Positions 1 to 64,000 of a DNA stretch of 64,000 nucleotides are shown one piece after another; positions within the stretch are counted from its first letter, which is position 1; the number at the start of each line of letters is the position of its first letter. The notes below the pieces were generated by a model. The model was not told the DNA's origin. It did not search any database and worked only from the letters and a program-made list of their open reading frames with translations. Where the stretch lies: contig BTVY01000001.1 of the NCBI GenBank assembly GCA_045863335.1, positions 200,671 through 264,670 on the forward strand, in the 5' to 3' direction. A program made the translations under genes and the position numbers. This stretch comes from Candidatus Hydrogenedentota bacterium (GTDB lineage Bacteria; Hydrogenedentota; Hydrogenedentia; Hydrogenedentales; SLHB01).

Positions 1-3000
1 CGCTTCAAAAATAGCGCGAAGGGGCAATTCCATTTCGAACGCGGAACGAATCCGTGCGACCGCCTGCGTCGCTTTCAGCGAATGACCTCCAAGATCGAAG
101 AATCGCTGGTGCCTGCCGACGAACTCCAATCCGAGTACGTCGCAAAAGATAGATGCGATCCGCGTTTCCGCTTCGTCAACTGGCGCTTCAATACTCTCTG
201 GGGCGCGCGTGTCGGCGGGAACCGGCAGGGCGGTGCGGTCAACCTTTCCAGTCGGGGAAAGCGGAATCGACTCTATTTCCACGAACGCCGCGGGAACCAT
301 GTAGGAGGGGAGTACCGCGGCAAGCGCGTCTCGCAGACAGCCGTTCGCGCCGCCATTCGCCTCGGGGACGGTATACGCCACCAACTGCGGGTCCCCGGTG
401 GCATCCGATTTCACGGCGACGACGGCATCCGATACGCCGGGGATTTCCCGCAAGGCGCTTTCGATCTCGCCCAGTTCGATCCGGAATCCGCGAAGTTTGA
501 TTTGGTCGTCCGCGCGTCCAAGGAATTCAAGCGCGCCGTCGGGGCGGAACCGCACGAGGTCGCCCGTCTTATACAACCGTTGCGCGTGCCCGTTTATCTG
601 GACGGACAGGAACCGGGCGCCGGTGAGGTCCGGCCGGTTCAGGTAGCCGTGCGCCAAAACAGGCCCCCCGATGTACAGTTCTCCCGGTACGCCTATCGGA
701 ACGGGTTGCCGGTTCGCATCCAACACATAGACTTCCGCGCCGGGAACCGGATACCCAATGGGAACGGCATCGCGAAACTCCACCGCACATTCAAAAAGCG
801 CCGCGCAGACCGTGATCTCCGTTGGACCGTACCCGTTAAAGAAACGGCGACCCTGGGTCCACCTGCGCGTAAACTCAGGGGGACACGACTCGCCCGCGCT
901 GATCAGCACGCCCAAGTCCGGGAGGCTCGACGGATCGAGCTGCCGGATCATGGCAGGCGGCAGGGTTGCCATGCCGATGTTCTCGTCTCTCAGCAACGCG
1001 GTGAGCGTATGCGGGTCGGAAAGCGTCTCGGCATCGGACAACACCAAGGTCGCGCCCGCACCAAGGGCGGGGAAAATCTCCCAGACAAAGGCATCGAAAC
1101 TCATGGACGCGAACTGCAGAACCCGCAGTCCTTCGCGAAGCACGAATACGTCCGCGCTATAGGCCATGAGATTGGTCAAGCTGCGATGGCCAATCAGCGT
1201 GCCTTTGGGTTTTCCAGTTGATCCGGAAGTGTAAATGACGTAGGCGACGTCGTCGGGCGTCGGGCCGCCACCCGGATTCGTATCCGGCATGGCATCCAGT
1301 TCGCCATGGGCGGCATCGAGACAGATCGTTTCCGGATGATGGGGCACGCGCTCGACGCAACTCGAAAAAGTGAGCAGCGCGTGCGGCTGCGCGTCTTCGA
1401 GCATGTATCGCAAGCGCTCCGACGGATATCCCGGGTCGAGAGGAACGTAGGCCGCTCCGGCTTTCATGGCGCCCAACATGGCGACGATCATCTCCACCGA
1501 ACGCGGCAGAGAAATGGCGACGAGCTTCCCGCGACCGATGCCGATCTCCTTGAGATGATGGGCAAGCTGGTTGGCGCGCGCGTTCAACTCGCGGTAGGTC
1601 AATTCATTGCCGTTGTATCGCAACGCGACCGCGCCGGGAGTCTGGTCCGCCCTCTGCTCGAAACGCGCAACGGCGATGTCCGCCGGCTCGACCGCGGGTG
1701 CGGTCCGGCTGAACGCGTGAAGGAGCTGTTCGCGTTCGGCATCGGAAAGGTACTCGATCGCGTCGATGCTCGCATCCGGCTCATCGAGGGCGCGTTCGAG
1801 AAGCAGCGCATAGTGTTGAAGCATCCGCTCCATGCGCGCGGACTCGAAGAGATCGGAATCATACTCCAACGCAAACGTCAGGCCCGAAGCCGATTCATTG
1901 ATGGCCATGGTGACGTCGAACCGCGAACGTTCGTTGATCGTGGGCACGCGGCTCAGCGTAAGCCCCGGCAAGTGGAACTCAGACTTGGGCGCGTTCTGCA
2001 AAACGAACATGACCTGGAAAATCGGCGAGCGGCTCAGGTCGCGTTCCGGCGCGAGTTCTTCGACGATCCGGTCGAAGGGAACGTCTTGATGACCATACGC
2101 CGCCAAGGCCGTTTCGCGGACGCGTCCAAGCACCTCGCGGAAACTGGGCGCGCCGTCCAGTCGTGTGCGCAATGCCAGCGTGTTGACGAAGAATCCGATG
2201 AGCGATTCCAGTTCGCGCCGGCCCCGGTTGGCAATGGGCGTGCCAACAACGATATCGGACTGGCCGGTGTAGCGGTACAGGAGTACGTTGAACGCCGCGA
2301 GGAGCGCCATGTACTGCGTCGCGCCTTCCGCCTGACACATCGACTTCACGCGTTCGGCAATCGTGCGCGAGATGGTTGCTGTCACACGGGCACCGCGGAA
2401 CTTGCGTACCGCCGGCCGGTGATGGTCGGCGGGCAAATCCAGATACTGCGGAGCATCCCGCAAGTGCTCACGCCAATAAGAGAGCTGGCTTTCGAGCACC
2501 GCGCCCTGCAACCACGCGCGCTGCCACGCGGCGAAGTCGGCGTACTGGACCGGAAGCGAAACAAGCGCGGGTTCGCTGTTTGAGACGCAGGCGTCGTAGC
2601 TCGCGCAGATCTCCCGCACGAGCACGCCCATGGACCAGGCGTCGGAGATGATATGGTGCATGGCGACGGCGAGCACGTGTTCGGTGTCACCCAATCGATA
2701 TAACGCAACGCGAAAGAGAGGACCTTGCGCAAGATCGAAAGATTGATCGACCAATGCGGTCATGTGAGATTCAAGTTCAGTCTGTTGCGCCGCGTCGGGG
2801 AGATCCGTCAGATCGACTGTCTCAAGCGCAAAAGAGATCCCATCAGAAACACGAAGCGCGGGTACGCCCTCGCGATCGACGAAGGTTGTGCGAAGAATCT
2901 CATGCCGTGCGACGATAGTTGCGATGGACTGCTCCAGCGCGCGGCTGTTCAATTCGCCAACCAGCCGGAACCCGGCGGACATGGTGTAGGCGCCGTCGCG

Positions 3001-6000
3001 CGCGCCCAGTTGATCCAGCACCCAGAGACGTTGCTGGGAGAACGAGAGCGGCATGGCCTCGTCGCGCGGCACCGGCACGAGCGCAGGGGCTTGGTCGCCC
3101 GTCTGCTCGTTTCGCAACGCGTCGATTCGTGCGGCGATTCCTGCGACTGTCGGTTCTTCGAATATCGCGCGCAATGGAATTTGGACATCGAAGGTGTCGC
3201 GAATGCGCGAGACCACCTGAGTCGCCATGAGGGAGTGTCCGCCGAGGTCGAAGAACCGGTCCGTAACGCCGACGGGTCCTCGGGTAAGAACCTGTTCCCA
3301 AATCCCCGCGACCAACTCTTCGGTAACGGTGCGCGGTGCGACATGCTCACCCGCCACTTCGCCCCACGCCGAGGGCGCGGGTAACGCGCGACGGTCGATC
3401 TTGCCGGTGGCGGTTCGCGGCAACGCGTCCAATACTTGGATTGACGCGGGTACCATGTACTCGGGCAACTCACGCGCCAACTCGCTGCGGAGTTTGGCCG
3501 GGTCCGCCGTCGGCTCCGACGCGGAGACGATGTACGCGACCACGCGCGGACCACCTGAGTTCAATTCCCGCAGCACTACGACAGATTCGGTGACCGAAGC
3601 GTCTTGATTGAGCAACGATTCGATTTCACCGGGGTCGACGCGATATCCGCGTATCTTGACCTGGAAGTCCTTTCGGCCGAGGCATTCGATGGTTCCGTCG
3701 GCTCGACGACGACCGAGATCGCCGGTGCGGTAGAGGGTCGTTCCCGGCGTATCGGGATCGGGCCGGAATGCGGAGGCGGATTCGTTGTCGCGATTCCAGT
3801 AGCCAAGCGCGACGTGAGGACTGCGAACGACGATTTCCCCGAAGACCGGCTCTTCGCCGCCGTGAGCATTCAGCAGCAATAACTCGGTGCGCGCGACGGG
3901 GGATCCAATAGGCACGCGCGCGCGGGCGGCCTCTCCTCCATTCTCGATTTCAAATGCACAGGTAAAGGACGCTTCCGCGCTGCCGTAGAGATTGATGAGG
4001 CGGCATTCGTGCGCAACTATCCTGCGGAACCGGTCGATGTCTTCGCGCCGGACTTCTTCGCCGCCGAGCACGACGGCGCGGAGACTCGCGATGCGCGAAT
4101 CCCTGGTGAGCGCTGCAGCAAATGCGCGGAAGACGGTCGGCGTGCTGTGGTATACCGTGACGCCGGTTTCCTGAAGCCAGTTCCACGCCTCGTAAAGGCT
4201 CTCGCTCTTGAGGTCGATGGGGCACAGGGTTGCGCCGTTGAGCAGCGCGCCGAAGATATCCATTACGGCGGCGTCGAACCCGAAGGACGAGAACAAGCTC
4301 AACCGATCGTCCGGATCGATATCTAACGTTCGCGCGTAGGCGTCGATGTAATGCGCGACATTGCGATGGTTTTGAACGACGCCTTTCGGCTTTCCGGTGG
4401 AGCCGGAGGTGTAGAGGATGTATGCAGGCGATTCAGGATCGCCATTTACGCCATCGTGCGAATCCAGGTGCTCAAACGATTCGATGGCGATCACCGGACA
4501 ACGTTCTCCGGCGATGGCACGTGCGCGCTCCAAAGAGGTATCCGTCGTGAGCAAGGTGCCGATCTGCGCGTCTTCGATCATGAATTGGAGACGCGCCTCG
4601 GGATAGGCCGCATCCATGGGAACGTAGGTCTTACCCGCTTTCAGCGCGCCAAGGAGTGCGGCAATCATGGGCGCGTCGTGTTCAAACATCAAACCGACGC
4701 GCGACCCCACGGCGTATGTCGCCTCGAAAATACCTGATGCAATCTGAGACGCGCGCCGATCCAGCTCCGCATAGGTCCAACGGTGGTTTCGCGTGTGGAC
4801 CGCAATCGCGTCCGGGGTCGTCGCGGCTTGCCGCTCGAAACGTCGATGGAGCGGCGTTGCGCCGTCGAATGGGTCATCGCCTACCGGAATTGACTCGCGA
4901 GCGGCCAGCGGTATATGGGCGACGGATGCGTCGGCCTGCGCGCAGATCGCGTCGAGTACTGCACCCAAATCACGCAAGAACTGCTGAATCGTTGATTCTT
5001 CAAAAAGGTCACGGTTGTAGACCAGCATGAGCCGGGTCGTCGCGCCGCGAGGCCGCACGTAAAGGGTTAAATCAAATTTGGACTCGGGTTCGCGGCGGTA
5101 GACGCGTTCCACGGCGATATCGCCCATGTCAAGGCCATCGCCGCCCATGTTGATCATGTTGAACAGGACTTGGAAGACGGGCGTCCGGCTGAGGTCGCGT
5201 TCGGGCTGAATCTCCTCCACCAACTTTTCGAAGGGGAGGTCTTCGTGCTCGAATGCATGCAGGACCGTATCGCGCGTCCGGCGCAGGAGCTTGCGGAATG
5301 TAGGGTTTCCCTCGAACCGCGCGCGCAGGGCTACGGTGTTGACGAAGAACCCGATCATGCCCTCCGTGCCGGGGTAGCGGCGTCCGGCGACCGGCGAGCC
5401 GACAACAAAATCATCCTGGCCGGTGTACCGGTACAAGAGCACCTCGAAGGCCGCAAGCAACGTCATGAAGAGTGTCGCGCCTTCGTCTGCGCTCAATTTG
5501 CGAAGGGCGGCGATCGTCTGCGAATCCAGTTCCAGGTACTCGCGACCGCCGCGGAACGTCTGGTATGCGGGACGGGGACGGTCTGTCGGCAGTTCAAGCG
5601 GCGGCGGCGGCCCGGCCAGTTGTTCCCGCCAGTACAGCACGCGCTCGTCCATGTCGTCGTCGAGCCAGGCGCGTTGGATACGCGCGAAGTCGGCGTACTG
5701 GAGCGGAAGCGCATCCAGATCGGGCAAGCGTCCTTCCGAGAAACTCTCGTAGTGCTCCGCCAACTCGCGCAACACGACGCGCATGCTCCACCCGTCCGCG
5801 ACAATGTGATGGAGCACGACCGACAGGACGTGCACGTCCGGCCGCAGCCGGATAAGATACGCGCGCATGAGCGGGGCATTCGACAAATCAAACGGCGTGC
5901 GCGTAAATGCGTCCACCTGTTGCCGGAGACGGCATTCCTCGTCGCCCGGGCCTTCGTCGAGCGTGCACTGGGCGACGGCGAAACTGACGTCCTGCGCGAT

Positions 6001-6378
6001 CACCTGCACCGGCTGGTCGTTGAACGCGGCAAAGGACGTGCGCAGCGTTTCGTGGCGTTGCACGATGGCACACAGACTTTGCTCGAGCGCGGCGACATCC
6101 AGCGCGCCCGTGAGCCGGTAGGTCAGGTGCATGTTGTACGTCGAACGGCCCGGCTCGAGCTGATCGAAGAACCAAAGGCGGCGTTGCGAATAGGAAGCCG
6201 CGGCATGCTTGCGGCGTTGGCCGAGTAACGGCGCGATCTCCGGCTTGCGCGCTTTCAATGCATTGCGCAGTTCGGCGGAGAGGCATCCTTTCGGCGCGCG
6301 CAGACACAGCTCATCCCCTTCCGCCCAGATGTGGGCGCCCCTCGCGATGACCTCTGCAAGGAGGGCGGCCGCGGTCAT
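1..6378 (-). CDS. NRPS, partial (3' end beyond window): N-terminal docking domain-C-A-T-C-A-T
   Basis: Not in ORF track; translated by hand from ATG 6378 (ATGA overlap with PKS stop), same frame at position 1. N-term [31 protein letters not shown] (TubC-N-like). C1 HHIVADG ~5790-5813; A1 YTSGSTGKPKG, FDAAVMDIF; T1 GGHSL ~3230-3245; C2 HHIISDAW ~2636-2659; A2 FDAFVWEIF, NGYGPTE; T2 GGHSL ~76-90. Long antisense ORFs across the gene share one register, consistent with a single frame. Confidence 0.95.
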   Translation of the reverse strand, partial: MTAAALLAEVIARGAHIWAEGDELCLRAPKGCLSAELRNALKARKPEIAPLLGQRRKHAAASYSQRRLWFFDQLEPGRSTYNMHLTYRLTGALDVAALEQSLCAIVQRHETLRTSFAAFNDQPVQVIAQDVSFAVAQCTLDEGPGDEECRLRQQVDAFTRTPFDLSNAPLMRAYLIRLRPDVHVLSVVLHHIVADGWSMRVVLRELAEHYESFSEGRLPDLDALPLQYADFARIQRAWLDDDMDERVLYWREQLAGPPPPLELPTDRPRPAYQTFRGGREYLELDSQTIAALRKLSADEGATLFMTLLAAFEVLLYRYTGQDDFVVGSPVAGRRYPGTEGMIGFFVNTVALRARFEGNPTFRKLLRRTRDTVLHAFEHEDLPFEKLVEEIQPERDLSRTPVFQVLFNMINMGGDGLDMGDIAVERVYRREPESKFDLTLYVRPRGATTRLMLVYNRDLFEESTIQQFLRDLGAVLDAICAQADASVAHIPLAARESIPVGDDPFDGATPLHRRFERQAATTPDAIAVHTRNHRWTYAELDRRASQIASGIFEATYAVGSRVGLMFEHDAPMIAALLGALKAGKTYVPMDAAYPEARLQFMIEDAQIGTLLTTDTSLERARAIAGERCPVIAIESFEHLDSHDGVNGDPESPAYILYTSGSTGKPKGVVQNHRNVAHYIDAYARTLDIDPDDRLSLFSSFGFDAAVMDIFGALLNGATLCPIDLKSESLYEAWNWLQETGVTVYHSTPTVFRAFAAALTRDSRIASLRAVVLGGEEVRREDIDRFRRIVAHECRLINLYGSAEASFTCAFEIENGGEAARARVPIGSPVARTELLLLNAHGGEEPVFGEIVVRSPHVALGYWNRDNESASAFRPDPDTPGTTLYRTGDLGRRRADGTIECLGRKDFQVKIRGYRVDPGEIESLLNQDASVTESVVVLRELNSGGPRVVAYIVSASEPTADPAKLRSELARELPEYMVPASIQVLDALPRTATGKIDRRALPAPSAWGEVAGEHVAPRTVTEELVAGIWEQVLTRGPVGVTDRFFDLGGHSLMATQVVSRIRDTFDVQIPLRAIFEEPTVAGIAARIDALRNEQTGDQAPALVPVPRDEAMPLSFSQQRLWVLDQLGARDGAYTMSAGFRLVGELNSRALEQSIATIVARHEILRTTFVDREGVPALRVSDGISFALETVDLTDLPDAAQQTELESHMTALVDQSFDLAQGPLFRVALYRLGDTEHVLAVAMHHIISDAWSMGVLVREICASYDACVSNSEPALVSLPVQYADFAAWQRAWLQGAVLESQLSYWREHLRDAPQYLDLPADHHRPAVRKFRGARVTATISRTIAERVKSMCQAEGATQYMALLAAFNVLLYRYTGQSDIVVGTPIANRGRRELESLIGFFVNTLALRTRLDGAPSFREVLGRVRETALAAYGHQDVPFDRIVEELAPERDLSRSPIFQVMFVLQNAPKSEFHLPGLTLSRVPTINERSRFDVTMAINESASGLTFALEYDSDLFESARMERMLQHYALLLERALDEPDASIDAIEYLSDAEREQLLHAFSRTAPAVEPADIAVARFEQRADQTPGAVALRYNGNELTYRELNARANQLAHHLKEIGIGRGKLVAISLPRSVEMIVAMLGAMKAGAAYVPLDPGYPSERLRYMLEDAQPHALLTFSSCVERVPHHPETICLDAAHGELDAMPDTNPGGGPTPDDVAYVIYTSGSTGKPKGTLIGHRSLTNLMAYSADVFVLREGLRVLQFASMSFDAFVWEIFPALGAGATLVLSDAETLSDPHTLTALLRDENIGMATLPPAMIRQLDPSSLPDLGVLISAGESCPPEFTRRWTQGRRFFNGYGPTEITVCAALFECAVEFRDAVPIGYPVPGAEVYVLDANRQPVPIGVPGELYIGGPVLAHGYLNRPDLTGARFLSVQINGHAQRLYKTGDLVRFRPDGALEFLGRADDQIKLRGFRIELGEIESALREIPGVSDAVVAVKSDATGDPQLVAYTVPEANGGANGCLRDALAAVLPSYMVPAAFVEIESIPLSPTGKVDRTALPVPADTRAPESIEAPVDEAETRIASIFCDVLGLEFVGRHQRFFDLGGHSLKATQAVARIRSAFEMELPLRAIFEA

Positions 6379-9300
6379 AAGCGCTCTTCCTCCAGTTCCT
6401 CTCCGGAACCGGCTATCACACGCGAGAGCGTTTCATTGGGCAGATCGTATTCTAGGATCGCGGAAATGCGCTGGGCCCAGTCGCCGAGACGGTTCGGCAG
6501 TTTCGCGCGCTTCCACGCGTCGGCAAGCGTCGGATCGATCGAGGTATGCTTCATGAAATTCGGATCGCCGATGGCACGTGCTTTCGCGCGCACGCCGTCG
6601 GTCATGCGGCCTTCCCCGTAGGGATCGAGCACGGCGGGTTCGAACGGCACGTCGAGGAACGTGCACATGCCGCGCATGATGCGTTCGGGATCGGTAACGA
6701 GTTCCTCGTAGCGCACCGGGAACTGCCGCTCCTCCGGCACGCCTTTCAAGAACTCGATGGTATTCTCGTTGTGCGACGCCCACACCTCTTCCGCGAGCAG
6801 ATAGGGATCGGCATGACCGAAGTCGAACATCTTCCCCGTACGATTCTTCACGTAGGATTCGATGACCGCGTAGGGATGGCGGTAGAGATAGATATACTTC
6901 GGGTTTTCAAAGAGATCCTCGGCGCGCTCCATGGTCTCGCGGCGGCCGGTGTAGGTCGGCGACTTGTCCACGAGCAGCTTGGGCGCCACGCTTTCCTGAA
7001 GCTGTGTGAACACGTCCTGGATGAGCGTGTCCTCCGCGAACATGCGTTCGATAAGCGCTTCCGCGGCGTCGGCATCGAGTCCCTGGGCTTCCATGAACGC
7101 GCGCTGAAGTCCGTCACCGAGGTAGTTGCCTTCGCCGAGGAACGTGCGGCGATCCTTCATGGAATGGAAATGAAGGATGTGCAATTCCGGCGGGCTGAAG
7201 AGCTGCGGGTGCCCTGCGAGCATCACACGCAATAGCGTTGAGCCGGACCGCGGCGCGGACAGCAGAAACGCGCAGGGCGGGTTCTTCCGTTCCGGTTTGG
7301 GCGGAGCGACGATCTTGCCCCTGGCCTTGTTGATGTTGGCTTGAATGAAGCCTTCCGGCGGCGGCGCTTCGCCTTCGCGCTTGCGCTGCATGATATCCAG
7401 CTCGGTGCCGATGTACTCGGCAAGACCCGCCAGCGAGGGCTGCTCAAATACCTCCCGAGGATGAATGCGGATCTTCAGATCGCGACCGAGATTGCGAATC
7501 AGGTCCATGACCATGATGGAATCGAGACCGAGATTGACCACGTTCTGGTCCACCGGCACCGCCGCGGGATCGGTGTGAAGCACTTCGCCGATCGAATTGC
7601 ACAGTTGCTGTTCGATGAGCTTCCGGCGCGCCTCGCCTTCGGACTCGAGGATCTGCTTGCACCGCTCGCTCGGCACGGCGGATTTCCTCGCCTGGCCCGC
7701 AACGTTGGAGAGGAACGGCGTGCCTTCTCCGGTGTCGAAGAGGGATTGCAACGCAGGCCAATCCGCATCGACTACGCCGACCTGTGCGACGTCTCGACCG
7801 AGCAGCATGCCGAACGCGGCAAGGCCTTCATCGGGATCGATGCTGGCGATGCCTTGTTGCGCAAGACGACCGCCGCGATCCGGCTGGGCCGCCATGCCCA
7901 CTTCGGCCCAGGGGCCCCAGTTGATGCTGAGCGCGGGCAGCCCCTTCGCGCGGCGGCAGGCAGCAAGAGCGTCGAGATAGGCGTTGGCCGCGGCGTAGTT
8001 TCCTTGCCCCACGGAACCGAACATGGACGCCGCGGACGAGAACAACACGAAGAAGTCGAGTTCCGCGTCCGCGAAGGCGCGGTGCAGGTTCCATGCGCCT
8101 GCCACCTTGGATCGGCCCACGGTCGTGAAGGACGCGGGGTCCATGTCGTGGATAAGTTGATCGTCGAGTACGCCCGCGGCGTGAATGATGCCACGGATCG
8201 CCGGCCACTGTTCATCCCGGTATTGCGTGAGGAACGCGGTGAGTTGCGCGGCGTCCGACACGTCAACGGCAGCGACGTGAACGGATGAGCCGGCGGCTTC
8301 AAGCTCGCGGACGGCGGCGATGTTCTGTCCAGCGCGACTCGCGGGATCGGTTTTCGACCACTGGTTGCGCGGCGGCAAGGCCGTGCGCGCCAGCAACACG
8401 AGGCGGCGCGCGCCGTGTTGTACCAGCCAATGCGCCAGCTTGGTTCCGAGGCCACCGAAACCGCCCGTGATCAAATACGCGCCATCGGCGCGAAACGCTA
8501 CGTGCGGCGACACCTCAGTCTCGGCAAGTGGAGTCACACGCGCGCCGAATCGGTTTGCCCCACGCAGGGCGACCATAGTCTCGCCATCTTGCGCAAGCAA
8601 TTCGTCGGCCAAGCTCGAAACAGCGCTATCGTCCGGCACGTCGATCAGCTTGCCCATCACGTCCGGGTGTTCCAGCGCGATGCACCGGCCGAGCGCCCAC
8701 AATGGGGCCTGCGAAAGATTGGGCTGTTCACCGTCCGCAATCGCCTGGGCGGATTGCGTCACGATGTACAGGCGTGGTGCGGTCGTCGCGAGCGCGCGTT
8801 TCGCAAGTGCTTGCGCGACGAGCAAGGTGCTGCGGCAAGTTGCCGTAAATTCATCGAGCGCTTTGTTTCCATCTTCCGCTTCGGACGAAACGCGCTTCGG
8901 CAACACAATCACGCCGAATCGACCAGTGCCGTTCGAGTTGAAGGCGGCGTCCAGGCTCTTGTCGATATCTTCCGCACGGACCGATCCGGCGTTCGTTGCA
9001 GCGAGTCCGCGCGCGGTGAGTTCGGCGACAAGCCCGCGCGAGAATTCGTCGTCTCCACCGAACACGAGCCAGGGGCCTGAGTCGTTCATTCGCGCGGCTT
9101 CGGGAAGCGATTCCCACTCGACCGTGTGGAACCACCCCGCGAGCTTGGCGCGTTGCTCTTCGCTGATAGCTGTGGCCGTCGCGCCATCGCTGGCCCGGCC
9201 GCCCAGTGCCTGAACGATGTCGTTCGACGCGCCGGGTTTTACTGTGAACCAATGGCGCTTGAGTTCGAAGGGGTACGTCGGCAGCGCAACGCGCCGGCGC

Positions 9301-12300
9301 GGATGATCCGCATCGAAGGCCTGCCAGTCGAGTTCAACGCCGTTGACCTGCACGGTTGCAGCGGCGGTAAGCAGCGTGCGCCAATTGTCGGCGTCCTTGC
9401 CCAGTGACGGAAGCCACGTCGCATCCGCGTCCGGCAGGCAGCGGCGGCCCATGCCGATGAGGGTGTTGGCCGGGCCGACTTCGAGGAACACCGATACGCC
9501 ATGATCGGCGAGGGCCCTCATGCCGCCATCGAACAGCACGGCGTCGCGAATGTGATCGCGCCAGTATTCGGCGTCCAGCGTCTCCCCGCATTCGAGCGTC
9601 TTGCCGGTGCGGTTCGACACAAGCGGAATGGTGAGCGGCTGGTAGCTGACGTCCTTGGCCACCGCGTGGAACGCATCGAGTATCGGGTCCATCAAGGGCG
9701 AATGGAAGGCGTGGGACACAGTCATCTTGGTGCACCGGACGCCTTGGGCAGAGAACTGTTCGACGACGGCATCCAGCGCATCGCCGACCCCGGACACGAC
9801 GACCAGGTTCGGGCCGTTCACCGCGGCAATGGAGAGGGCCTTCTCTTGGCCCTTGAGCGCGGCGGCGACGGTCTGCTGATCAGAGAAGATGGCGGCCATT
9901 TTTCCGCCCGCGTGAAGCGACTGTATGAGACGCCCGCGTTCGGCGATGAGCCGCAGTCCGTCTTCCAGACTGAACATGCCCGCAAAGCACGCGGCGGCGT
10001 ACTCGCCGACGCTGTGGCCAATCACGTAGTCGGGAGTAATACCCCACGAGCGCCAGAGTTCCGCGAGCGCATACTCGAGCGCGAAGAGCGCCGGTTGCGT
10101 GTACGCCGTTTCGTTGATGGGCGACTCGCCCCCCTCCGCCGGATACAACACGGAGAGCAGCGGCTGCTCCAAATAGGGCTGGAGGATCGCGTCGCAGCGG
10201 TCGATGCTCGCACGAAACGCCGGTTCGGTCTCGTAGAGTTGCCGTCCCATTCCCGCGAACTGGGCGCCCTGTCCCGTAAACAGGAACGCAAGCTTCGGCC
10301 GGAATCCGGAGCGCACCGTGCCGCGGATGACGTTCGGCGCGGACTCGCCTTGGGCAAATTGTTTTAACGCCTCGCCTAGTACATTTCCGGCATCGTCGGC
10401 TTCCAACGGTTCCGTAAGAATGGCCAGGCGCTGTTCAAAAACGCAGCGCGTTGTGTTGGCGGAATAACAGAGGTCACGGATCGCGGCGGGATTCTCAAGC
10501 TCGCGGGACGCGTAGGTTCCGGCGAGATTCTGCAACGCCGTTTCCGTGCGCGCGGAAAGCGTCAACACGTGGCGCGGCCGATCGGGCTGCGACGTCTCGG
10601 CGCGCGCGAGCGTGATCGGGGCTTCTTCAAGCACAACATGACTGTTCGCGCCGCCGAATCCGAAGGCGCTGACGCCGACTAGACGGCGTTTCGATCCGCG
10701 CGGCCAGGGCAGCGGTTCGGTCGGAATCTGGTAGCGGGTTTCGTCCAGCTTTATCAGTGGGTTCACTTTGTCCAGATGCAAATGCGGCGGAATCGTCTCG
10801 TGCTGCAGCGCGAGGACGGCCTTGATAAGCCCAACGATGCCTGCCGCCGGTTCGAGATGTCCCACGTTCGTCTTGGCCGAAGCAATGGCGCAGATGTTGC
10901 CCTCGTCACGTCCTTCGGACAGGACGGTTTGAATCGATTCAATCTCGATGGGATCGCCAAGCGACGTGCCGGTACCGTGGGCCTCGACATAGGCGATCTC
11001 CGAAGGTGCGACGGCCGCGTTCTCCAATGCGGCGCGAATGACCGCCTGTTGCGCCTTCGAACTTGGCGCGGTGAGGCCATTGCTGTGTCCGACGTGATTC
11101 ACCGCCGTACCGCGGACGACCGCGAGCACGTTGTCGCCGTCGGCCAAGGCGTCGGAAAGCCGCTTCAACACGACTAACCCGCAACCTTCGCTGCGCACGT
11201 AGCCGTTTGCCGCCGCGTCGAAGGCCTTACACCGTCCGTCCGGCGCGAGCATGCGCGCCTGCGACAAGGCGATGGTCGCCAAGGGCGACAGGATGACGCT
11301 TACGCCGCCGGCGAGGGCGATGTTGCATTCGCGGTCGCGCAGGCTCTGGCAGGCTTGATGCAAGGCGACCAACGCGGACGAACAAGCCGTATCCACAGAT
11401 ACACTGGGGCCGCGCAGATCGAGCAAATACGAAAGGCGGTTCGACGCGATGGACTGGGTGTTGCCCGTGGCGACGTAGGCGTCGTTCTCCGCGCCAAGCA
11501 GCAGTTGGAGCTGCATGTAGTCAATAGACGAAACGCCAATAAACGTACCCGTGGCCGAACCGGCAAGACGGTCGGCGCGGACGCCGGCATTCTCAAAAGC
11601 CTCCCAGGCCACGTGCAAAAGCAATCGCTGCTGGGGATCCATGCTGGCCGCTTCACGCGGGGAGATGTTGAAGAACGCGGCGTCGAACTTATCAACGTCC
11701 TCTACGAAGCCGCCCCACTTCGTAATCATGCGGCCCGGCGTCGCCAGATCGGGATCGTACAGCGTATCGAAGTTCCAGCGATCCGCGGGAATCTCGCGTA
11801 TCGCATCGCCACCATCGCGCAGCAACTCCCAGAAGGCGTCCGGATTCTTTGCGCCGGGGAACCGGCAACTCATGCCGACGATGGCGATGGGCTCGCCGTG
11901 GGTGCGGGAAATCGTGCTCGTCGCGTCCGGCGACCACGTGCCGGAAAGATGGCGGGCCAGGGCGTCGATGCAGGGGTACTCGTAGACCAGGGTGGGCGAC
12001 AGCGTACGCCCGACGACGCGCTCCAGATCGGCGGCGAGTTCGACGGCAGCCATGGAATGAAGACCGAGACTCGAGAAGGGCTGGCGGATATCCACCTGTG
12101 CCGCGTCGACGTTCAGCCGAAGGGCAATGCGGTGCGCGAGATATTCGCGCAGGTGCACGTAGCTCTTCCCCGCGTCCGTAGACGAAGTGTGCGGGACATT
12201 CGCAATCGAATCGTCAACAGATGAATCGGCGATCGATCTGCCGACCAGGGGAAGTGATTCGTCCTGAAACGCTTTGCGGCAGGAGCGGCGCTGAATCTTC

Positions 12301-13919
12301 CCGCTCGACGTCTTCGGAATCGACCCCGGTTGAACCAGCAGCACCGCATGCACCGGCACTTCGTGTTGTTCGCCGACCGCCGCACGAATCGTGGCCGCAA
12401 CCTGCTCCACATCCAGCCCATCGACGGCATCGCGCGCGACTTCCTGGGCGACGACGAGCAACTCACCGCGTGGGTCTTCGATGGCAAAGGCCGCTCCGCA
12501 TCCCGGGCGCAGCGCGGGATGGCACGATTCGACCGTGAGTTCGATGTCCTGCGGATAATAGTTAATACCGCGAATGATAATGAGGTCTTTGAGACGACCC
12601 GCAACAAAGAGTTCGCCGTCCTGCAGGATTCCGAGATCGCCGGTGCGCAGGTAAGGGCCTTCGCCGCTATCCGCAAGGGTTCCCCAGAAGGTGGCGGCCG
12701 TCTCGTCGGGCCGGTTCCAATAGCCCGACGCGACGCTGGGCCCTTTCACCCAAATCTCGCCGACCTCGCCGTCCGGACGGGGCAGGCAAGTATCGGGCGC
12801 GATGATTCGAACATCCTGATCGGCTGCGGGAGAACCGCAGCCCACGAGCGTCCGGTTCCGTGCGTTGTCTTCCGGGAACTCGCGTACCGCCATGCTGCTG
12901 CCGCGACGCGCGAACGATACCGCAAGCGTGGCTTCGGCAAGACCGTAACAAGGGAGAAACACATCGCTCCGGAATCCGGCGGATTTGAATTTCTGCGCAA
13001 AGGCATCGAGCGTGCCCGGCCGAATCGGTTCGGCGCCATTGAAGGCCACGCGCCACGCGCTCAGGTCCAGAGCGTTGCGTTCATCGTCGGCGATCTTGTC
13101 GACACAAAGCTGATAGGCAAAATTCGGCCCGCCGCTGACGGTCGCGCGGCGCTGGCCCATGGCTTGCAACCACGAGGCGGGTTGCTTCAGGAAGTGCAAG
13201 GGCGACATAAGCGTCGAATCGCAGCCGACAAAGGGCGGAATCAGCACGCCCGCCAGCAAGCCCATGTCATGGAACTGGGGCAGCCAACTGAGCACATGAT
13301 CGTCTGCGGAAAGCCCCGTCGCTTCTCGTATGTAGTTGCAGTTGTGAAGCAAATTGCCATGGGTCACCATCACGCCCTTGGGCGACGACGTGGAACCCGA
13401 GGTGTACTGCAGGAAGGCGAGATTGTTCTCGTCGACACCAGGATTGCGCCATACGTCCGGATCCGCTTCACTGGCGTCGGTCGTAACCCAGCGCAATCCC
13501 GCCAGCGCCGGATGCTCCTGTAAAAGCATTTGCGCCGCTGCCAGGTACTCCGAAGTGGTTAATGCCAGCGTCGCCTGGGCGTCCGCAAACATCGCGAGGA
13601 GCCGCCCGAGCGTCCTTCCGGGACGTGGAGGATAGGCCGGAACCGCCGTCACACCGGCGTAGAGGCATGCGTAAAAAGCGACGTTGAACTCGATGCCGGG
13701 CGCAAAGAACAAAAGGGCGCGGTCGCCCGGTTTGCTAACGGACTGAAGTTCCGCAGCAACGGTGCGCACACGCTCTTCGAATTCGTGATAGCAGACGTTC
13801 TGCGTTGTGTCCGATCCGGAAGCGAGAAGCGAGAAGATGATGGAATCCGGTTGCGCTGCCGTCCGCTCAGCGAGTACATCGATGAAGTTTCGGGTTCTGC
13901 TCAGGGGAAACTTCTCCAA
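6375..13919 (-). CDS. Type I PKS: FAAL-ACP-KS-AT(malonyl)-KR-ACP-sulfotransferase, no TE
   Basis: [22 protein letters not shown]; ACP1 GLHS; KS DTACSS, HGTGT; AT GHSVG and HAFH; KR GGFGGLG, LDD, YAAAN; ACP2 GLDS; [16 protein letters not shown]...PPELH...DKSPTY; ends [12 protein letters not shown] start uncertain. Confidence 0.95.
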
Positions 13920-14287
13920 ACAGGGCCGCCGTCAAGCCACCCTCAATGTTGCAGCGTCATCACTCTCCGGCAACCCGCCAAGATTTCGAGCATGCGCTAA
14001 CCTGTATGAATGCCGCGAGCCGTCGCCCGCGACGTATACCAATCCGCCGCGCATACCATGCGCGTTGGCCGCTTACGCCGCCACCAAAGCGGCAACCGAT
14101 AAAGTGAATCCCCCGATAGACCGGCCGTCGAATTCGCCTCCAAGATGGTGACGGCCAAGTAACGCAGCATACAGCTCGTGGGTGGGAAATTAATGGCGAT
14201 TCCCACATCCTCGACCAGCACCAATTATACTCTAGTCCGCGATTCGCATTACAAATACCGGCTATACAGGGGTTCCTCAAGGCAAGG

Positions 14288-14303
14288 ATACTACATATTG
14301 TGC
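14288..14303. promoter_or_regulatory. NrdR-box-like imperfect palindrome in the AT-rich region upstream of the PKS
   Basis: ATACTACATATTGTGC matches consensus acaCwAtATaTwGtgt at 13/16; weaker copy at 14332-14347. Confidence 0.3.
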
Positions 14304-14460
14304 GGAAATGCCAGCGTGTACAGCCTCAAAAACACTAAATTGGCGTAATTGAGGCGATCTTCAAACCGCAATTTCGTCAATAATTTCCCTTAAAACTCGA
14401 AAGATGTTACCAAAATGTGCCGACTCGGTTCAAATTGGACGACAACCATGAATTTTGGTT

Positions 14461-16326
14461 TCAGGTATTCCGCGAAGGTTCCGAGGGCTCCATACCCAGG
14501 AGGGCGCGAATCTCGGCGTCGAGGATTTGCCGAATCGCGGATGTGACGGGTAAGGCGGGAATTGTCGTCGTCCCTCCAACCGCGGGCAGCGTCATGGGTC
14601 TGTACGCGCGATTCTGCCAGGAGTACCAGCGAAGCGATTCGCTTTCCAGGGGACGGTCGAACTCGAAGCGGACATGAACCGGGCGTCCGTCGTAGTTGAC
14701 GCCAAGTACGGTGACGCGCATGCCGTCCGTTTCCACAACTTGACCGGTCTCCATGGCGGACACGGGCAGCCGGCAAAAGAAGAAGGACCAGGGGTACTCC
14801 ATCCAACCTTCGGGAATGGAAAGTTCCAGCACGTTTTGGGATGGACGATGGACGACGATCTCCCGGTTGCCGCTGTAGAGCACCCACATGGATTTCGGAA
14901 CGGGCTCCCGCTTGGCGGAGCGGAGCAGGGGCAACATGGCGTACATGATGTCGCCGGTGGCGTTCACGATGATGAGGCGGTCTTCTGTGAGTTCTTCGTC
15001 CTGCGGCAGACTCGCGTTGCCCACATCGACGATCTTCCTAACGTAGTGCATGGAGTACGCGTTCGCCGGAAGCATGATGGGAGACACGATCAAGTGGAGA
15101 ACAATCAGGAATGCGGCCACAAATCGCAACGTCACGGGCTTGCACGATCCGTCCGTGAACCACGTCGTTCGATCCGAAACGCCGCCCAGAAACGCGCCGA
15201 GCAGCCCCATCCCGCCGATACCGACGAGCATAAGCAAGCGATACTGGGGAACGGACGAGCAATAGGGAATCGCGCACAACGCCATGCCTGCCGCGTAGAA
15301 CCGGGCCGCACGATTCGCGCGGAGGAGCGGCCAGAACAGCCACGTCAGCAGCACGACGATTCCCGCGGCGAAGGTGATGTAGAGGCCGGTCCAAAAAGGC
15401 GGCAGCAGCGTGTGGTAGATGGGGTCCGGGAACATGAACTGGGAATAGAGCAGCACCGGAAAGAACTTGATTACGGCAAAAACAAAGCCGACGGGATCGG
15501 CAACGGGATCCGTGTAGAAGCTCGACGCGGTAACGCCGTAGCCGAACCACGAATAGAGGATTCGCCAGATCACAACGATGACGGCATAAGGCACGAGGGA
15601 CAGCAGACGCGCGCGCCATGGCGCGGGGTCCATGAAGCACGCATACGCAAACAGATAGCCGGTCACGGCCACGGTGCCCTCGCCGGAGAAGAGTCCAAGC
15701 GCGAGCATGATTCCTGCCAGGACACCGCGGCTCGATTTGCCGGTCTGACGCCAACGATCGTGGGCCAGCAAAACAAACACCGCGAACATGGCGGAAAGGA
15801 TCGCGTTACGGTTGGAAAGCCAACTCACGGAAAGACCGTGCGCGGAATCCACCGCGAAGAGCAGGCCCGCCAGACCCGCAACCCACGCCGGAGTGATGTG
15901 GCGCTGATAAAGTCGCGTCGTGGCGAACGCGAGGATGCCGTAGAGCAGCATGCTGTGAAGATGCATGATCCAGGTATGGCTTCCCCACAGGATAAAATCG
16001 ACATAATGACTGAGGGATGAAATCGGCCGCCAGAAGGAGATCTTCCATTCAGGGTCGGCCCACCAGGGAACGATGCCACGGGCGAGGTATTTCTCATACT
16101 CTTCCGGCGTGCCCTTGCCAAAGGAAAACGTGTCGAGCGTGGCGTTGTCGACCTCGGGCAGCCCGGGCGACCCCATGAACACGGCGCTCCAGTAATAGTC
16201 GTCCGTGACGCGGCCCACGAGCAACGACGGCGCGGTCAATACGCAGGCGATGATGGCGATCATCAACGCGGCGCGCCTTCCGTGAACGCGCGTAAACCGA
16301 GTCTTTAGAATGGATAGCCCAGTCAT
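14461..16326 (-). CDS. Polytopic membrane protein, GT-C-like (PMT/TMTC-type) with C-terminal soluble domain
   Basis: Many hydrophobic segments; acidic pair VTDDYY after TM1; FWRP motif. Start moved to ATG 16326 (MTGLSIL). Confidence 0.6.
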   Translation of the reverse strand: MTGLSILKTRFTRVHGRRAALMIAIIACVLTAPSLLVGRVTDDYYWSAVFMGSPGLPEVDNATLDTFSFGKGTPEEYEKYLARGIVPWWADPEWKISFWRPISSLSHYVDFILWGSHTWIMHLHSMLLYGILAFATTRLYQRHITPAWVAGLAGLLFAVDSAHGLSVSWLSNRNAILSAMFAVFVLLAHDRWRQTGKSSRGVLAGIMLALGLFSGEGTVAVTGYLFAYACFMDPAPWRARLLSLVPYAVIVVIWRILYSWFGYGVTASSFYTDPVADPVGFVFAVIKFFPVLLYSQFMFPDPIYHTLLPPFWTGLYITFAAGIVVLLTWLFWPLLRANRAARFYAAGMALCAIPYCSSVPQYRLLMLVGIGGMGLLGAFLGGVSDRTTWFTDGSCKPVTLRFVAAFLIVLHLIVSPIMLPANAYSMHYVRKIVDVGNASLPQDEELTEDRLIIVNATGDIMYAMLPLLRSAKREPVPKSMWVLYSGNREIVVHRPSQNVLELSIPEGWMEYPWSFFFCRLPVSAMETGQVVETDGMRVTVLGVNYDGRPVHVRFEFDRPLESESLRWYSWQNRAYRPMTLPAVGGTTTIPALPVTSAIRQILDAEIRALLGMEPSEPSRNT

Positions 16327-16511
16327 CGGATCCCGTCGTTGGTGGATGGAATGATGCAGCACACCCAACCGCGTGCATGACGAAGACCGATCTAATCCCC
16401 GGCGGAGGGCGCGAGTACGTCGCGACATGATACCGGATTCGAGCGTGGAGAGTACAGACAACCGTTAAGGCCGCGAGGTCAAAACCCCCGTCCCAGTCGG
16501 ACCCTGGATAA

Positions 16512-16610
16512 ATCGCTATCGGTATCGCTATCGAGATCGGGATCGAAAAAGGATCTGTGGTGCCTCAGATTTCGATACCGATTCCGATCCCGATAGCGAT
16601 ACCGATATCG
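16512..16610. repeat. Inverted repeat built from ATCGNN hexamer tandem units
   Basis: Left arm cgctatcggtatcgctatcgagatcgggatcgaaa pairs with right arm tttcgataccgattccgatcccgatagcgataccgatatcg. Confidence 0.85.
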
Positions 16611-16611
16611 A

Positions 16612-16635
16612 GCGGGGCGCCCGGAGGCGCCCCGC
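16612..16635 (-). terminator. GC-rich hairpin just after HEAT-gene stop (terminator or stabiliser)
   Basis: Perfect 10-bp stem GCGGGGCGCC/GGCGCCCCGC, loop UCCG on minus strand; no U-tract. Confidence 0.5.
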
Positions 16636-16645
16636 GTGTTGAAGA

Positions 16646-18625
16646 CTATCCCTGAATCTTGCTCTTGATTTGTTCCGTAGCCTGCGCGGCTTCGGCTTTT
16701 ACTTCCTCGTCCGCGAGGTAAGGTTCAACCAATGCCAGCGCGCGCTCGTCGCCGATCTCGGCGAGACCCGCGAGCACCAAACGCTTGTCGTCGGCGCTGG
16801 CGGCAAGTTTGGATGCCTCCTCGTACAGCGCGAGCGTTTCCTCGACCGGCCGGTCGCCGCCCTGTCGCAGCAGCCGCAGGAACCCGCGGAACGCGAGCGT
16901 CTTGTGCGTATTGTTGTCAGACGCCGACGCGATCTGACGCAGATCGTCGAGCGCATCCGCGGTAGGCCAGTCAGCCAAAGCCTTGACCGCCGCGTCTTTG
17001 ACGGGATCGGCTTTTGCAGACGCTACCAGGTCACGCAACTGCGGCAACGAACTCGGGTCGGCGATGCGTCCTACTACCCGGACCAGCGATGCACGAACTT
17101 CGGGCTTACCTTTGATGGTGGAGAAGGCCTGCGCGATTTGTTGCGCGCCTTTCTGCGGCGGATTAGTCCGTTGCACCGTCGATACGACGGCGTTTTCCGC
17201 GGCGGTCTGCGACGGATCGCCGTTGACCTTGACCAGGAGACCGATCAACGCCGCGAGGTCGCCTTCGTTCGCCAGTGCACCCAGGGCATCGAAGGACGCG
17301 TTGCGAACCGATTCGTCCTGGTCCGACGCGGCTTGAAGCAGCGTCGGGATTGCGGACTCGGCGCCCCGTGTCGCCAGGGCTTGGATCAGAACCGTCTTTG
17401 CGGGAGCTTGCGTATCCTGCATCGCGGTAACGATCGCGCCGTCCACGTCATCACCGCGAAGGGCGCCGAGCGTGGCGCGGGATACGCGCGCGACTTCCGC
17501 GTCATCCGACATGGACAAGGCGGCCAACTGCGAAACGGAGGACGCGTTGCCGACGGTGGCCAAGGCTTCGAGCGCCGCGATCTTCACGTCCGGATCGCTG
17601 CTGTCCAGTGCAGCCGTGACGGCCGGTAGCGCTTCGCCATCTTCACGCGCGCGCAGGGCGTACAGCGCGACAAGTTGACCGTGGGCGTCGAGACTGGGAA
17701 GTGCCGACGCCAACTCCGCGGTGACCTTTCCGCCCTCGAGCGTGCGCAACGCGCCAGCGGCAATCGCTTGAAGTCCAGCGTCGCTCCCTTTCAGCAGTTC
17801 GATCAACATCGGCAGGGAATCGGCGCCTTCCACGGCTACCAATCCCTCGATCGCCGCGATATGGGCTTCGCGCGATTCGGAATCGCTGTTCAGCTCCGTG
17901 AAGATCGCCTTCGCCTTCCCCTTCTGTCCGTTCTGCAGGTAGTTCGACGCGCACATGAGGTAGCCGTTCGTGATGGCCGGCTTGAGTTCTTCCGATGCAC
18001 TGCCACGCGCCTTTGCCAGGGCGTCAGCGGCCTTCTCACCCCCAATCCGGCCGAGCGCCGTCGCGGAGGCCTTCGCAACTGCCGGGTCTGGATCGTTCAG
18101 AAGGGTAGCGAGATCGGCAACGGCTTCTTCCTGCCCACGCATGCCGATGGAATTGATGATGCCGACCTGTACGCGGTCGTCGGCGTTTCCAAGGGCGGTC
18201 AACAGCGCGTCATCGGCGGCTTCACCCTCGATGCTTTCGAGGGCGTAGCGGGCCATGTCCGAGTGCTTCTCGTCGGTCAACATTTTCGCCAGCGCGGGTA
18301 CGCTCGCGTCCGTGCCGATGACGTAGAGCTGACGGCACACGAAATCCTTGCAGTCGTACGTGGCGTCCGACCCGAGGATCTCGATGAGCCCCTGCTCGAT
18401 CTGCTGGCGCATGGCGGCGTCGCCGTAGGACTTCGTGCAGTAGTCTTGCACGACGCTGAGCATCTCGCGGTTCTGGCCGAACTCGTAGGTGCGAATTTGC
18501 TGAAGCGCATCCGGCAGCGACGGAGTATCCTGCGCGAGGGCCGGCATACCCGCAACGACCGCCACTAACGCCGCAACCATGGCCCATCCGGCGCGGCTGT
18601 TTTTTTTATTGATTACGCGAATCAT
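16646..18625 (-). CDS. Secreted HEAT-repeat protein
   Basis: Signal peptide ending PALA-Q; repeated helical 'VAKASATALGRIG'-type units; purine-rich RBS before ATG 18625. Confidence 0.85.
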   Translation of the reverse strand: MIRVINKKNSRAGWAMVAALVAVVAGMPALAQDTPSLPDALQQIRTYEFGQNREMLSVVQDYCTKSYGDAAMRQQIEQGLIEILGSDATYDCKDFVCRQLYVIGTDASVPALAKMLTDEKHSDMARYALESIEGEAADDALLTALGNADDRVQVGIINSIGMRGQEEAVADLATLLNDPDPAVAKASATALGRIGGEKAADALAKARGSASEELKPAITNGYLMCASNYLQNGQKGKAKAIFTELNSDSESREAHIAAIEGLVAVEGADSLPMLIELLKGSDAGLQAIAAGALRTLEGGKVTAELASALPSLDAHGQLVALYALRAREDGEALPAVTAALDSSDPDVKIAALEALATVGNASSVSQLAALSMSDDAEVARVSRATLGALRGDDVDGAIVTAMQDTQAPAKTVLIQALATRGAESAIPTLLQAASDQDESVRNASFDALGALANEGDLAALIGLLVKVNGDPSQTAAENAVVSTVQRTNPPQKGAQQIAQAFSTIKGKPEVRASLVRVVGRIADPSSLPQLRDLVASAKADPVKDAAVKALADWPTADALDDLRQIASASDNNTHKTLAFRGFLRLLRQGGDRPVEETLALYEEASKLAASADDKRLVLAGLAEIGDERALALVEPYLADEEVKAEAAQATEQIKSKIQG

Positions 18626-18651
18626 GGTTCTATTCCCTTCCTTCCAGACGC

Positions 18652-19998
18652 TCAGACGCGCCACGGCGCCCGCAGCGAGGGCATCAGCATATTGTTGGCT
18701 TCGGCGTCGTTGATGAACTGTTCTTTGTCGGGGTCCCATTCGAGTTTGCGCCCCAGCAGCATGGCTATATTCGCGATGTGGCACATGGTCGCCGTGCGGT
18801 GGCCGACCTCGGGCGGCGCCATACACTCCCCGCGGACCTTCACGTTGTTCAGGAAGTCGCGATGGTGTCCGGGGCTTCGTCCGAGATGCTCCTCGTTGGG
18901 TCCGATGATCTCCTTGAGCAACGACGCCGGTTCGGCCTCGAGGTTGCCGCCGTGGATGTGGATGAACACCCAGCCGTCGGTGCCCTCAAACTTGATCCCC
19001 CGGGTGCCGCCGCATTTGCAGATCATCTTCACGCCGTTCGGATACTCGAACGTGAACTCGTAGTCCATGGCGGTGTTGAACATGCCGTCGCGCGGAAAGT
19101 CGCCCCAGCCTTCGATCGACTTGGGACCGCTCCGGTCGCTCGCGTTGCCGAGCTGGCCGAGATCGATGATGTGGGCGCCGCGGTCGGTCACTTCGCCGCC
19201 GGAATAATCGAGAATGTAGCGGAACCAGAAGTGGCAGCGTTTCTCCGTGTAGGTCGCCCACGGCCGCGGTCCGAGCCACATGTTGTAATCGAACCCTTCG
19301 GGAATCGGCATGGGCGGCTGGTTTTCGAGCGGTCCATGGTTGTCGATGGGAAGGTTCACGTGCATGGTATGGAGTTTGCCGATACGCCCGTTGCGCACCA
19401 GTTCGCAGGCGTAGCGCGCATTGCTCCGGCTGCGCTCGTGACTGCCGGTCTGGAAGACGCGTCCGTAACGTTTCACCGCATCGACCACGGCGCGGCCTTC
19501 GCCCACCGAGTTCGCGAGCGGCTTTTCGCAGTACATGTCCTTGCCGGCCTCCGCGGCGGCTACCGCAATCACGGCATGCCAGAAGTCCGGTGTACAGATA
19601 CAGACCGCGTCGATGTCTTCGCGCGCGAGGACTTCGCGGAAGTCGTTGTAGGAATTGCAGCCGTTGTACTGCCCGCTCTGCGTCTGCGCCGCGTACGTTT
19701 GATCGACGAGTTGTTGTGCGGCATCGCGATGATCGCAGTCCACGTCGCACACCGCAAGGACCTGCGCATCGGCCTGCCCCAGGAAGGCGCGCAGGTTGGC
19801 GGTACCCTGGCCGCCGACGCCGATGGAGGCCACCGTGATGCGGTTGCTCGGCGCCACGGTTCCGTCCAGCCCGAGCGCGGACGCGGGCACGATGTAGGGG
19901 AAACCGACCGCGCCCGCCGCAGCCAAAGCCCCCCGTTTCATGAACTGGCGCCGGCTCAACCCGGTTTGCGCAACGCCGGTCTTCTTGCTCCTCTTCAT
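18652..19998 (-). CDS. Tat-exported Gfo/Idh/MocA oxidoreductase
   Basis: SRRQFMK Tat motif; IGVGGQG; TPDFWH; CEKP; RBS AAGGAG before ATG 19998. Confidence 0.92.
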   Translation of the reverse strand: MKRSKKTGVAQTGLSRRQFMKRGALAAAGAVGFPYIVPASALGLDGTVAPSNRITVASIGVGGQGTANLRAFLGQADAQVLAVCDVDCDHRDAAQQLVDQTYAAQTQSGQYNGCNSYNDFREVLAREDIDAVCICTPDFWHAVIAVAAAEAGKDMYCEKPLANSVGEGRAVVDAVKRYGRVFQTGSHERSRSNARYACELVRNGRIGKLHTMHVNLPIDNHGPLENQPPMPIPEGFDYNMWLGPRPWATYTEKRCHFWFRYILDYSGGEVTDRGAHIIDLGQLGNASDRSGPKSIEGWGDFPRDGMFNTAMDYEFTFEYPNGVKMICKCGGTRGIKFEGTDGWVFIHIHGGNLEAEPASLLKEIIGPNEEHLGRSPGHHRDFLNNVKVRGECMAPPEVGHRTATMCHIANIAMLLGRKLEWDPDKEQFINDAEANNMLMPSLRAPWRV

Positions 19999-20034
19999 GA
20001 TTGTCTCCTTTGAACGCTCACTCAATTCGCTCGC

Positions 20035-20140
20035 GGAAAAATAGGGACTGTTACCATTTAACTTCTGAACGATTGCCTTCTTCTCGATATCTGCGCAGTT
20101 AAATGGTGACTGTCCCTATTTTTCCCCGTCCCTATTTTTC
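20035..20140. repeat. REP-like inverted repeat (GGGAC[AT]GTCACCATTT family)
   Basis: 29-bp arms 20035-20063 and 20097-20125 with 2 mismatches, plus partial copy 20128-20140; related copy at 58266. Confidence 0.85.
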
Positions 20141-20158
20141 TCCACCTGTTTTTCTCCC

Positions 20159-21496
20159 TCATACACTCCACGGCGCGCGCATTGACCGCGAAAGCATCCG
20201 ATTCGCTTCCTCGTCTCCTTCGAACCGCTCCTGCTCGGGGTTCCATTTCAGCCCGCGCCCGAGCAGCAACGCGATGGTGCCCACGTGGCACACGGACGCG
20301 GACCGGTGCCCGATCTCGATGGACGCCGCGGTTTCGCCACGGGTTTTCATGCAGTGCAGGAAGTTCCCGTGGTGATTGTCGCTGGCGTAAAGACGAATCT
20401 CGTTCGGACCCACCGCCGCTTCGGCAACCTTCTCAGGATACGCTTTGATGGCGTCGCTTTCCACATACAGCCATCCTTCGCTTCCCTCAAAGCGCATGCC
20501 CCACTGGGACGTGTCTTCGGTGGCAGTCGAGACCATCTTGACGCCGTTGGCGTAGGTGAACTCGATACGATGATCGATGGGCGCGTCGTAGATGCCTTCT
20601 TCCGGGAACACACCGGTTGCTTCGATGGCGACGGGGCCGGAATGGTCGGTGCCGTTGCCCCACTGGCCGATGTCGTAGTAGTGAGCGCCCCAGTCGGAGA
20701 TGTAGCCTTCGGAGTAGTCCATGATCCAGCGGAAGTTGAAGTGGCAGCGGCCCGGCGTATACGGCGCCCAGGGCGCGGGACCGAGCCACAGGTCGTAGTC
20801 GAACCCCTCGGGGACCGGCTGTGGCGGCGTGTTGGGACCATACTCGCCGCCGCGGATGGCGAAGCCTTTGGGCACACCGATCTGGATCGTCTGCAGTGCG
20901 CCGATGTAGCCGTTGCGAATCAGTTCGCAGGCGCGGCGGCAGCCCTCGCGGGAGCGGCGCCAGGTGCCGGTCTGCAACACGCGGCCGTAGTGATTCACCG
21001 TATCCACCATGGCGCGGCCATCGGCGACGGTTAGCGACACGGGCTTCTCGCAGTAGATGTCCTTGCCGGCGCGCGCGGCGGCAACGGTAATCACCGAATG
21101 CCAGTGGTCGGGCGTTCCTATTGAAACCGCATCAATATCGTCGCGATCGATGATCGCGCGGAAGTCCGTATACGTGGCGCAGCCGGTATCGCCGTAGTGA
21201 TCGTCCACGATCTTCTTGGCGGCGGCGCAGCGTCCCGCGTCGACGTCGCACACAGCGACCACCTGCGCGCCCGCTTGCGCGAGGAATGCCCGCATGTTGC
21301 TCGACCCCTGACCGCCGACACCGATGCAACCGATGGTGATTCGATTGCTCGGGGCCGTCGTCCCGTCCGCGCCCAGGGCGGATGCCGGAACGATCGCAGG
21401 GATTCCCGCCATCGCGGCGGCGGTTGCGGAGGTTCTCAAGAAACTGCGGCGGGATACGGTGTTTTGTGAAAGAGACGTTGGCTCGTACTTCTTCAT
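20159..21496 (-). CDS. Tat-exported Gfo/Idh/MocA oxidoreductase
   Basis: SRRSFLR; IGVGGQG; TPDHWH; CEKP; paralogous to 18652-19998. Confidence 0.92.
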   Translation of the reverse strand: MKKYEPTSLSQNTVSRRSFLRTSATAAAMAGIPAIVPASALGADGTTAPSNRITIGCIGVGGQGSSNMRAFLAQAGAQVVAVCDVDAGRCAAAKKIVDDHYGDTGCATYTDFRAIIDRDDIDAVSIGTPDHWHSVITVAAARAGKDIYCEKPVSLTVADGRAMVDTVNHYGRVLQTGTWRRSREGCRRACELIRNGYIGALQTIQIGVPKGFAIRGGEYGPNTPPQPVPEGFDYDLWLGPAPWAPYTPGRCHFNFRWIMDYSEGYISDWGAHYYDIGQWGNGTDHSGPVAIEATGVFPEEGIYDAPIDHRIEFTYANGVKMVSTATEDTSQWGMRFEGSEGWLYVESDAIKAYPEKVAEAAVGPNEIRLYASDNHHGNFLHCMKTRGETAASIEIGHRSASVCHVGTIALLLGRGLKWNPEQERFEGDEEANRMLSRSMRAPWSV

Positions 21497-21501
21497 AGAC
21501 T

Positions 21502-21924
21502 TCAAATTCCTGCTCCACAGTTTGGGCAACGGTGTGCGCTGCCGTCAACGCGCGTGCCGCAATAGGTGCAACTGCGGTACTGCGGCTCCGGCGAATGCAT
21601 TGCGATCGCTTCGGGCTCGGGACGGTAAAGCTCGACCGGTTCCGGTTCGTCATGAACAACCGCGCCTGGGGCTCCCCCTTTTACAAATGCGATAACGACG
21701 GCCACAAATCCGCTGATGGCCATCATGGTAAACACAATGCCAAACAGCGTGAAGATGACGGGCGCGCCCATAGCCCGTGCCGAGGTCGTCCAGAATAATG
21801 CGAAACCGACGACCATCAGCATTACGATCAATCCTGGGATCAGAACGAGGCGGCCGCCCGGCTGGGTCCCGCGCGAAGCGCCGTAGTGCGTGCGTACCCG
21901 TTGTCTTCGGTGCCGTCGTCCCAT
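21502..21924 (-). CDS. Small two-TM protein with C-terminal zinc ribbon
   Basis: Two hydrophobic helices; CTYC...CPNC; starts 2 nt after prpD stop. Confidence 0.75.
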   Translation of the reverse strand: MGRRHRRQRVRTHYGASRGTQPGGRLVLIPGLIVMLMVVGFALFWTTSARAMGAPVIFTLFGIVFTMMAISGFVAVVIAFVKGGAPGAVVHDEPEPVELYRPEPEAIAMHSPEPQYRSCTYCGTRVDGSAHRCPNCGAGI

Positions 21925-21926
21925 GC

Positions 21927-23447
21927 TTAGAAGATCCCCCGACGATCTCGTTCGGCGCAGCTTAACTCGCCGCCGTCTGCCTTGACGTTCAATTCGCGGA
22001 ACGACGCCGCATCGAGTTCCGGAAGCGATTGCACGCGATCAAGAAACCGTTCCCGCTCCGCGTCGGACACGATGCCTTCGGTAAGCGTGGTGAACTTATT
22101 AATGTAATCCTTCCGCTCAAACGGCCGCGCGCCGAGCGAATGCGCGTTGGCCACGGCAAGCTCGTCCACCAGGGTGTCGCCATTCTTGAATTGAATCTCC
22201 ACGCGACCGCCGAAGGCCTTCTCCTTCGGATCGCTGCTGTGATACCGGCGCGTCCACTCGGGATCTTCGCAGGTGCCGATCTTGTGCCACAGCGCCACCG
22301 TATCCGGGCGCGACGCGCGCTCCGGCGTGTAGCTGTCGACGTGATGCCAGCGGCCGTCCTGCAAGGCAACGGCAAAGATATACATGATGCTGTGATCGAG
22401 CGTTTCCCGGCTAGCCTTCGGGTCCATCTTCTGCGGGTCGTTCGCGCCCGCGCCGATGACGTAATGGGTGTGATGGCTCGTGTGAATCGTGATGAATTCG
22501 ATATTGTCGAGGTTCTCGATGCGCTCGCGCATGCGAAAAGCAAGATCGATGAGCGCCTGCGACTGGTACTCCGCGGAGTGCTCCTTCGTATACGAATCAA
22601 GAATCGCGCGCAACGACTCGCCCGGATCGGGCAGCGGCACTTCATAACGGCTGTCAGGGCCGTCGAGCATATAGGCGAGCACGCTGTCTTCGCCTTCGTA
22701 AATGGGCGACGGACTCTTCTCGCCCCGCATGGCCCGGTCGACGGCCTCGACCGCAAGCTTCCCCGCGTGAGCCGGCGCGTAGGCTTTCCAACTGGAGATC
22801 TCGCCCTTGCGCGACTGGCGCGTGGAGAATGCGACGTGCACGGCCTGTTGAATCGCCTGATAGACCGTATCGGTATCGAGCCCCAGCAACGAACCAATGC
22901 CCGCGGCCTGTGCGGGACAGAGATGGGCGATATGATCCTTCTTGTGGGCGTGCAGGCAAATGCCTTTGACGAGATTGATCTGGATTTCGTACCCGACGAG
23001 GATCGCGCGTATCAGATCTTCCCCGGTGAGGTTGTAGCGGGTTCCACACTGCTGCGCGACCGCGAGAATGGGCGGAATGTTGTCGCCGGGATGGGAGTAG
23101 TCCGCCGCGAGAAAGGTGTCGTGCATGTCCAGTTCGCGGACCGCGGTGCCGTTGGCCCAGGCCGCCCATTCGGCGTCGCAACCAAACGATTTGGAAATGC
23201 CGAAAACCTGCGCGCCGCCTTCACGCGGATGCGCAAGCGCCTGGCTTCGCGCGTTCGCCACGGGCGCGCGATTGATCGCGGCCAAGGCCACCGCGGCATT
23301 GTCGATGATGCGGTTGATGACCATCTCGGACGCCGCGGCGTCCAGCGGCGCGCGATCCGTGGCGATGGCCGCCAGCTTCCATGCGAGTTGATCGTTCTTG
23401 GGCAACGCTTCTTTCGAGCGATACACCCGTACCGAGTGGTTCTTCAT
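21927..23447 (-). CDS. prpD: MmgE/PrpD family 2-methylcitrate dehydratase
   Basis: [47 protein letters not shown]; RBS GGAGG before ATG 23447. Confidence 0.88.
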
Positions 23448-23600
23448 CCGCCTCCGTGCAACAAAACCGGTTCGCAGCGATTGGGCACCGTGAGACGCGT
23501 AGTATTGCACTTGACGGCGGGTATTTCCAGAGCGGATATGCGATCAAGCCATCCATGGTTGCGGATCGCACTCGCCGGGCTGTTCTACGGCGCTCCCAGG

Positions 23601-24083
23601 TCAGCGGCGGTTGGCGTGGACGAGATCGTCGAGGCGTTGGAGAAAACGGGAGCGGTCGGTCTTCGCGAAGGGGGCCGGACCGCCGGTCATGGTCCCGTGT
23701 TCGCGCATGTGGGACAGGATTTCGCGGGTGGCCAACGCGTCGCCGATGGAGGCCTCCGTGAACACGCGACCCTTGGGACCTAACGCAAACGCGCCCTGTT
23801 TCAGACACCGCGCGGCAAGCGGGATATCGGCGGTCACCACAATGTCGCGTTCGCGGACATGCTCGACGATCCAATCGTCCGCCGCATCGAAGCCATCATC
23901 CACGACGACGAGTTCGATGCCGTCCTCCTCGGGAACGCGCATCCACGTGTTGGCAACGAGAACGACGCGCAGGCCGTAGCGTTTGGCCACGCGATAGACC
24001 TCGTCCTTCACCGGACAGCCGTCCGCGTCGACGAAGATCGACGGCGGCGTGGCTTCCTCCGAATGCTCGTCGTCGAAGGTCAT
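23601..24083 (-). CDS. YaiI/YqxD (UPF0178) family protein
   Basis: IFVDADGCPVK, DAADDWI, VTADIPLA motifs. Confidence 0.9.
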   Translation of the reverse strand: MTFDDEHSEEATPPSIFVDADGCPVKDEVYRVAKRYGLRVVLVANTWMRVPEEDGIELVVVDDGFDAADDWIVEHVRERDIVVTADIPLAARCLKQGAFALGPKGRVFTEASIGDALATREILSHMREHGTMTGGPAPFAKTDRSRFLQRLDDLVHANRR

Positions 24084-24100
24084 CTACGATAGGTTTCCCT

Positions 24101-24454
24101 CTATGACGAATGGAGCGCGATGCGGTTGCCTTCGCTGTCGAACACGACGGCGCGACTCCCCCACGGCTCGATGGAGCGCGGCGGCTGCAACACTTTCCCG
24201 CCGTTGGCTTCGACTGCCGCAACGGCCGCGTCGAGCCGGCCATCGCAGTTGAAGTACAGGAGCGCGCCGTTGCTGGACGGTTCCATGCCCGGTTTCGAAT
24301 ACAGGCAGCCGGACATCTCCCCCGCTCCGTGTTCGATGACGGCGACGCCGGGACGATCTTCGACGACCTTCGCGTCGAGGACTGCCGAGTAAAACTGGAT
24401 TGCCCGTTTCAGATCGCTGACAGGCAGGTCGAACCAAATCACGCGGTTGGCCAT
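24101..24454 (-). CDS. VOC/glyoxalase family protein
   Basis: VIWFDLPVSD...FY, DSEGNRIALH; RBS AAGGAG. Confidence 0.9.
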   Translation of the reverse strand: MANRVIWFDLPVSDLKRAIQFYSAVLDAKVVEDRPGVAVIEHGAGEMSGCLYSKPGMEPSSNGALLYFNCDGRLDAAVAAVEANGGKVLQPPRSIEPWGSRAVVFDSEGNRIALHSS

Positions 24455-24600
24455 GGATGCTGCTCCTTCGAATTTCCCGCGCGCAACCTCCGTTGCGCCA
24501 CGGCCCCCTATTTGCGCTTGCGCCGGCCTTTCACCGGCGAAGGCTTCCCCCTAACGGTAGCACGAGCGGGTTGGACGCGGCCAATTCTGCGTGCGAGAAC

Positions 24601-24801
24601 TCAGTCGTGGTGATCCGCCGGACGAAGATTCTCGGCATCCGCGAGTTTACCGGCGAGTTGCGCGGGGTTGTGAATGAGAATCGGCAAATGCTGCGGACAG
24701 ATCCACGTACGTTCGCCGCGGTACTCAAGGGGAATCAACGGTGTGGCATCGGAATCGCGTTCGCACGCCAGGCATCGGGGGATCGGTTCGTACTTGGTCA
24801 C
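24601..24801 (-). CDS. Small putative Zn-binding protein (66 aa)
   Basis: CLAC...CPQH; GTG start with RBS AAGGGAG. Confidence 0.65.
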   Translation of the reverse strand: MTKYEPIPRCLACERDSDATPLIPLEYRGERTWICPQHLPILIHNPAQLAGKLADAENLRPADHHD

Positions 24802-24973
24802 GGACTTGTCTCCCTTAGGTTGTCACCAGTGGGCTAAGAATTCATTCTACCCGAGTGGACTTTGGAATGTGAAAAGGGAGTTGCTCGATCGGAGACGCTC
24901 ACTCGCGTCGCCGGCATATTCTCCCTTTCCGTCATTGACCGAGTGGGTCGGCGTATCAAACGAGGTCTGAAAT

Positions 24974-25133
24974 ACATCCCCCTTGATCCCCCTTCAAAGG
25001 GGGAATTTTGCATACCCGCAGTTGTCAGTTTATACAGTGCGACCTGCGCCGAACCCGGGGGCTTTCCTCCTATCTCGCACAACGCGAAGCGTTGTGGGGA
25101 ATTCCCCCATTGAAGGGGGATCAAGGGGGATGT
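24974..25133. repeat. MITE/REPIN-like element, copy 1
   Basis: 32-bp terminal inverted repeats ACATCCCCCTTGATCCCCCTTCAAAGGGGGAA; internal hairpin CACAACGC-GAA-GCGTTGTG at 25078-25096. Confidence 0.85.
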
Positions 25134-25157
25134 TCTTCTCGGTTTATCCCTACACGA

Positions 25158-26837
25158 CTACTTCCGCACGTAGACTTGGTATTCGTAGGTGAGGTTCTTC
25201 TCTTCGCCGGAGGCGAGTTCGATCTCCCAGGTCAACTCGTGTTTCGGATTCGTTTGCTTGAGACCTTTGCCGGTCTGCACGTCTTTGGCCGAGGGCGTCG
25301 TATTCAGGACTTTGCCGGACAACTCTTTCGTGATCTCCATGGTGACGGCCTTGCCGTGGCGGTTTTGGACCCGGAGTTCGCCGCGGAGCGTGACCAAGTC
25401 GTAGGCCCACCCCTGGAAGCTCGTCGCGTTCATAACGCGATCCGTTTCGATCTCCGCCTGTTCCGCGAGGACGTTCATGGCGCGGTTGATCCGGATCGTC
25501 GTTTCGGCGCCGGGCGCGGTGTAGTAGCAGATGTCCTGCCCCGTGAACGCGCCCTTAGTGACGAATTCGGCGGGCGCGGTGGTGAGCGGCATGTCCAAGG
25601 GATTCACGATGCGGCAGGAGTGCCAGACCTCTTCGGGGTTGATGCCTTCCGGCGCGTTGGGCTGACTCTGATAGTGGCCTTCACTATTGAGAAAGTCTGC
25701 AATCTTCCAGGTGTAAATATGCTCGTACGGCATATCGGCCGTGAACAGCGGAATCCAGGCCGTCTCGCCGCGCTTCAGCGTGACCCGATCGACGGGATAG
25801 AGGAAGAGGTCCTCTGCGGAGGCGCCTTCGGCCGCAGTCGAGTACGAGGGCAAGGGCACGTCGCTCGGACTAAAGAATACCGCCGCATTAGACATGACGG
25901 CCTGTTGCATGACCACGTTGCGATTGGATTCGCTCGCGCCGCGAGTCAGGGCTTCGAGAAACTCGGCGAGTTTCTGGCTCTGCGCAACGGGGCTGACGAC
26001 GTCGCTGAACTTGATGTTCGGAAACCCGGTGATCAGTTCCAACTCGACGTCGTCGAGATCGGCCACTTCGTTGATCACCAAGGCGCGCGCGCTGAACCGC
26101 GCCGTCTCGGGGTCGGAGAGGTCGATGCGGTATGCAGGCGACCAGGTAATCCCGCGGGCGAGATAGCTGACTGACACCTGTTCGCCGGCCGAGGGCTTGG
26201 CCAGTTCCATGCGAATGGCGGGCCGTTTCTGGGGGACCGGCACCGTCCCGGAGACGTCGCCGCCTTCCACGTGGGCGCTAACAACGGAGTGGGGATTCAC
26301 CGCGACGATCCCGGATTCGGTTTCGATCATGACGAGTTGGCCGCCGCCCGCCGGGGGCATGAAACGGGTCTCCGCCGTTTCAGGCGAGCGTCCACCCATG
26401 AAGTACGGGTTGGTTTCAGCGGTAGTTCTTACATCGGCGAAGGGCAGGATGGTTCCGTGAATGGGGTCCAACCCTTCCTGCGGCAGGTAGAGCGTCACAC
26501 GCTTCCCCACGTTGCCGTAGAGGAGATCGGCCACGGATTGCGCCGCGCGCTGATCCTCAAAGTCTTCCATGCCTGTGATGAGTGAAAGCAGTCGCAGCTC
26601 TTCTGGGTACGCCACCCAGAAGGTGCCCAGCGACGGTACCGGCAGCTGCCCGAGCCGGACCGTGCTTGCGCCTTCGGGCAGGCTCGCGGAGGCGTTGAAG
26701 TAGCCCAGGCCGTTCTTGAACAGGGCGACTTTCTGGATGGTAACCGGAGCGTTGGCGGGCGAATCCGCGTAGGCGGAAAACGTAATAGCGAGGAGTGCGG
26801 CGGATGCCGTGAACAGGCGACCGATGGGAGCGTGCAT
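25158..26837 (-). CDS. Secreted DUF4139/DUF4140-like protein
   Basis: Signal peptide; VALFKNG; SYLARGITWSPAYRIDL; RBS GAAGGAG before ATG 26837. Confidence 0.7.
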   Translation of the reverse strand: MHAPIGRLFTASAALLAITFSAYADSPANAPVTIQKVALFKNGLGYFNASASLPEGASTVRLGQLPVPSLGTFWVAYPEELRLLSLITGMEDFEDQRAAQSVADLLYGNVGKRVTLYLPQEGLDPIHGTILPFADVRTTAETNPYFMGGRSPETAETRFMPPAGGGQLVMIETESGIVAVNPHSVVSAHVEGGDVSGTVPVPQKRPAIRMELAKPSAGEQVSVSYLARGITWSPAYRIDLSDPETARFSARALVINEVADLDDVELELITGFPNIKFSDVVSPVAQSQKLAEFLEALTRGASESNRNVVMQQAVMSNAAVFFSPSDVPLPSYSTAAEGASAEDLFLYPVDRVTLKRGETAWIPLFTADMPYEHIYTWKIADFLNSEGHYQSQPNAPEGINPEEVWHSCRIVNPLDMPLTTAPAEFVTKGAFTGQDICYYTAPGAETTIRINRAMNVLAEQAEIETDRVMNATSFQGWAYDLVTLRGELRVQNRHGKAVTMEITKELSGKVLNTTPSAKDVQTGKGLKQTNPKHELTWEIELASGEEKNLTYEYQVYVRK

Positions 26838-26880
26838 TGCTGGATCTCCTTCGTGGACTCGGGGATGCCGAGCCGGTTCC

Positions 26881-26916
26881 ATGGACGATATGGACGTTAT
26901 GGACAGTATGGACGAA
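26881..26916. repeat. 9-bp tandem repeat ATGGACNNN x4
   Basis: ATGGACGAT ATGGACGTT ATGGACAGT ATGGACGAA. Confidence 0.85.
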
Positions 26917-27135
26917 GCGGCGTCCGGAGTTGTGAGGAATATGTCAGGCGAATGCAAAAGCCTTCTAAAATGAGAGACGGCGAAGAGGATGCGAAACGAG
27001 GAAGCATCCTTCTGTAGCGTCCGGCTTCCACGCCGGACGGGGCTGGATCCGCAGACCGATCGCTATCCCGCGACGACCTTGTACGAAAGACGCCCGGCAT
27101 GGAACCTCGATCACGCCCGGCGTGGAAGCCGGGCG

Positions 27136-27897
27136 CTACAGGTCTTGCGGCTTTGGTTTCGCCGCGCGAACGACTTCGTCGTAGTCGTACACCGGTGCGA
27201 TCGCTTCGCCGGGCTTGAGGACGAGGAAGTCTTCGTCGTTCCAGTCGCCGTTGACCATCTTGCGGATGAGATCGGTCGACCCTTCGATGACGACGAAGTC
27301 TTTGCCTTGGGCTTCCGCCTTCTGCCGGCACGCGTCCGCGTAGCCCAGGTGCTTGAACTCCGGCACCTCGATAAAGACGACCTTGCCGTCCTGCGGATAG
27401 TCGGGATGGAGCGTATCCCACAGGAACTTCGCGTTCTCCTCGCCATACTGTTCGACGAAGGCTTCGTAGGGAACATCGTAGCCGGAGCGTTCGCGGAACT
27501 CGTCCGTCTCCCGAACGAAATCGCCGCCGTGTTCGAGGTACCCGGCGGAACTGAAGGCCTGGCTGGGGTTGTCCGCGAAGTGTTCCTTCATCCGCTGCTT
27601 CGAACCGAGGAAGAGCGTGCAGCAATCGTGCGCGCGCGGAATGACCAACGGCGCGCCGTGGCTCACCAACCCGACCGTCGCGTTGCCGCAAAGGCCGAGT
27701 CCGAGGACGATGGCGTCGTACTCTTTACCGGAATCGTTGGCGGCATCGATGCTGCGTTGAATGAGACCGCGCAGGTAGCCGGGTTCGTTGTGGGCGCCCT
27801 TCGGCGTGAACTCGAGATCGATCACATGCGGGCTCGTCGCCACGCAATGACAGATCTCCCGGGTGAACACTTCGCAGGCTATGAGTTTGAGAAGCAT
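27136..27897 (-). CDS. DUF1638 domain protein
   Basis: LIACEVF, LGLCGNA, IPRAHDCCTLFLGS motifs. Confidence 0.8.
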   Translation of the reverse strand: MLLKLIACEVFTREICHCVATSPHVIDLEFTPKGAHNEPGYLRGLIQRSIDAANDSGKEYDAIVLGLGLCGNATVGLVSHGAPLVIPRAHDCCTLFLGSKQRMKEHFADNPSQAFSSAGYLEHGGDFVRETDEFRERSGYDVPYEAFVEQYGEENAKFLWDTLHPDYPQDGKVVFIEVPEFKHLGYADACRQKAEAQGKDFVVIEGSTDLIRKMVNGDWNDEDFLVLKPGEAIAPVYDYDEVVRAAKPKPQDL

Positions 27898-27912
27898 GGC
27901 GCGGAATTGTAA

Positions 27913-28656
27913 CTACTCAGGCACCGGATGGTCCAGCGAAGCAATCGCGCGCAGTCCCGAGATGAAGGCGTCGGTCTTCGGAAATTCGCTCCCCAGCGTC
28001 ACAACGCTACGGGTTCCGTCCAAGTAGCAGACCGTCCCTCCGCGATGATTCAGACCCGGCCATTCGACAAGGATGGGAACCTTCCGGTCCCCTCCGGATT
28101 CCTGAAGCGCTTCGTTTGTCAACTTGATGCGAGGAAGCACGCGTTGCTCCCCGTCGATGGTAACGACGAGATCCTCATCGCGCTTCTCGAGATCGAGCGT
28201 CTTGTACGCATCAATGAAGGCCAGGCCCTCCTCCTCCGATCGGATGGCCCAGGGGAGATAGCAGAAACTGTCATCATTGAATGCCGCGACCCCCAAATCG
28301 TCGTTCTTATCGGAAACTTCCGGAGGTCTACGCGCCGGACTGTATTCGCACTGAACCCAGCATGAATTGTCCAGGTACTCGGGATAGAACCCGGCAGGGT
28401 CGATTATCAGGTTTCCACGGATATCGCTAATAGGCGGCACGGCGCCATCGTGACTCTCGGCATAGTTTTTCAGCGCGTCGTATACGTGCCAAACATCATT
28501 CGGGCAACTTGCCGCCCGTGATCGACTTCGCAACTCACCCAACCCGAAGTAGGTACCGGCGACGCACACCAACACGACGATTAGGCACCCAAGCGCGGTA
28601 CGAGTCTTGGCAGGACGTGAACTCGTCGACTGCGATTCATTGCCTTCATGGTTCAT
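27913..28656 (-). CDS. Membrane-anchored DUF1559/H-X9-DG-type protein
   Basis: N-terminal TM helix; SRAASCPN...ALKNYAESHDG; NHRGGTVCYLDG; start taken at ATG 28656. Confidence 0.6.
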   Translation of the reverse strand: MNHEGNESQSTSSRPAKTRTALGCLIVVLVCVAGTYFGLGELRSRSRAASCPNDVWHVYDALKNYAESHDGAVPPISDIRGNLIIDPAGFYPEYLDNSCWVQCEYSPARRPPEVSDKNDDLGVAAFNDDSFCYLPWAIRSEEEGLAFIDAYKTLDLEKRDEDLVVTIDGEQRVLPRIKLTNEALQESGGDRKVPILVEWPGLNHRGGTVCYLDGTRSVVTLGSEFPKTDAFISGLRAIASLDHPVPE

Positions 28657-28697
28657 CAATTCAGTCACGTTCTGCGACCCTATTCTACAAGCGATAC

Positions 28698-29051
28698 TTA
28701 CGTTATAAAGCGCATTGTCAAGGGGTAGCGGTAGTATTCGCCGCGGTTCGCGGCGACGGCGGCAAGGATGGCGAACACGAGGTGCATGATGAACAGCGCG
28801 AGCAGCAGCACAAACCCGACGAGAATGAAACACAGGATCGCGGAAATGAACCCGTAGATGGTCATCGAGATCTGAAAATTTAGTGCCTCTTTACCCTGGT
28901 CGTCGACAAAAGGGAATTCGTCCTTCTTGATGATCCAGATGACGAGGGGTCCAATGATGTTGCCGAACGGCACACCCACATACGCACACAAGGTCGACAA
29001 GTGCGCCGCCATCGCCCAGGTCCGCGCTTGGCTCAGTTCGTTGTCTGCCAT
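28698..29051 (-). CDS. DUF4870 membrane protein
   Basis: WAMAAHLS, GPLVIW, GKEALNFQIS, YRYP. Confidence 0.88.
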   Translation of the reverse strand: MADNELSQARTWAMAAHLSTLCAYVGVPFGNIIGPLVIWIIKKDEFPFVDDQGKEALNFQISMTIYGFISAILCFILVGFVLLLALFIMHLVFAILAAVAANRGEYYRYPLTMRFIT

Positions 29052-29151
29052 GCTTGGGTCCTCCTCTCCCCGGAATCGCTATCTGTCGGCAACACTTCCT
29101 TGCGCCATAGTAGGTCTCGGCAGCGGGCGCGTCAAAATCTAATTTCACCAA

Positions 29152-29763
29152 TCACCGCAAGTTCGCTGCAAACTCAATGGCGATTAGCCCGATACAAAGG
29201 CAAATGGAAACAACGACCGCCTTCCGGTTCACGGTTCCGTTCGCGTCGCCCAGACCGAAGTGCGGTCCCTGGCGGTGCCAGAGGTAGAGGCCGAGCGGTG
29301 CCGTCGCAAGCCCGAAGAGAACCATCAACCAGCGGGGCGTTCCATGCGTGATCATGACGGCCGTATCAGCGCCGCCGGTGGAGGGTCCAAAGGCGATGTA
29401 GACCCCGTTCACAATGAGGCAGAAGCCCGCGAAGAACCGGAAAAGGTACAGGCCGGGCATTCGCACCACATACGCGAGAAGCAAGGCTGCGAGTGGAATC
29501 AACACCCCGACCACCGGCCCGCCCCAGACCTCCACGAGGGGATACGGATTGTCGCCGATCTCTGTACTGGAGATGATGAGCGGGTGAAGGTACACCTTGA
29601 TAATTTCCGCTCCGGTGGCAAGCGCGGCAGCAATGTGGCCCAGTTCGTGGACCACCTGCATCGCGAGCCACGAGAAGGTAAGGAAGGAGAGGATCAATAC
29701 GATTTGCTCAGTTCGACTCGCGTGAACCGATTCAGATTTCGACGACGTGCCCAAGGACTTCAC
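29152..29763 (-). CDS. M50-like membrane metallopeptidase
   Basis: HELGH in TM context, GGP and GGAD motifs; GTG start overlaps upstream stop (GTGA). Confidence 0.65.
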   Translation of the reverse strand: MKSLGTSSKSESVHASRTEQIVLILSFLTFSWLAMQVVHELGHIAAALATGAEIIKVYLHPLIISSTEIGDNPYPLVEVWGGPVVGVLIPLAALLLAYVVRMPGLYLFRFFAGFCLIVNGVYIAFGPSTGGADTAVMITHGTPRWLMVLFGLATAPLGLYLWHRQGPHFGLGDANGTVNRKAVVVSICLCIGLIAIEFAANLR

Positions 29764-30956
29764 ACAGAGTCCGCTAACGACATGTCGGGCTTGACGTCCT
29801 CCTTTGGGAGGTCGAACAATTCGACCATAAGATCGCTCAGGATATTCCACACCTCCTTCGCATTCGCGGTCCTGTACTCGGTGGCGATGCGACCGTAATT
29901 CAGGCTCGTAACGGCTTTCGCGAGGCCGCCAACGGTCTCGCATCTTATCGGGAGGTGAACGGCCAACGGTTTAGTGCCGATTCCCATAAGAATCCCGTAG
30001 GGAATCGCGGCGAACACCGTCAACCAGAGATTCTTATATTCGGCGTAGAGTAGCCACGCTACCGGGAAGTACCCTGCAACACACAAACCGACAACCAGGC
30101 CAGACCGGCGCAGGTTCGGAATCGTCCAGCCTAAATTGCGTCGGAGCGCTCGCCACGTGCTTCGTCGGGGGTACTCGTCCAACACGTGCGCCAGAGAAGT
30201 CTCCGGTTGAATGGGTGTCGGGTACGGATCGGTCACCTCAATGAGCGCTTTGCGGATGCGCAGAAATGCTGACGTATGTGCACAACCCGAACGCGCTACT
30301 GAGTTCGAAGTCGGCTTGTACCCGCTACGAGTAGTTTCTGGATGGAAACGCTGCCGAAGCTTGACAGCGTTAATAGAAACGAGACATTCGACCAGTTGGC
30401 CAACCGTGCGAATGCCGGGAGGAAGCCGGAAACGAAATGGTCGCGCGAACCGCGACACGAGTGCGGCAACGGGACCGAAAGTCAACGCCACAATAGCGAT
30501 CATCACAACCCAAAGAAGACGCGAAGCATCGCCGAAATACGTGATATATGCGCCAATCAACAAAACTTGCAGCGGAAATGCAATGGCAATACATATGAAC
30601 GCGACCCAGACTACTGCACCCGGCGCATCACAAAGTGACGGAAACTCGAGATCCATCGACTCTTCGAGTTTTCGCCAGATTCGACGGCGCCCGCGCCAGG
30701 GGATTAGCTGTCTCAGGGGGGTGTCCAGCGAAATGGATTTGGGATCCAGGCTGAACGTGGTGGCGAGTTGCTCACGCAACGCGAAGAACGTCGGCGGGCA
30801 AAGACATGCGGTGTCCCGTTTTTCGAGACCGAGTTTCCAGAGAATGTAGTGGTACAGCTCGCCGACGGTCCCCACCTCGCCGAGGTAGTAGTCGAACTCG
30901 ATACCGAAGCGTTCGCCGACTTCCTCATAGAGCGTACCGAGATCTTCGCTATCCAT
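29760..30956 (-). CDS. Membrane protein with internal duplication and ACP-like terminal segments
   Basis: N-term DSED...RFGIEF...TVGELYHYI; two repeats each with TM hairpin; RBS GGAGG. Confidence 0.6.
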   Translation of the reverse strand: MDSEDLGTLYEEVGERFGIEFDYYLGEVGTVGELYHYILWKLGLEKRDTACLCPPTFFALREQLATTFSLDPKSISLDTPLRQLIPWRGRRRIWRKLEESMDLEFPSLCDAPGAVVWVAFICIAIAFPLQVLLIGAYITYFGDASRLLWVVMIAIVALTFGPVAALVSRFARPFRFRLPPGIRTVGQLVECLVSINAVKLRQRFHPETTRSGYKPTSNSVARSGCAHTSAFLRIRKALIEVTDPYPTPIQPETSLAHVLDEYPRRSTWRALRRNLGWTIPNLRRSGLVVGLCVAGYFPVAWLLYAEYKNLWLTVFAAIPYGILMGIGTKPLAVHLPIRCETVGGLAKAVTSLNYGRIATEYRTANAKEVWNILSDLMVELFDLPKEDVKPDMSLADSV

Positions 30957-31208
30957 GATCCCAACGCCTCCCGAGTCTCAAACTACCAGCGGCACCCCGA
31001 GGACACCTACTCCATTATGAAACGGGCGCATTGGGGCGTCAAGGGGGGGGAATGGGACTCTTAGGCCCTATGGGACGACACGCTGCCACGACGTCCAGTG
31101 GATCGAATCATGCGACTCGAAAGCCGACTTGAAATGCAGAACCCACTCCCCGATGATCGGGTCCTGCGCATTGGGGGAATCCAAACAGCGGAAAGGATGT
31201 GACGCGGT

Positions 31209-32267
31209 ATGGCGAAGACGTTGAAAGTCGGGTTAATAGGCGTTGGCGGGATCGCGCGGCGGCATTTTCCGGGGTGGCATGAGAGCCCGCACACGGAACT
31301 GGTGGCCTTGGCCGATATCGCGCCGAACGTCTTGAAGGAGGTCGGCGAACGCGAAGGGGTCACCCGGCTCTACTCCAAGCCGGAGGACCTGATTCGCGAC
31401 AAGGACATCGACATCGTCGACATCTGCACGCCGAACATGTATCACGCGCCCTTATCGATTGCGGCATTGAACGCGGGCAAGCATGTCATTTGCGAGAAGC
31501 CGCTGGCGCCGCGGCCGGGCGACATCCGCAAGATGATCGCGGCGAGGAACAAGGCGAGAAAGCTGCTGATGACGGCGCAACATTTCCGATTCGAAGGCAC
31601 GGCGCGCGCACTGAAAGCCGAAATCGACGAGGGCATCCTCGGCAACGTGTATCACGCGCGGAGCTGGATGTTGCGGCGGTCGGGCGCGCCGACGCGACTG
31701 GGCCTGATAGAGAAGCGCCACGCGGGCGGCGGACCCTGCATCGATATCGGCACGCACATCCTCGATCTCACGCTCTGGATGATGGGAAATCCGAAACCGG
31801 TCGCCGTGTCAGGCACGACCCATGACCGCCTGCGCAAGTTGCCGGGCGCGTACAGCGATTGGGGCGACCGGATTCCCAAGTCATGGGACGTGGAGGAATG
31901 CGCGGCGGCCTTTGTGCGCTTCGAGAACGGCGCATCGCTGGTGCTGGAGGTGAGCTGGCTGTTGAACCATCCCTTCCACCCCGACGAGGACATGCAGATG
32001 TGGTTGTACGGCGACAAGGGCGGCGCGCACTGGCCGAACAACACGATCCACGTGACGAGCAACAAGACGCGGCAGCATATGGATATCACGCTGCGCAGCG
32101 CCGGGACGGGCGAAGCCCACATGCTCGAATGCATGGCCTTCGCGGAGGCTGTGGCAAAGGGCAAGCCATCGCCCGTGCCCGCGGAAGAGTCGTTGCAGGT
32201 GATCACGATCCTGGACGCGATCTACCAGAGCGCAAGGAAAGGGCGCGAAGTGGTGTTGAAGGGGTAG
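31209..32267 (+). CDS. Cytoplasmic Gfo/Idh/MocA oxidoreductase
   Basis: IGVGGIA; CTPN; CEKP; GGGPCIDIGTH. Confidence 0.92.
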   Translation: MAKTLKVGLIGVGGIARRHFPGWHESPHTELVALADIAPNVLKEVGEREGVTRLYSKPEDLIRDKDIDIVDICTPNMYHAPLSIAALNAGKHVICEKPLAPRPGDIRKMIAARNKARKLLMTAQHFRFEGTARALKAEIDEGILGNVYHARSWMLRRSGAPTRLGLIEKRHAGGGPCIDIGTHILDLTLWMMGNPKPVAVSGTTHDRLRKLPGAYSDWGDRIPKSWDVEECAAAFVRFENGASLVLEVSWLLNHPFHPDEDMQMWLYGDKGGAHWPNNTIHVTSNKTRQHMDITLRSAGTGEAHMLECMAFAEAVAKGKPSPVPAEESLQVITILDAIYQSARKGREVVLKG

Positions 32268-32270
32268 AGA

Positions 32271-32474
32271 ATAGGACCTATAGGACGGATAGGACCTATA
32301 GGACCGGAAGGGCGGCGGGCACGGCAGCGATCCAACACCACGACGATATTCTGTGTTGGCGTGAATCATCAGGGGAATCGGAGCAATCTATCGCGCTGAC
32401 AACTCCGGCCGCCGCATATCCAATCGATCGCGCCAGCTCGTCCTATTGGTCCTATAGGTCCCATACGACCTATT
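32271..32474. repeat. Pair of inverted 9-bp tandem arrays (ATAGGACNN)
   Basis: 4 units at 32271-32306; 4 units in opposite orientation at ~32438-32474. Confidence 0.85.
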
Positions 32475-32516
32475 CCCCATCGCACCTCCCCACGCGTCCG
32501 TGCTATGATCCGCGCC

Positions 32517-33335
32517 ATGCACAAAAAACCTCCACTCACCATTGAATCGACGACCTTGTGGGACTACCCCTCGCAGCACTATGGCGAGACCATGCAGGGG
32601 GACCAGGCCTACATCGGCGCGACGCCTTCGCATGTCATCTGGAACCTGCTGCAGCGGTACACGCGGGAAAAGGACCTCGTGGTCGACCCCATGTGCGGCA
32701 GCGGAACCACGCTGGATGTGGCGCGGGACCTGAACCGGCGCGCCCTGGGCTACGACCTCGCGCCGTTCCGGGAGGACATCTTCCGGGCCGACGCGCGCAA
32801 GCTCCCGCTGGAGGACGAGAAGGCGGACTTCGTCTTCGTCGATCCCCCCTACTCCACGCATCTGGAGTATTCGGACGACCCGGCCTGCATCGGAAAACTC
32901 GACGCGGCCACCGGCGAGTATTACGAAGCCATGCGCGACGTGATTCGCGAGATTCACCGCATCCTCCGGCCCCGCCGCTACATGGGGCTCTACGTGAGCG
33001 ATTCCTGGAAGAAGAAGCAGCCGTTTCAGCCCATCGGCTTCCGCCTGTTCGCCATGCTGGAGCAATATTTCGAACCAGTCGACGTCGTGTGCGTCGTGCG
33101 GCATAACCGCACCATGAAGCGGCGTCACTGGCACGCGGAGGCCGTCAAGGGGAACTACTTCCTGCGCGGGTTCAACTACCTCTTCATCATGAAAAAGGGC
33201 GAACGCAAACCGGCAAGGCAGGAGCGATCCATCCCCAAACCCAAGCGCCCGGACAAGCCCAAGGGCTGGGCCAAGGCAAAGCCAAAGACACGGCCCACCC
33301 GGCCCAAGCGAAACAATCGGGACAGGGCAAAGTAG
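32517..33335 (+). CDS. Orphan N4/N6-type SAM-dependent methyltransferase
   Basis: Motif I DPMCGSGTT, motif IV DPPY; Lys/Pro-rich basic tail. Confidence 0.8.
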   Translation: MHKKPPLTIESTTLWDYPSQHYGETMQGDQAYIGATPSHVIWNLLQRYTREKDLVVDPMCGSGTTLDVARDLNRRALGYDLAPFREDIFRADARKLPLEDEKADFVFVDPPYSTHLEYSDDPACIGKLDAATGEYYEAMRDVIREIHRILRPRRYMGLYVSDSWKKKQPFQPIGFRLFAMLEQYFEPVDVVCVVRHNRTMKRRHWHAEAVKGNYFLRGFNYLFIMKKGERKPARQERSIPKPKRPDKPKGWAKAKPKTRPTRPKRNNRDRAK

Positions 33336-33350
33336 CAGAGCACACGGAGC

Positions 33351-34094
33351 CTACTCGTCTTCCTTGAGTTCCACGCGGAGGATGTTGAACTCGAGACCCT
33401 TCATGGGCGATCCGGCATTGTGGAAGACCAGCCCCCGGTACTTGTAATACGACATGGCATCGTGGGTGTGACCGAAATACACGTGGCGGGTGCCGTTCAG
33501 CGCGCCGAGCCCCACGTTCTCCAGGTAGGCGATCACGCGCCGCGCGACGAGTTTCTTGGGATAACGGACCGCCTGCGCGCCGCGGTGCAGGCCCATGTGC
33601 AACGCCCAGTCGTAGAGGTGATGCAGGATGGGGTGCCGGATCTTTTCGTCGTAGCGCCACTCGTCGCGCGCGTGCTCCAACTTGTCGGCGTCCATCTTCC
33701 GGTCAGAAACATCGCCGTGAAGAAAAACACTATCTCCCAGCTTGAGGTAGTACGGGTGCCAGGACAGGTTTTCCGTGACGGCGGCGAGTTCGGACAACGC
33801 TTCCACAAAAACCTGCAGGTTGTCGTGGTTCCCGACGACAAAATGAAAATGGCACGAGGGAAACTTTCCCGCCAAATCCCGCAACCACGCGATGGACGCA
33901 TCGACCGTGTCCGCCACGGACCGCAGCGTGGTCCATCGGAAGTCGAAGGTATCTCCGTTCAAGATAAACACATCCGCTTCTTCGGCGGCGCGGTAGATAT
34001 CATCGAGGTGATCGATCCATTGGGACCGCTTCGAGAACATATGTAGATCGGATACGACGTAACCGATTCGCTTTGCAGTAGACACGTACAGCAT
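33351..34094 (-). CDS. Calcineurin-like metallophosphoesterase (LpxH-like)
   Basis: SDLH, NGD, GNHD, HGD, GHTH. Confidence 0.85.
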   Translation of the reverse strand: MLYVSTAKRIGYVVSDLHMFSKRSQWIDHLDDIYRAAEEADVFILNGDTFDFRWTTLRSVADTVDASIAWLRDLAGKFPSCHFHFVVGNHDNLQVFVEALSELAAVTENLSWHPYYLKLGDSVFLHGDVSDRKMDADKLEHARDEWRYDEKIRHPILHHLYDWALHMGLHRGAQAVRYPKKLVARRVIAYLENVGLGALNGTRHVYFGHTHDAMSYYKYRGLVFHNAGSPMKGLEFNILRVELKEDE

Positions 34095-34249
34095 TCCTTT
34101 TCCATGGAAAACGCGTCTCCATGGCGTTTGGTTCGATCATACCGCGCGATAAAGCGTCTGGCAAGCGGAGGATATTGCGCTGGCCCGCCCGCGCCCCCTA
34201 CACTAACTCCAGCCATGAGCCGCATGGGACTGCTTGGGGATCCAAATCG

Positions 34250-35026
34250 ATGAGAAAGATTTCGTTCGTTTATTGGGCCGTTATATTGACGGCTACAGTG
34301 CTGCTTACCGGGTGTGCCCACCAGCAAAACACCTTGTTCCAGGTATCCACCATCGACGCGCTCCTCGCCGGCGTCTACGACGGCGACTATCCCGCCCGCC
34401 AACTTGCGAAGAAAGGTACCCTGGGTCTCGGGACCTTCAACGCGCTGGACGGCGAGATGATCGTCCTCGACGGGGCTGTGTATCAGGTGCGCGCCGACGG
34501 CGCCATCGTTCGGGTAAGCCCGGATGACAAGACGCCCTTCGCCACGGTGGTGCATTTTCGGAGCGATTCCGAGATTGTGGTTCCAAGCGGCACAGACTTC
34601 GCCGGGCTTGAAGCGTGTATCGATGCCGCAATCCCGAGTCCAAACCTCTACTACGCCATCCGCGCGCAGGGCACCTTCCCGATGATGAAGACGCGCAGCG
34701 TGCCGCGGCAGTCGCCCCCGTACCGGAGGCTCGCGGAAGTCGTGGAGGACCAGGCCGTGTTCGAGGCGACGAACGTGCGCGGGACGCTCATCGGCTTCCG
34801 GTGCCCGCCGTTCACCGCGGGCGTCAACGTGCCCGGCTACCATCTCCACTTTCTCAGCGACGACAAGACGTTCGGGGGGCATGTCCTCGCATTTACTTCA
34901 GGGGAACTGACCGTCCAGGTCGACTCGATCCACGATGTGGAGATGCTGCTTCCAAATGACCTCGCGTTCTTAGGTGCGGACCTTTCCGAGCACAAGCCGG
35001 CGGAGCTGGAGAAGGTGGAAAAGTAG
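34250..35026 (+). CDS. budA: Acetolactate decarboxylase with lipoprotein signal
   Basis: GLGTFNALDGE, TRSVP, GYHLHF...GGH; lipobox LLTGC. Confidence 0.9.
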   Translation: MRKISFVYWAVILTATVLLTGCAHQQNTLFQVSTIDALLAGVYDGDYPARQLAKKGTLGLGTFNALDGEMIVLDGAVYQVRADGAIVRVSPDDKTPFATVVHFRSDSEIVVPSGTDFAGLEACIDAAIPSPNLYYAIRAQGTFPMMKTRSVPRQSPPYRRLAEVVEDQAVFEATNVRGTLIGFRCPPFTAGVNVPGYHLHFLSDDKTFGGHVLAFTSGELTVQVDSIHDVEMLLPNDLAFLGADLSEHKPAELEKVEK

Positions 35027-35129
35027 CGGTTCTGGCCGCACTCGGGGATAATGTCCACCACCGGACAAAAGATTCTGGCGTTTCTTGGGAGAACCTGCTA
35101 GAGTATGCGGAGAGTGTGAAACATTCGTA

Positions 35130-35777
35130 ATGATCGAAATTGAACGGAAGATGCAAGCAATCCTTTGCGGACATATACAAAAGGGTAATCGGGGGTACGT
35201 CCGAAGCGGCAAGAACCGCGTTTCGGCGGAAATCCTGGATGTGCGGGACGGCATCATCCGGCTCCACTGCGATTCTCCATCCGGATTGCGCGACGGTGCT
35301 GGCGTGATGCTGGAATTCGGGTGCGAAGACCCTGCGGGAGTAGCCGGGTACTATGCGCGGGTATTGACCGCGTCCCCCGAGGCCGTCCACGAACTGGTCC
35401 TGCTGCGTGCGGCCAGCCTCAACCGGGAAGAGCTTCGCGCAAATCTGCGCGTGCCCACGGATATCGCCCTCACCATTCAGTCCAACGGTCTGCCCGACGC
35501 GGTGACGGGCCGCCTGCTGAACATCAGCGCGGGCGGCGCGTACCTGGAAACGGCAGCCCCTCTCAGCCGGAACGGGCGATCGCGCGTTACGCTTCGCATG
35601 ACCGAGGAACCCTCCCTGGTGGTTCACGGCGAAATCATTCACGCCGGTGAATCGGAAGCAGACTCCGGCTTACACCGGTGCGGCGTCCGGTTCTCCAACG
35701 TGGAACCCGAAAACGCGCGCGCGATTTCCTGGTACGTGTGGACCCGCGTACGAGCATTCTTCCAGGAACACGGGTAG
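35130..35777 (+). CDS. PilZ-domain c-di-GMP-binding protein
   Basis: RxxxR (RANLR) and NISAGG. Confidence 0.8.
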   Translation: MIEIERKMQAILCGHIQKGNRGYVRSGKNRVSAEILDVRDGIIRLHCDSPSGLRDGAGVMLEFGCEDPAGVAGYYARVLTASPEAVHELVLLRAASLNREELRANLRVPTDIALTIQSNGLPDAVTGRLLNISAGGAYLETAAPLSRNGRSRVTLRMTEEPSLVVHGEIIHAGESEADSGLHRCGVRFSNVEPENARAISWYVWTRVRAFFQEHG

Positions 35778-35793
35778 TCCCCCTGCGCTGACC

Positions 35794-36912
35794 ATGGGGA
35801 CACCGAGTACCGCAGAACTTCCCCTCCTTTCCCGTTACCCTGGCTTGCGAAACAGAATCCCGCATGTATCGCTGGGCCAATTCCCCACCCCCATCACCCC
35901 ATGCAACCAACTCGAATCGCAACTCGATCTGGGCGCGTTGCACATCAAACGCGACGACCTCAGCGGCGAGGTGTATGGCGGGAACAAGGTTCGAAAGCTG
36001 GAGTTCCTGCTCGGCAAAGCGCTGCAGGACGGCGTGAAGGAAGTTCTGACCTTCGGCTTCACGGGATCCAACCACGCGCTCGCGACGGCCATCTACGCGC
36101 AGAAGGTGGGATTGCGCAGCATCTCCATGTTTTTGCCCCAACCGAACTCACGGTCGCTGCGGAGGAATCTGCTGCTCGGTTATCACAACGGCGCCGAACT
36201 GCACGAGTATCCCAACCGGCGCGCGCTGACCGTTGGAACAGTGTATCAATCGATACGCCACTGGGCGCGGACCGGGCGCAGGCCGATGATCATCCCGCCG
36301 GGCGGCTCTTCGCCACTGGGCATCGTGGGAATCGTCAACGCCGCTTTCGAGTTGGCGGATCAGGTCAAGGCGGGGACGATGACTGAACCCGATCTCATTT
36401 ATGTCGCCGTGGGCAGCATGGGAACCGCGGTCGGTCTGCGAATCGGTTTGGAAGCCGCCGGATTGCGCTCGGAGGTGATCCCAATACGGGTAATCGATCG
36501 TGAGCTGGCGAACCCGTCCCGCATGCGTACGCTCGCGCGCGATACAGTGGCGTATCTCCGTTCCTGCGACCCCAGCTTTCCGACATGCGAAGGCGCCCTT
36601 TCCGAATACACGCTCCGGGAGGAATTCTTCGGAACCCGATATGCCCTGTACACCGAAGAAGGCATGGAAGCCATCCGCCTGCTGCGGGAAGCGGAGGATA
36701 TCGGCCTCGACGGCACGTATTCCGGGAAGGCCTTCGCCGCGCTGGTGGACGATGCGAAGAAGGGAATGCTCAACGGGAAGACGGTGCTCTTCTGGGACAC
36801 CTTCAACTCGCGCGATCCCTGGAGTGCCCTGGGCGAATTGGATTACACCAACCTGCCCAAAAAGTTCCACTGCTACTTTGAGGAGCCGGTACAGCCGCTC
36901 GACGCAACGTAG
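35794..36912 (+). CDS. D-cysteine desulfhydrase/ACC deaminase family PLP enzyme
   Basis: KRDD, GGNKVRKLEF, SNH, GSMGT, YSGK. Confidence 0.88.
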   Translation: MGTPSTAELPLLSRYPGLRNRIPHVSLGQFPTPITPCNQLESQLDLGALHIKRDDLSGEVYGGNKVRKLEFLLGKALQDGVKEVLTFGFTGSNHALATAIYAQKVGLRSISMFLPQPNSRSLRRNLLLGYHNGAELHEYPNRRALTVGTVYQSIRHWARTGRRPMIIPPGGSSPLGIVGIVNAAFELADQVKAGTMTEPDLIYVAVGSMGTAVGLRIGLEAAGLRSEVIPIRVIDRELANPSRMRTLARDTVAYLRSCDPSFPTCEGALSEYTLREEFFGTRYALYTEEGMEAIRLLREAEDIGLDGTYSGKAFAALVDDAKKGMLNGKTVLFWDTFNSRDPWSALGELDYTNLPKKFHCYFEEPVQPLDAT

Positions 36913-36938
36913 CTACCGATATCGAAGGAGGACCCTCG

Positions 36939-37376
36939 ATGCCACGGCAGACGCAGAATTACGCCAATCATCGCAGCCACGACAAAAGCTTGTACATCAT
37001 CACGCTCGTGCTCATCATCGCGGCGCTGCTGTCTATTTCCGCTGCATACCTCGATTTGCCCATGCTATCCGCCGCGGCGGCCATATTGATCGTGATCGCC
37101 GTCGTGGGCATTATGTTTCGCATGCGCGCGTACGCGGTGCGCGTGCAGGATCGGGTGATCCGGCTGGAAATGCGGCTGCGGCTGGAGCGCGTTCTGCCGG
37201 ATGAGTTGGTATCCAGGATTCCGGCGCTCAAACTGTCGCAACTGGTGGGCCTTCGATTTGCCTCCGACGCCGAGTTGCCCGCTCTCGTTCAAAAAGTTCT
37301 CGACGGTAACATCACAAACGCGGACGACATCAAGAAGCTCGTGAAGGACTGGCAGGCGGATCACCTGCGCGTCTGA
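36939..37376 (+). CDS. DUF6526-like membrane protein
   Basis: QNYANH, QDRVIRLEMRLR, LRFASD, DWQADHLRV; RBS AAGGAGG. Confidence 0.75.
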   Translation: MPRQTQNYANHRSHDKSLYIITLVLIIAALLSISAAYLDLPMLSAAAAILIVIAVVGIMFRMRAYAVRVQDRVIRLEMRLRLERVLPDELVSRIPALKLSQLVGLRFASDAELPALVQKVLDGNITNADDIKKLVKDWQADHLRV

Positions 37377-37410
37377 TCGGGATGCCCGCTCCGCGCAGGG
37401 AGTACTGAAC

Positions 37411-38922
37411 ATGTCACGATTGCTACGCGGAGCGATCTCCAGTTTCTTTCTCCTAACCCTGTTCGCGAACGCGCAGGAAACCACCGCCCAGCGGGTCCTG
37501 ATGATCGTGCTGGACGGTTGCCGGCCGGACTACGTAACGCCGGAGGTCATGCCCAATCTCTACGCGCTGGGGCAACGCGGCGTCGTCTGTACGAACAACC
37601 ATGCCGTATATCCGACCGTCACCCGCGTCAACTCCACGTCCTTCGCGACTGGGTGCTATCCCGGCAAACACGGGCTGATGGGCAATACCGTGTATTTCTC
37701 CGAAGTCGACCGGGATAAGGCGTTCAGCACCGGGAACGCGGCAAACCTTATGCTCATTTCCGATTCGATCGAAGGCGATTTGGTCACGCGTCCCTCCATC
37801 GGCGAAGTGCTCGATAGCCACGGGAAGAAACATCTCGCCGTGAGTTCAGGCTCCTCAGGCTCGGCTTTCCTGCTGAACCACAAAGCAAAGGGCGGTGGAC
37901 TGATCAACGTCGATCTTGTCCTGCCGGAGACGTTGCGCGCGACGGTCGAAGACGTGGTCGGCCCCGTACCCGAAGAGGCGTACCCGAATGCCGCGCGCAA
38001 CCACTGGGTCGTGGACGCATACCTGAAGCTGGGGCTGGATGAGATCCAACCGGACGTGACGTACATGTGGCTCTCCGATCCGGACCATACCGGGCACCAG
38101 ATGGGTATCGGGAATCCCATTACCGTCGAGGCATTGAAAGCCGTGGATGGCGAGCTTGGCCGTATTCTGGAGGCACTCAACGCGAAAGGTCTGGCCGACT
38201 CGACCAACGTGATCGTGACTTCCGATCACGGATTCTCGACCCAGACGGGTGAGGCCCAACTCGCGCCATTCCTTGTGCAGAAAGGGTTGAAAGGAAGTCT
38301 CAGTTCCTCGGACGTCATGGTCGTGGACGGCTGCATCTACGTGGACAAACACGATCCCGAGCGCATCCGCGAAATCGTGGAAGCGTTGCAGGCGACGCCT
38401 TGGGTTGGCGCCATCTTCACCCCCGCGAAGCAACCGGGAAGCGACGAAGGCGTCGTGCCCGGCACACTCTCCTTCGAAGTGGCCCGGTTCAATCACGAGC
38501 GCGCACCGGATATCCTTGTCGACGCGGCCTGGTCGGACGCAGCCAACGAATCCGGTTGGAAAGGTACGACGGCCTTGCCCGGCACGGCGGGACACGGCAC
38601 GTCGAGTCCTTTCGACATTCACAATACGCTGATCGCCGCGGGCCCGGCCTTCAAAGAGGGATTTGTGAACGATCTGCCGACGGGTAACGTGGACATGATG
38701 CCGACGATTTGCACGCTCGCCGGCGTTCCCGTTCCAGACGGCGTGGATGGCCGCGTATTGAACGAGATTTTCCGCAGCGATACAGCCGGCGCACCCGAAG
38801 TGGAAACGTCGACGCGTGAAGCCGCCACGATGCCTTCGGGATATCAGACGAAGGCACTCGTCTCGCGTATAGCCGGGCACTCCTATCTCGACTACACGAA
38901 AACCACGACGGGCGCGGAGTAA
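37411..38922 (+). CDS. Secreted alkaline phosphatase superfamily (NPP/phosphodiesterase) protein
   Basis: DGCRPD, PTVT nucleophile region, DPDHTGH, TSDHG, GHG. Confidence 0.88.
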   Translation: MSRLLRGAISSFFLLTLFANAQETTAQRVLMIVLDGCRPDYVTPEVMPNLYALGQRGVVCTNNHAVYPTVTRVNSTSFATGCYPGKHGLMGNTVYFSEVDRDKAFSTGNAANLMLISDSIEGDLVTRPSIGEVLDSHGKKHLAVSSGSSGSAFLLNHKAKGGGLINVDLVLPETLRATVEDVVGPVPEEAYPNAARNHWVVDAYLKLGLDEIQPDVTYMWLSDPDHTGHQMGIGNPITVEALKAVDGELGRILEALNAKGLADSTNVIVTSDHGFSTQTGEAQLAPFLVQKGLKGSLSSSDVMVVDGCIYVDKHDPERIREIVEALQATPWVGAIFTPAKQPGSDEGVVPGTLSFEVARFNHERAPDILVDAAWSDAANESGWKGTTALPGTAGHGTSSPFDIHNTLIAAGPAFKEGFVNDLPTGNVDMMPTICTLAGVPVPDGVDGRVLNEIFRSDTAGAPEVETSTREAATMPSGYQTKALVSRIAGHSYLDYTKTTTGAE

Positions 38923-38924
38923 TT

Positions 38925-39983
38925 ATGAGTCAAGCATCCACATGGATGATCTACGGCGCCAACGGCTATACCGGAAAACTCTGCGTTCGCGAATGCGTCC
39001 GCCGCGGCATTCGTCCTGTGCTGGCCGGCCGCAATCGCAAAGCGATCGAGGCGCTCGCGCGCGAATACGATCTCGAATCGCGGATCTTCGGTTTGGACGA
39101 TGCAAAGGCGGCCAATCGTCTCGACGACATGGCCGCCGTACTCCACTGCGCGGGACCGTTCTCCGCTACGGCCCGGCCGATGCTCGACCTCTGTACGCGC
39201 AGCAAGACGCATTATCTGGACATCACGGGGGAGATCGACGTATTTGAGTTCGTCCATCAGAGCGCGAACCGGTGGATCGACGCCGGAATGGTCGCCATGC
39301 CGGGCGTCGGGTTTGACGTCGTTCCCTCCGATTGCCTTGCCGCCATGTTGAAACGGGAACTGCCCGACGCAACGCACCTGACGCTTGCGTTTCAGTCCAA
39401 GGGTGGAAAGATGAGTCCCGGCACCACCAAGACGATGATCGAAGGCTTGCCGCGCGGGTGCAGGGTCCGGCGCGATGGACAATTGGTTAGCGTGCCTTCC
39501 GGCAGCCTGACGCGCGCGATTCCTTTCCGCGATCGACCGCATACAGCGGTGGCAATTCCGTGGGGTGACGTCTCGACCGCCTACTACTCGACGGGCATCC
39601 CGAACATCGAGGTCTACGCCGGTATCCCGGAGAAACAGATCGCGTGGATGCGCCGCCTCAACAAGCTGGGACCGATCCTGGGACTGGGATTCGTTCAGGA
39701 CTTCCTGAAACGCCGGGTGGAGAAATCTGTTTCCGGCCCGACCGACGACGAACGCGCCTCGGACGAAGTGATCCTCTGGGGTGAAGCGCGCGACGGTTCA
39801 GGCAATACCCGCACCATGCGCATGCGCACGCCCGAGGGATATGCTTTGACCGCTGAAGCCGCGGTGACCGCTGCGGAGCGGGTGGCGAGTGGCGCAGTGC
39901 CGCCGGGCGCGCACACCCCGTCGGCTGCTTTCGGCGCGGACTTCGTATTGTCCTTGACGGGCGTCAACTGCGATCGGGCGTAG
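38925..39983 (+). CDS. Saccharopine dehydrogenase-like oxidoreductase
   Basis: YGANGYTG, CAGPF, YLDITGE, GFDVVPSD. Confidence 0.88.
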   Translation: MSQASTWMIYGANGYTGKLCVRECVRRGIRPVLAGRNRKAIEALAREYDLESRIFGLDDAKAANRLDDMAAVLHCAGPFSATARPMLDLCTRSKTHYLDITGEIDVFEFVHQSANRWIDAGMVAMPGVGFDVVPSDCLAAMLKRELPDATHLTLAFQSKGGKMSPGTTKTMIEGLPRGCRVRRDGQLVSVPSGSLTRAIPFRDRPHTAVAIPWGDVSTAYYSTGIPNIEVYAGIPEKQIAWMRRLNKLGPILGLGFVQDFLKRRVEKSVSGPTDDERASDEVILWGEARDGSGNTRTMRMRTPEGYALTAEAAVTAAERVASGAVPPGAHTPSAAFGADFVLSLTGVNCDRA

Positions 39984-40029
39984 TCATAAACGATTCTCTC
40001 TTCAGACTTACCTGGAAAGGTGTTCTTGA

Positions 40030-43000
40030 ATGACTTCATCGAAATGCCAGTTGCTTATCGCAGTTAACCTCATGCTTTCCGCCTTTGCCGTCGCGGACGC
40101 CAACCACTTCCCCGGCGAACAATGGGAATTGCGCGCACCCGCCGACGCGGGCATGGACGATGCCGCGTTGGAATCGCTCGCGGCGACGCTCGGCGGCCGG
40201 GGTTGCGTCGTGAAGGATGGGTATGTCGTCAAAGCCTGGGGCGATCAGGCGGAGCGCAGCGATTGGTTGTCGTCAGCAAAGCCCGTGCTCAGCACCCTGC
40301 TCTTCTTCGCGATACAGGAAGGAAAGGTCGAGAGCGTCGACCAGAGGATCGCCGATTTTGGTTGGCCCCTCGAAGGGAAGGACGCGGGCATCACGTTCCG
40401 CCATCTTGGCGCGATGAGCAGCGGATACGCCCGGCCCGACGACCCCGGCGAAGCGTGGGCCTACAACGACTTTGCCATTCAGCTTTATCAGCAGACGCTG
40501 TTCGACAAGATCTTCGGCGGCGAGCCCGATGCAACGGCCGCCGACCCGAGTCGATTCGGCGCGCTCCAAATGGAAGACGGCCTCGACTTCTCCAACGACA
40601 AACGCCGCTTGAAGGCGTCCGTGCGCGACTTCGCACGAATCGCGTGGTTCTGGTTGAATCGCGGCAAATGGGGCGGCCAGCAGGTCCTGGATGCGCGGTT
40701 CTTCGACGAGTACATGCGGCCGCAAACGCCTGAGGATCTCCCTCACACGCAGGAAGCCGAAACCAACGACTATCTTGGCATCGGCTCCTTTGGCGGCGGC
40801 TCCGACCATTTCACGAAGTTCGGCGCGGGGATCTACGGCTTCAATTGGTGGTTCAACGGCACGGGCCGCTTGCATCCCGACGCGCTCACGTGGCCCGGCG
40901 CGCCCGCCGATACCATCATGTCCATCGGCTTCGGCGGCAACTGCTCCGTCATCATTCCGGGCATGAACCTCGTCCTCGCGTCCGCCAAAGGGGATTGGGG
41001 AAAACTGGATGCAGGCAATCCCGACTCCGAGTTCAATCGTAACATCGCGCTGCTTGTGAGCGCGGTCAAGAACGGAACTCAAGCCCAACCCGCAACGCAG
41101 GACTTGGACGAAGTCACGTTGTTGGACGACGGGTTTGACGCGCTACGACCGGGCAACCTCTTTGCCGTGGTCGGCGCCCACGCCGAATACCACTATGTGC
41201 CCGAGACGGAACCCAAAGCCGGTTGGTCGGTTTCGGCGTTCACCTCGTCATCACTGTCGCAGCTGGCATGGAAGGTCGTGCGCGAAGGCGACGATGCGGT
41301 GCTTACGCAAACCTACCGCAACAAGGCGAGACACACGCATCCGCTGGTAACCACGGGCGATGCGCTGTGGTCGGACTACACGGCGTCGGTGCGGTTCGCA
41401 CCAACCGTTGAAGGGCGCTCCGGCGTCGCCTTTCGCATGCACAACGACCGCTGCTATTACTTTTTCGGAGTCGAAGGGCAGCGCGCCGTCTTGATGCGCG
41501 TCAAGCATGCGACGGCATTTCGCCAACCTGCCGAGGAGGTACTGGCCGAGGAACCCTTCACCTGGAAGCCCTTTGAATACCTCGACGCGACCGTTACTGC
41601 AAAGGGTCAATCACTTGAATGCACCCTGAACGGCCAAGTGACGTTGACCGCAAATGACGACACGTTCCAGCGCGGCGGCATTGGTCTCTTGTCGGACGCG
41701 CGCGCGCGTTATACCCACGTGAACGTCACGACCAGTACGGCCGCGGCGGATGCGTTTGCGCGAGAGCGGGCGGAAAAGCTTGCGGAGGAGGAGCGCCTGC
41801 AAGCAGAGAATCCCAAGCTCTTGCTGTGGAAGCGCGTGGAGACCCGGGACTTCGGCGTAGGACGCAATGTGCGGTTCGGCGACTTGAACGGCGATGGTCA
41901 GATCGACGTGCTGATCGGGCAAGTGCGCCATCACGGGCCCAAGGATCGCAACAGCGAGTTGAGCTGCCTTACCGCGCTTACGTTTGATGGCGACATCCTC
42001 TGGCAAATCGGCGAACCGGATCCGTGGAAGGACAATCTCACCAACGATGTGGCCTTTCAGATCTACGATTTGGATGGCGACGGCGCCAACGAGGTCGTGT
42101 ATTGCATGAACATGGAGATCGTCGTAGCGGACGGTGCGACGGGCGAGACCAAGTACAAACAGCCCACGCCGGCGATGCCCGCTTCGACGCCGGAACCCTA
42201 TAACAAGTTCCCGCGCATTCTGGGCGACAGCGTTTACTTCTGCGACTTGCGGGGCGTCGGGCGGCCTACCGACATCATCCTGAAAGACCGCTACCGGAAC
42301 TTCTGGGCCTTAACCGACAAACTGGAGATTCAGTGGTACGGAGAATGCAACACGGGCCACTATCCCTACGCCTTCGACACTGACGGCGACGGCCGGCAGG
42401 AACTGGCAATCGGCTACTCGCTCTATTCGCCGGACGGCAACATACTCTGGTCGCTCGACGACACGATTGAAGATCACGCCGATGGCGTAGCCATCGTGAA
42501 CTACGGCGGTCCGGCGCAAGAGCCACGGCTCATGTGCGCGGCGAGCGATGAGGGCATGTTCTTCGCGACTCTGAAAGGCGAAGTTCTCAAGCACCACTAC
42601 CTCGGACACGTGCAGAATCCTGCCGTGGCGAACTTCCGCGATGATTTGCCGGGACTCGAGACGGTGTCTATCAACTTCTGGGGTAACCAAGGCATCATTC
42701 ACTTCTTCGATGCGGCGGGAGACATCTACCACGACTTCGAGCCGGTCCAGCACGGAAGTATGTGCCTTCCCATCAATTGGACCGGGAACAGCGAAGAGTT
42801 TTTTGTGCTGTCCGCGAATCCTGAGTATGGTGGAATGTACGATGGATATGGGCGGCGGGTCGTGCGCTTTCCGGCCGACGGACATCCTGACCTTTGCAAC
42901 GCGGTACTCGACATCACGGGCGACTGTCGGGACGAAATAGTGGTATGGGATCCGCAAGAAATCTGGGTTTACACGCAGGACGATGGCGTCAAGACCGGCG

Positions 43001-43083
43001 ATCTATACCGGCCAACGCGAAATCCGCTGTACAACTACTCGAACTATCAGGCGACCGTGTCACTCCCGGGATCTTCCAATTAG
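40030..43083 (+). CDS. Secreted multidomain protein: beta-lactamase-like serine hydrolase + beta-sandwich + PL11/FG-GAP-like propeller
   Basis: Signal peptide; SxxK (SSAK); repeated DxxGDG loops (DLNGDG, DLDGDG, DTDGDG, DITGD); NTGHY; HADG. Confidence 0.75.
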   Translation: MTSSKCQLLIAVNLMLSAFAVADANHFPGEQWELRAPADAGMDDAALESLAATLGGRGCVVKDGYVVKAWGDQAERSDWLSSAKPVLSTLLFFAIQEGKVESVDQRIADFGWPLEGKDAGITFRHLGAMSSGYARPDDPGEAWAYNDFAIQLYQQTLFDKIFGGEPDATAADPSRFGALQMEDGLDFSNDKRRLKASVRDFARIAWFWLNRGKWGGQQVLDARFFDEYMRPQTPEDLPHTQEAETNDYLGIGSFGGGSDHFTKFGAGIYGFNWWFNGTGRLHPDALTWPGAPADTIMSIGFGGNCSVIIPGMNLVLASAKGDWGKLDAGNPDSEFNRNIALLVSAVKNGTQAQPATQDLDEVTLLDDGFDALRPGNLFAVVGAHAEYHYVPETEPKAGWSVSAFTSSSLSQLAWKVVREGDDAVLTQTYRNKARHTHPLVTTGDALWSDYTASVRFAPTVEGRSGVAFRMHNDRCYYFFGVEGQRAVLMRVKHATAFRQPAEEVLAEEPFTWKPFEYLDATVTAKGQSLECTLNGQVTLTANDDTFQRGGIGLLSDARARYTHVNVTTSTAAADAFARERAEKLAEEERLQAENPKLLLWKRVETRDFGVGRNVRFGDLNGDGQIDVLIGQVRHHGPKDRNSELSCLTALTFDGDILWQIGEPDPWKDNLTNDVAFQIYDLDGDGANEVVYCMNMEIVVADGATGETKYKQPTPAMPASTPEPYNKFPRILGDSVYFCDLRGVGRPTDIILKDRYRNFWALTDKLEIQWYGECNTGHYPYAFDTDGDGRQELAIGYSLYSPDGNILWSLDDTIEDHADGVAIVNYGGPAQEPRLMCAASDEGMFFATLKGEVLKHHYLGHVQNPAVANFRDDLPGLETVSINFWGNQGIIHFFDAAGDIYHDFEPVQHGSMCLPINWTGNSEEFFVLSANPEYGGMYDGYGRRVVRFPADGHPDLCNAVLDITGDCRDEIVVWDPQEIWVYTQDDGVKTGDLYRPTRNPLYNYSNYQATVSLPGSSN

Positions 43084-43095
43084 CGAAAGGTTGAC

Positions 43096-43602
43096 ATGGA
43101 TACCGGTACACCGAAATCCAACCAGGCTATGCGCGCCGCATTGGCGCTTGCGGGCTTCCTCGCGCTGAGCTACGGCGTGGCGGCGGTGGGCGGCATCGCG
43201 ACCAGCAGTTCCGTCAACACCTGGTACACGCAGATCGAGAAACCCTCCTGGACGCCTCCCGGCAGCGTCATCGGCACCGTGTGGAGCGTCCTGTACTTCC
43301 TCATGGCGCTCGCCGCGTGGCTCGTGTATCTGCGCGGCGGCGTGCGCGCGAATACGAAGCCGTTGGGATTGTGGGCCGTGCAACTCGCACTCAACCTCGC
43401 CTGGTCGTTTCTGTTCTTCGGCCTTCGAAACCCCGGCGCGGCATTGGTCGAACTGGCGCTGCTCTGGATCGCTATCGCGGCAACCACCGTCGCTTTCGCT
43501 CGCGTCCGAACCTCCGCGATGATCCTGATGCTCCCGTACCTCGCCTGGGTGACCTTCGCCGGCTTCCTCAATGCCACGGTCTGGCTAATGAATCGCGGCT
43601 GA
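43096..43602 (+). CDS. tspO: TspO/MBR tryptophan-rich sensory protein
   Basis: WY...KPSWTPP, QLALNLAWS, PYLAWVTFA. Confidence 0.93.
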   Translation: MDTGTPKSNQAMRAALALAGFLALSYGVAAVGGIATSSSVNTWYTQIEKPSWTPPGSVIGTVWSVLYFLMALAAWLVYLRGGVRANTKPLGLWAVQLALNLAWSFLFFGLRNPGAALVELALLWIAIAATTVAFARVRTSAMILMLPYLAWVTFAGFLNATVWLMNRG

Positions 43603-43695
43603 GTCGCTGCCCTGAATATCTCCCGGTATTTGCGTGTTACCCCTCAGAGAGTTCGTTCCCGGCTCAATGATTCTGCGGACAGGAGGTGATTCGCC

Positions 43696-45009
43696 ATGGC
43701 GGAACGGCACCGGGTGGTCATTATCGGCGGCGGGTTCGGAGGTCTACATGCCGCACGCCAGCTTCGGCAAGCCGATGTCGATGTGACCCTCATCGACAAG
43801 CGCAACTTCCATCTGTTCCAGCCGCTGCTGTATCAAGTCGCGACGGGCGCCCTCTCCCCCGCCAACATCGCGGCGCCGCTGCGCGCGGTATTCCGAAATC
43901 AACCAAACGTGCGCGTGCTCCTGGCTGAGGTAACCGGATTCGACGTGCAGGAGCGGAAGGTACATTTTGAGAATGGGCACGTTCCCTACGACACGCTCAT
44001 TGTCGCGGCCGGATCCGACAACGCGTACTTCGGTCACGACGAATGGCGCAGCCTCGCGCCGGGGCTGAAGACAGTAGAAGACGCCACGGAAATCCGCCGT
44101 CGCATCCTGCTCGCATTCGAGAAAGCAGAACTCGAGACCGACCCAAACGAAGTGAAGGCCCTCATGACCTTTGTCGTCGCGGGGGGCGGACCCACAGGAG
44201 TCGAATTATCCGGAGCGTTGGAGGAGATCGCGAATCATTCGCTGCGGCACAACTTCCGCACCATCCATCCCAGGGATACCCGCGTGATTCTGGCGGATGC
44301 CGCGGACCGTGTCCTGCCTCCTTTTCCCCCGGAGTTGTCCGAGGCGGCCGAACGTTCGCTGAAACGGCTCGGCGTGCAAGTCGAGAATGGAACGATGGTC
44401 GTCGACGTGCAACCCGGCTACGTCCTGCTCAAGCGTAATGGCACAGAAGAGCGCGTTGCCACGCATACCGTCCTTTGGGCGGCGGGCGTTCACGCCTGTA
44501 AGCTGGCCTCCACGCTGGCAGAGGCGACCGGTGCGCAGACCGACCGGCACGGACAGATTGTCGTGGAGCCCGACTTGATCATCCCGGGACATCCGGAGAT
44601 CTTCGTCATCGGCGACATGGCGCATGCAGTAGATTCGAAGTCCGGCAAACCGCTACCGGGTGTCGCGCAAGTGGCCATTCAAGAAGGTCGCTATGCGGCG
44701 AAGACGATTCGGGCGAGACTACAGGGCAAGAGGCTACCGCCGTTCAAATACCGCAACCTGGGCAACCTGGCGACGATTGGACGCGCCTCTGCCGTCGCCG
44801 ATTTCGGACGCATCAAGATCTCGGGGTTCACCGCATGGGTCCTGTGGCTATTCGTGCACCTCATGCACCTGGTGCAATTCCAGAACCGCGTGCTCGTGTT
44901 TTTCCAATGGGCCTGGTGCTACCTCACCTGGAACCGCGCAGCGCGATTGATCACCGGGCACGATGGGATCGCAAAGGAAGCCGAGGAACCTGTCGCTTCT
45001 TCAAAGTAG
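43696..45009 (+). CDS. ndh: Type II NADH dehydrogenase
   Basis: GGGFGG, FQPLLYQVATG, GGGPTGVE, AQVAIQ; RBS AGGAGG. Confidence 0.9.
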   Translation: MAERHRVVIIGGGFGGLHAARQLRQADVDVTLIDKRNFHLFQPLLYQVATGALSPANIAAPLRAVFRNQPNVRVLLAEVTGFDVQERKVHFENGHVPYDTLIVAAGSDNAYFGHDEWRSLAPGLKTVEDATEIRRRILLAFEKAELETDPNEVKALMTFVVAGGGPTGVELSGALEEIANHSLRHNFRTIHPRDTRVILADAADRVLPPFPPELSEAAERSLKRLGVQVENGTMVVDVQPGYVLLKRNGTEERVATHTVLWAAGVHACKLASTLAEATGAQTDRHGQIVVEPDLIIPGHPEIFVIGDMAHAVDSKSGKPLPGVAQVAIQEGRYAAKTIRARLQGKRLPPFKYRNLGNLATIGRASAVADFGRIKISGFTAWVLWLFVHLMHLVQFQNRVLVFFQWAWCYLTWNRAARLITGHDGIAKEAEEPVASSK

Positions 45010-45081
45010 ACCCCTGAATCCGATCTAGTGTCCAAGACCCTGGGTTCGTTCATTACGATCGTGTGCAAGAGCCGTTTAAAG

Positions 45082-45113
45082 TCCCCCTTTGAAGGGGGAT
45101 TTAGGGGGATGTT
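45082..45113. repeat. Solo arm of the CCCCCTT..AAGGGGG repeat family between convergent ndh and serC
   Basis: TCCCCCTTTGAAGGGGGATTTAGGGGGATGTT. Confidence 0.8.
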
Positions 45114-45134
45114 CCCTTAGATGACTCCAGTATA

Positions 45135-46226
45135 CTAGCAATTCTTCGCGCGGAACTCCGTCATGAAGTCCACAAGCGCTTCGACGCCCTCGAGGGTCAT
45201 GGCGTTGTAAATGGACGCGCGAATGCCGCCCACGGAACGATGTCCCTTCAATCCGTGCATGCCCGCCGCCGTGGCTTCTTTCACGAACTGTTGTTCGAGT
45301 TCCTCGCTCGGCAGACGCCACGTCACGTTCATCACGGAGCGCGCCTCTTTCACCGCGTGGCCGCGATAGAATCCGCCGCTGCCGTCGATCATGGTGTAGA
45401 GCAGGCGGGCCTTCTTCTTGTTAAGCGAAGCGACTTCTTCCAGCCCGCCGATGTCGTCCAACAACCACTGGGTCACCAGCTTGATCATGTAGATGGCGAA
45501 GCATGGCGGGGTGTTGTACAGCGAGTCGTTGTCCGCGGCGATCTTGTAATCGAGCATGGACGGCAGGCCTTCTGGCACCCGCGCCAGCAGGTCGTCCCGA
45601 ATGATGACCAGCGCAACGCCCGAAGGTCCTATGTTCTTCTGCGCGCCGGCGTAGATGAGGCCGTATTTCTCGATGGGCAGCGGCCGCGAAAGAATGTCCG
45701 AAGACGCGTCGCAAACCAGCGGCACGTCGCCGGTCTCAGGCTCCACGAAAAACTCCACGCCTTCGATCGTTTCGTTGGAGGTGAAGTGGCAATACGCCGC
45801 CTTGGGATCCAGCTTCAGTTCATCCTGCTGCGGAAGCCGGTTGAACCCTTCCTCCTTGCCGGTCCACGCAACATTGACGGTGCCCGACTTCTTCGCTTCT
45901 TTCAGGGCCTTGTTGCCCCACGAACCCGTCAGAATGTAGTCCGCGCTATTGCCTTCCCCGAGAAAGTTCATGGGAATCATGGAGAACTGAAGCGATGCAC
46001 CGCCCTGAATGAACAGGACTTTGTAGTTTTCAGGCAGGTTCAGAAGCTTTTGAACGTTATCCTTCGCCCCAGCGAGCACTTCCGCGAACTGCTTAGACCG
46101 GTGACTGATCTCCATGACGGAAGCGCCGGCCCCGGGATAAACGAGCAGATTCTTCTGGGCCTCTTCCAACGCCGGCAGCGGCAATGCCGCCGGACCCGCG
46201 GAAAAGTTGTATACGCGCTGTGCCAT
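45135..46226 (-). CDS. serC: Phosphoserine aminotransferase
   Basis: YNFSAGPA, SHRS, GAQKNIGP, NTPP, GHRSVGGIRASIYNA; RBS AAGGAG. Confidence 0.96.
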   Translation of the reverse strand: MAQRVYNFSAGPAALPLPALEEAQKNLLVYPGAGASVMEISHRSKQFAEVLAGAKDNVQKLLNLPENYKVLFIQGGASLQFSMIPMNFLGEGNSADYILTGSWGNKALKEAKKSGTVNVAWTGKEEGFNRLPQQDELKLDPKAAYCHFTSNETIEGVEFFVEPETGDVPLVCDASSDILSRPLPIEKYGLIYAGAQKNIGPSGVALVIIRDDLLARVPEGLPSMLDYKIAADNDSLYNTPPCFAIYMIKLVTQWLLDDIGGLEEVASLNKKKARLLYTMIDGSGGFYRGHAVKEARSVMNVTWRLPSEELEQQFVKEATAAGMHGLKGHRSVGGIRASIYNAMTLEGVEALVDFMTEFRAKNC

Positions 46227-46393
46227 GGTCAGTACTCCTTCGTGCATACGTTTGTACGGGGCTATCCGGCGGTCGCCGGGGGTCTCTCCTGAACCATAGA
46301 TTCTATCTCCGTCGCGGACAACGCGTCAAATTGTGCTGCCGTTCTCGATTAGGCCAAAGCCGGTGATATCGCGCCTCCGAATATGCGTACCGG

Positions 46394-47989
46394 CTAGGGG
46401 GCAGCGGACGCCGGCCTGTCCATCGCCCAGAAGATCGCGTTCGTCAACAGTCTCGTGAACTCGGGCCGGTCGAAATCATCGGGATGCCCCAAACCGCTGT
46501 AAAACACGCGGGCGCCCTTGTACTCCCGGACCCACGTCAACGGCTCGGTCTGATCGGGAATCGAACCGGTCATCAGTACCGTCGCGTCCTCGGCGACCGG
46601 ACTCGTGTAGTACAAGGACCCGGTGCTGTGCCACGGTTCCGGCGAAAGATCCGCAAGCACGGGATGGGACTTCACCTCAGGAACGATCCGCACGTCGGTT
46701 CCCAACTCGTTCGGCCCATGATTGTGGTAGTTGCCGCCCAGTACCTCCGCGTCAAACTCCGGCCATTCGGCGCGTCCTTCGGGCACTTTGAAATCCGGCG
46801 GATCTTTGTAGTTCATCTTGAAGGCATGGCTGGCGGTGCGTAGTCCGATGACCGGGCCGCCTCCGTTGACGTAATCCTGCAGCGCAGTCATCTGCGTTTC
46901 AGGAAGGGCGAGTCTCCGCACGTATACGATGGCGACGTCCGTGGTCTCGAGTTCCACCATACCCGGTATATCCGCTTCGCCCTGGCCGTGCAGGACGGTG
47001 CAGTAGAGTCCATGCTTCTCACGAAGCTCTTGTGCAAACCGCGGCAAGGTCTCGTCCGCGCCGTAATGATCGTCGCTGACGATAAACGTCACGTGTGGCC
47101 GCGTATCCTGCGCAAAGCGAAACGCCGGTTGGTCCAACAGGTCGGTGCTCGTGAACGTCGGGCACCAGTATTGCTCGATATGCTCGATGATGAGTTCCGT
47201 GCCGCGCACGTGGCTGACCTTAGGCGGCATCTCGGGGTTGTACAAGGCGTCGGTCATATCGCGCATGAGCGCCACGTTCTTCCCGAGGTACACCATCTGC
47301 CGGATGCCGAATGGACGCCCGAGGATACACATGTTGGTGTGGACGCCGACGAGAATGACGTTCTCGATCCCCTGTTGTTCGAGGTAGTAGTAAACCTCCG
47401 CGCCTTCCCCGATCGCGTCCTCGTCCGCAATCTCGATCGCGTCGTGCTGATGGGTCTGCGGACGCGTCCCTCCCTCCACATGACCTTCCCAACCGCCATC
47501 GGAGTCGTCGATAGGCAATGGCGGTTCCCGGTCCGGGTTCAGATGGTTCCATTGCAGCGGGACTTCGGTGTCCACCTTCGGCGCGTCGAGGCAACGCTTC
47601 CGCTGCGGCCAATCGGCGTAATAGTCCGTGCAGCCGCTCGGCGCATGAACGATCGTCACCCCGCGCGCGCGCGCCGCCTTTAAGACTTCATTCATGCGAG
47701 GCGCCATCTCCGCCACGCGCGCCGCGACCACATCCGCGCGGAGCGTATCCCACATGTCGCACACGATGATTGCCGTCTTCGCGGGGTCCCAGTGGACGGT
47801 CTCGTAGGTGAAGTCGAGCCGGCCCTCGGACGACACCGAGCGGCTCCGCATAACGAGATCCAGCGCCGTGGATTCCGCGGCCGCGGCCTCCGCGAAGCAT
47901 GGGACGTATACGACCGATAAGACCAATAGGACAACAAGCAGCATCGCCCGACACGCACGGTCCCCAGCGATCATTGATTTCGTAAACAT
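46394..47989 (-). CDS. Secreted isochorismatase-like + ThuA-like fusion protein
   Basis: CDMWD, GVHTNMC; C-terminal GLRTASH, LGHPDDF; signal peptide. Confidence 0.8.
   Translation of the reverse strand: MFTKSMIAGDRACRAMLLVVLLVLSVVYVPCFAEAAAAESTALDLVMRSRSVSSEGRLDFTYETVHWDPAKTAIIVCDMWDTLRADVVAARVAEMAPRMNEVLKAARARGVTIVHAPSGCTDYYADWPQRKRCLDAPKVDTEVPLQWNHLNPDREPPLPIDDSDGGWEGHVEGGTRPQTHQHDAIEIADEDAIGEGAEVYYYLEQQGIENVILVGVHTNMCILGRPFGIRQMVYLGKNVALMRDMTDALYNPEMPPKVSHVRGTELIIEHIEQYWCPTFTSTDLLDQPAFRFAQDTRPHVTFIVSDDHYGADETLPRFAQELREKHGLYCTVLHGQGEADIPGMVELETTDVAIVYVRRLALPETQMTALQDYVNGGGPVIGLRTASHAFKMNYKDPPDFKVPEGRAEWPEFDAEVLGGNYHNHGPNELGTDVRIVPEVKSHPVLADLSPEPWHSTGSLYYTSPVAEDATVLMTGSIPDQTEPLTWVREYKGARVFYSGLGHPDDFDRPEFTRLLTNAIFWAMDRPASAAP
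47899..47934. repeat. 9-bp tandem array inside signal-peptide coding region
   Basis: ATGGGACGT ATACGACCG ATAAGACCA ATAGGACAA. Confidence 0.7.
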
Positions 47990-47992
47990 CTT

Positions 47993-48034
47993 CTCCAGCC
48001 TCCGGTCTCCAGCCTCCAGCCTCCAGCCTCCAGC
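47993..48034. repeat. Heptamer tandem repeat CTCCAGC x6 filling the intergenic spacer
   Basis: Five exact units plus one variant CTCCGGT. Confidence 0.9.
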
Positions 48035-48035
48035 C

Positions 48036-49343
48036 TCATCCTAGCGTCCACGGCTTCCGGTACTCGTAGTGAAGCAACTCGTTCGCTTCCGTGCTGTTCG
48101 TGATCTGTTCGCGCTCGGCGTCCCACTCCAGGCGCAACTGGGTGGCCAGGGAAATATTCGCGAGCAGACTGAAGGTCGTAGAACGATGCCCGATCTCCAC
48201 ATCCGCGTTCGGCTTCTCGCGGGACTTCACGCAATCGAGGAAATTGCGCGCATGCATGGCCGTCAACGCCGCGTTGCTGCCCGGTTCCTCGTCCGTCATA
48301 GGCTCCATGCGCGGTTCGGAATCCTGGAACTGGCCACCGCGTTCGGGGACAATCTCGAAGCTGGGACCCGACGCGTAAACCGTCCCCAAGGTGCCGCGCA
48401 ATTCCACTTCGCCTTTGCGCATGGCCGGCGCACCGCTGGCTTCATACTGGCCGAAGATGGCGAGGCGGCCCGAGGCGAATTGGAAGTTCGCTTCGAGCGT
48501 ATCGGGGACCGTGCGGTCGTCATCCACCACAAACCGGCCGCCCATGGCACAGATGGACGCTGGCGCGAGTTCTCCCGTCATCCACCGGATCGCGTCGAGA
48601 TAGTGGACGCCCCAGTTCCCCATCTGCGACGAGTACAGTTTCCACCAGCGGAAGTTGTAGGGGCAGATGTTGTCCTGATAAGGCCGCTCGGGGCGCGGAC
48701 CCAGCCACATGTCCCAATCGAGATCGGCGGGCGGATCGGAATGCGGCAGCTTGCCGATGCCGTCGGGATACATGTTGCTCAATCGATAACAGCGGCCGAC
48801 AGTCACGTAGCCAATTTTGCCGCTCTGCACGATCTCGGCCAGCCGATGATAAAGCGGCGACGAGCGGCGGTGCGTGCCAACCTGTACGACGCGGTTGTTG
48901 CGCCGCGCGGCTTCGACCATCCGTCGGCCTTCATGAACCGTGATGGATAGCGGCTTCTCGACGTACACGTCCTTACCCGAATCGCAGGCCATGATCGTCT
49001 GGATAGCGTGCCAATGATCGGGCGTGGCGATGACCACCGCATCGAGATCGTTCCGTTCGATGAGCTTGCGGAAGTCGGTATACGAGTCAACGTCGCGGCC
49101 CAGTTGCTCTTTCGTCTTCTCGATGTAGGGCTGGTAGACATCGCAAATGGCCGCGACTTCCATGTCCGGTTGCTCGCAGAACGCCTCGACCAGTTGTCCG
49201 CCCCGATTCCCCACACCGATGAAACCCAGGCGTACCTTCTCGTTTGCGCTCGCATCTTGCGCACGCGCGGAACGCGTTGCCGCCGCGCCCAAAGCCGCCG
49301 CGCCAGTGCCGATGAATGTCCGCCGAGTGATCTCGCTATGCAT
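48036..49343 (-). CDS. Tat-exported Gfo/Idh/MocA oxidoreductase
   Basis: TRRTFI; IGVGNRG; TPDHWH; VEKP; NWGVHYLD. Confidence 0.92.
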   Translation of the reverse strand: MHSEITRRTFIGTGAAALGAAATRSARAQDASANEKVRLGFIGVGNRGGQLVEAFCEQPDMEVAAICDVYQPYIEKTKEQLGRDVDSYTDFRKLIERNDLDAVVIATPDHWHAIQTIMACDSGKDVYVEKPLSITVHEGRRMVEAARRNNRVVQVGTHRRSSPLYHRLAEIVQSGKIGYVTVGRCYRLSNMYPDGIGKLPHSDPPADLDWDMWLGPRPERPYQDNICPYNFRWWKLYSSQMGNWGVHYLDAIRWMTGELAPASICAMGGRFVVDDDRTVPDTLEANFQFASGRLAIFGQYEASGAPAMRKGEVELRGTLGTVYASGPSFEIVPERGGQFQDSEPRMEPMTDEEPGSNAALTAMHARNFLDCVKSREKPNADVEIGHRSTTFSLLANISLATQLRLEWDAEREQITNSTEANELLHYEYRKPWTLG

Positions 49344-49384
49344 CGTAAGCTCCCTTTCTCAAAAACCAACAGCCTCACACAAAG

Positions 49385-49602
49385 AACATCCCCCTTGATC
49401 CCCCTTCGAAGGGGGAGTCGCGTTACGTCGCGATCTTGGCATGTGCCGATCGATTGCCTGACACGTCGTCGTGGATATACCGCGCAACGCTTCGCGTTGC
49501 GCAGGCAAAGCGAGGGGTCTCGCGTTGGGAACGGCACAGGAACTGCGGCTCAATAGTGATGCTGGGCAATTCCCCCTTTGAAGGGGGATCAAGGGGGATG
49601 TT
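49385..49602. repeat. MITE/REPIN-like element, copy 2 (inverted relative to copy 1)
   Basis: Same ~33-bp terminal inverted repeats; internal hairpin GCGCAACGC-TTC-GCGTTGCGC at 49482-49502. Confidence 0.85.
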
Positions 49603-49638
49603 TCTTCGACCATGTCCACCCCTTTTCGTTGACGCAAA

Positions 49639-51630
49639 CTAAGAGCCGGGCGCGACGTTGCCGCTAACCCAGATGGGCGAAGACCAGGCCATCACGATGC
49701 GGCCACCGATGTCGTTCGCCTGACGCAGGCGCATGTAGTACACGCTGCCTTCGGTGCAGGCCTCGTCCATAAACACTTCGGAGAACTCCAGCGTGTTGGG
49801 CTTCCACGCTTGAATTACGGTAAACGCTTCCTCGCCGGGCTGGTGACGAAGGAGTTCCACCAAGGCAATGCTGTCCGTGCCGATGGCCTCCAGCTTCAAC
49901 TCGGCGGTATCCACCGATTCGAGAATCGACCCCATGGGTTCGCCGTTGAGCGTGAAATCGAGAACAATCTTCGCGCCGGTCGTGCCGTAGGTGCGGCGCT
50001 CGTACAGCGCCTGAAACACGGCGTTGCGCGAGTTCTCCGTGGCGCGCACAGCCGTCAATCCATAGAAGGGCTTTCCGGGTTGGGCGCGGTGATCGTCGGA
50101 CGCCGCCACCGTCGAAAGGTAGAGACCCCGAGCCCAAACGTCCTGCGCATGAGTCGGCCCGTCGTGACTCTTCGAGTCGGAGGTAAACCAACTCTGCTCA
50201 AACGAGAGCGGATGATCCGGGTTGTATGCCTCGCTGAGACCATGACCAGAATAGATCTCAAAGTTGCGGCGCAATTCGGGATCGTGAAAGCCGAAGTCAA
50301 CATCTTGAGGGAACTTCCCCGTATGGTGCGGAATGGTCAGCGCGTTTCCGGCATCGAGCGCTTTCCACAACTCGGGCAAGGTCGCCGCCTGCGGATTGAT
50401 CAGCGCGCCCGGCGCACCACGGAAAAAAACGTTGTGATGCCCGTACGGCGTGCCAAAGGAACATCCATACGCATGAATGGTCACGAACGCGGGGGGATCG
50501 TGGTGTTTCTCGGTCTTGGCGGTGTACTCATCCCAGACACCGGGGTGCAGACCCTTCGTGCCTTCCGCTGCCGGTTCGTTGGAGTGATCGGTCATGGCAT
50601 AGAAATCGAGTCCCATGGCATAGCGGGCGTAATCGAAATTGTCGTAGCCCACGCCGTCCCAACTGTAATGCGTATGGGAATGCAATTCGCCCCAAAGTAC
50701 CCGCAATTCCGGCTCGGCCGCCGAAACGATACAGGGATTGGACACCGCGCTTACGTTCTTGTCATCCGCCCAAGCGTGAAATCGCAGCGTCCCCGTTGCC
50801 TGTGGAGTGGCTTCGAATTCAACATAGCCCTGGCCAGACGGGACGTCGACCACCGATGGAAGGGCAGCCTCTCCGGTCTCGATGTTCAGCCGCACCGATG
50901 CGGGCACGTGAACGGGATTGTTCTCGGCATCCAGCAACGACACCAGCACGCGGATGGGCTTGTCAACCACCGCCTGCGAAGGCGCGTGCACGAGCATGTA
51001 CGCCGCCGGACCGGGTTCGATGGAAATCGACGCGGGCTCCGTGTGAAGAGCAAACGTGCTGTTCCCATTCGCATCAACCGCCAGAAGCACAGGAAGCTCC
51101 GCCCCAGTCACCTCGCCCGGACGCAGGCCGCGGCTTCCCCCGCTGGTATCACCGTAAACGACGGTGATGGTGTCCCCTTCTTGAAGCGCGCCCTTGGCGA
51201 CTTGTACACGCACAACAAACACGTAACGTTCAAACCGGCCATCCAACGACGGCTTCGCGTGCTTTACAAGTTCGTTCTCGACTTCGTGCTCCACCGATGC
51301 GCGCAACGTAACGCCCTCGCGCGAGCACAACGCCGTAACATAGTGGTCGCCGGAGGGACTGCTCGCCTGCAACCGGATCGCGCTGTTCCGGGGCCCCGCG
51401 TGCATCTCGTCCGGAAGCTGCACGCGAATGCCGCCCCCTTCCGCGATGCCATCGGAGCCGGCCGTGTACGTCACCGCCCACGTGCCGTAGACGCCGGAGA
51501 CGGCGGAGTCCGGATGCACAGAGTATGATCCCGCGGTAGTCGTGCCTTCCATAACCGGGTCGGGAGGCTGCGCGAATACCGGGGCGGCAGCGCACAAAAG
51601 AACCAAGCACAACGCGACGGATTTCCGCAT
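49639..51630 (-). CDS. Secreted DUF3604/PHP-fold metallohydrolase
   Basis: WGELHSHT, TDH, GHHNV, PHH, SDDH, AWSSPIW. Confidence 0.8.
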   Translation of the reverse strand: MRKSVALCLVLLCAAAPVFAQPPDPVMEGTTTAGSYSVHPDSAVSGVYGTWAVTYTAGSDGIAEGGGIRVQLPDEMHAGPRNSAIRLQASSPSGDHYVTALCSREGVTLRASVEHEVENELVKHAKPSLDGRFERYVFVVRVQVAKGALQEGDTITVVYGDTSGGSRGLRPGEVTGAELPVLLAVDANGNSTFALHTEPASISIEPGPAAYMLVHAPSQAVVDKPIRVLVSLLDAENNPVHVPASVRLNIETGEAALPSVVDVPSGQGYVEFEATPQATGTLRFHAWADDKNVSAVSNPCIVSAAEPELRVLWGELHSHTHYSWDGVGYDNFDYARYAMGLDFYAMTDHSNEPAAEGTKGLHPGVWDEYTAKTEKHHDPPAFVTIHAYGCSFGTPYGHHNVFFRGAPGALINPQAATLPELWKALDAGNALTIPHHTGKFPQDVDFGFHDPELRRNFEIYSGHGLSEAYNPDHPLSFEQSWFTSDSKSHDGPTHAQDVWARGLYLSTVAASDDHRAQPGKPFYGLTAVRATENSRNAVFQALYERRTYGTTGAKIVLDFTLNGEPMGSILESVDTAELKLEAIGTDSIALVELLRHQPGEEAFTVIQAWKPNTLEFSEVFMDEACTEGSVYYMRLRQANDIGGRIVMAWSSPIWVSGNVAPGS

Positions 51631-51650
51631 CTTTCATCTTCTCCCGAGTT

Positions 51651-53030
51651 CTACTCGTGCTCCCATTTCAGAATCCAGGGATCGTTCGTGCGTTTCTGGA
51701 AGTCTCGCAGCTTCTGCTGTAACCGCTTCAATTCATCTGCGTGATTCGGATCGTCTGCGAGGTTATTCACCTCATCCGGATCGACTTTCAGGTCGTACAA
51801 CTCAAACTCCGGCCGATGCAGATACGCATCGACGGTGCGTTTGCCGTAATGAGTCAGGTTGCGATCGAGCACCGCCTGCCACGTCGCGGCTTCCCACAGG
51901 TCCGACGCGAAGGGGAACGACAACCCGTGTGCGATGTTCCAGATGAGTTTGTACTGCCGCTCGACGATCACGCGGTTGGGATAGTACATGGTGATCTCGT
52001 GGAACGTATGCGACGCATACGTCTCGTCCCAACCCTCCGGCCTTTCCTCCGGAAGCGCGTCTAAGAACGACCTTCCGTGGAACGTGGTGTCCGGCGCCTG
52101 CACGCCCGCATAGTCGAGGATCGTCGGCGTGATGTCCGCCCAGTTGACCATGGCGTCGCAGGCCTTTCCTTCAACCTCCTGGAGCGGATTGCGCACGACG
52201 CAGGGCAGTCGAATGCCCGGTTCATACACATTGGTCTTCGCTCCGGGGAAGGCAATCCCGTTGTCGGAAAGAAAGATCACGAGCGTATCTTCCCAACGAC
52301 CCGTCTCTTTCAGGATCTCAATCAGACGCGCAAGCCCACGGTCGGCGCGCTGAACGGACCCGTAGTATTGGGCCAACTCTTCGCGGCACTCCGGAATATC
52401 CGGCAGGAAGGGCGGCACGATCACATCGTCGGGACTGAACGTATCGGATCCCTCGCGCTTGAATGGCCGGTGCGGTTCGACCGTGCAGAAATACAGGAAG
52501 AAGGGCTGCTCGCTTTCAGCGGCGATAAAATCGCGGCACTGTTCCGCCATTTCATCGGGCGCGCGCACAGGGTTGTATTGCTGGAAGTGATAGACCTCTT
52601 CGGGCGCCACGTGGTACTTCCCCGCGCACAGCGTGCGGTATCCCGCATCGCCGAGCAGAACCGGCAAGGTCTTGATCTTCGGAAAGCTCACGAAATGGTG
52701 GTAGTCGTGGGCGTGCCCGTATTGGCCGTTCGCGTGGTTGTACAGCCCGGTCAACAACACCGATCGGCTCGCGCTGCACGAGGGCGTCGTGCAATACGCA
52801 TAGTTCATCCGCGTGCCTTCTTTAGCGAGCGTATCGAGACCCGGCGTGCGAATGGCGGGATTGCCGTAGCAGCCAGCATCGCCGTGACCCTGATCGTCAA
52901 CGACGTAGAGCAGCACATTGCGTTTCGGATTGGCCTGCGCATGGCTCCGCGCGCCGGACAGGGTCAGCGCGGCCGTCCCCATGGCCGCTGTCTTCAAAAA
53001 AGAACGCCGCTCCATCGTGCTATGGCTCAT
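51651..53030 (-). CDS. Tat-exported sulfatase (sulfamidase-like)
   Basis: ERRSFLK; DDQG; CSASR..LLTG; GKYH; SDNG. Confidence 0.9.
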   Translation of the reverse strand: MSHSTMERRSFLKTAAMGTAALTLSGARSHAQANPKRNVLLYVVDDQGHGDAGCYGNPAIRTPGLDTLAKEGTRMNYAYCTTPSCSASRSVLLTGLYNHANGQYGHAHDYHHFVSFPKIKTLPVLLGDAGYRTLCAGKYHVAPEEVYHFQQYNPVRAPDEMAEQCRDFIAAESEQPFFLYFCTVEPHRPFKREGSDTFSPDDVIVPPFLPDIPECREELAQYYGSVQRADRGLARLIEILKETGRWEDTLVIFLSDNGIAFPGAKTNVYEPGIRLPCVVRNPLQEVEGKACDAMVNWADITPTILDYAGVQAPDTTFHGRSFLDALPEERPEGWDETYASHTFHEITMYYPNRVIVERQYKLIWNIAHGLSFPFASDLWEAATWQAVLDRNLTHYGKRTVDAYLHRPEFELYDLKVDPDEVNNLADDPNHADELKRLQQKLRDFQKRTNDPWILKWEHE

Positions 53031-53136
53031 TGGTGGTCGCTCCGCGAATGGTAAGCTTGATCGCACCGGTCCCGATTAGGGACCATCTTACAGACCACCA
53101 AAGGCGATCCCAAACCGAGGCAAGGGCGATATCTCG

Positions 53137-53194
53137 ATCCGACCTATCCGACCGATCCGACCGATCGGTCAGATCGGTCCGATCAGTCCGATCG
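53137..53194. repeat. 9-bp tandem array (ATCCGACCG/ATCGGTCCG) between divergent sulfatase genes
   Basis: Six units plus a partial seventh. Confidence 0.85.
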
Positions 53195-53218
53195 ATCGCT
53201 ATCAAGGAGGCAACCATC

Positions 53219-54673
53219 ATGAAACTAAGCCGCCGCGAGTTTATCGGTTCCGCAGTCGCGGGCGCGTGCATCGCTTCGGGATGCGCAACGACGGCCCCAT
53301 CACGCAAGACCGCCGCCCGTCCGAACGTCGTCCTCGTCATGGCCGACGATCAAGGCTGGGGCGACATGGCCTACAACGGCCATCCCGTGCTGCAGACGCC
53401 CCACTTCGTTGCGGCGGCCGCGACAGGCCTGCGCTTCGACCGGTTCTACGCGGCGGCGCCGGTCTGTTCCCCCACACGCGGCAGTGTGATGACGGGACGG
53501 CACCCGAACCGCTTCGGCTGTTTCAGTTGGGGGCACACGCTGCGTCCGCAGGAGATCACCATCGCGGAAGCATTGAAGTCGGCGGGATACGTGACCGGCC
53601 ACTTCGGCAAATGGCACCTCGGTCCCGTCGAGAAAGGCAGCCCGGTAAATCCCGGCGCGAGCGGGTTCGACGAATGGCTCTCCGCGCCAAACTTTTTCGA
53701 CAACGACCCCATCCTCAGCCGCGAAGGCGTCGCGGAACCCAAGCCGGGCGAAAGCTCCATGGTCACGGCGGACGCGGCCATCGACTTCATGCGAAAACAT
53801 GCGGGCAGCGACCAGCCCTTCCTCGCGGTGGTCTGGTTCGGCTCGCCCCATAATCCCCATCAGGCGACGGACGAATTAAAAGCCTTGTATCCGAACGAAG
53901 ACGCGCAGTTCCAGAACTTCTACGGCGAAATCACGGGGATGGATCGCGCCTTCGGCAGATTGCGCGCGGAACTGCGCACCCTCGGCATCGCGGACAACAC
54001 GATCTTCTGGTATTGCAGCGACAACGGCGGGCTCCCGAAGGTCGGATCCACGGGAGGGCGCGGACACAAGAGCCAGCTTTACGAAGGCGGCCTCCGCGTG
54101 CCCGCGATCCTGGAGTGGCCACAGAAGATCCCCGCGAACCGGTTCACGAACATCCCCTGCAACACCGCGGACATCTATCCCACGCTGCTCGACATCCTCG
54201 GCATCGAGATGCCGAACCAGCCGCAACTCGACGGCATCAGCCTCGCCCCATTGATCACACGCGATATGACCAAACGCCCGGAACCCATGGGATTCTGGGT
54301 CTACCCCGAAAAAGGCATCAGTACCCCGAGCAAAGAACTCATGCAGGAACTTCACGAGGCCCAACAGGCCGGCAACGAAGTCGCCCACCCCGGCATGCTC
54401 TGTCTGGACGCGGGAAAAATCAAGACCACCTACTCCGAAGACGACCTGCCCGGCCATTCCGCCTGGCTCGACTGGCCCTGGAAGCTGCACCGAATTCCGA
54501 AGGAAGGATCGGACAGCGAATTCACATTCGAACTCTACAACCTCGAATCCGACCCCGGCGAAGCAACCGACCTGACCGCTTCACAAACCCCGCGCGTACA
54601 GACCATGAGCGCCGCCCTGAAAGCCTGGCAACAATCGGTAGTCCGAAGTCTCAACGGAAAAGACTACAATTAA
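53219..54673 (+). CDS. Tat-exported (lipo)arylsulfatase family protein
   Basis: SRREFI; ASGC lipobox; DDQG; CSPTR..MTG; GKWH; SDNG; RBS AAGGAGG. Confidence 0.92.
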   Translation: MKLSRREFIGSAVAGACIASGCATTAPSRKTAARPNVVLVMADDQGWGDMAYNGHPVLQTPHFVAAAATGLRFDRFYAAAPVCSPTRGSVMTGRHPNRFGCFSWGHTLRPQEITIAEALKSAGYVTGHFGKWHLGPVEKGSPVNPGASGFDEWLSAPNFFDNDPILSREGVAEPKPGESSMVTADAAIDFMRKHAGSDQPFLAVVWFGSPHNPHQATDELKALYPNEDAQFQNFYGEITGMDRAFGRLRAELRTLGIADNTIFWYCSDNGGLPKVGSTGGRGHKSQLYEGGLRVPAILEWPQKIPANRFTNIPCNTADIYPTLLDILGIEMPNQPQLDGISLAPLITRDMTKRPEPMGFWVYPEKGISTPSKELMQELHEAQQAGNEVAHPGMLCLDAGKIKTTYSEDDLPGHSAWLDWPWKLHRIPKEGSDSEFTFELYNLESDPGEATDLTASQTPRVQTMSAALKAWQQSVVRSLNGKDYN

Positions 54674-54875
54674 ATCGACCCCTATGGACTGCGGTCCCCC
54701 GGGACTGCTTTTCCCAAGCACGTTCTCGGGGACCTAACCCAGTCCAGCGACGCAGATTATCACCATCATCGAGCCGCACACAAAGTTAGTTCCAGATTTG
54801 TTCACAGATCGGGCTAACAAGCGCCATCCCCTTCGCCAGAACAACACTCGCCTTGCTATTTGCATCGAATCGCGT

Positions 54876-55117
54876 GGCCTGAAAGGCCTGCATACTCTCA
54901 GCCCCAGGTTGGTCCGACCAGCGGGAGGACCTACCTGGGGTACACGGACCCATTTTTTGATCTTACCCTGTAAGGGTTTCACAAGGATCATAAGGTTGTA
55001 TATCCCCTTCGGGGAACTGACGTGGGTTGGTGGGATGCGATGTCCCCGGGTAGGCCTTGCTGCGCGGCGGCCAATCACGCCGATGGCGTGACTATAGGTA
55101 TGCAGGCCCGTTGGGCC
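54876..55117. repeat. Composite palindromic REP-like element
   Basis: Ends GGCCTGAAAGGCCTGCATAC / GTATGCAGGCCCGTTGGGCC; internal hairpins CCCCAGGT..ACCTGGGG, ACCCTGTAAGGGT, TCCCCTTCGGGGA. Confidence 0.65.
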
Positions 55118-55248
55118 ATTACGGCGGCTTGACGCCGCCGCACCGCAACGTCCCATACCACGGCGCTCCCGGTTCGTCGCGCCGGTACCCGTCGTCGTGC
55201 CCGTTCCAACGGACCGCACTCCATGGAATCCTTGAGTAATTCGAACGA

Positions 55249-56706
55249 CTACTCGTCCGTGCGTGGTATGTCCGCGTCAACTTCTAAGCCGGTGCAATCT
55301 TCCCACGCGAATGCTTCTCCCGTCGCTGGGGACACGCGGACATCATCCATAACGACGCCATTCACCAGTTTCGCGCGGAATCCTTCCGTTGCATCGATGG
55401 ATACGTTCTCAAACCGCAAATCCTCAATCGGCGCCTCGGGCAACCCCTCGATGCTCGCGGCCCGCTTGGCGCCGTCAACATGGATATCCCGAAACGCGAT
55501 ATCCCGAAACAGCGGCGCCTTCCCATCCGTCGTGCCCATCCAGGCGCGGTAGGCGGTGGTCATTTGGATGGCGTCGCTCTGGATGTTCGTCATGTCGATG
55601 TTCTCAAACCAAAGACGTTCGACGACACCGCCGCGGCCGCGGGTGGACTTGAGACGAATGCCGATCAAGGTCCCGTCAAATACACACGAATGAACGTACA
55701 CATTCCGGATATCGCCGCTGGTATCGCTGCCGAAGACCGCACCGCCGTGTCCCTTCGCCGTGTGGTTGTAGCGGACGACCACGTTCTCCGTCGGCTTGCC
55801 CACGCGCCAGCCGTCTTCGTTCATCCCGGACTTCATGCAGATGCAGTCGTCGCCCGTGTTGAAGTAGCAGTGCTCGATGAGCACGTTCCTGCTGGAATCC
55901 ACGTTCAGCCCGTCCGTGTTGGGGCCGCCCTCCGTGAAAATCCGCAGCTTCCGCGCAATGACCCGGTCGCAATCGACGAGGTCGATGGTCCAAAACGGCC
56001 CCGGCGCGCTGATGGTGAACCCTTCCAGCAACACGTTCCGGCAGTTGATGGGGCTGATCAGTTGCGGCCGCAACCCGTCCTCCACCGTTCCGTAGATGCG
56101 CTCCTCCGGCGGCACGCCCTTCAGAATCTGTTCCTCGTACATGCGGAAGGCCGTCGGCTCTTGCCGCGGTTCCCAGGACCACCACGCCTCGCCGTTGCCG
56201 TCGATGGTCCCCGGCCCCGTGACGGCGATGTTCTCGCAATCGCGCGCGTAGATGAGCGGCGAGTAGTTGTAGCATTCAAAGCCCGCCCACCGCGTAAACA
56301 CGACGGGCAAATAGTCGGCGGGATCGGTGGAGAACCGCAGCACCGCGCCCTCGTCGAGATGGAGATTGACGTTGCTCCTGAGGTGGATGGCTCCGGTTAC
56401 CCACGTACCGGCCGGCACGCGCACCACGCCACCGCCCGCGTCCGCGCAAGCCTCAATCGCGGCGCGAATCGCCCCGGTGTTCTTCGTCTCGCCGTCGCCC
56501 ACCGCGCCGAACACGGCGATATCGAAGACCCGGTCCGGAAAGACGGGCCGCTGAAGTTGGGGCATATCAAAGGGCGCGACGATGGGTTCGATTGCGTGTG
56601 CCGCCGCTTCCACGCCGACCCGTGCTGACCACCCGGTTCCCGTTTCCGCCCCGCCAGCCGCAGCCACTGCTACTACGAAGAATCCCGCCACAAGATTGCG
56701 AAGCAT
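55249..56706 (-). CDS. Glycoside hydrolase family 28 (polygalacturonase-like)
   Basis: NTDG, GDD, GHG, RLKS motifs; signal peptide. Confidence 0.93.
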   Translation of the reverse strand: MLRNLVAGFFVVAVAAAGGAETGTGWSARVGVEAAAHAIEPIVAPFDMPQLQRPVFPDRVFDIAVFGAVGDGETKNTGAIRAAIEACADAGGGVVRVPAGTWVTGAIHLRSNVNLHLDEGAVLRFSTDPADYLPVVFTRWAGFECYNYSPLIYARDCENIAVTGPGTIDGNGEAWWSWEPRQEPTAFRMYEEQILKGVPPEERIYGTVEDGLRPQLISPINCRNVLLEGFTISAPGPFWTIDLVDCDRVIARKLRIFTEGGPNTDGLNVDSSRNVLIEHCYFNTGDDCICMKSGMNEDGWRVGKPTENVVVRYNHTAKGHGGAVFGSDTSGDIRNVYVHSCVFDGTLIGIRLKSTRGRGGVVERLWFENIDMTNIQSDAIQMTTAYRAWMGTTDGKAPLFRDIAFRDIHVDGAKRAASIEGLPEAPIEDLRFENVSIDATEGFRAKLVNGVVMDDVRVSPATGEAFAWEDCTGLEVDADIPRTDE

Positions 56707-56921
56707 ACTACCCCCGGTTTTCTATACGGTGCGCGGCATGGCGTATTGCCAAACGCGGTTGTGCCACGCCCCCTGGGACCTTCACCGAGTCTATTCTCGC
56801 AGACCGGAGACCTGCCATCCAACCTGCGATGGCAACCCTATTGACCGTTAGGTCTCATCCCGCTATTATCGTTTTACGAGTCTTAGCTGGATCGTGGCAA
56901 GTCCGAGGATTGGTGAAGACG

Positions 56922-58259
56922 ATGGTCCCGAATCTCATTGAGATGGCCATCCCGGTGTTTTTCATCCTCATCGGGGTGGAATTGTCCGTCAGTTGGCTGC
57001 AACGCCGCGCCAACTACCGCTTCAATGACACCATCAACGACCTCAGCATGGGCACCGTGGATCAAGTCGGCGGCGCGTTCCTCAAATCCATCGTTTTCAT
57101 CGGCTACCTGTACGTCTACGAGAACCACCGGCTCCTCGACATTCCCATGTCGTCGACCACCGCGTGGGTGGCATGCTTGCTCTTCTACGATCTCATGTAC
57201 TACTGGGCGCACCGGGCCAGCCACGAAGTGAATGTATTGTGGGGCTCGCACATCCCTCACCACCAGAGCGAGGAGTACAACCTGAGCGTCGCGTTGCGGC
57301 AGGGCGTGTTCCAGGGCTGCTTCTTCTGGATCTTCTACCTTCCCCTCGCCTTCACCGGATTCCCCCCCGCCATGTTTATCGTCATGGCGTCGGTGGACAC
57401 GCTCTATCAGTTCTGGATTCACACGCGGACTATCGGGAAACTCGGCCCGCTGGAATGGGTGTTCAACACGCCTTCCCACCACCGCGTGCATCACGCCAAG
57501 AACCCCAAATACATCGACCGGAACCACGGCGGCATGCTGATTATCTGGGACCGGCTCTTCGGCACCTTCAAGGAAGAAGAGGAAGAACCGGTGTACGGCA
57601 CCGCGACTCCCTTACGAAGTTGGAACCCCGTCTGGGCGAACGTCCACTACTGGATCGATCTTGCGAAGCTGGCGTGGGAAGCACCGCGCTGGCAGGACAA
57701 GTTCCTGGTCTGGTTCATGAAACCCGCTTGGCGGCCCGCGGGGCTGGAGAAGGAAGGCCCTCCCGCCCACCTGCGGCGCGAGTTCTACGAAAAGTACAAT
57801 CCGCGCATCCCCGTGAGCCTCAGCATCTATGTCTTCGTACAGTTTCTCCCCACGATGATCATCGCCACGTCCTTCCTCAAGAAGGAGGCGGACCTCGTGG
57901 CGGCGGAGCGGATTGGCGTCGCGGGCCTCATCATCATGACGCTCGTCTGCATCGGCGGAATCCTCGAGGGAAAACGCTGGGCCCTCTTGCTCGAAGGACT
58001 ACGGCTTCCCGTTCTCGGCGGCGCCGCCATCATCTGGACGCAACGTGCCTTCGGACTCGAAACGATGTTGGGGCAGATCGTGGCCGTGCTTGTACTAGTC
58101 GACGTCGTCGCCCTCATGATTTGGCTGCTGAGCCACCGCCGCGCGTTCACCCACCCCTTCGGACCAGTGGCCGCCGACGCGATCTCGTCAGCAATCGCCG
58201 ACTCCGAATTCCCGCCCCAACTGCAAGACTCCCATTCAACAGCCCGGACAGGTCTCTGA
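56922..58259 (+). CDS. Sterol desaturase family / alkylglycerol monooxygenase-like protein
   Basis: His boxes HRASH, HIPHH, FWIH, HHRVHH; EEYNLSVALRQ; start taken at ATG 56922. Confidence 0.85.
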   Translation: MVPNLIEMAIPVFFILIGVELSVSWLQRRANYRFNDTINDLSMGTVDQVGGAFLKSIVFIGYLYVYENHRLLDIPMSSTTAWVACLLFYDLMYYWAHRASHEVNVLWGSHIPHHQSEEYNLSVALRQGVFQGCFFWIFYLPLAFTGFPPAMFIVMASVDTLYQFWIHTRTIGKLGPLEWVFNTPSHHRVHHAKNPKYIDRNHGGMLIIWDRLFGTFKEEEEEPVYGTATPLRSWNPVWANVHYWIDLAKLAWEAPRWQDKFLVWFMKPAWRPAGLEKEGPPAHLRREFYEKYNPRIPVSLSIYVFVQFLPTMIIATSFLKKEADLVAAERIGVAGLIIMTLVCIGGILEGKRWALLLEGLRLPVLGGAAIIWTQRAFGLETMLGQIVAVLVLVDVVALMIWLLSHRRAFTHPFGPVAADAISSAIADSEFPPQLQDSHSTARTGL

Positions 58260-58265
58260 AGAATC

Positions 58266-58316
58266 GGGACTGTCACCATTTTTCTTCTGTGCGATCGAGA
58301 TGAAAAATGGGGACAC
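58266..58316. repeat. REP-like inverted repeat, same family as 20035-20140
   Basis: GGGACTGTCACCATTTTTC ... GAAAAATGGGGACAC between convergent genes. Confidence 0.7.
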
Positions 58317-58329
58317 CGCACAGGCAATC

Positions 58330-59298
58330 TCAGCCTCCGGCAACGTTCCCCTCTTCCGCCGAACTCGCGGTTTCTCCTGCATACGGATCGTGCAGTCCGG
58401 GATGTCCGTCGGGATGGGCGTCCTCATGGTGTTCGGGTTCCACATGGGTCGTCACGTGTACTGTGAAGTTCTCGAAAAGATTGTGGATCGATTCCTCCAC
58501 GCGGGTAACGCGGTCGTGAGCTTCCGCTGTCGACATCTCGCCGGGCACCTGCATGTGCACTTCCACCCACATGACATCGTTACTCTGGCGATGCTTGAGT
58601 TGATGGAAACCGGTAATGCGGCCTTCGTCCACAGCGGCCTGCAAACACCCGAGGATCTTGGGCGTCTGGCGCGGGTCGGCTGCATCGATCAAGCCCGCGA
58701 ACGACCCGAAAATGAGGCTCCCGGCTTCGCGCAGGATGTTGGTCGCGACGAGGATCGCCACGATCGGGTCAAGCCAGAGCAGGCCGGTTAGTTGGACAAT
58801 AAGGACTCCGATGACAACGCCGGCGCTGGTCCACATATCCGTCAGCACGTGTTTGCCGTTAGCGACCAGAATCACCGCGTTGCGCGATCTGCCGACACGC
58901 ACCAGGAACAACCCCAGCCCCAGGTTCACGAGACATAGCGCGCCGGTGATCACGATCCCGATTCCCAGGTGACGCAACTCCGGACCCAGGATGAGCTCGC
59001 GAACGCTGGAGTAATAGATGTACAGGGCCGCGGAAAGGATCATGGCCCCTTCGAACCCCGCCGAGAAATACGCGATCTTCCCGTGGCCATACGGATGTTT
59101 GTTGTCAGGGTCTTGCCGCGCGTACCACAGGCTGAAACCCGCCACCGCCGTCGCCGCAATATGGACGACCGACTCCGCCGCGTCCGAGAGAATCGCGGCG
59201 CTTCCGGTGATGACGTAGGCCGTCAGCTTGCCGGCCAGCATCAACACGGCGACGGACAGACTGGCGATCATCGCCGTTTGTCGCAGATCGGATTTCAT
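58330..59298 (-). CDS. Cation diffusion facilitator transporter
   Basis: SDAAES, HPYGHGK, HVLTD, C-terminal THVEP. Confidence 0.92.
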   Translation of the reverse strand: MKSDLRQTAMIASLSVAVLMLAGKLTAYVITGSAAILSDAAESVVHIAATAVAGFSLWYARQDPDNKHPYGHGKIAYFSAGFEGAMILSAALYIYYSSVRELILGPELRHLGIGIVITGALCLVNLGLGLFLVRVGRSRNAVILVANGKHVLTDMWTSAGVVIGVLIVQLTGLLWLDPIVAILVATNILREAGSLIFGSFAGLIDAADPRQTPKILGCLQAAVDEGRITGFHQLKHRQSNDVMWVEVHMQVPGEMSTAEAHDRVTRVEESIHNLFENFTVHVTTHVEPEHHEDAHPDGHPGLHDPYAGETASSAEEGNVAGG

Positions 59299-59376
59299 CG
59301 CCCCCCCTCGTCAATTACGGAAATCGAACCGTAACGCATCCAGCATAACACGGCAAGGGAACAGCGGCCATAGGAA

Positions 59377-59886
59377 CTACGCGAGTTCCGAGCGGGAATA
59401 CGTGCGAGACTCCCGAACGTCCCCGGTCAGCTCGTAGATCGCGACCCTGATTTCGTCGTCCGAGGTGGTAATGAGCGCGTAGGATGGCCGTTGCCCCCGG
59501 TCGAACTTACTCTTGAGATGCCCTGGATTGAGGTGAACCGACATTCCGAGCTTTTCGATCCGCGCCACGTGGGTATGACCCGTTAACACCACGGTTGCCG
59601 CCAACTCGCGTGCGGAAAGGTCCTTGTCGGCGTGGGCGGCGGATATGGTGATGCCATCGACGGACTCCACAATGGTGCTTGGAATGCGGTGATCGGCGTA
59701 CTCCGGGCACCACAGCCCAGGCACCATCTTGATCGCGTGTCCCGCCATGGCCAATTCCTCGGCGTCCGAATAGTCGTCGCCCACGTGAATCAACAGGTCT
59801 ACTTGGTGACGGGTGGCGAGATAGTCAGCCACCTGATGCATCATGCGACGGTTGCCGTGGGTATCGCTGATAATTCCAATGATCAT
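59377..59886 (-). CDS. YfcE-like phosphodiesterase
   Basis: ISDTH, HVGD, GHTH, NPG. Confidence 0.85.
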   Translation of the reverse strand: MIIGIISDTHGNRRMMHQVADYLATRHQVDLLIHVGDDYSDAEELAMAGHAIKMVPGLWCPEYADHRIPSTIVESVDGITISAAHADKDLSARELAATVVLTGHTHVARIEKLGMSVHLNPGHLKSKFDRGQRPSYALITTSDDEIRVAIYELTGDVRESRTYSRSELA

Positions 59887-60035
59887 CGATGAGAACCCAA
59901 CTTCAGGTAAAACAGACCTCCGTAAAAACCGGAATCACGGCCGAACCAGAATATGGTATCCTCCACCGGCAGGATTGGGTTTGCAAAGTGGCGGCCAGTA
60001 TATCCCAGGCCGTAAAGCCTCGCCAATACTTTGCC

Positions 60036-60647
60036 ATGGAGTTTGCTGTGATCCAACTGAAGATGGAACGAACATCGGATGGGGAGCTTCCCCGGATTCC
60101 CCTGCCAGAAGGCTACTCGCTGCGAACGTATCGGCCGGGGGATGAGCACGCACTGGCCCGCATCTATGAGTATTCAGACCTGGGAAGCGCGACGCCGGAG
60201 TCCTTGCGCAAGAATATCCTGAGCCATCCCTGTTTCCGCCCGGAACGCATTCTAGTCCTGGAGCACGAGGGTCAAGTCGTGGGTACCTCGGCGGCTTGGG
60301 TGGAGCCATCCGACCCGGGCGCGGGGTATCTTCACATGGTGGGCGTACTGCCGGAACACCAGGGGAAGCGCCTCGGCAAACTCCTGACCCTGGAAGCCAT
60401 GCGGCTTAGCCAGCAAGAGGGATTCAGTACCCTCCGGCTGGTGACGGATGACTGGCGTTTGGCGGCGATTCGCGTCTATCTCGGCCTCGGGTATGTCCCG
60501 CTCCTCGTGCACCCCACGCACCGGTCCCGTTGGGAACTAATCGGTCACCGACTGGACCATCCCGGAATTCTCAATGACGCGCGTGAAGCCCTTCCGCAGG
60601 CATCGCCGGGAATCCTGAAGCGTTTGTTCCAAGCGTTCGGATTCTGA
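60036..60647 (+). CDS. GNAT family N-acetyltransferase
   Basis: [11 protein letters not shown] motif A; [10 protein letters not shown]; start uncertain (59889, 60036 or 60048). Confidence 0.8.
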
Positions 60648-60727
60648 TATTCTCTAGCTCCTGTTCCGTGGAGATGAAGGCTTCCCACCCTTGTGCGCAA
60701 TCAACTGTGAGTAGAACGTCGAGAATC

Positions 60728-62605
60728 ATGAGCCGGGATTTTGATGTCATAGTCGTTGGCGCCGGTCACGCCGGTATCGAGGCCGCACTTGCCTGCGCCC
60801 GCAGCGGTTTGCGCACCGCCATGACCACGATGGATGTCAACACCATCGGCAAGATGAGCTGCAACCCAGCCATCGGCGGTATCGCCAAGGGACAGGTCGT
60901 TCGCGAAGTTGACGCACTCGGCGGCGAAATGGGCCGCTGCATCGACCGTACCGGCATTCAGTACAAAATGCTCAACCAGTCCAAGGGTCCCGCCGTCCAT
61001 TCCCCGCGCGCCCAAGCCGACCGCGAAGCCTACCAGAAGGACATGCAGCGCGTCTGCGAGTCGCAGGACGGATTGACGTTGTATCCTGCGTTGATCGAGG
61101 ACTTCATTGTCACGAATGGCGCGATTGCCGGGGTGATTACGGCGGACAACGAAGAAATCGCGGCGCGGGCGGTGATTGTATGCACGGGCACGTTCCTCGG
61201 CGCCAAGCTCCACTACGGCATGCGAGACGTCCCCGGCGGCCGCAGCGGCGAGATCCCCGCGCAGGCCCTCTCGGGTGCGTATCGCCGTCTCGGCTTTCAG
61301 ATCAACCGCCAGAAGACCGGCACCTGTCCCCGGCTCCATTGCGACACCATCGACTATGACGTGATGGAAGTACAGCCGGGCGATGAGCGGCCTCGCCCAT
61401 TCTCGTTCTCCACGCCCATCGAAGGGTTCGATCCTAACAAGGTGCTCTGCTGGCTGACTTCGACCAACGAGGAGACCCACAAGGTCATCCATGCCAACCT
61501 CGATCGCTCCCCCATGTTCACGGGAAAGATCGGCGCGACCGGCACGCGCTATTGCCCAAGCATCGAAGACAAGGTCTTCCGCTTTGCCGACAAGAATCAG
61601 CACCGGATCTTTCTCGAACCCGAGGGGTTGAACACGCCGGAAGTCTACGTCAACGGCCTGTCCACAAGCCTTCCCGAAGACGTCCAGTTGGCCATGCTCA
61701 AGACCATCCCGGGACTTGACCGCGCGGAGATGGTGCGGCCCGGGTACGCGGTGGAGTACGACTTCGTCCAGCCCACGGAACTCAAGCCGACGCTGGAGAC
61801 CAAGCGTGTGCGCGGGCTCTTCCACGCGGGACAGATCAACGGCACCTCCGGCTATGAAGAGGCCGCGGGCCAGGGGATTTTCGCCGCGCTCAATGCAATT
61901 CGCTACGTGCGCGGCGAGGAACCGCTGTACCTCTCCCGAAGCGAGGCCTACATCGGCGTGCTCGTCGACGACCTGGTCACGCGCGGCGTGTTGGAACCCT
62001 ATCGGCTCTTTACGTCTCGGGCGGAGTATCGCCTCCTGCTGCGTCACGACAATGCGGACGCGCGTCTCGCGAAGTACGGCATCGCCGGTGACGCGTTCAT
62101 CGAAAGGGTACGGGACAAGCAGGACCGTGTACACGGCGAAATTCTGCGTTTACGCTCTACCGTTGTCTCGCCGAACAAGACCATCCAGGAGATGCTCGCC
62201 GCACGCGGCGGGAGCCTTATGGCCGAACCGCAACCTGCTTCACGCCTCCTGAGCCGTCCCGAACTGCGAATCGAAGATGTCTGGACGATCTGCCCGCCTG
62301 CGGCGCCGCTTGCGTTCGAGGAGGCGGAGCAAATCGAAATCCAGATCAAATACCACGGTTATATCGAACGCCAGGAACGCGACATTGCGCGGTTCCGTAG
62401 CGCCGAAATGCACCCCATCCCTGATGACTTCGACTATATGGCTATTGCCGGCATGCCCGTCGAAAGCAAGGAGCGCTTGCAGCAGATCCGCCCCGTGAAC
62501 TTCGGGCAGGCCGGTCGCGTGCCCGGCGTGCGCGCCTCCGATATCGCCGCCCTGCACATTCATATGGAGAAGCTGGCTCGCGCCGCGGCCCAGCGGACCG
62601 CGTGA
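60728..62605 (+). CDS. mnmG: tRNA uridine-5-carboxymethylaminomethyl synthesis enzyme MnmG/GidA
   Basis: [50 protein letters not shown]. Confidence 0.97.
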
Positions 62606-62606
62606 C

Positions 62607-63644
62607 ATGGCCGGCGATTCTCCGGTCGATCTTCGTAGCGACACCGTCACCCGCCCCACGCCCGGGATCCGCGAAGCCATGGCCAGGGCCGAGGTCGGCG
62701 ACGACGTTTTCGGCGAAGACCCGACGGTCAACGCGCTTCAGGAACGCGCCGCGGGAATCCTCGGGAAAGAGGCCGCGCTGTTTGTGCCTTCAGGAACGAT
62801 GGCCAACTTGCTGGCCGTCGTTTCGCAGACACAACCCGGCGACACCGTCATCCTTCATGCCGACTCCCATCCCTTTAACTACGAATCCGGCGGGCTCGGG
62901 AAAGTCGCAGGCGTAATGACCAAGACGCTGGGCGGCGCGCGAGGCATACTGGACCCGGATGAGGTCGCCTCGGCGGTTGTGCTGAGCGACGATCATCATT
63001 TCTCCCATACGACGCTCGTCAGCATCGAAAACACGACCAACCGCGGCGGCGGCGCATGGTATCCCCTGGAAATAATCGAGTCGATCGGACGCGTCGCCAC
63101 GAGCAACGGCATCCAGCTTCATTGCGATGGCGCGCGTTTGTTCAACGCAGTCGTGGCAACCGGCATACCCGCCCGCGATTACGTGGCCCCCTGCAACACG
63201 GTGAGCTGCTGTTTTTCAAAAGGCCTGGGCGCCCCCGTGGGCTCCGTGTTAGCCGGCAGCCGTGAAACGATTCGTCGCGCCCACCGCTATCGGAAGATGC
63301 TCGGCGGCGGGATGCGTCAGGCGGGCGTTATCGCGGCGGCAGCGCTATACGCGCTGGAACACCACATTGAGTGGCTTGCGGAAGATCATCGCCGGGCGCA
63401 AGGTTTTCGAGCCGCCCTGGAAGGCACACGCGGGTTTACCTTCCCCATGGACTCGCCCACCAACATCGTCTACCTCGACGTCCCCGACGCGTATGCGCTC
63501 ATCGGCGAAGTCGCGTCACGCGGCGTCTTCGCGCTCCCCGTAAGCCCGACCCGGATCCGCGCCGTATTCCATCTCGACATCGACGACCAGGGATTGGCGC
63601 GCGCCATTGACGCCTTCTCAGCCGCGGCCAAATCAGCCGGATAG
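62607..63644 (+). CDS. ltaE: Low-specificity L-threonine aldolase
   Basis: DLRSDTVT, SGTMAN, HCDGAR, SKGLGAPVGS, GGGMRQAG. Confidence 0.93.
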   Translation: MAGDSPVDLRSDTVTRPTPGIREAMARAEVGDDVFGEDPTVNALQERAAGILGKEAALFVPSGTMANLLAVVSQTQPGDTVILHADSHPFNYESGGLGKVAGVMTKTLGGARGILDPDEVASAVVLSDDHHFSHTTLVSIENTTNRGGGAWYPLEIIESIGRVATSNGIQLHCDGARLFNAVVATGIPARDYVAPCNTVSCCFSKGLGAPVGSVLAGSRETIRRAHRYRKMLGGGMRQAGVIAAAALYALEHHIEWLAEDHRRAQGFRAALEGTRGFTFPMDSPTNIVYLDVPDAYALIGEVASRGVFALPVSPTRIRAVFHLDIDDQGLARAIDAFSAAAKSAG

Positions 63645-63691
63645 TGCTTCGCCCGCGAGCCCGCTACGAGCGACATGGACGCGTATTCTCT

Positions 63692-63710
63692 AGTCCATAT
63701 CGTCCATATA
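63692..63710. repeat. Short 9-bp repeat remnant (ATGGACNNN family, minus orientation)
   Basis: Reverse complement TATATGGACGATATGGACT; facing unit ATGGAC at 63675. Confidence 0.5.
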
Positions 63711-63736
63711 GACTCTCGGGTTTTACCAATACCCCC

Positions 63737-64000
63737 CTAACCGAAATCCGGCTCCCCCAACAACTCCCGGATCTTCGCAATCAGATCCGACGGCCGGTAC
63801 GGCTTCTGAATAAACCCTGAAAGACCCTTGCCGTTGAAGTGCCCTGTCGCATCCTGCTCGTTATACCCACTGGAAAGGATCACAGGAATGTCTTTCGAAA
63901 TCTGCCGGATTCTGCGATACGCCTCTTCGCCGCCCATTCGGGGCATGGTCACATCGAGCAGGACCAGACGCACCGCATCGCCGTGTTTCGCAAGGAGGTC
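63737..64000 (-). CDS. C-terminal receiver domain, likely of a hybrid histidine kinase (partial)
   Basis: Frame open to window edge; LVLLDVTMP, ILSSGY, FIQKPY. Confidence 0.85.
   Translation of the reverse strand, partial: DLLAKHGDAVRLVLLDVTMPRMGGEEAYRRIRQISKDIPVILSSGYNEQDATGHFNGKGLSGFIQKPYRPSDLIAKIRELLGEPDFG

Follow-up and report, generated by a model that had tools for sequence, protein, structure and literature searches.

A PKS-NRPS gene pair from a Hydrogenedentota bacterium with an olefin-synthase-type sulfotransferase at the subunit junction: a candidate route to 3-O-sulfated lipopeptides

A PKS gene and an NRPS gene that share a stop/start overlap in an uncultured wastewater bacterium of a Hydrogenedentota MAG lineage carry, at the point where one protein should hand over to the other, a sulfotransferase (ST) of the type found in olefin synthases. 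The thioesterase (TE) that would release an alkene is absent from the PKS, and a condensation domain follows in the next protein. We lean, modestly, towards reading the pair as a two-gene hybrid assembly line for an N-(3-O-sulfo-acyl) tripeptide.

The window, i.e. the whole stretch of 64,000 nucleotides that was analysed, corresponds to G000:C1:200671-264670; coordinates below are window positions unless a contig is named, and every feature lies on the minus strand. The PKS gene (6375-13919, from ORF, translation and Pfam) encodes 2514 amino acids, and a database cluster representative, P0003, is identical to it and of equal length. The first 2126 codons of the NRPS are found at 1-6378, the remainder extending past the window edge; the complete gene (G000:C1:196465-207048) encodes 3527 amino acids with the Pfam order dock-C-A-T-C-A-T-C-A-T-TE. 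The two frames overlap by ATGA at 6375-6378, the PKS closing on cgc tta TGA and the NRPS start, ATG A, sharing its last bases. Chance domain assignment is not a concern, as the frames are long and intact and the E-values range from 1e-30 to 1e-228. An RNA-labelled library (X3) has contigs in 30/30 bins of window positions 1-17000, including the intergenic 13920-14460, although DNA may be present in such libraries; two metatranscriptome runs gave only short, partly fitting pieces, and a promoter scan of 13800-16800 returned 0 sites.

The PKS begins with a FAAL domain (residues 18-557, 12249-13868; Pfam AMP-binding and AMP-dom_DIP2-like), whose closest solved structures are FAALs (7r7f at E 1.5e-156, 3kxw at 9e-129, FadD23/FadD32/FadD28 and 3pbk). 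One of two Pfam PP-binding stretches comes directly after it and is the carrier for a FAAL-primed start, with the phosphopantetheine motif LGLHS of ACP1 located by motif search at residues 618-622 (12054-12068). There follow a KS (residues 676-1049, 10773-11894) with DTACSS, HGTGT and NVGHLE, which we take to hold the catalytic Cys, His and His, and an AT (residues 1212-1529, 9333-10286) with GHSVGE and HAFHS, the HAFH presumably denoting malonyl-CoA specificity; Pfam and motifs agree for both. The KR (Pfam residues 1813-2006, 7902-8483) has LDD at 1918-1920, which we read as B-type, giving the (3R)-hydroxyl, the stereochemistry used by the CurM ST. ACP2 (residues 2104-2170, 7410-7610) is the best Pfam PP-binding stretch and has its serine motif, LGLDS, at 2130-2134. 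By Pfam and motifs the KS-AT-KR-ACP module for a 3-hydroxyacyl-ACP is thus complete, with its catalytic motifs in place; it includes a KR and no DH. Pfam found no thioesterase or alpha/beta-hydrolase family on any of the 2514 residues, and only about 17 residues lie beyond the ST. The order FAAL-ACP-KS-AT-KR-ACP-ST without a TE after the ST, which the original prediction had put forward, is borne out on the full-length product, as are the ATGA overlap and a C domain as the first catalytic domain of the NRPS, behind a TubC_N domain.

The ST itself occupies about residues 2195-2497 (6429-7337; Pfam Sulfotransfer_3 at 2217-2428, E 6.5e-31). Its assignment to the CurM/Ols type, likewise predicted, is upheld by matches to the solved STs of CurM (4gbm, E 5.3e-98) and Ols (4gox, E 8.7e-84), and identity with CurM is 51% across 94% of the ST region. 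PRSGST (2223-2228) is taken to be the PAPS loop, and PPELH lies at 2243-2247. When columns with at least 95% conservation among 81 TE-linked STs are used as a reference, 62 of the 68 are identical in the window ST and the remaining 6 are conservative swaps; the PAPS loop and every polar invariant column are retained. Among 12 TE-less homologues, identity to the window PKS runs from 94 to 51% in the ST, from 92 to 62% in the KS and from 81 to 47% over the whole protein, so that the ST tracks or exceeds the KS and always stands above the whole protein. An APS kinase for PAPS supply is encoded in the genome. From its sequence, then, the ST looks functional. Only two in-domain columns, E to D at 2269 and F to Y at 2356, set the TE-less clade apart, and hence there is no sequence sign of a changed ST role. 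STs of this family are known to turn a hydroxyl into a leaving group, an observation that counts against a retained sulfate.

How might the chain pass from the ST to the NRPS? The PKS ends in an acidic tail (6378-6428) whose last residues are EELEEERL and which by its conservation among homologues is a candidate short linear docking motif (SLiM). Such a tail (EEERL, EEDRI, QEERL or QDERV) terminates 14/14 distinct TE-less ST-terminal proteins, and the tail columns that discriminate these from TE-linked STs are E-E-R. The NRPS begins with a TubC_N-type beta-hairpin docking domain (residues 5-53, 6220-6366; PF18563, E 6.7e-12, 45.8 bits vs a cut-off of 26), kept in 5/5 orthologous NRPS N-termini. 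According to section 15 of PMC9113145, SLiMs bind by their last five residues only, via salt bridges. A complex prediction for NRPS residues 1-60 with the last 40 PKS residues, from alignments of 5 rows each, gave a score of 0.09 (mark 0.32), which weighs neither way on binding. The ATGA overlap, the TubC_N domain and the conserved tail are consistent with coupling of PKS to NRPS.

Within the NRPS, C1 (about residues 61-488, 4915-6198; Pfam and motif) has an intact HHxxxDG motif, HHIVADG at 190-196, and all of C1-C3 carry HHxxxD(G/A). The idea that C1 is a special starter subtype was rejected, no signal for it being seen at this resolution: C1 and C2 have the same top solved relatives at similar E-values (for C1, Txo2 at E 1e-98 and Txo1 at E 3e-93), and the CDA starter C matches far less well, at only 2e-12. 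Nor was a gain of Lys/Arg, as a possible sulfate contact, found in 14 post-ST C domains compared with 18 other C domains; the post-ST domains, whose rows are kin, differ at four other columns (P76, N82, G332 and P336 in NRPS numbering). A1 (about residues 520-993, 3400-4821; Pfam) has an unusual NLYGSAE core with an 8-residue insert, and its motif-anchored code, about DAM(H/S)VLLFTK, is identical in 4/4 full-length orthologues examined, the window's own excluded. T1 is a Pfam PP-binding domain at residues 1022-1085 (3124-3315), and C2, with HHIISDA, is placed at residues 1108-1553 (1720-3057) by Pfam, motif and PDB matches. Codes were extracted from motif anchors plus fixed offsets, and for A2 (residue 1573 to about 2050, 229-1662; Pfam) the fixed offsets apply with no indel, giving DAWTIAGVCK. 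We take this to be Phe-like and the A3 code to be Leu-like. T2 starts within the window (Pfam, 1-162; LGGHSL at residue 2096), and C3-A3-T3-TE continue in L001:15466-19671, where Pfam finds C-A-T-TE. Extension by at least two amino acids had been proposed; the extension modules are real, but the count is three modules plus a TE, as seen from sequence beyond position 1. The terminal TE has the motif GWSFGG and ordinary NRPS-TE matches, its best 120 homologues being mostly NRPS ends. Descent from, or shared function with, an ST-adjacent TE was considered and rejected, since ordinary NRPS ends dominate the homologues, only 3/120 of the best carry an ST family, and NRPS TEs of unrelated origin reach equal scores; the two TEs of this genome, that of the NRPS and the ST-adjacent one on contig C18, are 33% identical (E 4e-47).

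The arrangement recurs. A C domain lies about 55 codons past the ST in 9/9 related loci having downstream DNA, and in five relatives (P0037, P0046, P0059, P0076 and P0083) ACP, ST and C are fused in a single chain. The 14 tail-bearing TE-less STs form one clade (FastTree, SH-like 98, with long-branch warnings), separate from the ST-TE paralogue of the same genome; that paralogue belongs to a second PKS, on contig C18 and so outside the window, which has its own FAAL and PPTase and a TE fused to its own module. All 5 further genomes of the genus have orthologues, as does another family within the order. Judged by its own clade, its separation from the paralogue and its spread across the genus, the TE-less ST PKS is not a decayed Ols. 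Downstream of the cassette PKS there are natural NRPS versions of one, two and three modules. The one-module version (dock-C-A-T-TE), in genome G040, follows the same PKS and is flanked by housekeeping genes; on the basis of this cluster, the core of the system is two genes, PKS and NRPS.

In the proposed pathway FAAL would adenylate a fatty acid and load it on ACP1, KS and AT would extend it by one malonyl unit, and the B-type KR would produce a (3R)-3-hydroxyacyl-ACP2. The ST, acting on this ACP2-bound substrate, would then transfer sulfate from PAPS to the 3-hydroxyl, and to this point the scheme would be identical to that of an olefin synthase. In place of TE release, the acidic tail of the PKS may dock on the beta-hairpin domain of the NRPS. 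C1 would have to accept the sulfated chain, joining the 3-sulfooxy-acyl thioester to amino acid 1; modules 2 and 3 would add a Phe-like and then a Leu-like residue, and the ordinary type-I TE would release the product, into which the sulfate is expected to survive. With the hydroxyl that usually lactonises blocked, the product would probably be a linear acid.

Might the sulfate be installed only to be lost? It could serve as a leaving group in mid-line: elimination on ACP2 or in C1 would leave a 2- or 3-enoyl chain, intramolecular displacement would close a ring, and either way the lipopeptide would be sulfate-free. This we regard as unlikely, though it is in keeping with an ST that is closely related to the 'activating' CurM/Ols STs, barely changed from TE-linked STs, and that sits in a module with a KR but no DH, where it could replace the dehydratase. 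For Ols, PMC11730487 describes the sulfate added by this family as a leaving group. On the other side, a DH would dehydrate plainly without the PAPS cost; in Ols and CurM elimination is coupled to decarboxylation by an adjacent TE, and here there is no such TE; no sulfate-using extra domain or neighbour enzyme is common to the window and G040; and retained sulfate is known from in-line NRPS STs, as described for DysB in PMC6520454. A specific form, in which the CurM/Ols activating logic has moved to the PKS-NRPS junction and C1 or the TE uses the 3-sulfate as a leaving group, yielding either a Z- or beta,gamma-enoyl amide or a small ring formed when, for instance, amide-N or carboxylate attacks C3, is in our estimate a rather doubtful proposition.

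Alternatively, the ST might leave the chain unmodified, being inactive in vivo, limited by PAPS or directed to another hydroxyl, and the line would make an ordinary 3-hydroxyacyl tripeptide, which the TE might cyclise to a 13-membered depsipeptide. Lines for beta-hydroxy lipodepsipeptides have as their standard layout a FAAL-PKS-KR ahead of an NRPS that ends in a TE, and the ordinary type of the NRPS TE, with the ST family in so few of its best homologues, fits it; but the ST is among the most conserved PKS domains across the 12 homologues, keeps its PAPS loop and polar invariant columns, and has an APS kinase in the genome, and an unmodified chain seems to us improbable. Least of all do we expect the PKS still to yield a terminal alkene via a trans thioesterase, with the NRPS handling something else, a reading to which we give very little credence. 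A TE does exist in the ST-TE PKS on C18, with its FAAL and PPTase, but it is fused to its own module. An alpha/beta hydrolase gene just beyond the NRPS could also be invoked; it is convergent, however, its N-terminus is signal-like, and its PDB matches are of an esterase/haloalkane-dehalogenase-like type, with no CurM TE in the best 60 of 252, and no counterpart lies next to the G040 cluster. The NRPS TE and this neighbour show ordinary NRPS-TE or esterase matches, and no CurM-type TE lies nearby. The ATGA overlap, the acidic tail and the TubC_N domain also point to a link between the PKS and C1.

If the retained-sulfate prediction is true, the pair would be a compact, portable two-gene source of fatty-acyl amino acids and peptides sulfated at the 3-O position, anionic lipopeptides of a kind for which our literature searches turned up no described example. 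Hydrogenedentota are common in wastewater and sludge data and, to our knowledge, have no cultured producers. The one-, two- and three-module versions offer a series for studying how C domains handle a sulfated donor, with the ST-TE paralogue as internal control, and the cassette would decide whether CurM-type STs are 'activating' by context only. Should the mid-line leaving-group chemistry prove true instead, Hydrogenedentota acyl amino acids or peptides would carry a warhead beyond any DH-based line. The cassette is a good genome-mining target rather than a conceptual surprise, since the literature already points towards the idea and every part of it is known.

How does the pair compare with known systems? 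No characterised example of the layout was found in full-text literature searches, in agreement with the original prediction, but novelty of the idea does not follow: the part of PMC11730487 that deals with ST homologues lacking a TE already holds that they probably give sulfated metabolites. The sulfated-product idea is thus anticipated, the parts are all known, and it is the variant that is uncharacterised. The same source, where it sets out Ols of Picosynechococcus PCC 7002, writes the identical domain order, FAAL-ACP-KS-AT-KR-ACP-ST. The terminal module of curacin A (CurM) and Ols resemble the window PKS in ST family, KR LDD and AT HAFH. They differ in carrying a TE after the ST, whereas the window PKS has an acidic tail instead, would pass its chain to an NRPS and has its ST in a separate clade. 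A protein that stops about 17 residues past its ST and bears no TE or hydrolase family is not an olefin synthase. OciA-type NRPS loading modules have an in-line ST and a retained sulfate. Likewise DysB of dysinosin, in the account in PMC6520454 of its in-line NRPS ST, leaves the sulfate on glyceric acid. In both, the ST lies inside the assembly line and a C domain follows, as ACP2-ST is followed by C1 here across a subunit junction. The likeness is one of layout: in DysB/OciA the substrate is glyceric acid, supplied by FkbH and held on an NRPS carrier, whereas that of the window would be a PKS-made 3-hydroxy fatty acyl-ACP, and Pfam found no FkbH family on the PKS or NRPS. In TubB-TubC and Kj12B-Kj12C, as in the window, a protein that opens with TubC_N and a C domain is paired with an upstream partner whose C-terminus is a short charged tail. 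SLiMs of that type are listed, in the section of PMC9113145 concerned, after oxidases, Cy, PCP and ACP domains; the candidate tail here follows an ST, a placement outside that list. Of the components of a FAAL-primed hybrid PKS-NRPS lipopeptide line, the FAAL with its cognate ACP, three C-A-T modules whose C motifs are intact, and a TE at the end are all present. In MycA of mycosubtilin, FAAL-ACP-KS-AT is joined by an aminotransferase that modifies the beta-carbon, and the resulting beta-amino acyl chain meets a C domain. By domain order alone, the window pair follows the same hand-over plan, the modifier here being a KR with an ST.

Two long minus-strand reading frames fill window positions 1-13919. 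The upstream frame encodes a PKS of 2514 aa (6375-13919, minus strand), and its Pfam order, FAAL-ACP-KS-AT-KR-ACP-ST, is the one given in the original prediction (FAAL, fatty acyl-AMP ligase; ST, sulfotransferase). An AMP-binding domain with a DIP2-like C-terminal subdomain spans residues 18-557, and a first carrier domain lies between it and the KS (676-1049; DTACSS, HGTGT, NVGHLE). The AT (1212-1529; GHSVGE, HAFHS), the KR (1813-2006; GGFGGLG, LDD, YAAAN), the second carrier domain, ACP2 (2104-2170), and a Sulfotransfer_3 domain (2217-2428) follow. Both carrier serines are in place. Pfam reports no thioesterase (TE) or hydrolase family on the protein, and about 17 residues remain after the ST, so that the predicted lack of a TE also stands. 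The best solved relatives of the adenylating domain are FAALs (7r7f, E 1.5e-156; 3kxw, FadD23, FadD32, FadD28 and 3pbk). We take the AT motif HAFH to signify malonyl specificity and the KR motif LDD a B-type, (3R)-forming reductase.

The PKS stop overlaps the start of the next frame, an NRPS (1-6378, minus strand), in the ATGA that had been claimed. Its first catalytic domain is indeed a C domain, preceded only by a TubC_N docking domain (residues 5-53), which scores 45.8 bits where the curated cut-off is 26. Pfam reads C-A-T-C-A-T before the frame exits the window, and the adjoining DNA supplies C-A-T-TE. The entire protein of 3527 aa thus has three modules and a terminal TE, more than the minimum of two amino-acid extensions that had been proposed. 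On contig C1 of the genome (G000), where the window occupies 200671-264670, the two genes together span 196465-214589. The C domains carry HHIVADG (C1), HHIISDA (C2) and HHAVSDG (C3). The TE has the serine motif GWSFGG; among solved structures, its relatives are NRPS/PKS thioesterases of the ordinary kind (7crn, 4zxh, NocB, FAS, Pks13), and the TE of CurM, the curacin terminal module, is absent from its 38 solved-structure matches. Which amino acids might be added? By motif anchoring, the A1 code is DAM(H/S)VLLFTK, in a domain with an unusual core, NLYGSAE, and an insert of 8 residues; the code matches no familiar specificity signature. The A2 (DAWTIAGVCK) and A3 (DAWFLTNVVK) codes are, by signature tables, presumably Phe-like and Leu-like, a tentative decoding.

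The PKS-to-NRPS junction is recurrent. The 120 best ST homologues include 14, the window protein among them, that have the same FAAL...ST architecture without a TE; they are about 2400-2600 aa long, one being a 2140-aa partial. All 14 close with an acidic tail, mostly EEERL, otherwise EEDRI, QEERL, QDERV or EEERI. According to a review (PMC9113145), a short linear motif (SLiM) of fewer than 15 residues at one C-terminus pairs with a beta-hairpin docking domain at another protein's N-terminus, the contact being made by the final five SLiM residues with two salt bridges. The SLiMs listed in the review follow oxidase, Cy, PCP or ACP domains; an ST is absent from the list. A search for other ST-ending PKSs leading into an NRPS, as had been suggested, was productive: in 9/9 related loci with this ST type and downstream DNA (L004-L009, L022, L024, L027) a C domain begins some 55 codons beyond it. 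Among orthologues, 5/5 conserve the N-terminus of the NRPS, and five database proteins (P0037, P0046, P0059, P0076, P0083) carry ACP-ST-C within a single chain. The Pfam lists of P0059, P0076 and P0083 include dehydratase (DH) families PF14765 and PF21089 alongside KR and ST; if the DH is active there, the ST cannot be sulfating a beta-hydroxyl. Four columns, at NRPS residues 76, 82, 332 and 336 (window about 5371-6153), set 14 post-ST C domains apart from 18 C domains located elsewhere in the same proteins, the rows being related; the former have P at 76, N rather than T at 82, G rather than N at 332, within the usual ...ANR stretch, and P at 336.

The ST itself appears intact. It aligns end to end with the STs of CurM (E 5.3e-98; 51% identity across 94% of the region) and of a Synechococcus olefin synthase (Ols; 8.7e-84), and shares with solved STs a 15-residue stretch and SPPELH. 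ST domains, 144 in all, were excised from the 120 best database homologues, the window PKS and a second protein of the same genome. At 68 columns at least 95% conserved among 81 TE-followed STs, the window ST is identical in 62, and the remaining six are conservative swaps (I/L, F/Y, K/R, M/L, Y/F, S/A). Only two in-domain columns discriminate TE-less from TE-linked STs, E to D at 2269 and F to Y at 2356. Among 12 homologues that lack a TE, ST identity to the window (94, 89, 89, 81, 71 ... 51%) matches or tops that of the KS (92 ... 62%) and tops that of the whole protein (81 ... 47%); in sequence terms, this profile is the pattern of a strongly constrained domain. The genome encodes an APS kinase (240 bits), so PAPS can be made.

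In a FastTree analysis of 143 ST rows with tails removed, a branch with SH-like support of 98 divides the 14 tail-bearing STs from the rest. Other PKS-borne STs adjoin them, and the STs embedded in NRPSs make up a distinct group deep in the tree, although the deeper order is unsure because long branches are flagged. Strong PKS orthologues (65-100% identity) are found in 5/5 other genomes of the genus, and one at 58% in G040, a genome of another family in the order. Judged by its sequence, the PKS is not a broken olefin synthase. A second ST-PKS is present on contig C18 of the same genome (L013:5407-14922, minus strand): a stand-alone FAAL (597 aa), an ACP-KS-AT-KR-ACP-ST-TE protein (2279 aa) and an Sfp-type PPTase, a split, olefin-synthase-like set. 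Such an architecture with a separate FAAL is described as rare among cyanobacteria in PMC11730487. Copies resembling it occur in four related genomes (G001, G002, G004, G005); the organism thus keeps TE-bearing and TE-less forms. Two unrelated kinds of TE follow CurM-type STs (P0041-P0122 and L013:6253-7230), 59 domain instances of a cyanobacterial alpha/beta-hydrolase type and 22 of PF00975 type; the best solved relatives of the latter, the C18 protein included, are ordinary NRPS/PKS TEs, not the CurM TE. In G005 (contig C82, L005) a separate open frame of 368 aa holds the ST, apart from the 2288-aa remainder of the PKS, and in G004 (contig C24, L014) the NRPS reads as two frames, of 1220 aa and 2327 aa (P0128); frameshifts and errors of assembly are possible explanations, as are genuine splits.

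How far does the cluster extend? G004, from the same genus, shares the whole gene neighbourhood: PrpD, a pair of GFO/IDH/MocA oxidoreductases, a HEAT-repeat protein, a 666-aa membrane protein, the PKS (73% identity), the NRPS (57%), a convergent alpha/beta hydrolase (77%) and accA (89%). The cluster cannot be delimited from synteny of this extent. In G040, a PKS of 2583 aa (L019:12144-19895) precedes an NRPS of 1434 aa with a single module, dock-C-A-T-TE (L016:92-4396; A-domain code DASTLAAVCK, tentatively Tyr-like); the flanking genes encode LepA, signal peptidase and HemN at one end of the pair and an SMP-30-like protein and Nuo51 at the other. The shared core is therefore two genes. Other NRPS orthologues listed have 3529-3541 aa and three modules, and one has 2477 aa with TubC_N; module number thus ranges between one and three. 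Directly beyond the NRPS stop lies the convergent hydrolase (L001:14461-15438, plus strand), which is conserved in G004. Its N-terminus is signal-like, its serine motif is GHSFGG and its solved relatives are of an esterase/haloalkane-dehalogenase-like kind; a role as the releasing TE inside the cell is unlikely. The 666-aa polytopic membrane protein (window 14461-16461, minus strand), 540 bp upstream of the PKS, has no Pfam match; it is kept at that place in G004 (77%) and G002 (59%) and is absent beside the G040 cluster. The genes farther upstream (16646-23510, minus strand) seem to have nothing to do with the cluster; they encode a HEAT-repeat protein of 726 aa, a PrpD/MmgE-family protein and two GFO/IDH/MocA oxidoreductases, of which one bears a TAT signal.

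Relatives are mostly labelled 'Candidatus Hydrogenedentota/Hydrogenedentes bacterium' MAGs (L022, 99%; L023, L025, L026, L027). Locus L024 (CAZWDH010000082.1), which matches the window ACP-ST region at 97% identity, bears the label 'uncultured Nitrospiraceae bacterium', a conflict that probably stems from binning or labelling. A planctomycete origin, to which the flanking sequence initially pointed, is rejected. Sequencing runs from 8 studies, a possible source study excluded, contain a fraction of 0.2 or more of the sampled words; the organism-labelled runs among them are wastewater, sludge or activated-sludge metagenomes.

What becomes of the sulfate? From the family membership of their domains, PKS and ST would build 3-sulfooxy-acyl-ACP2, and the Ols scheme set out in PMC11730487 agrees up to that step. 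Beyond it we lean, with some caution, towards retention of the sulfate past ACP2. The sulfate might instead serve as a leaving group, since very little sets the window ST apart from activating STs and a DH is missing from the module; yet plain dehydration would be cheaper by a DH, the Ols/CurM elimination needs a fused TE and decarboxylation, neither available here, and no other conserved enzyme able to exploit the sulfate appears when the neighbourhood is compared with those in G004 and G040, so that this use seems rather unlikely. Retention is documented for in-line STs such as DysB, whose sulfate stays in the product according to the DysB account in PMC6520454. An idle ST is less probable still, as it fits poorly with the conservation of the domain, and olefin formation by a TE acting in trans, at odds with the predicted docking elements, is highly improbable. 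Of the original prediction, the domains, overlap and NRPS are thus confirmed, and the interpretation, a sulfated acyl-peptide, is partly supported.

A full-text literature search found no characterised FAAL-PKS-ST-to-NRPS line, in accord with the original remark that no such characterised cluster is known, and no mention of 'sulfated lipopeptide(s)', 'O-sulfated fatty' or 'sulfated fatty acyl'. A prediction is nevertheless in print: PMC11730487 holds that homologues of the ST without a TE probably yield sulfated metabolites. The system is recurrent and uncharacterised, and constitutes a good mining target. Compared with Ols, the window PKS works alike as far as the ST, but the family-defining ST-TE feature is missing, and it is thus not an olefin synthase. 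With DysB and OciA it has in common the idea of an assembly-line ST, whereas here the substrate would be a PKS-made fatty chain.
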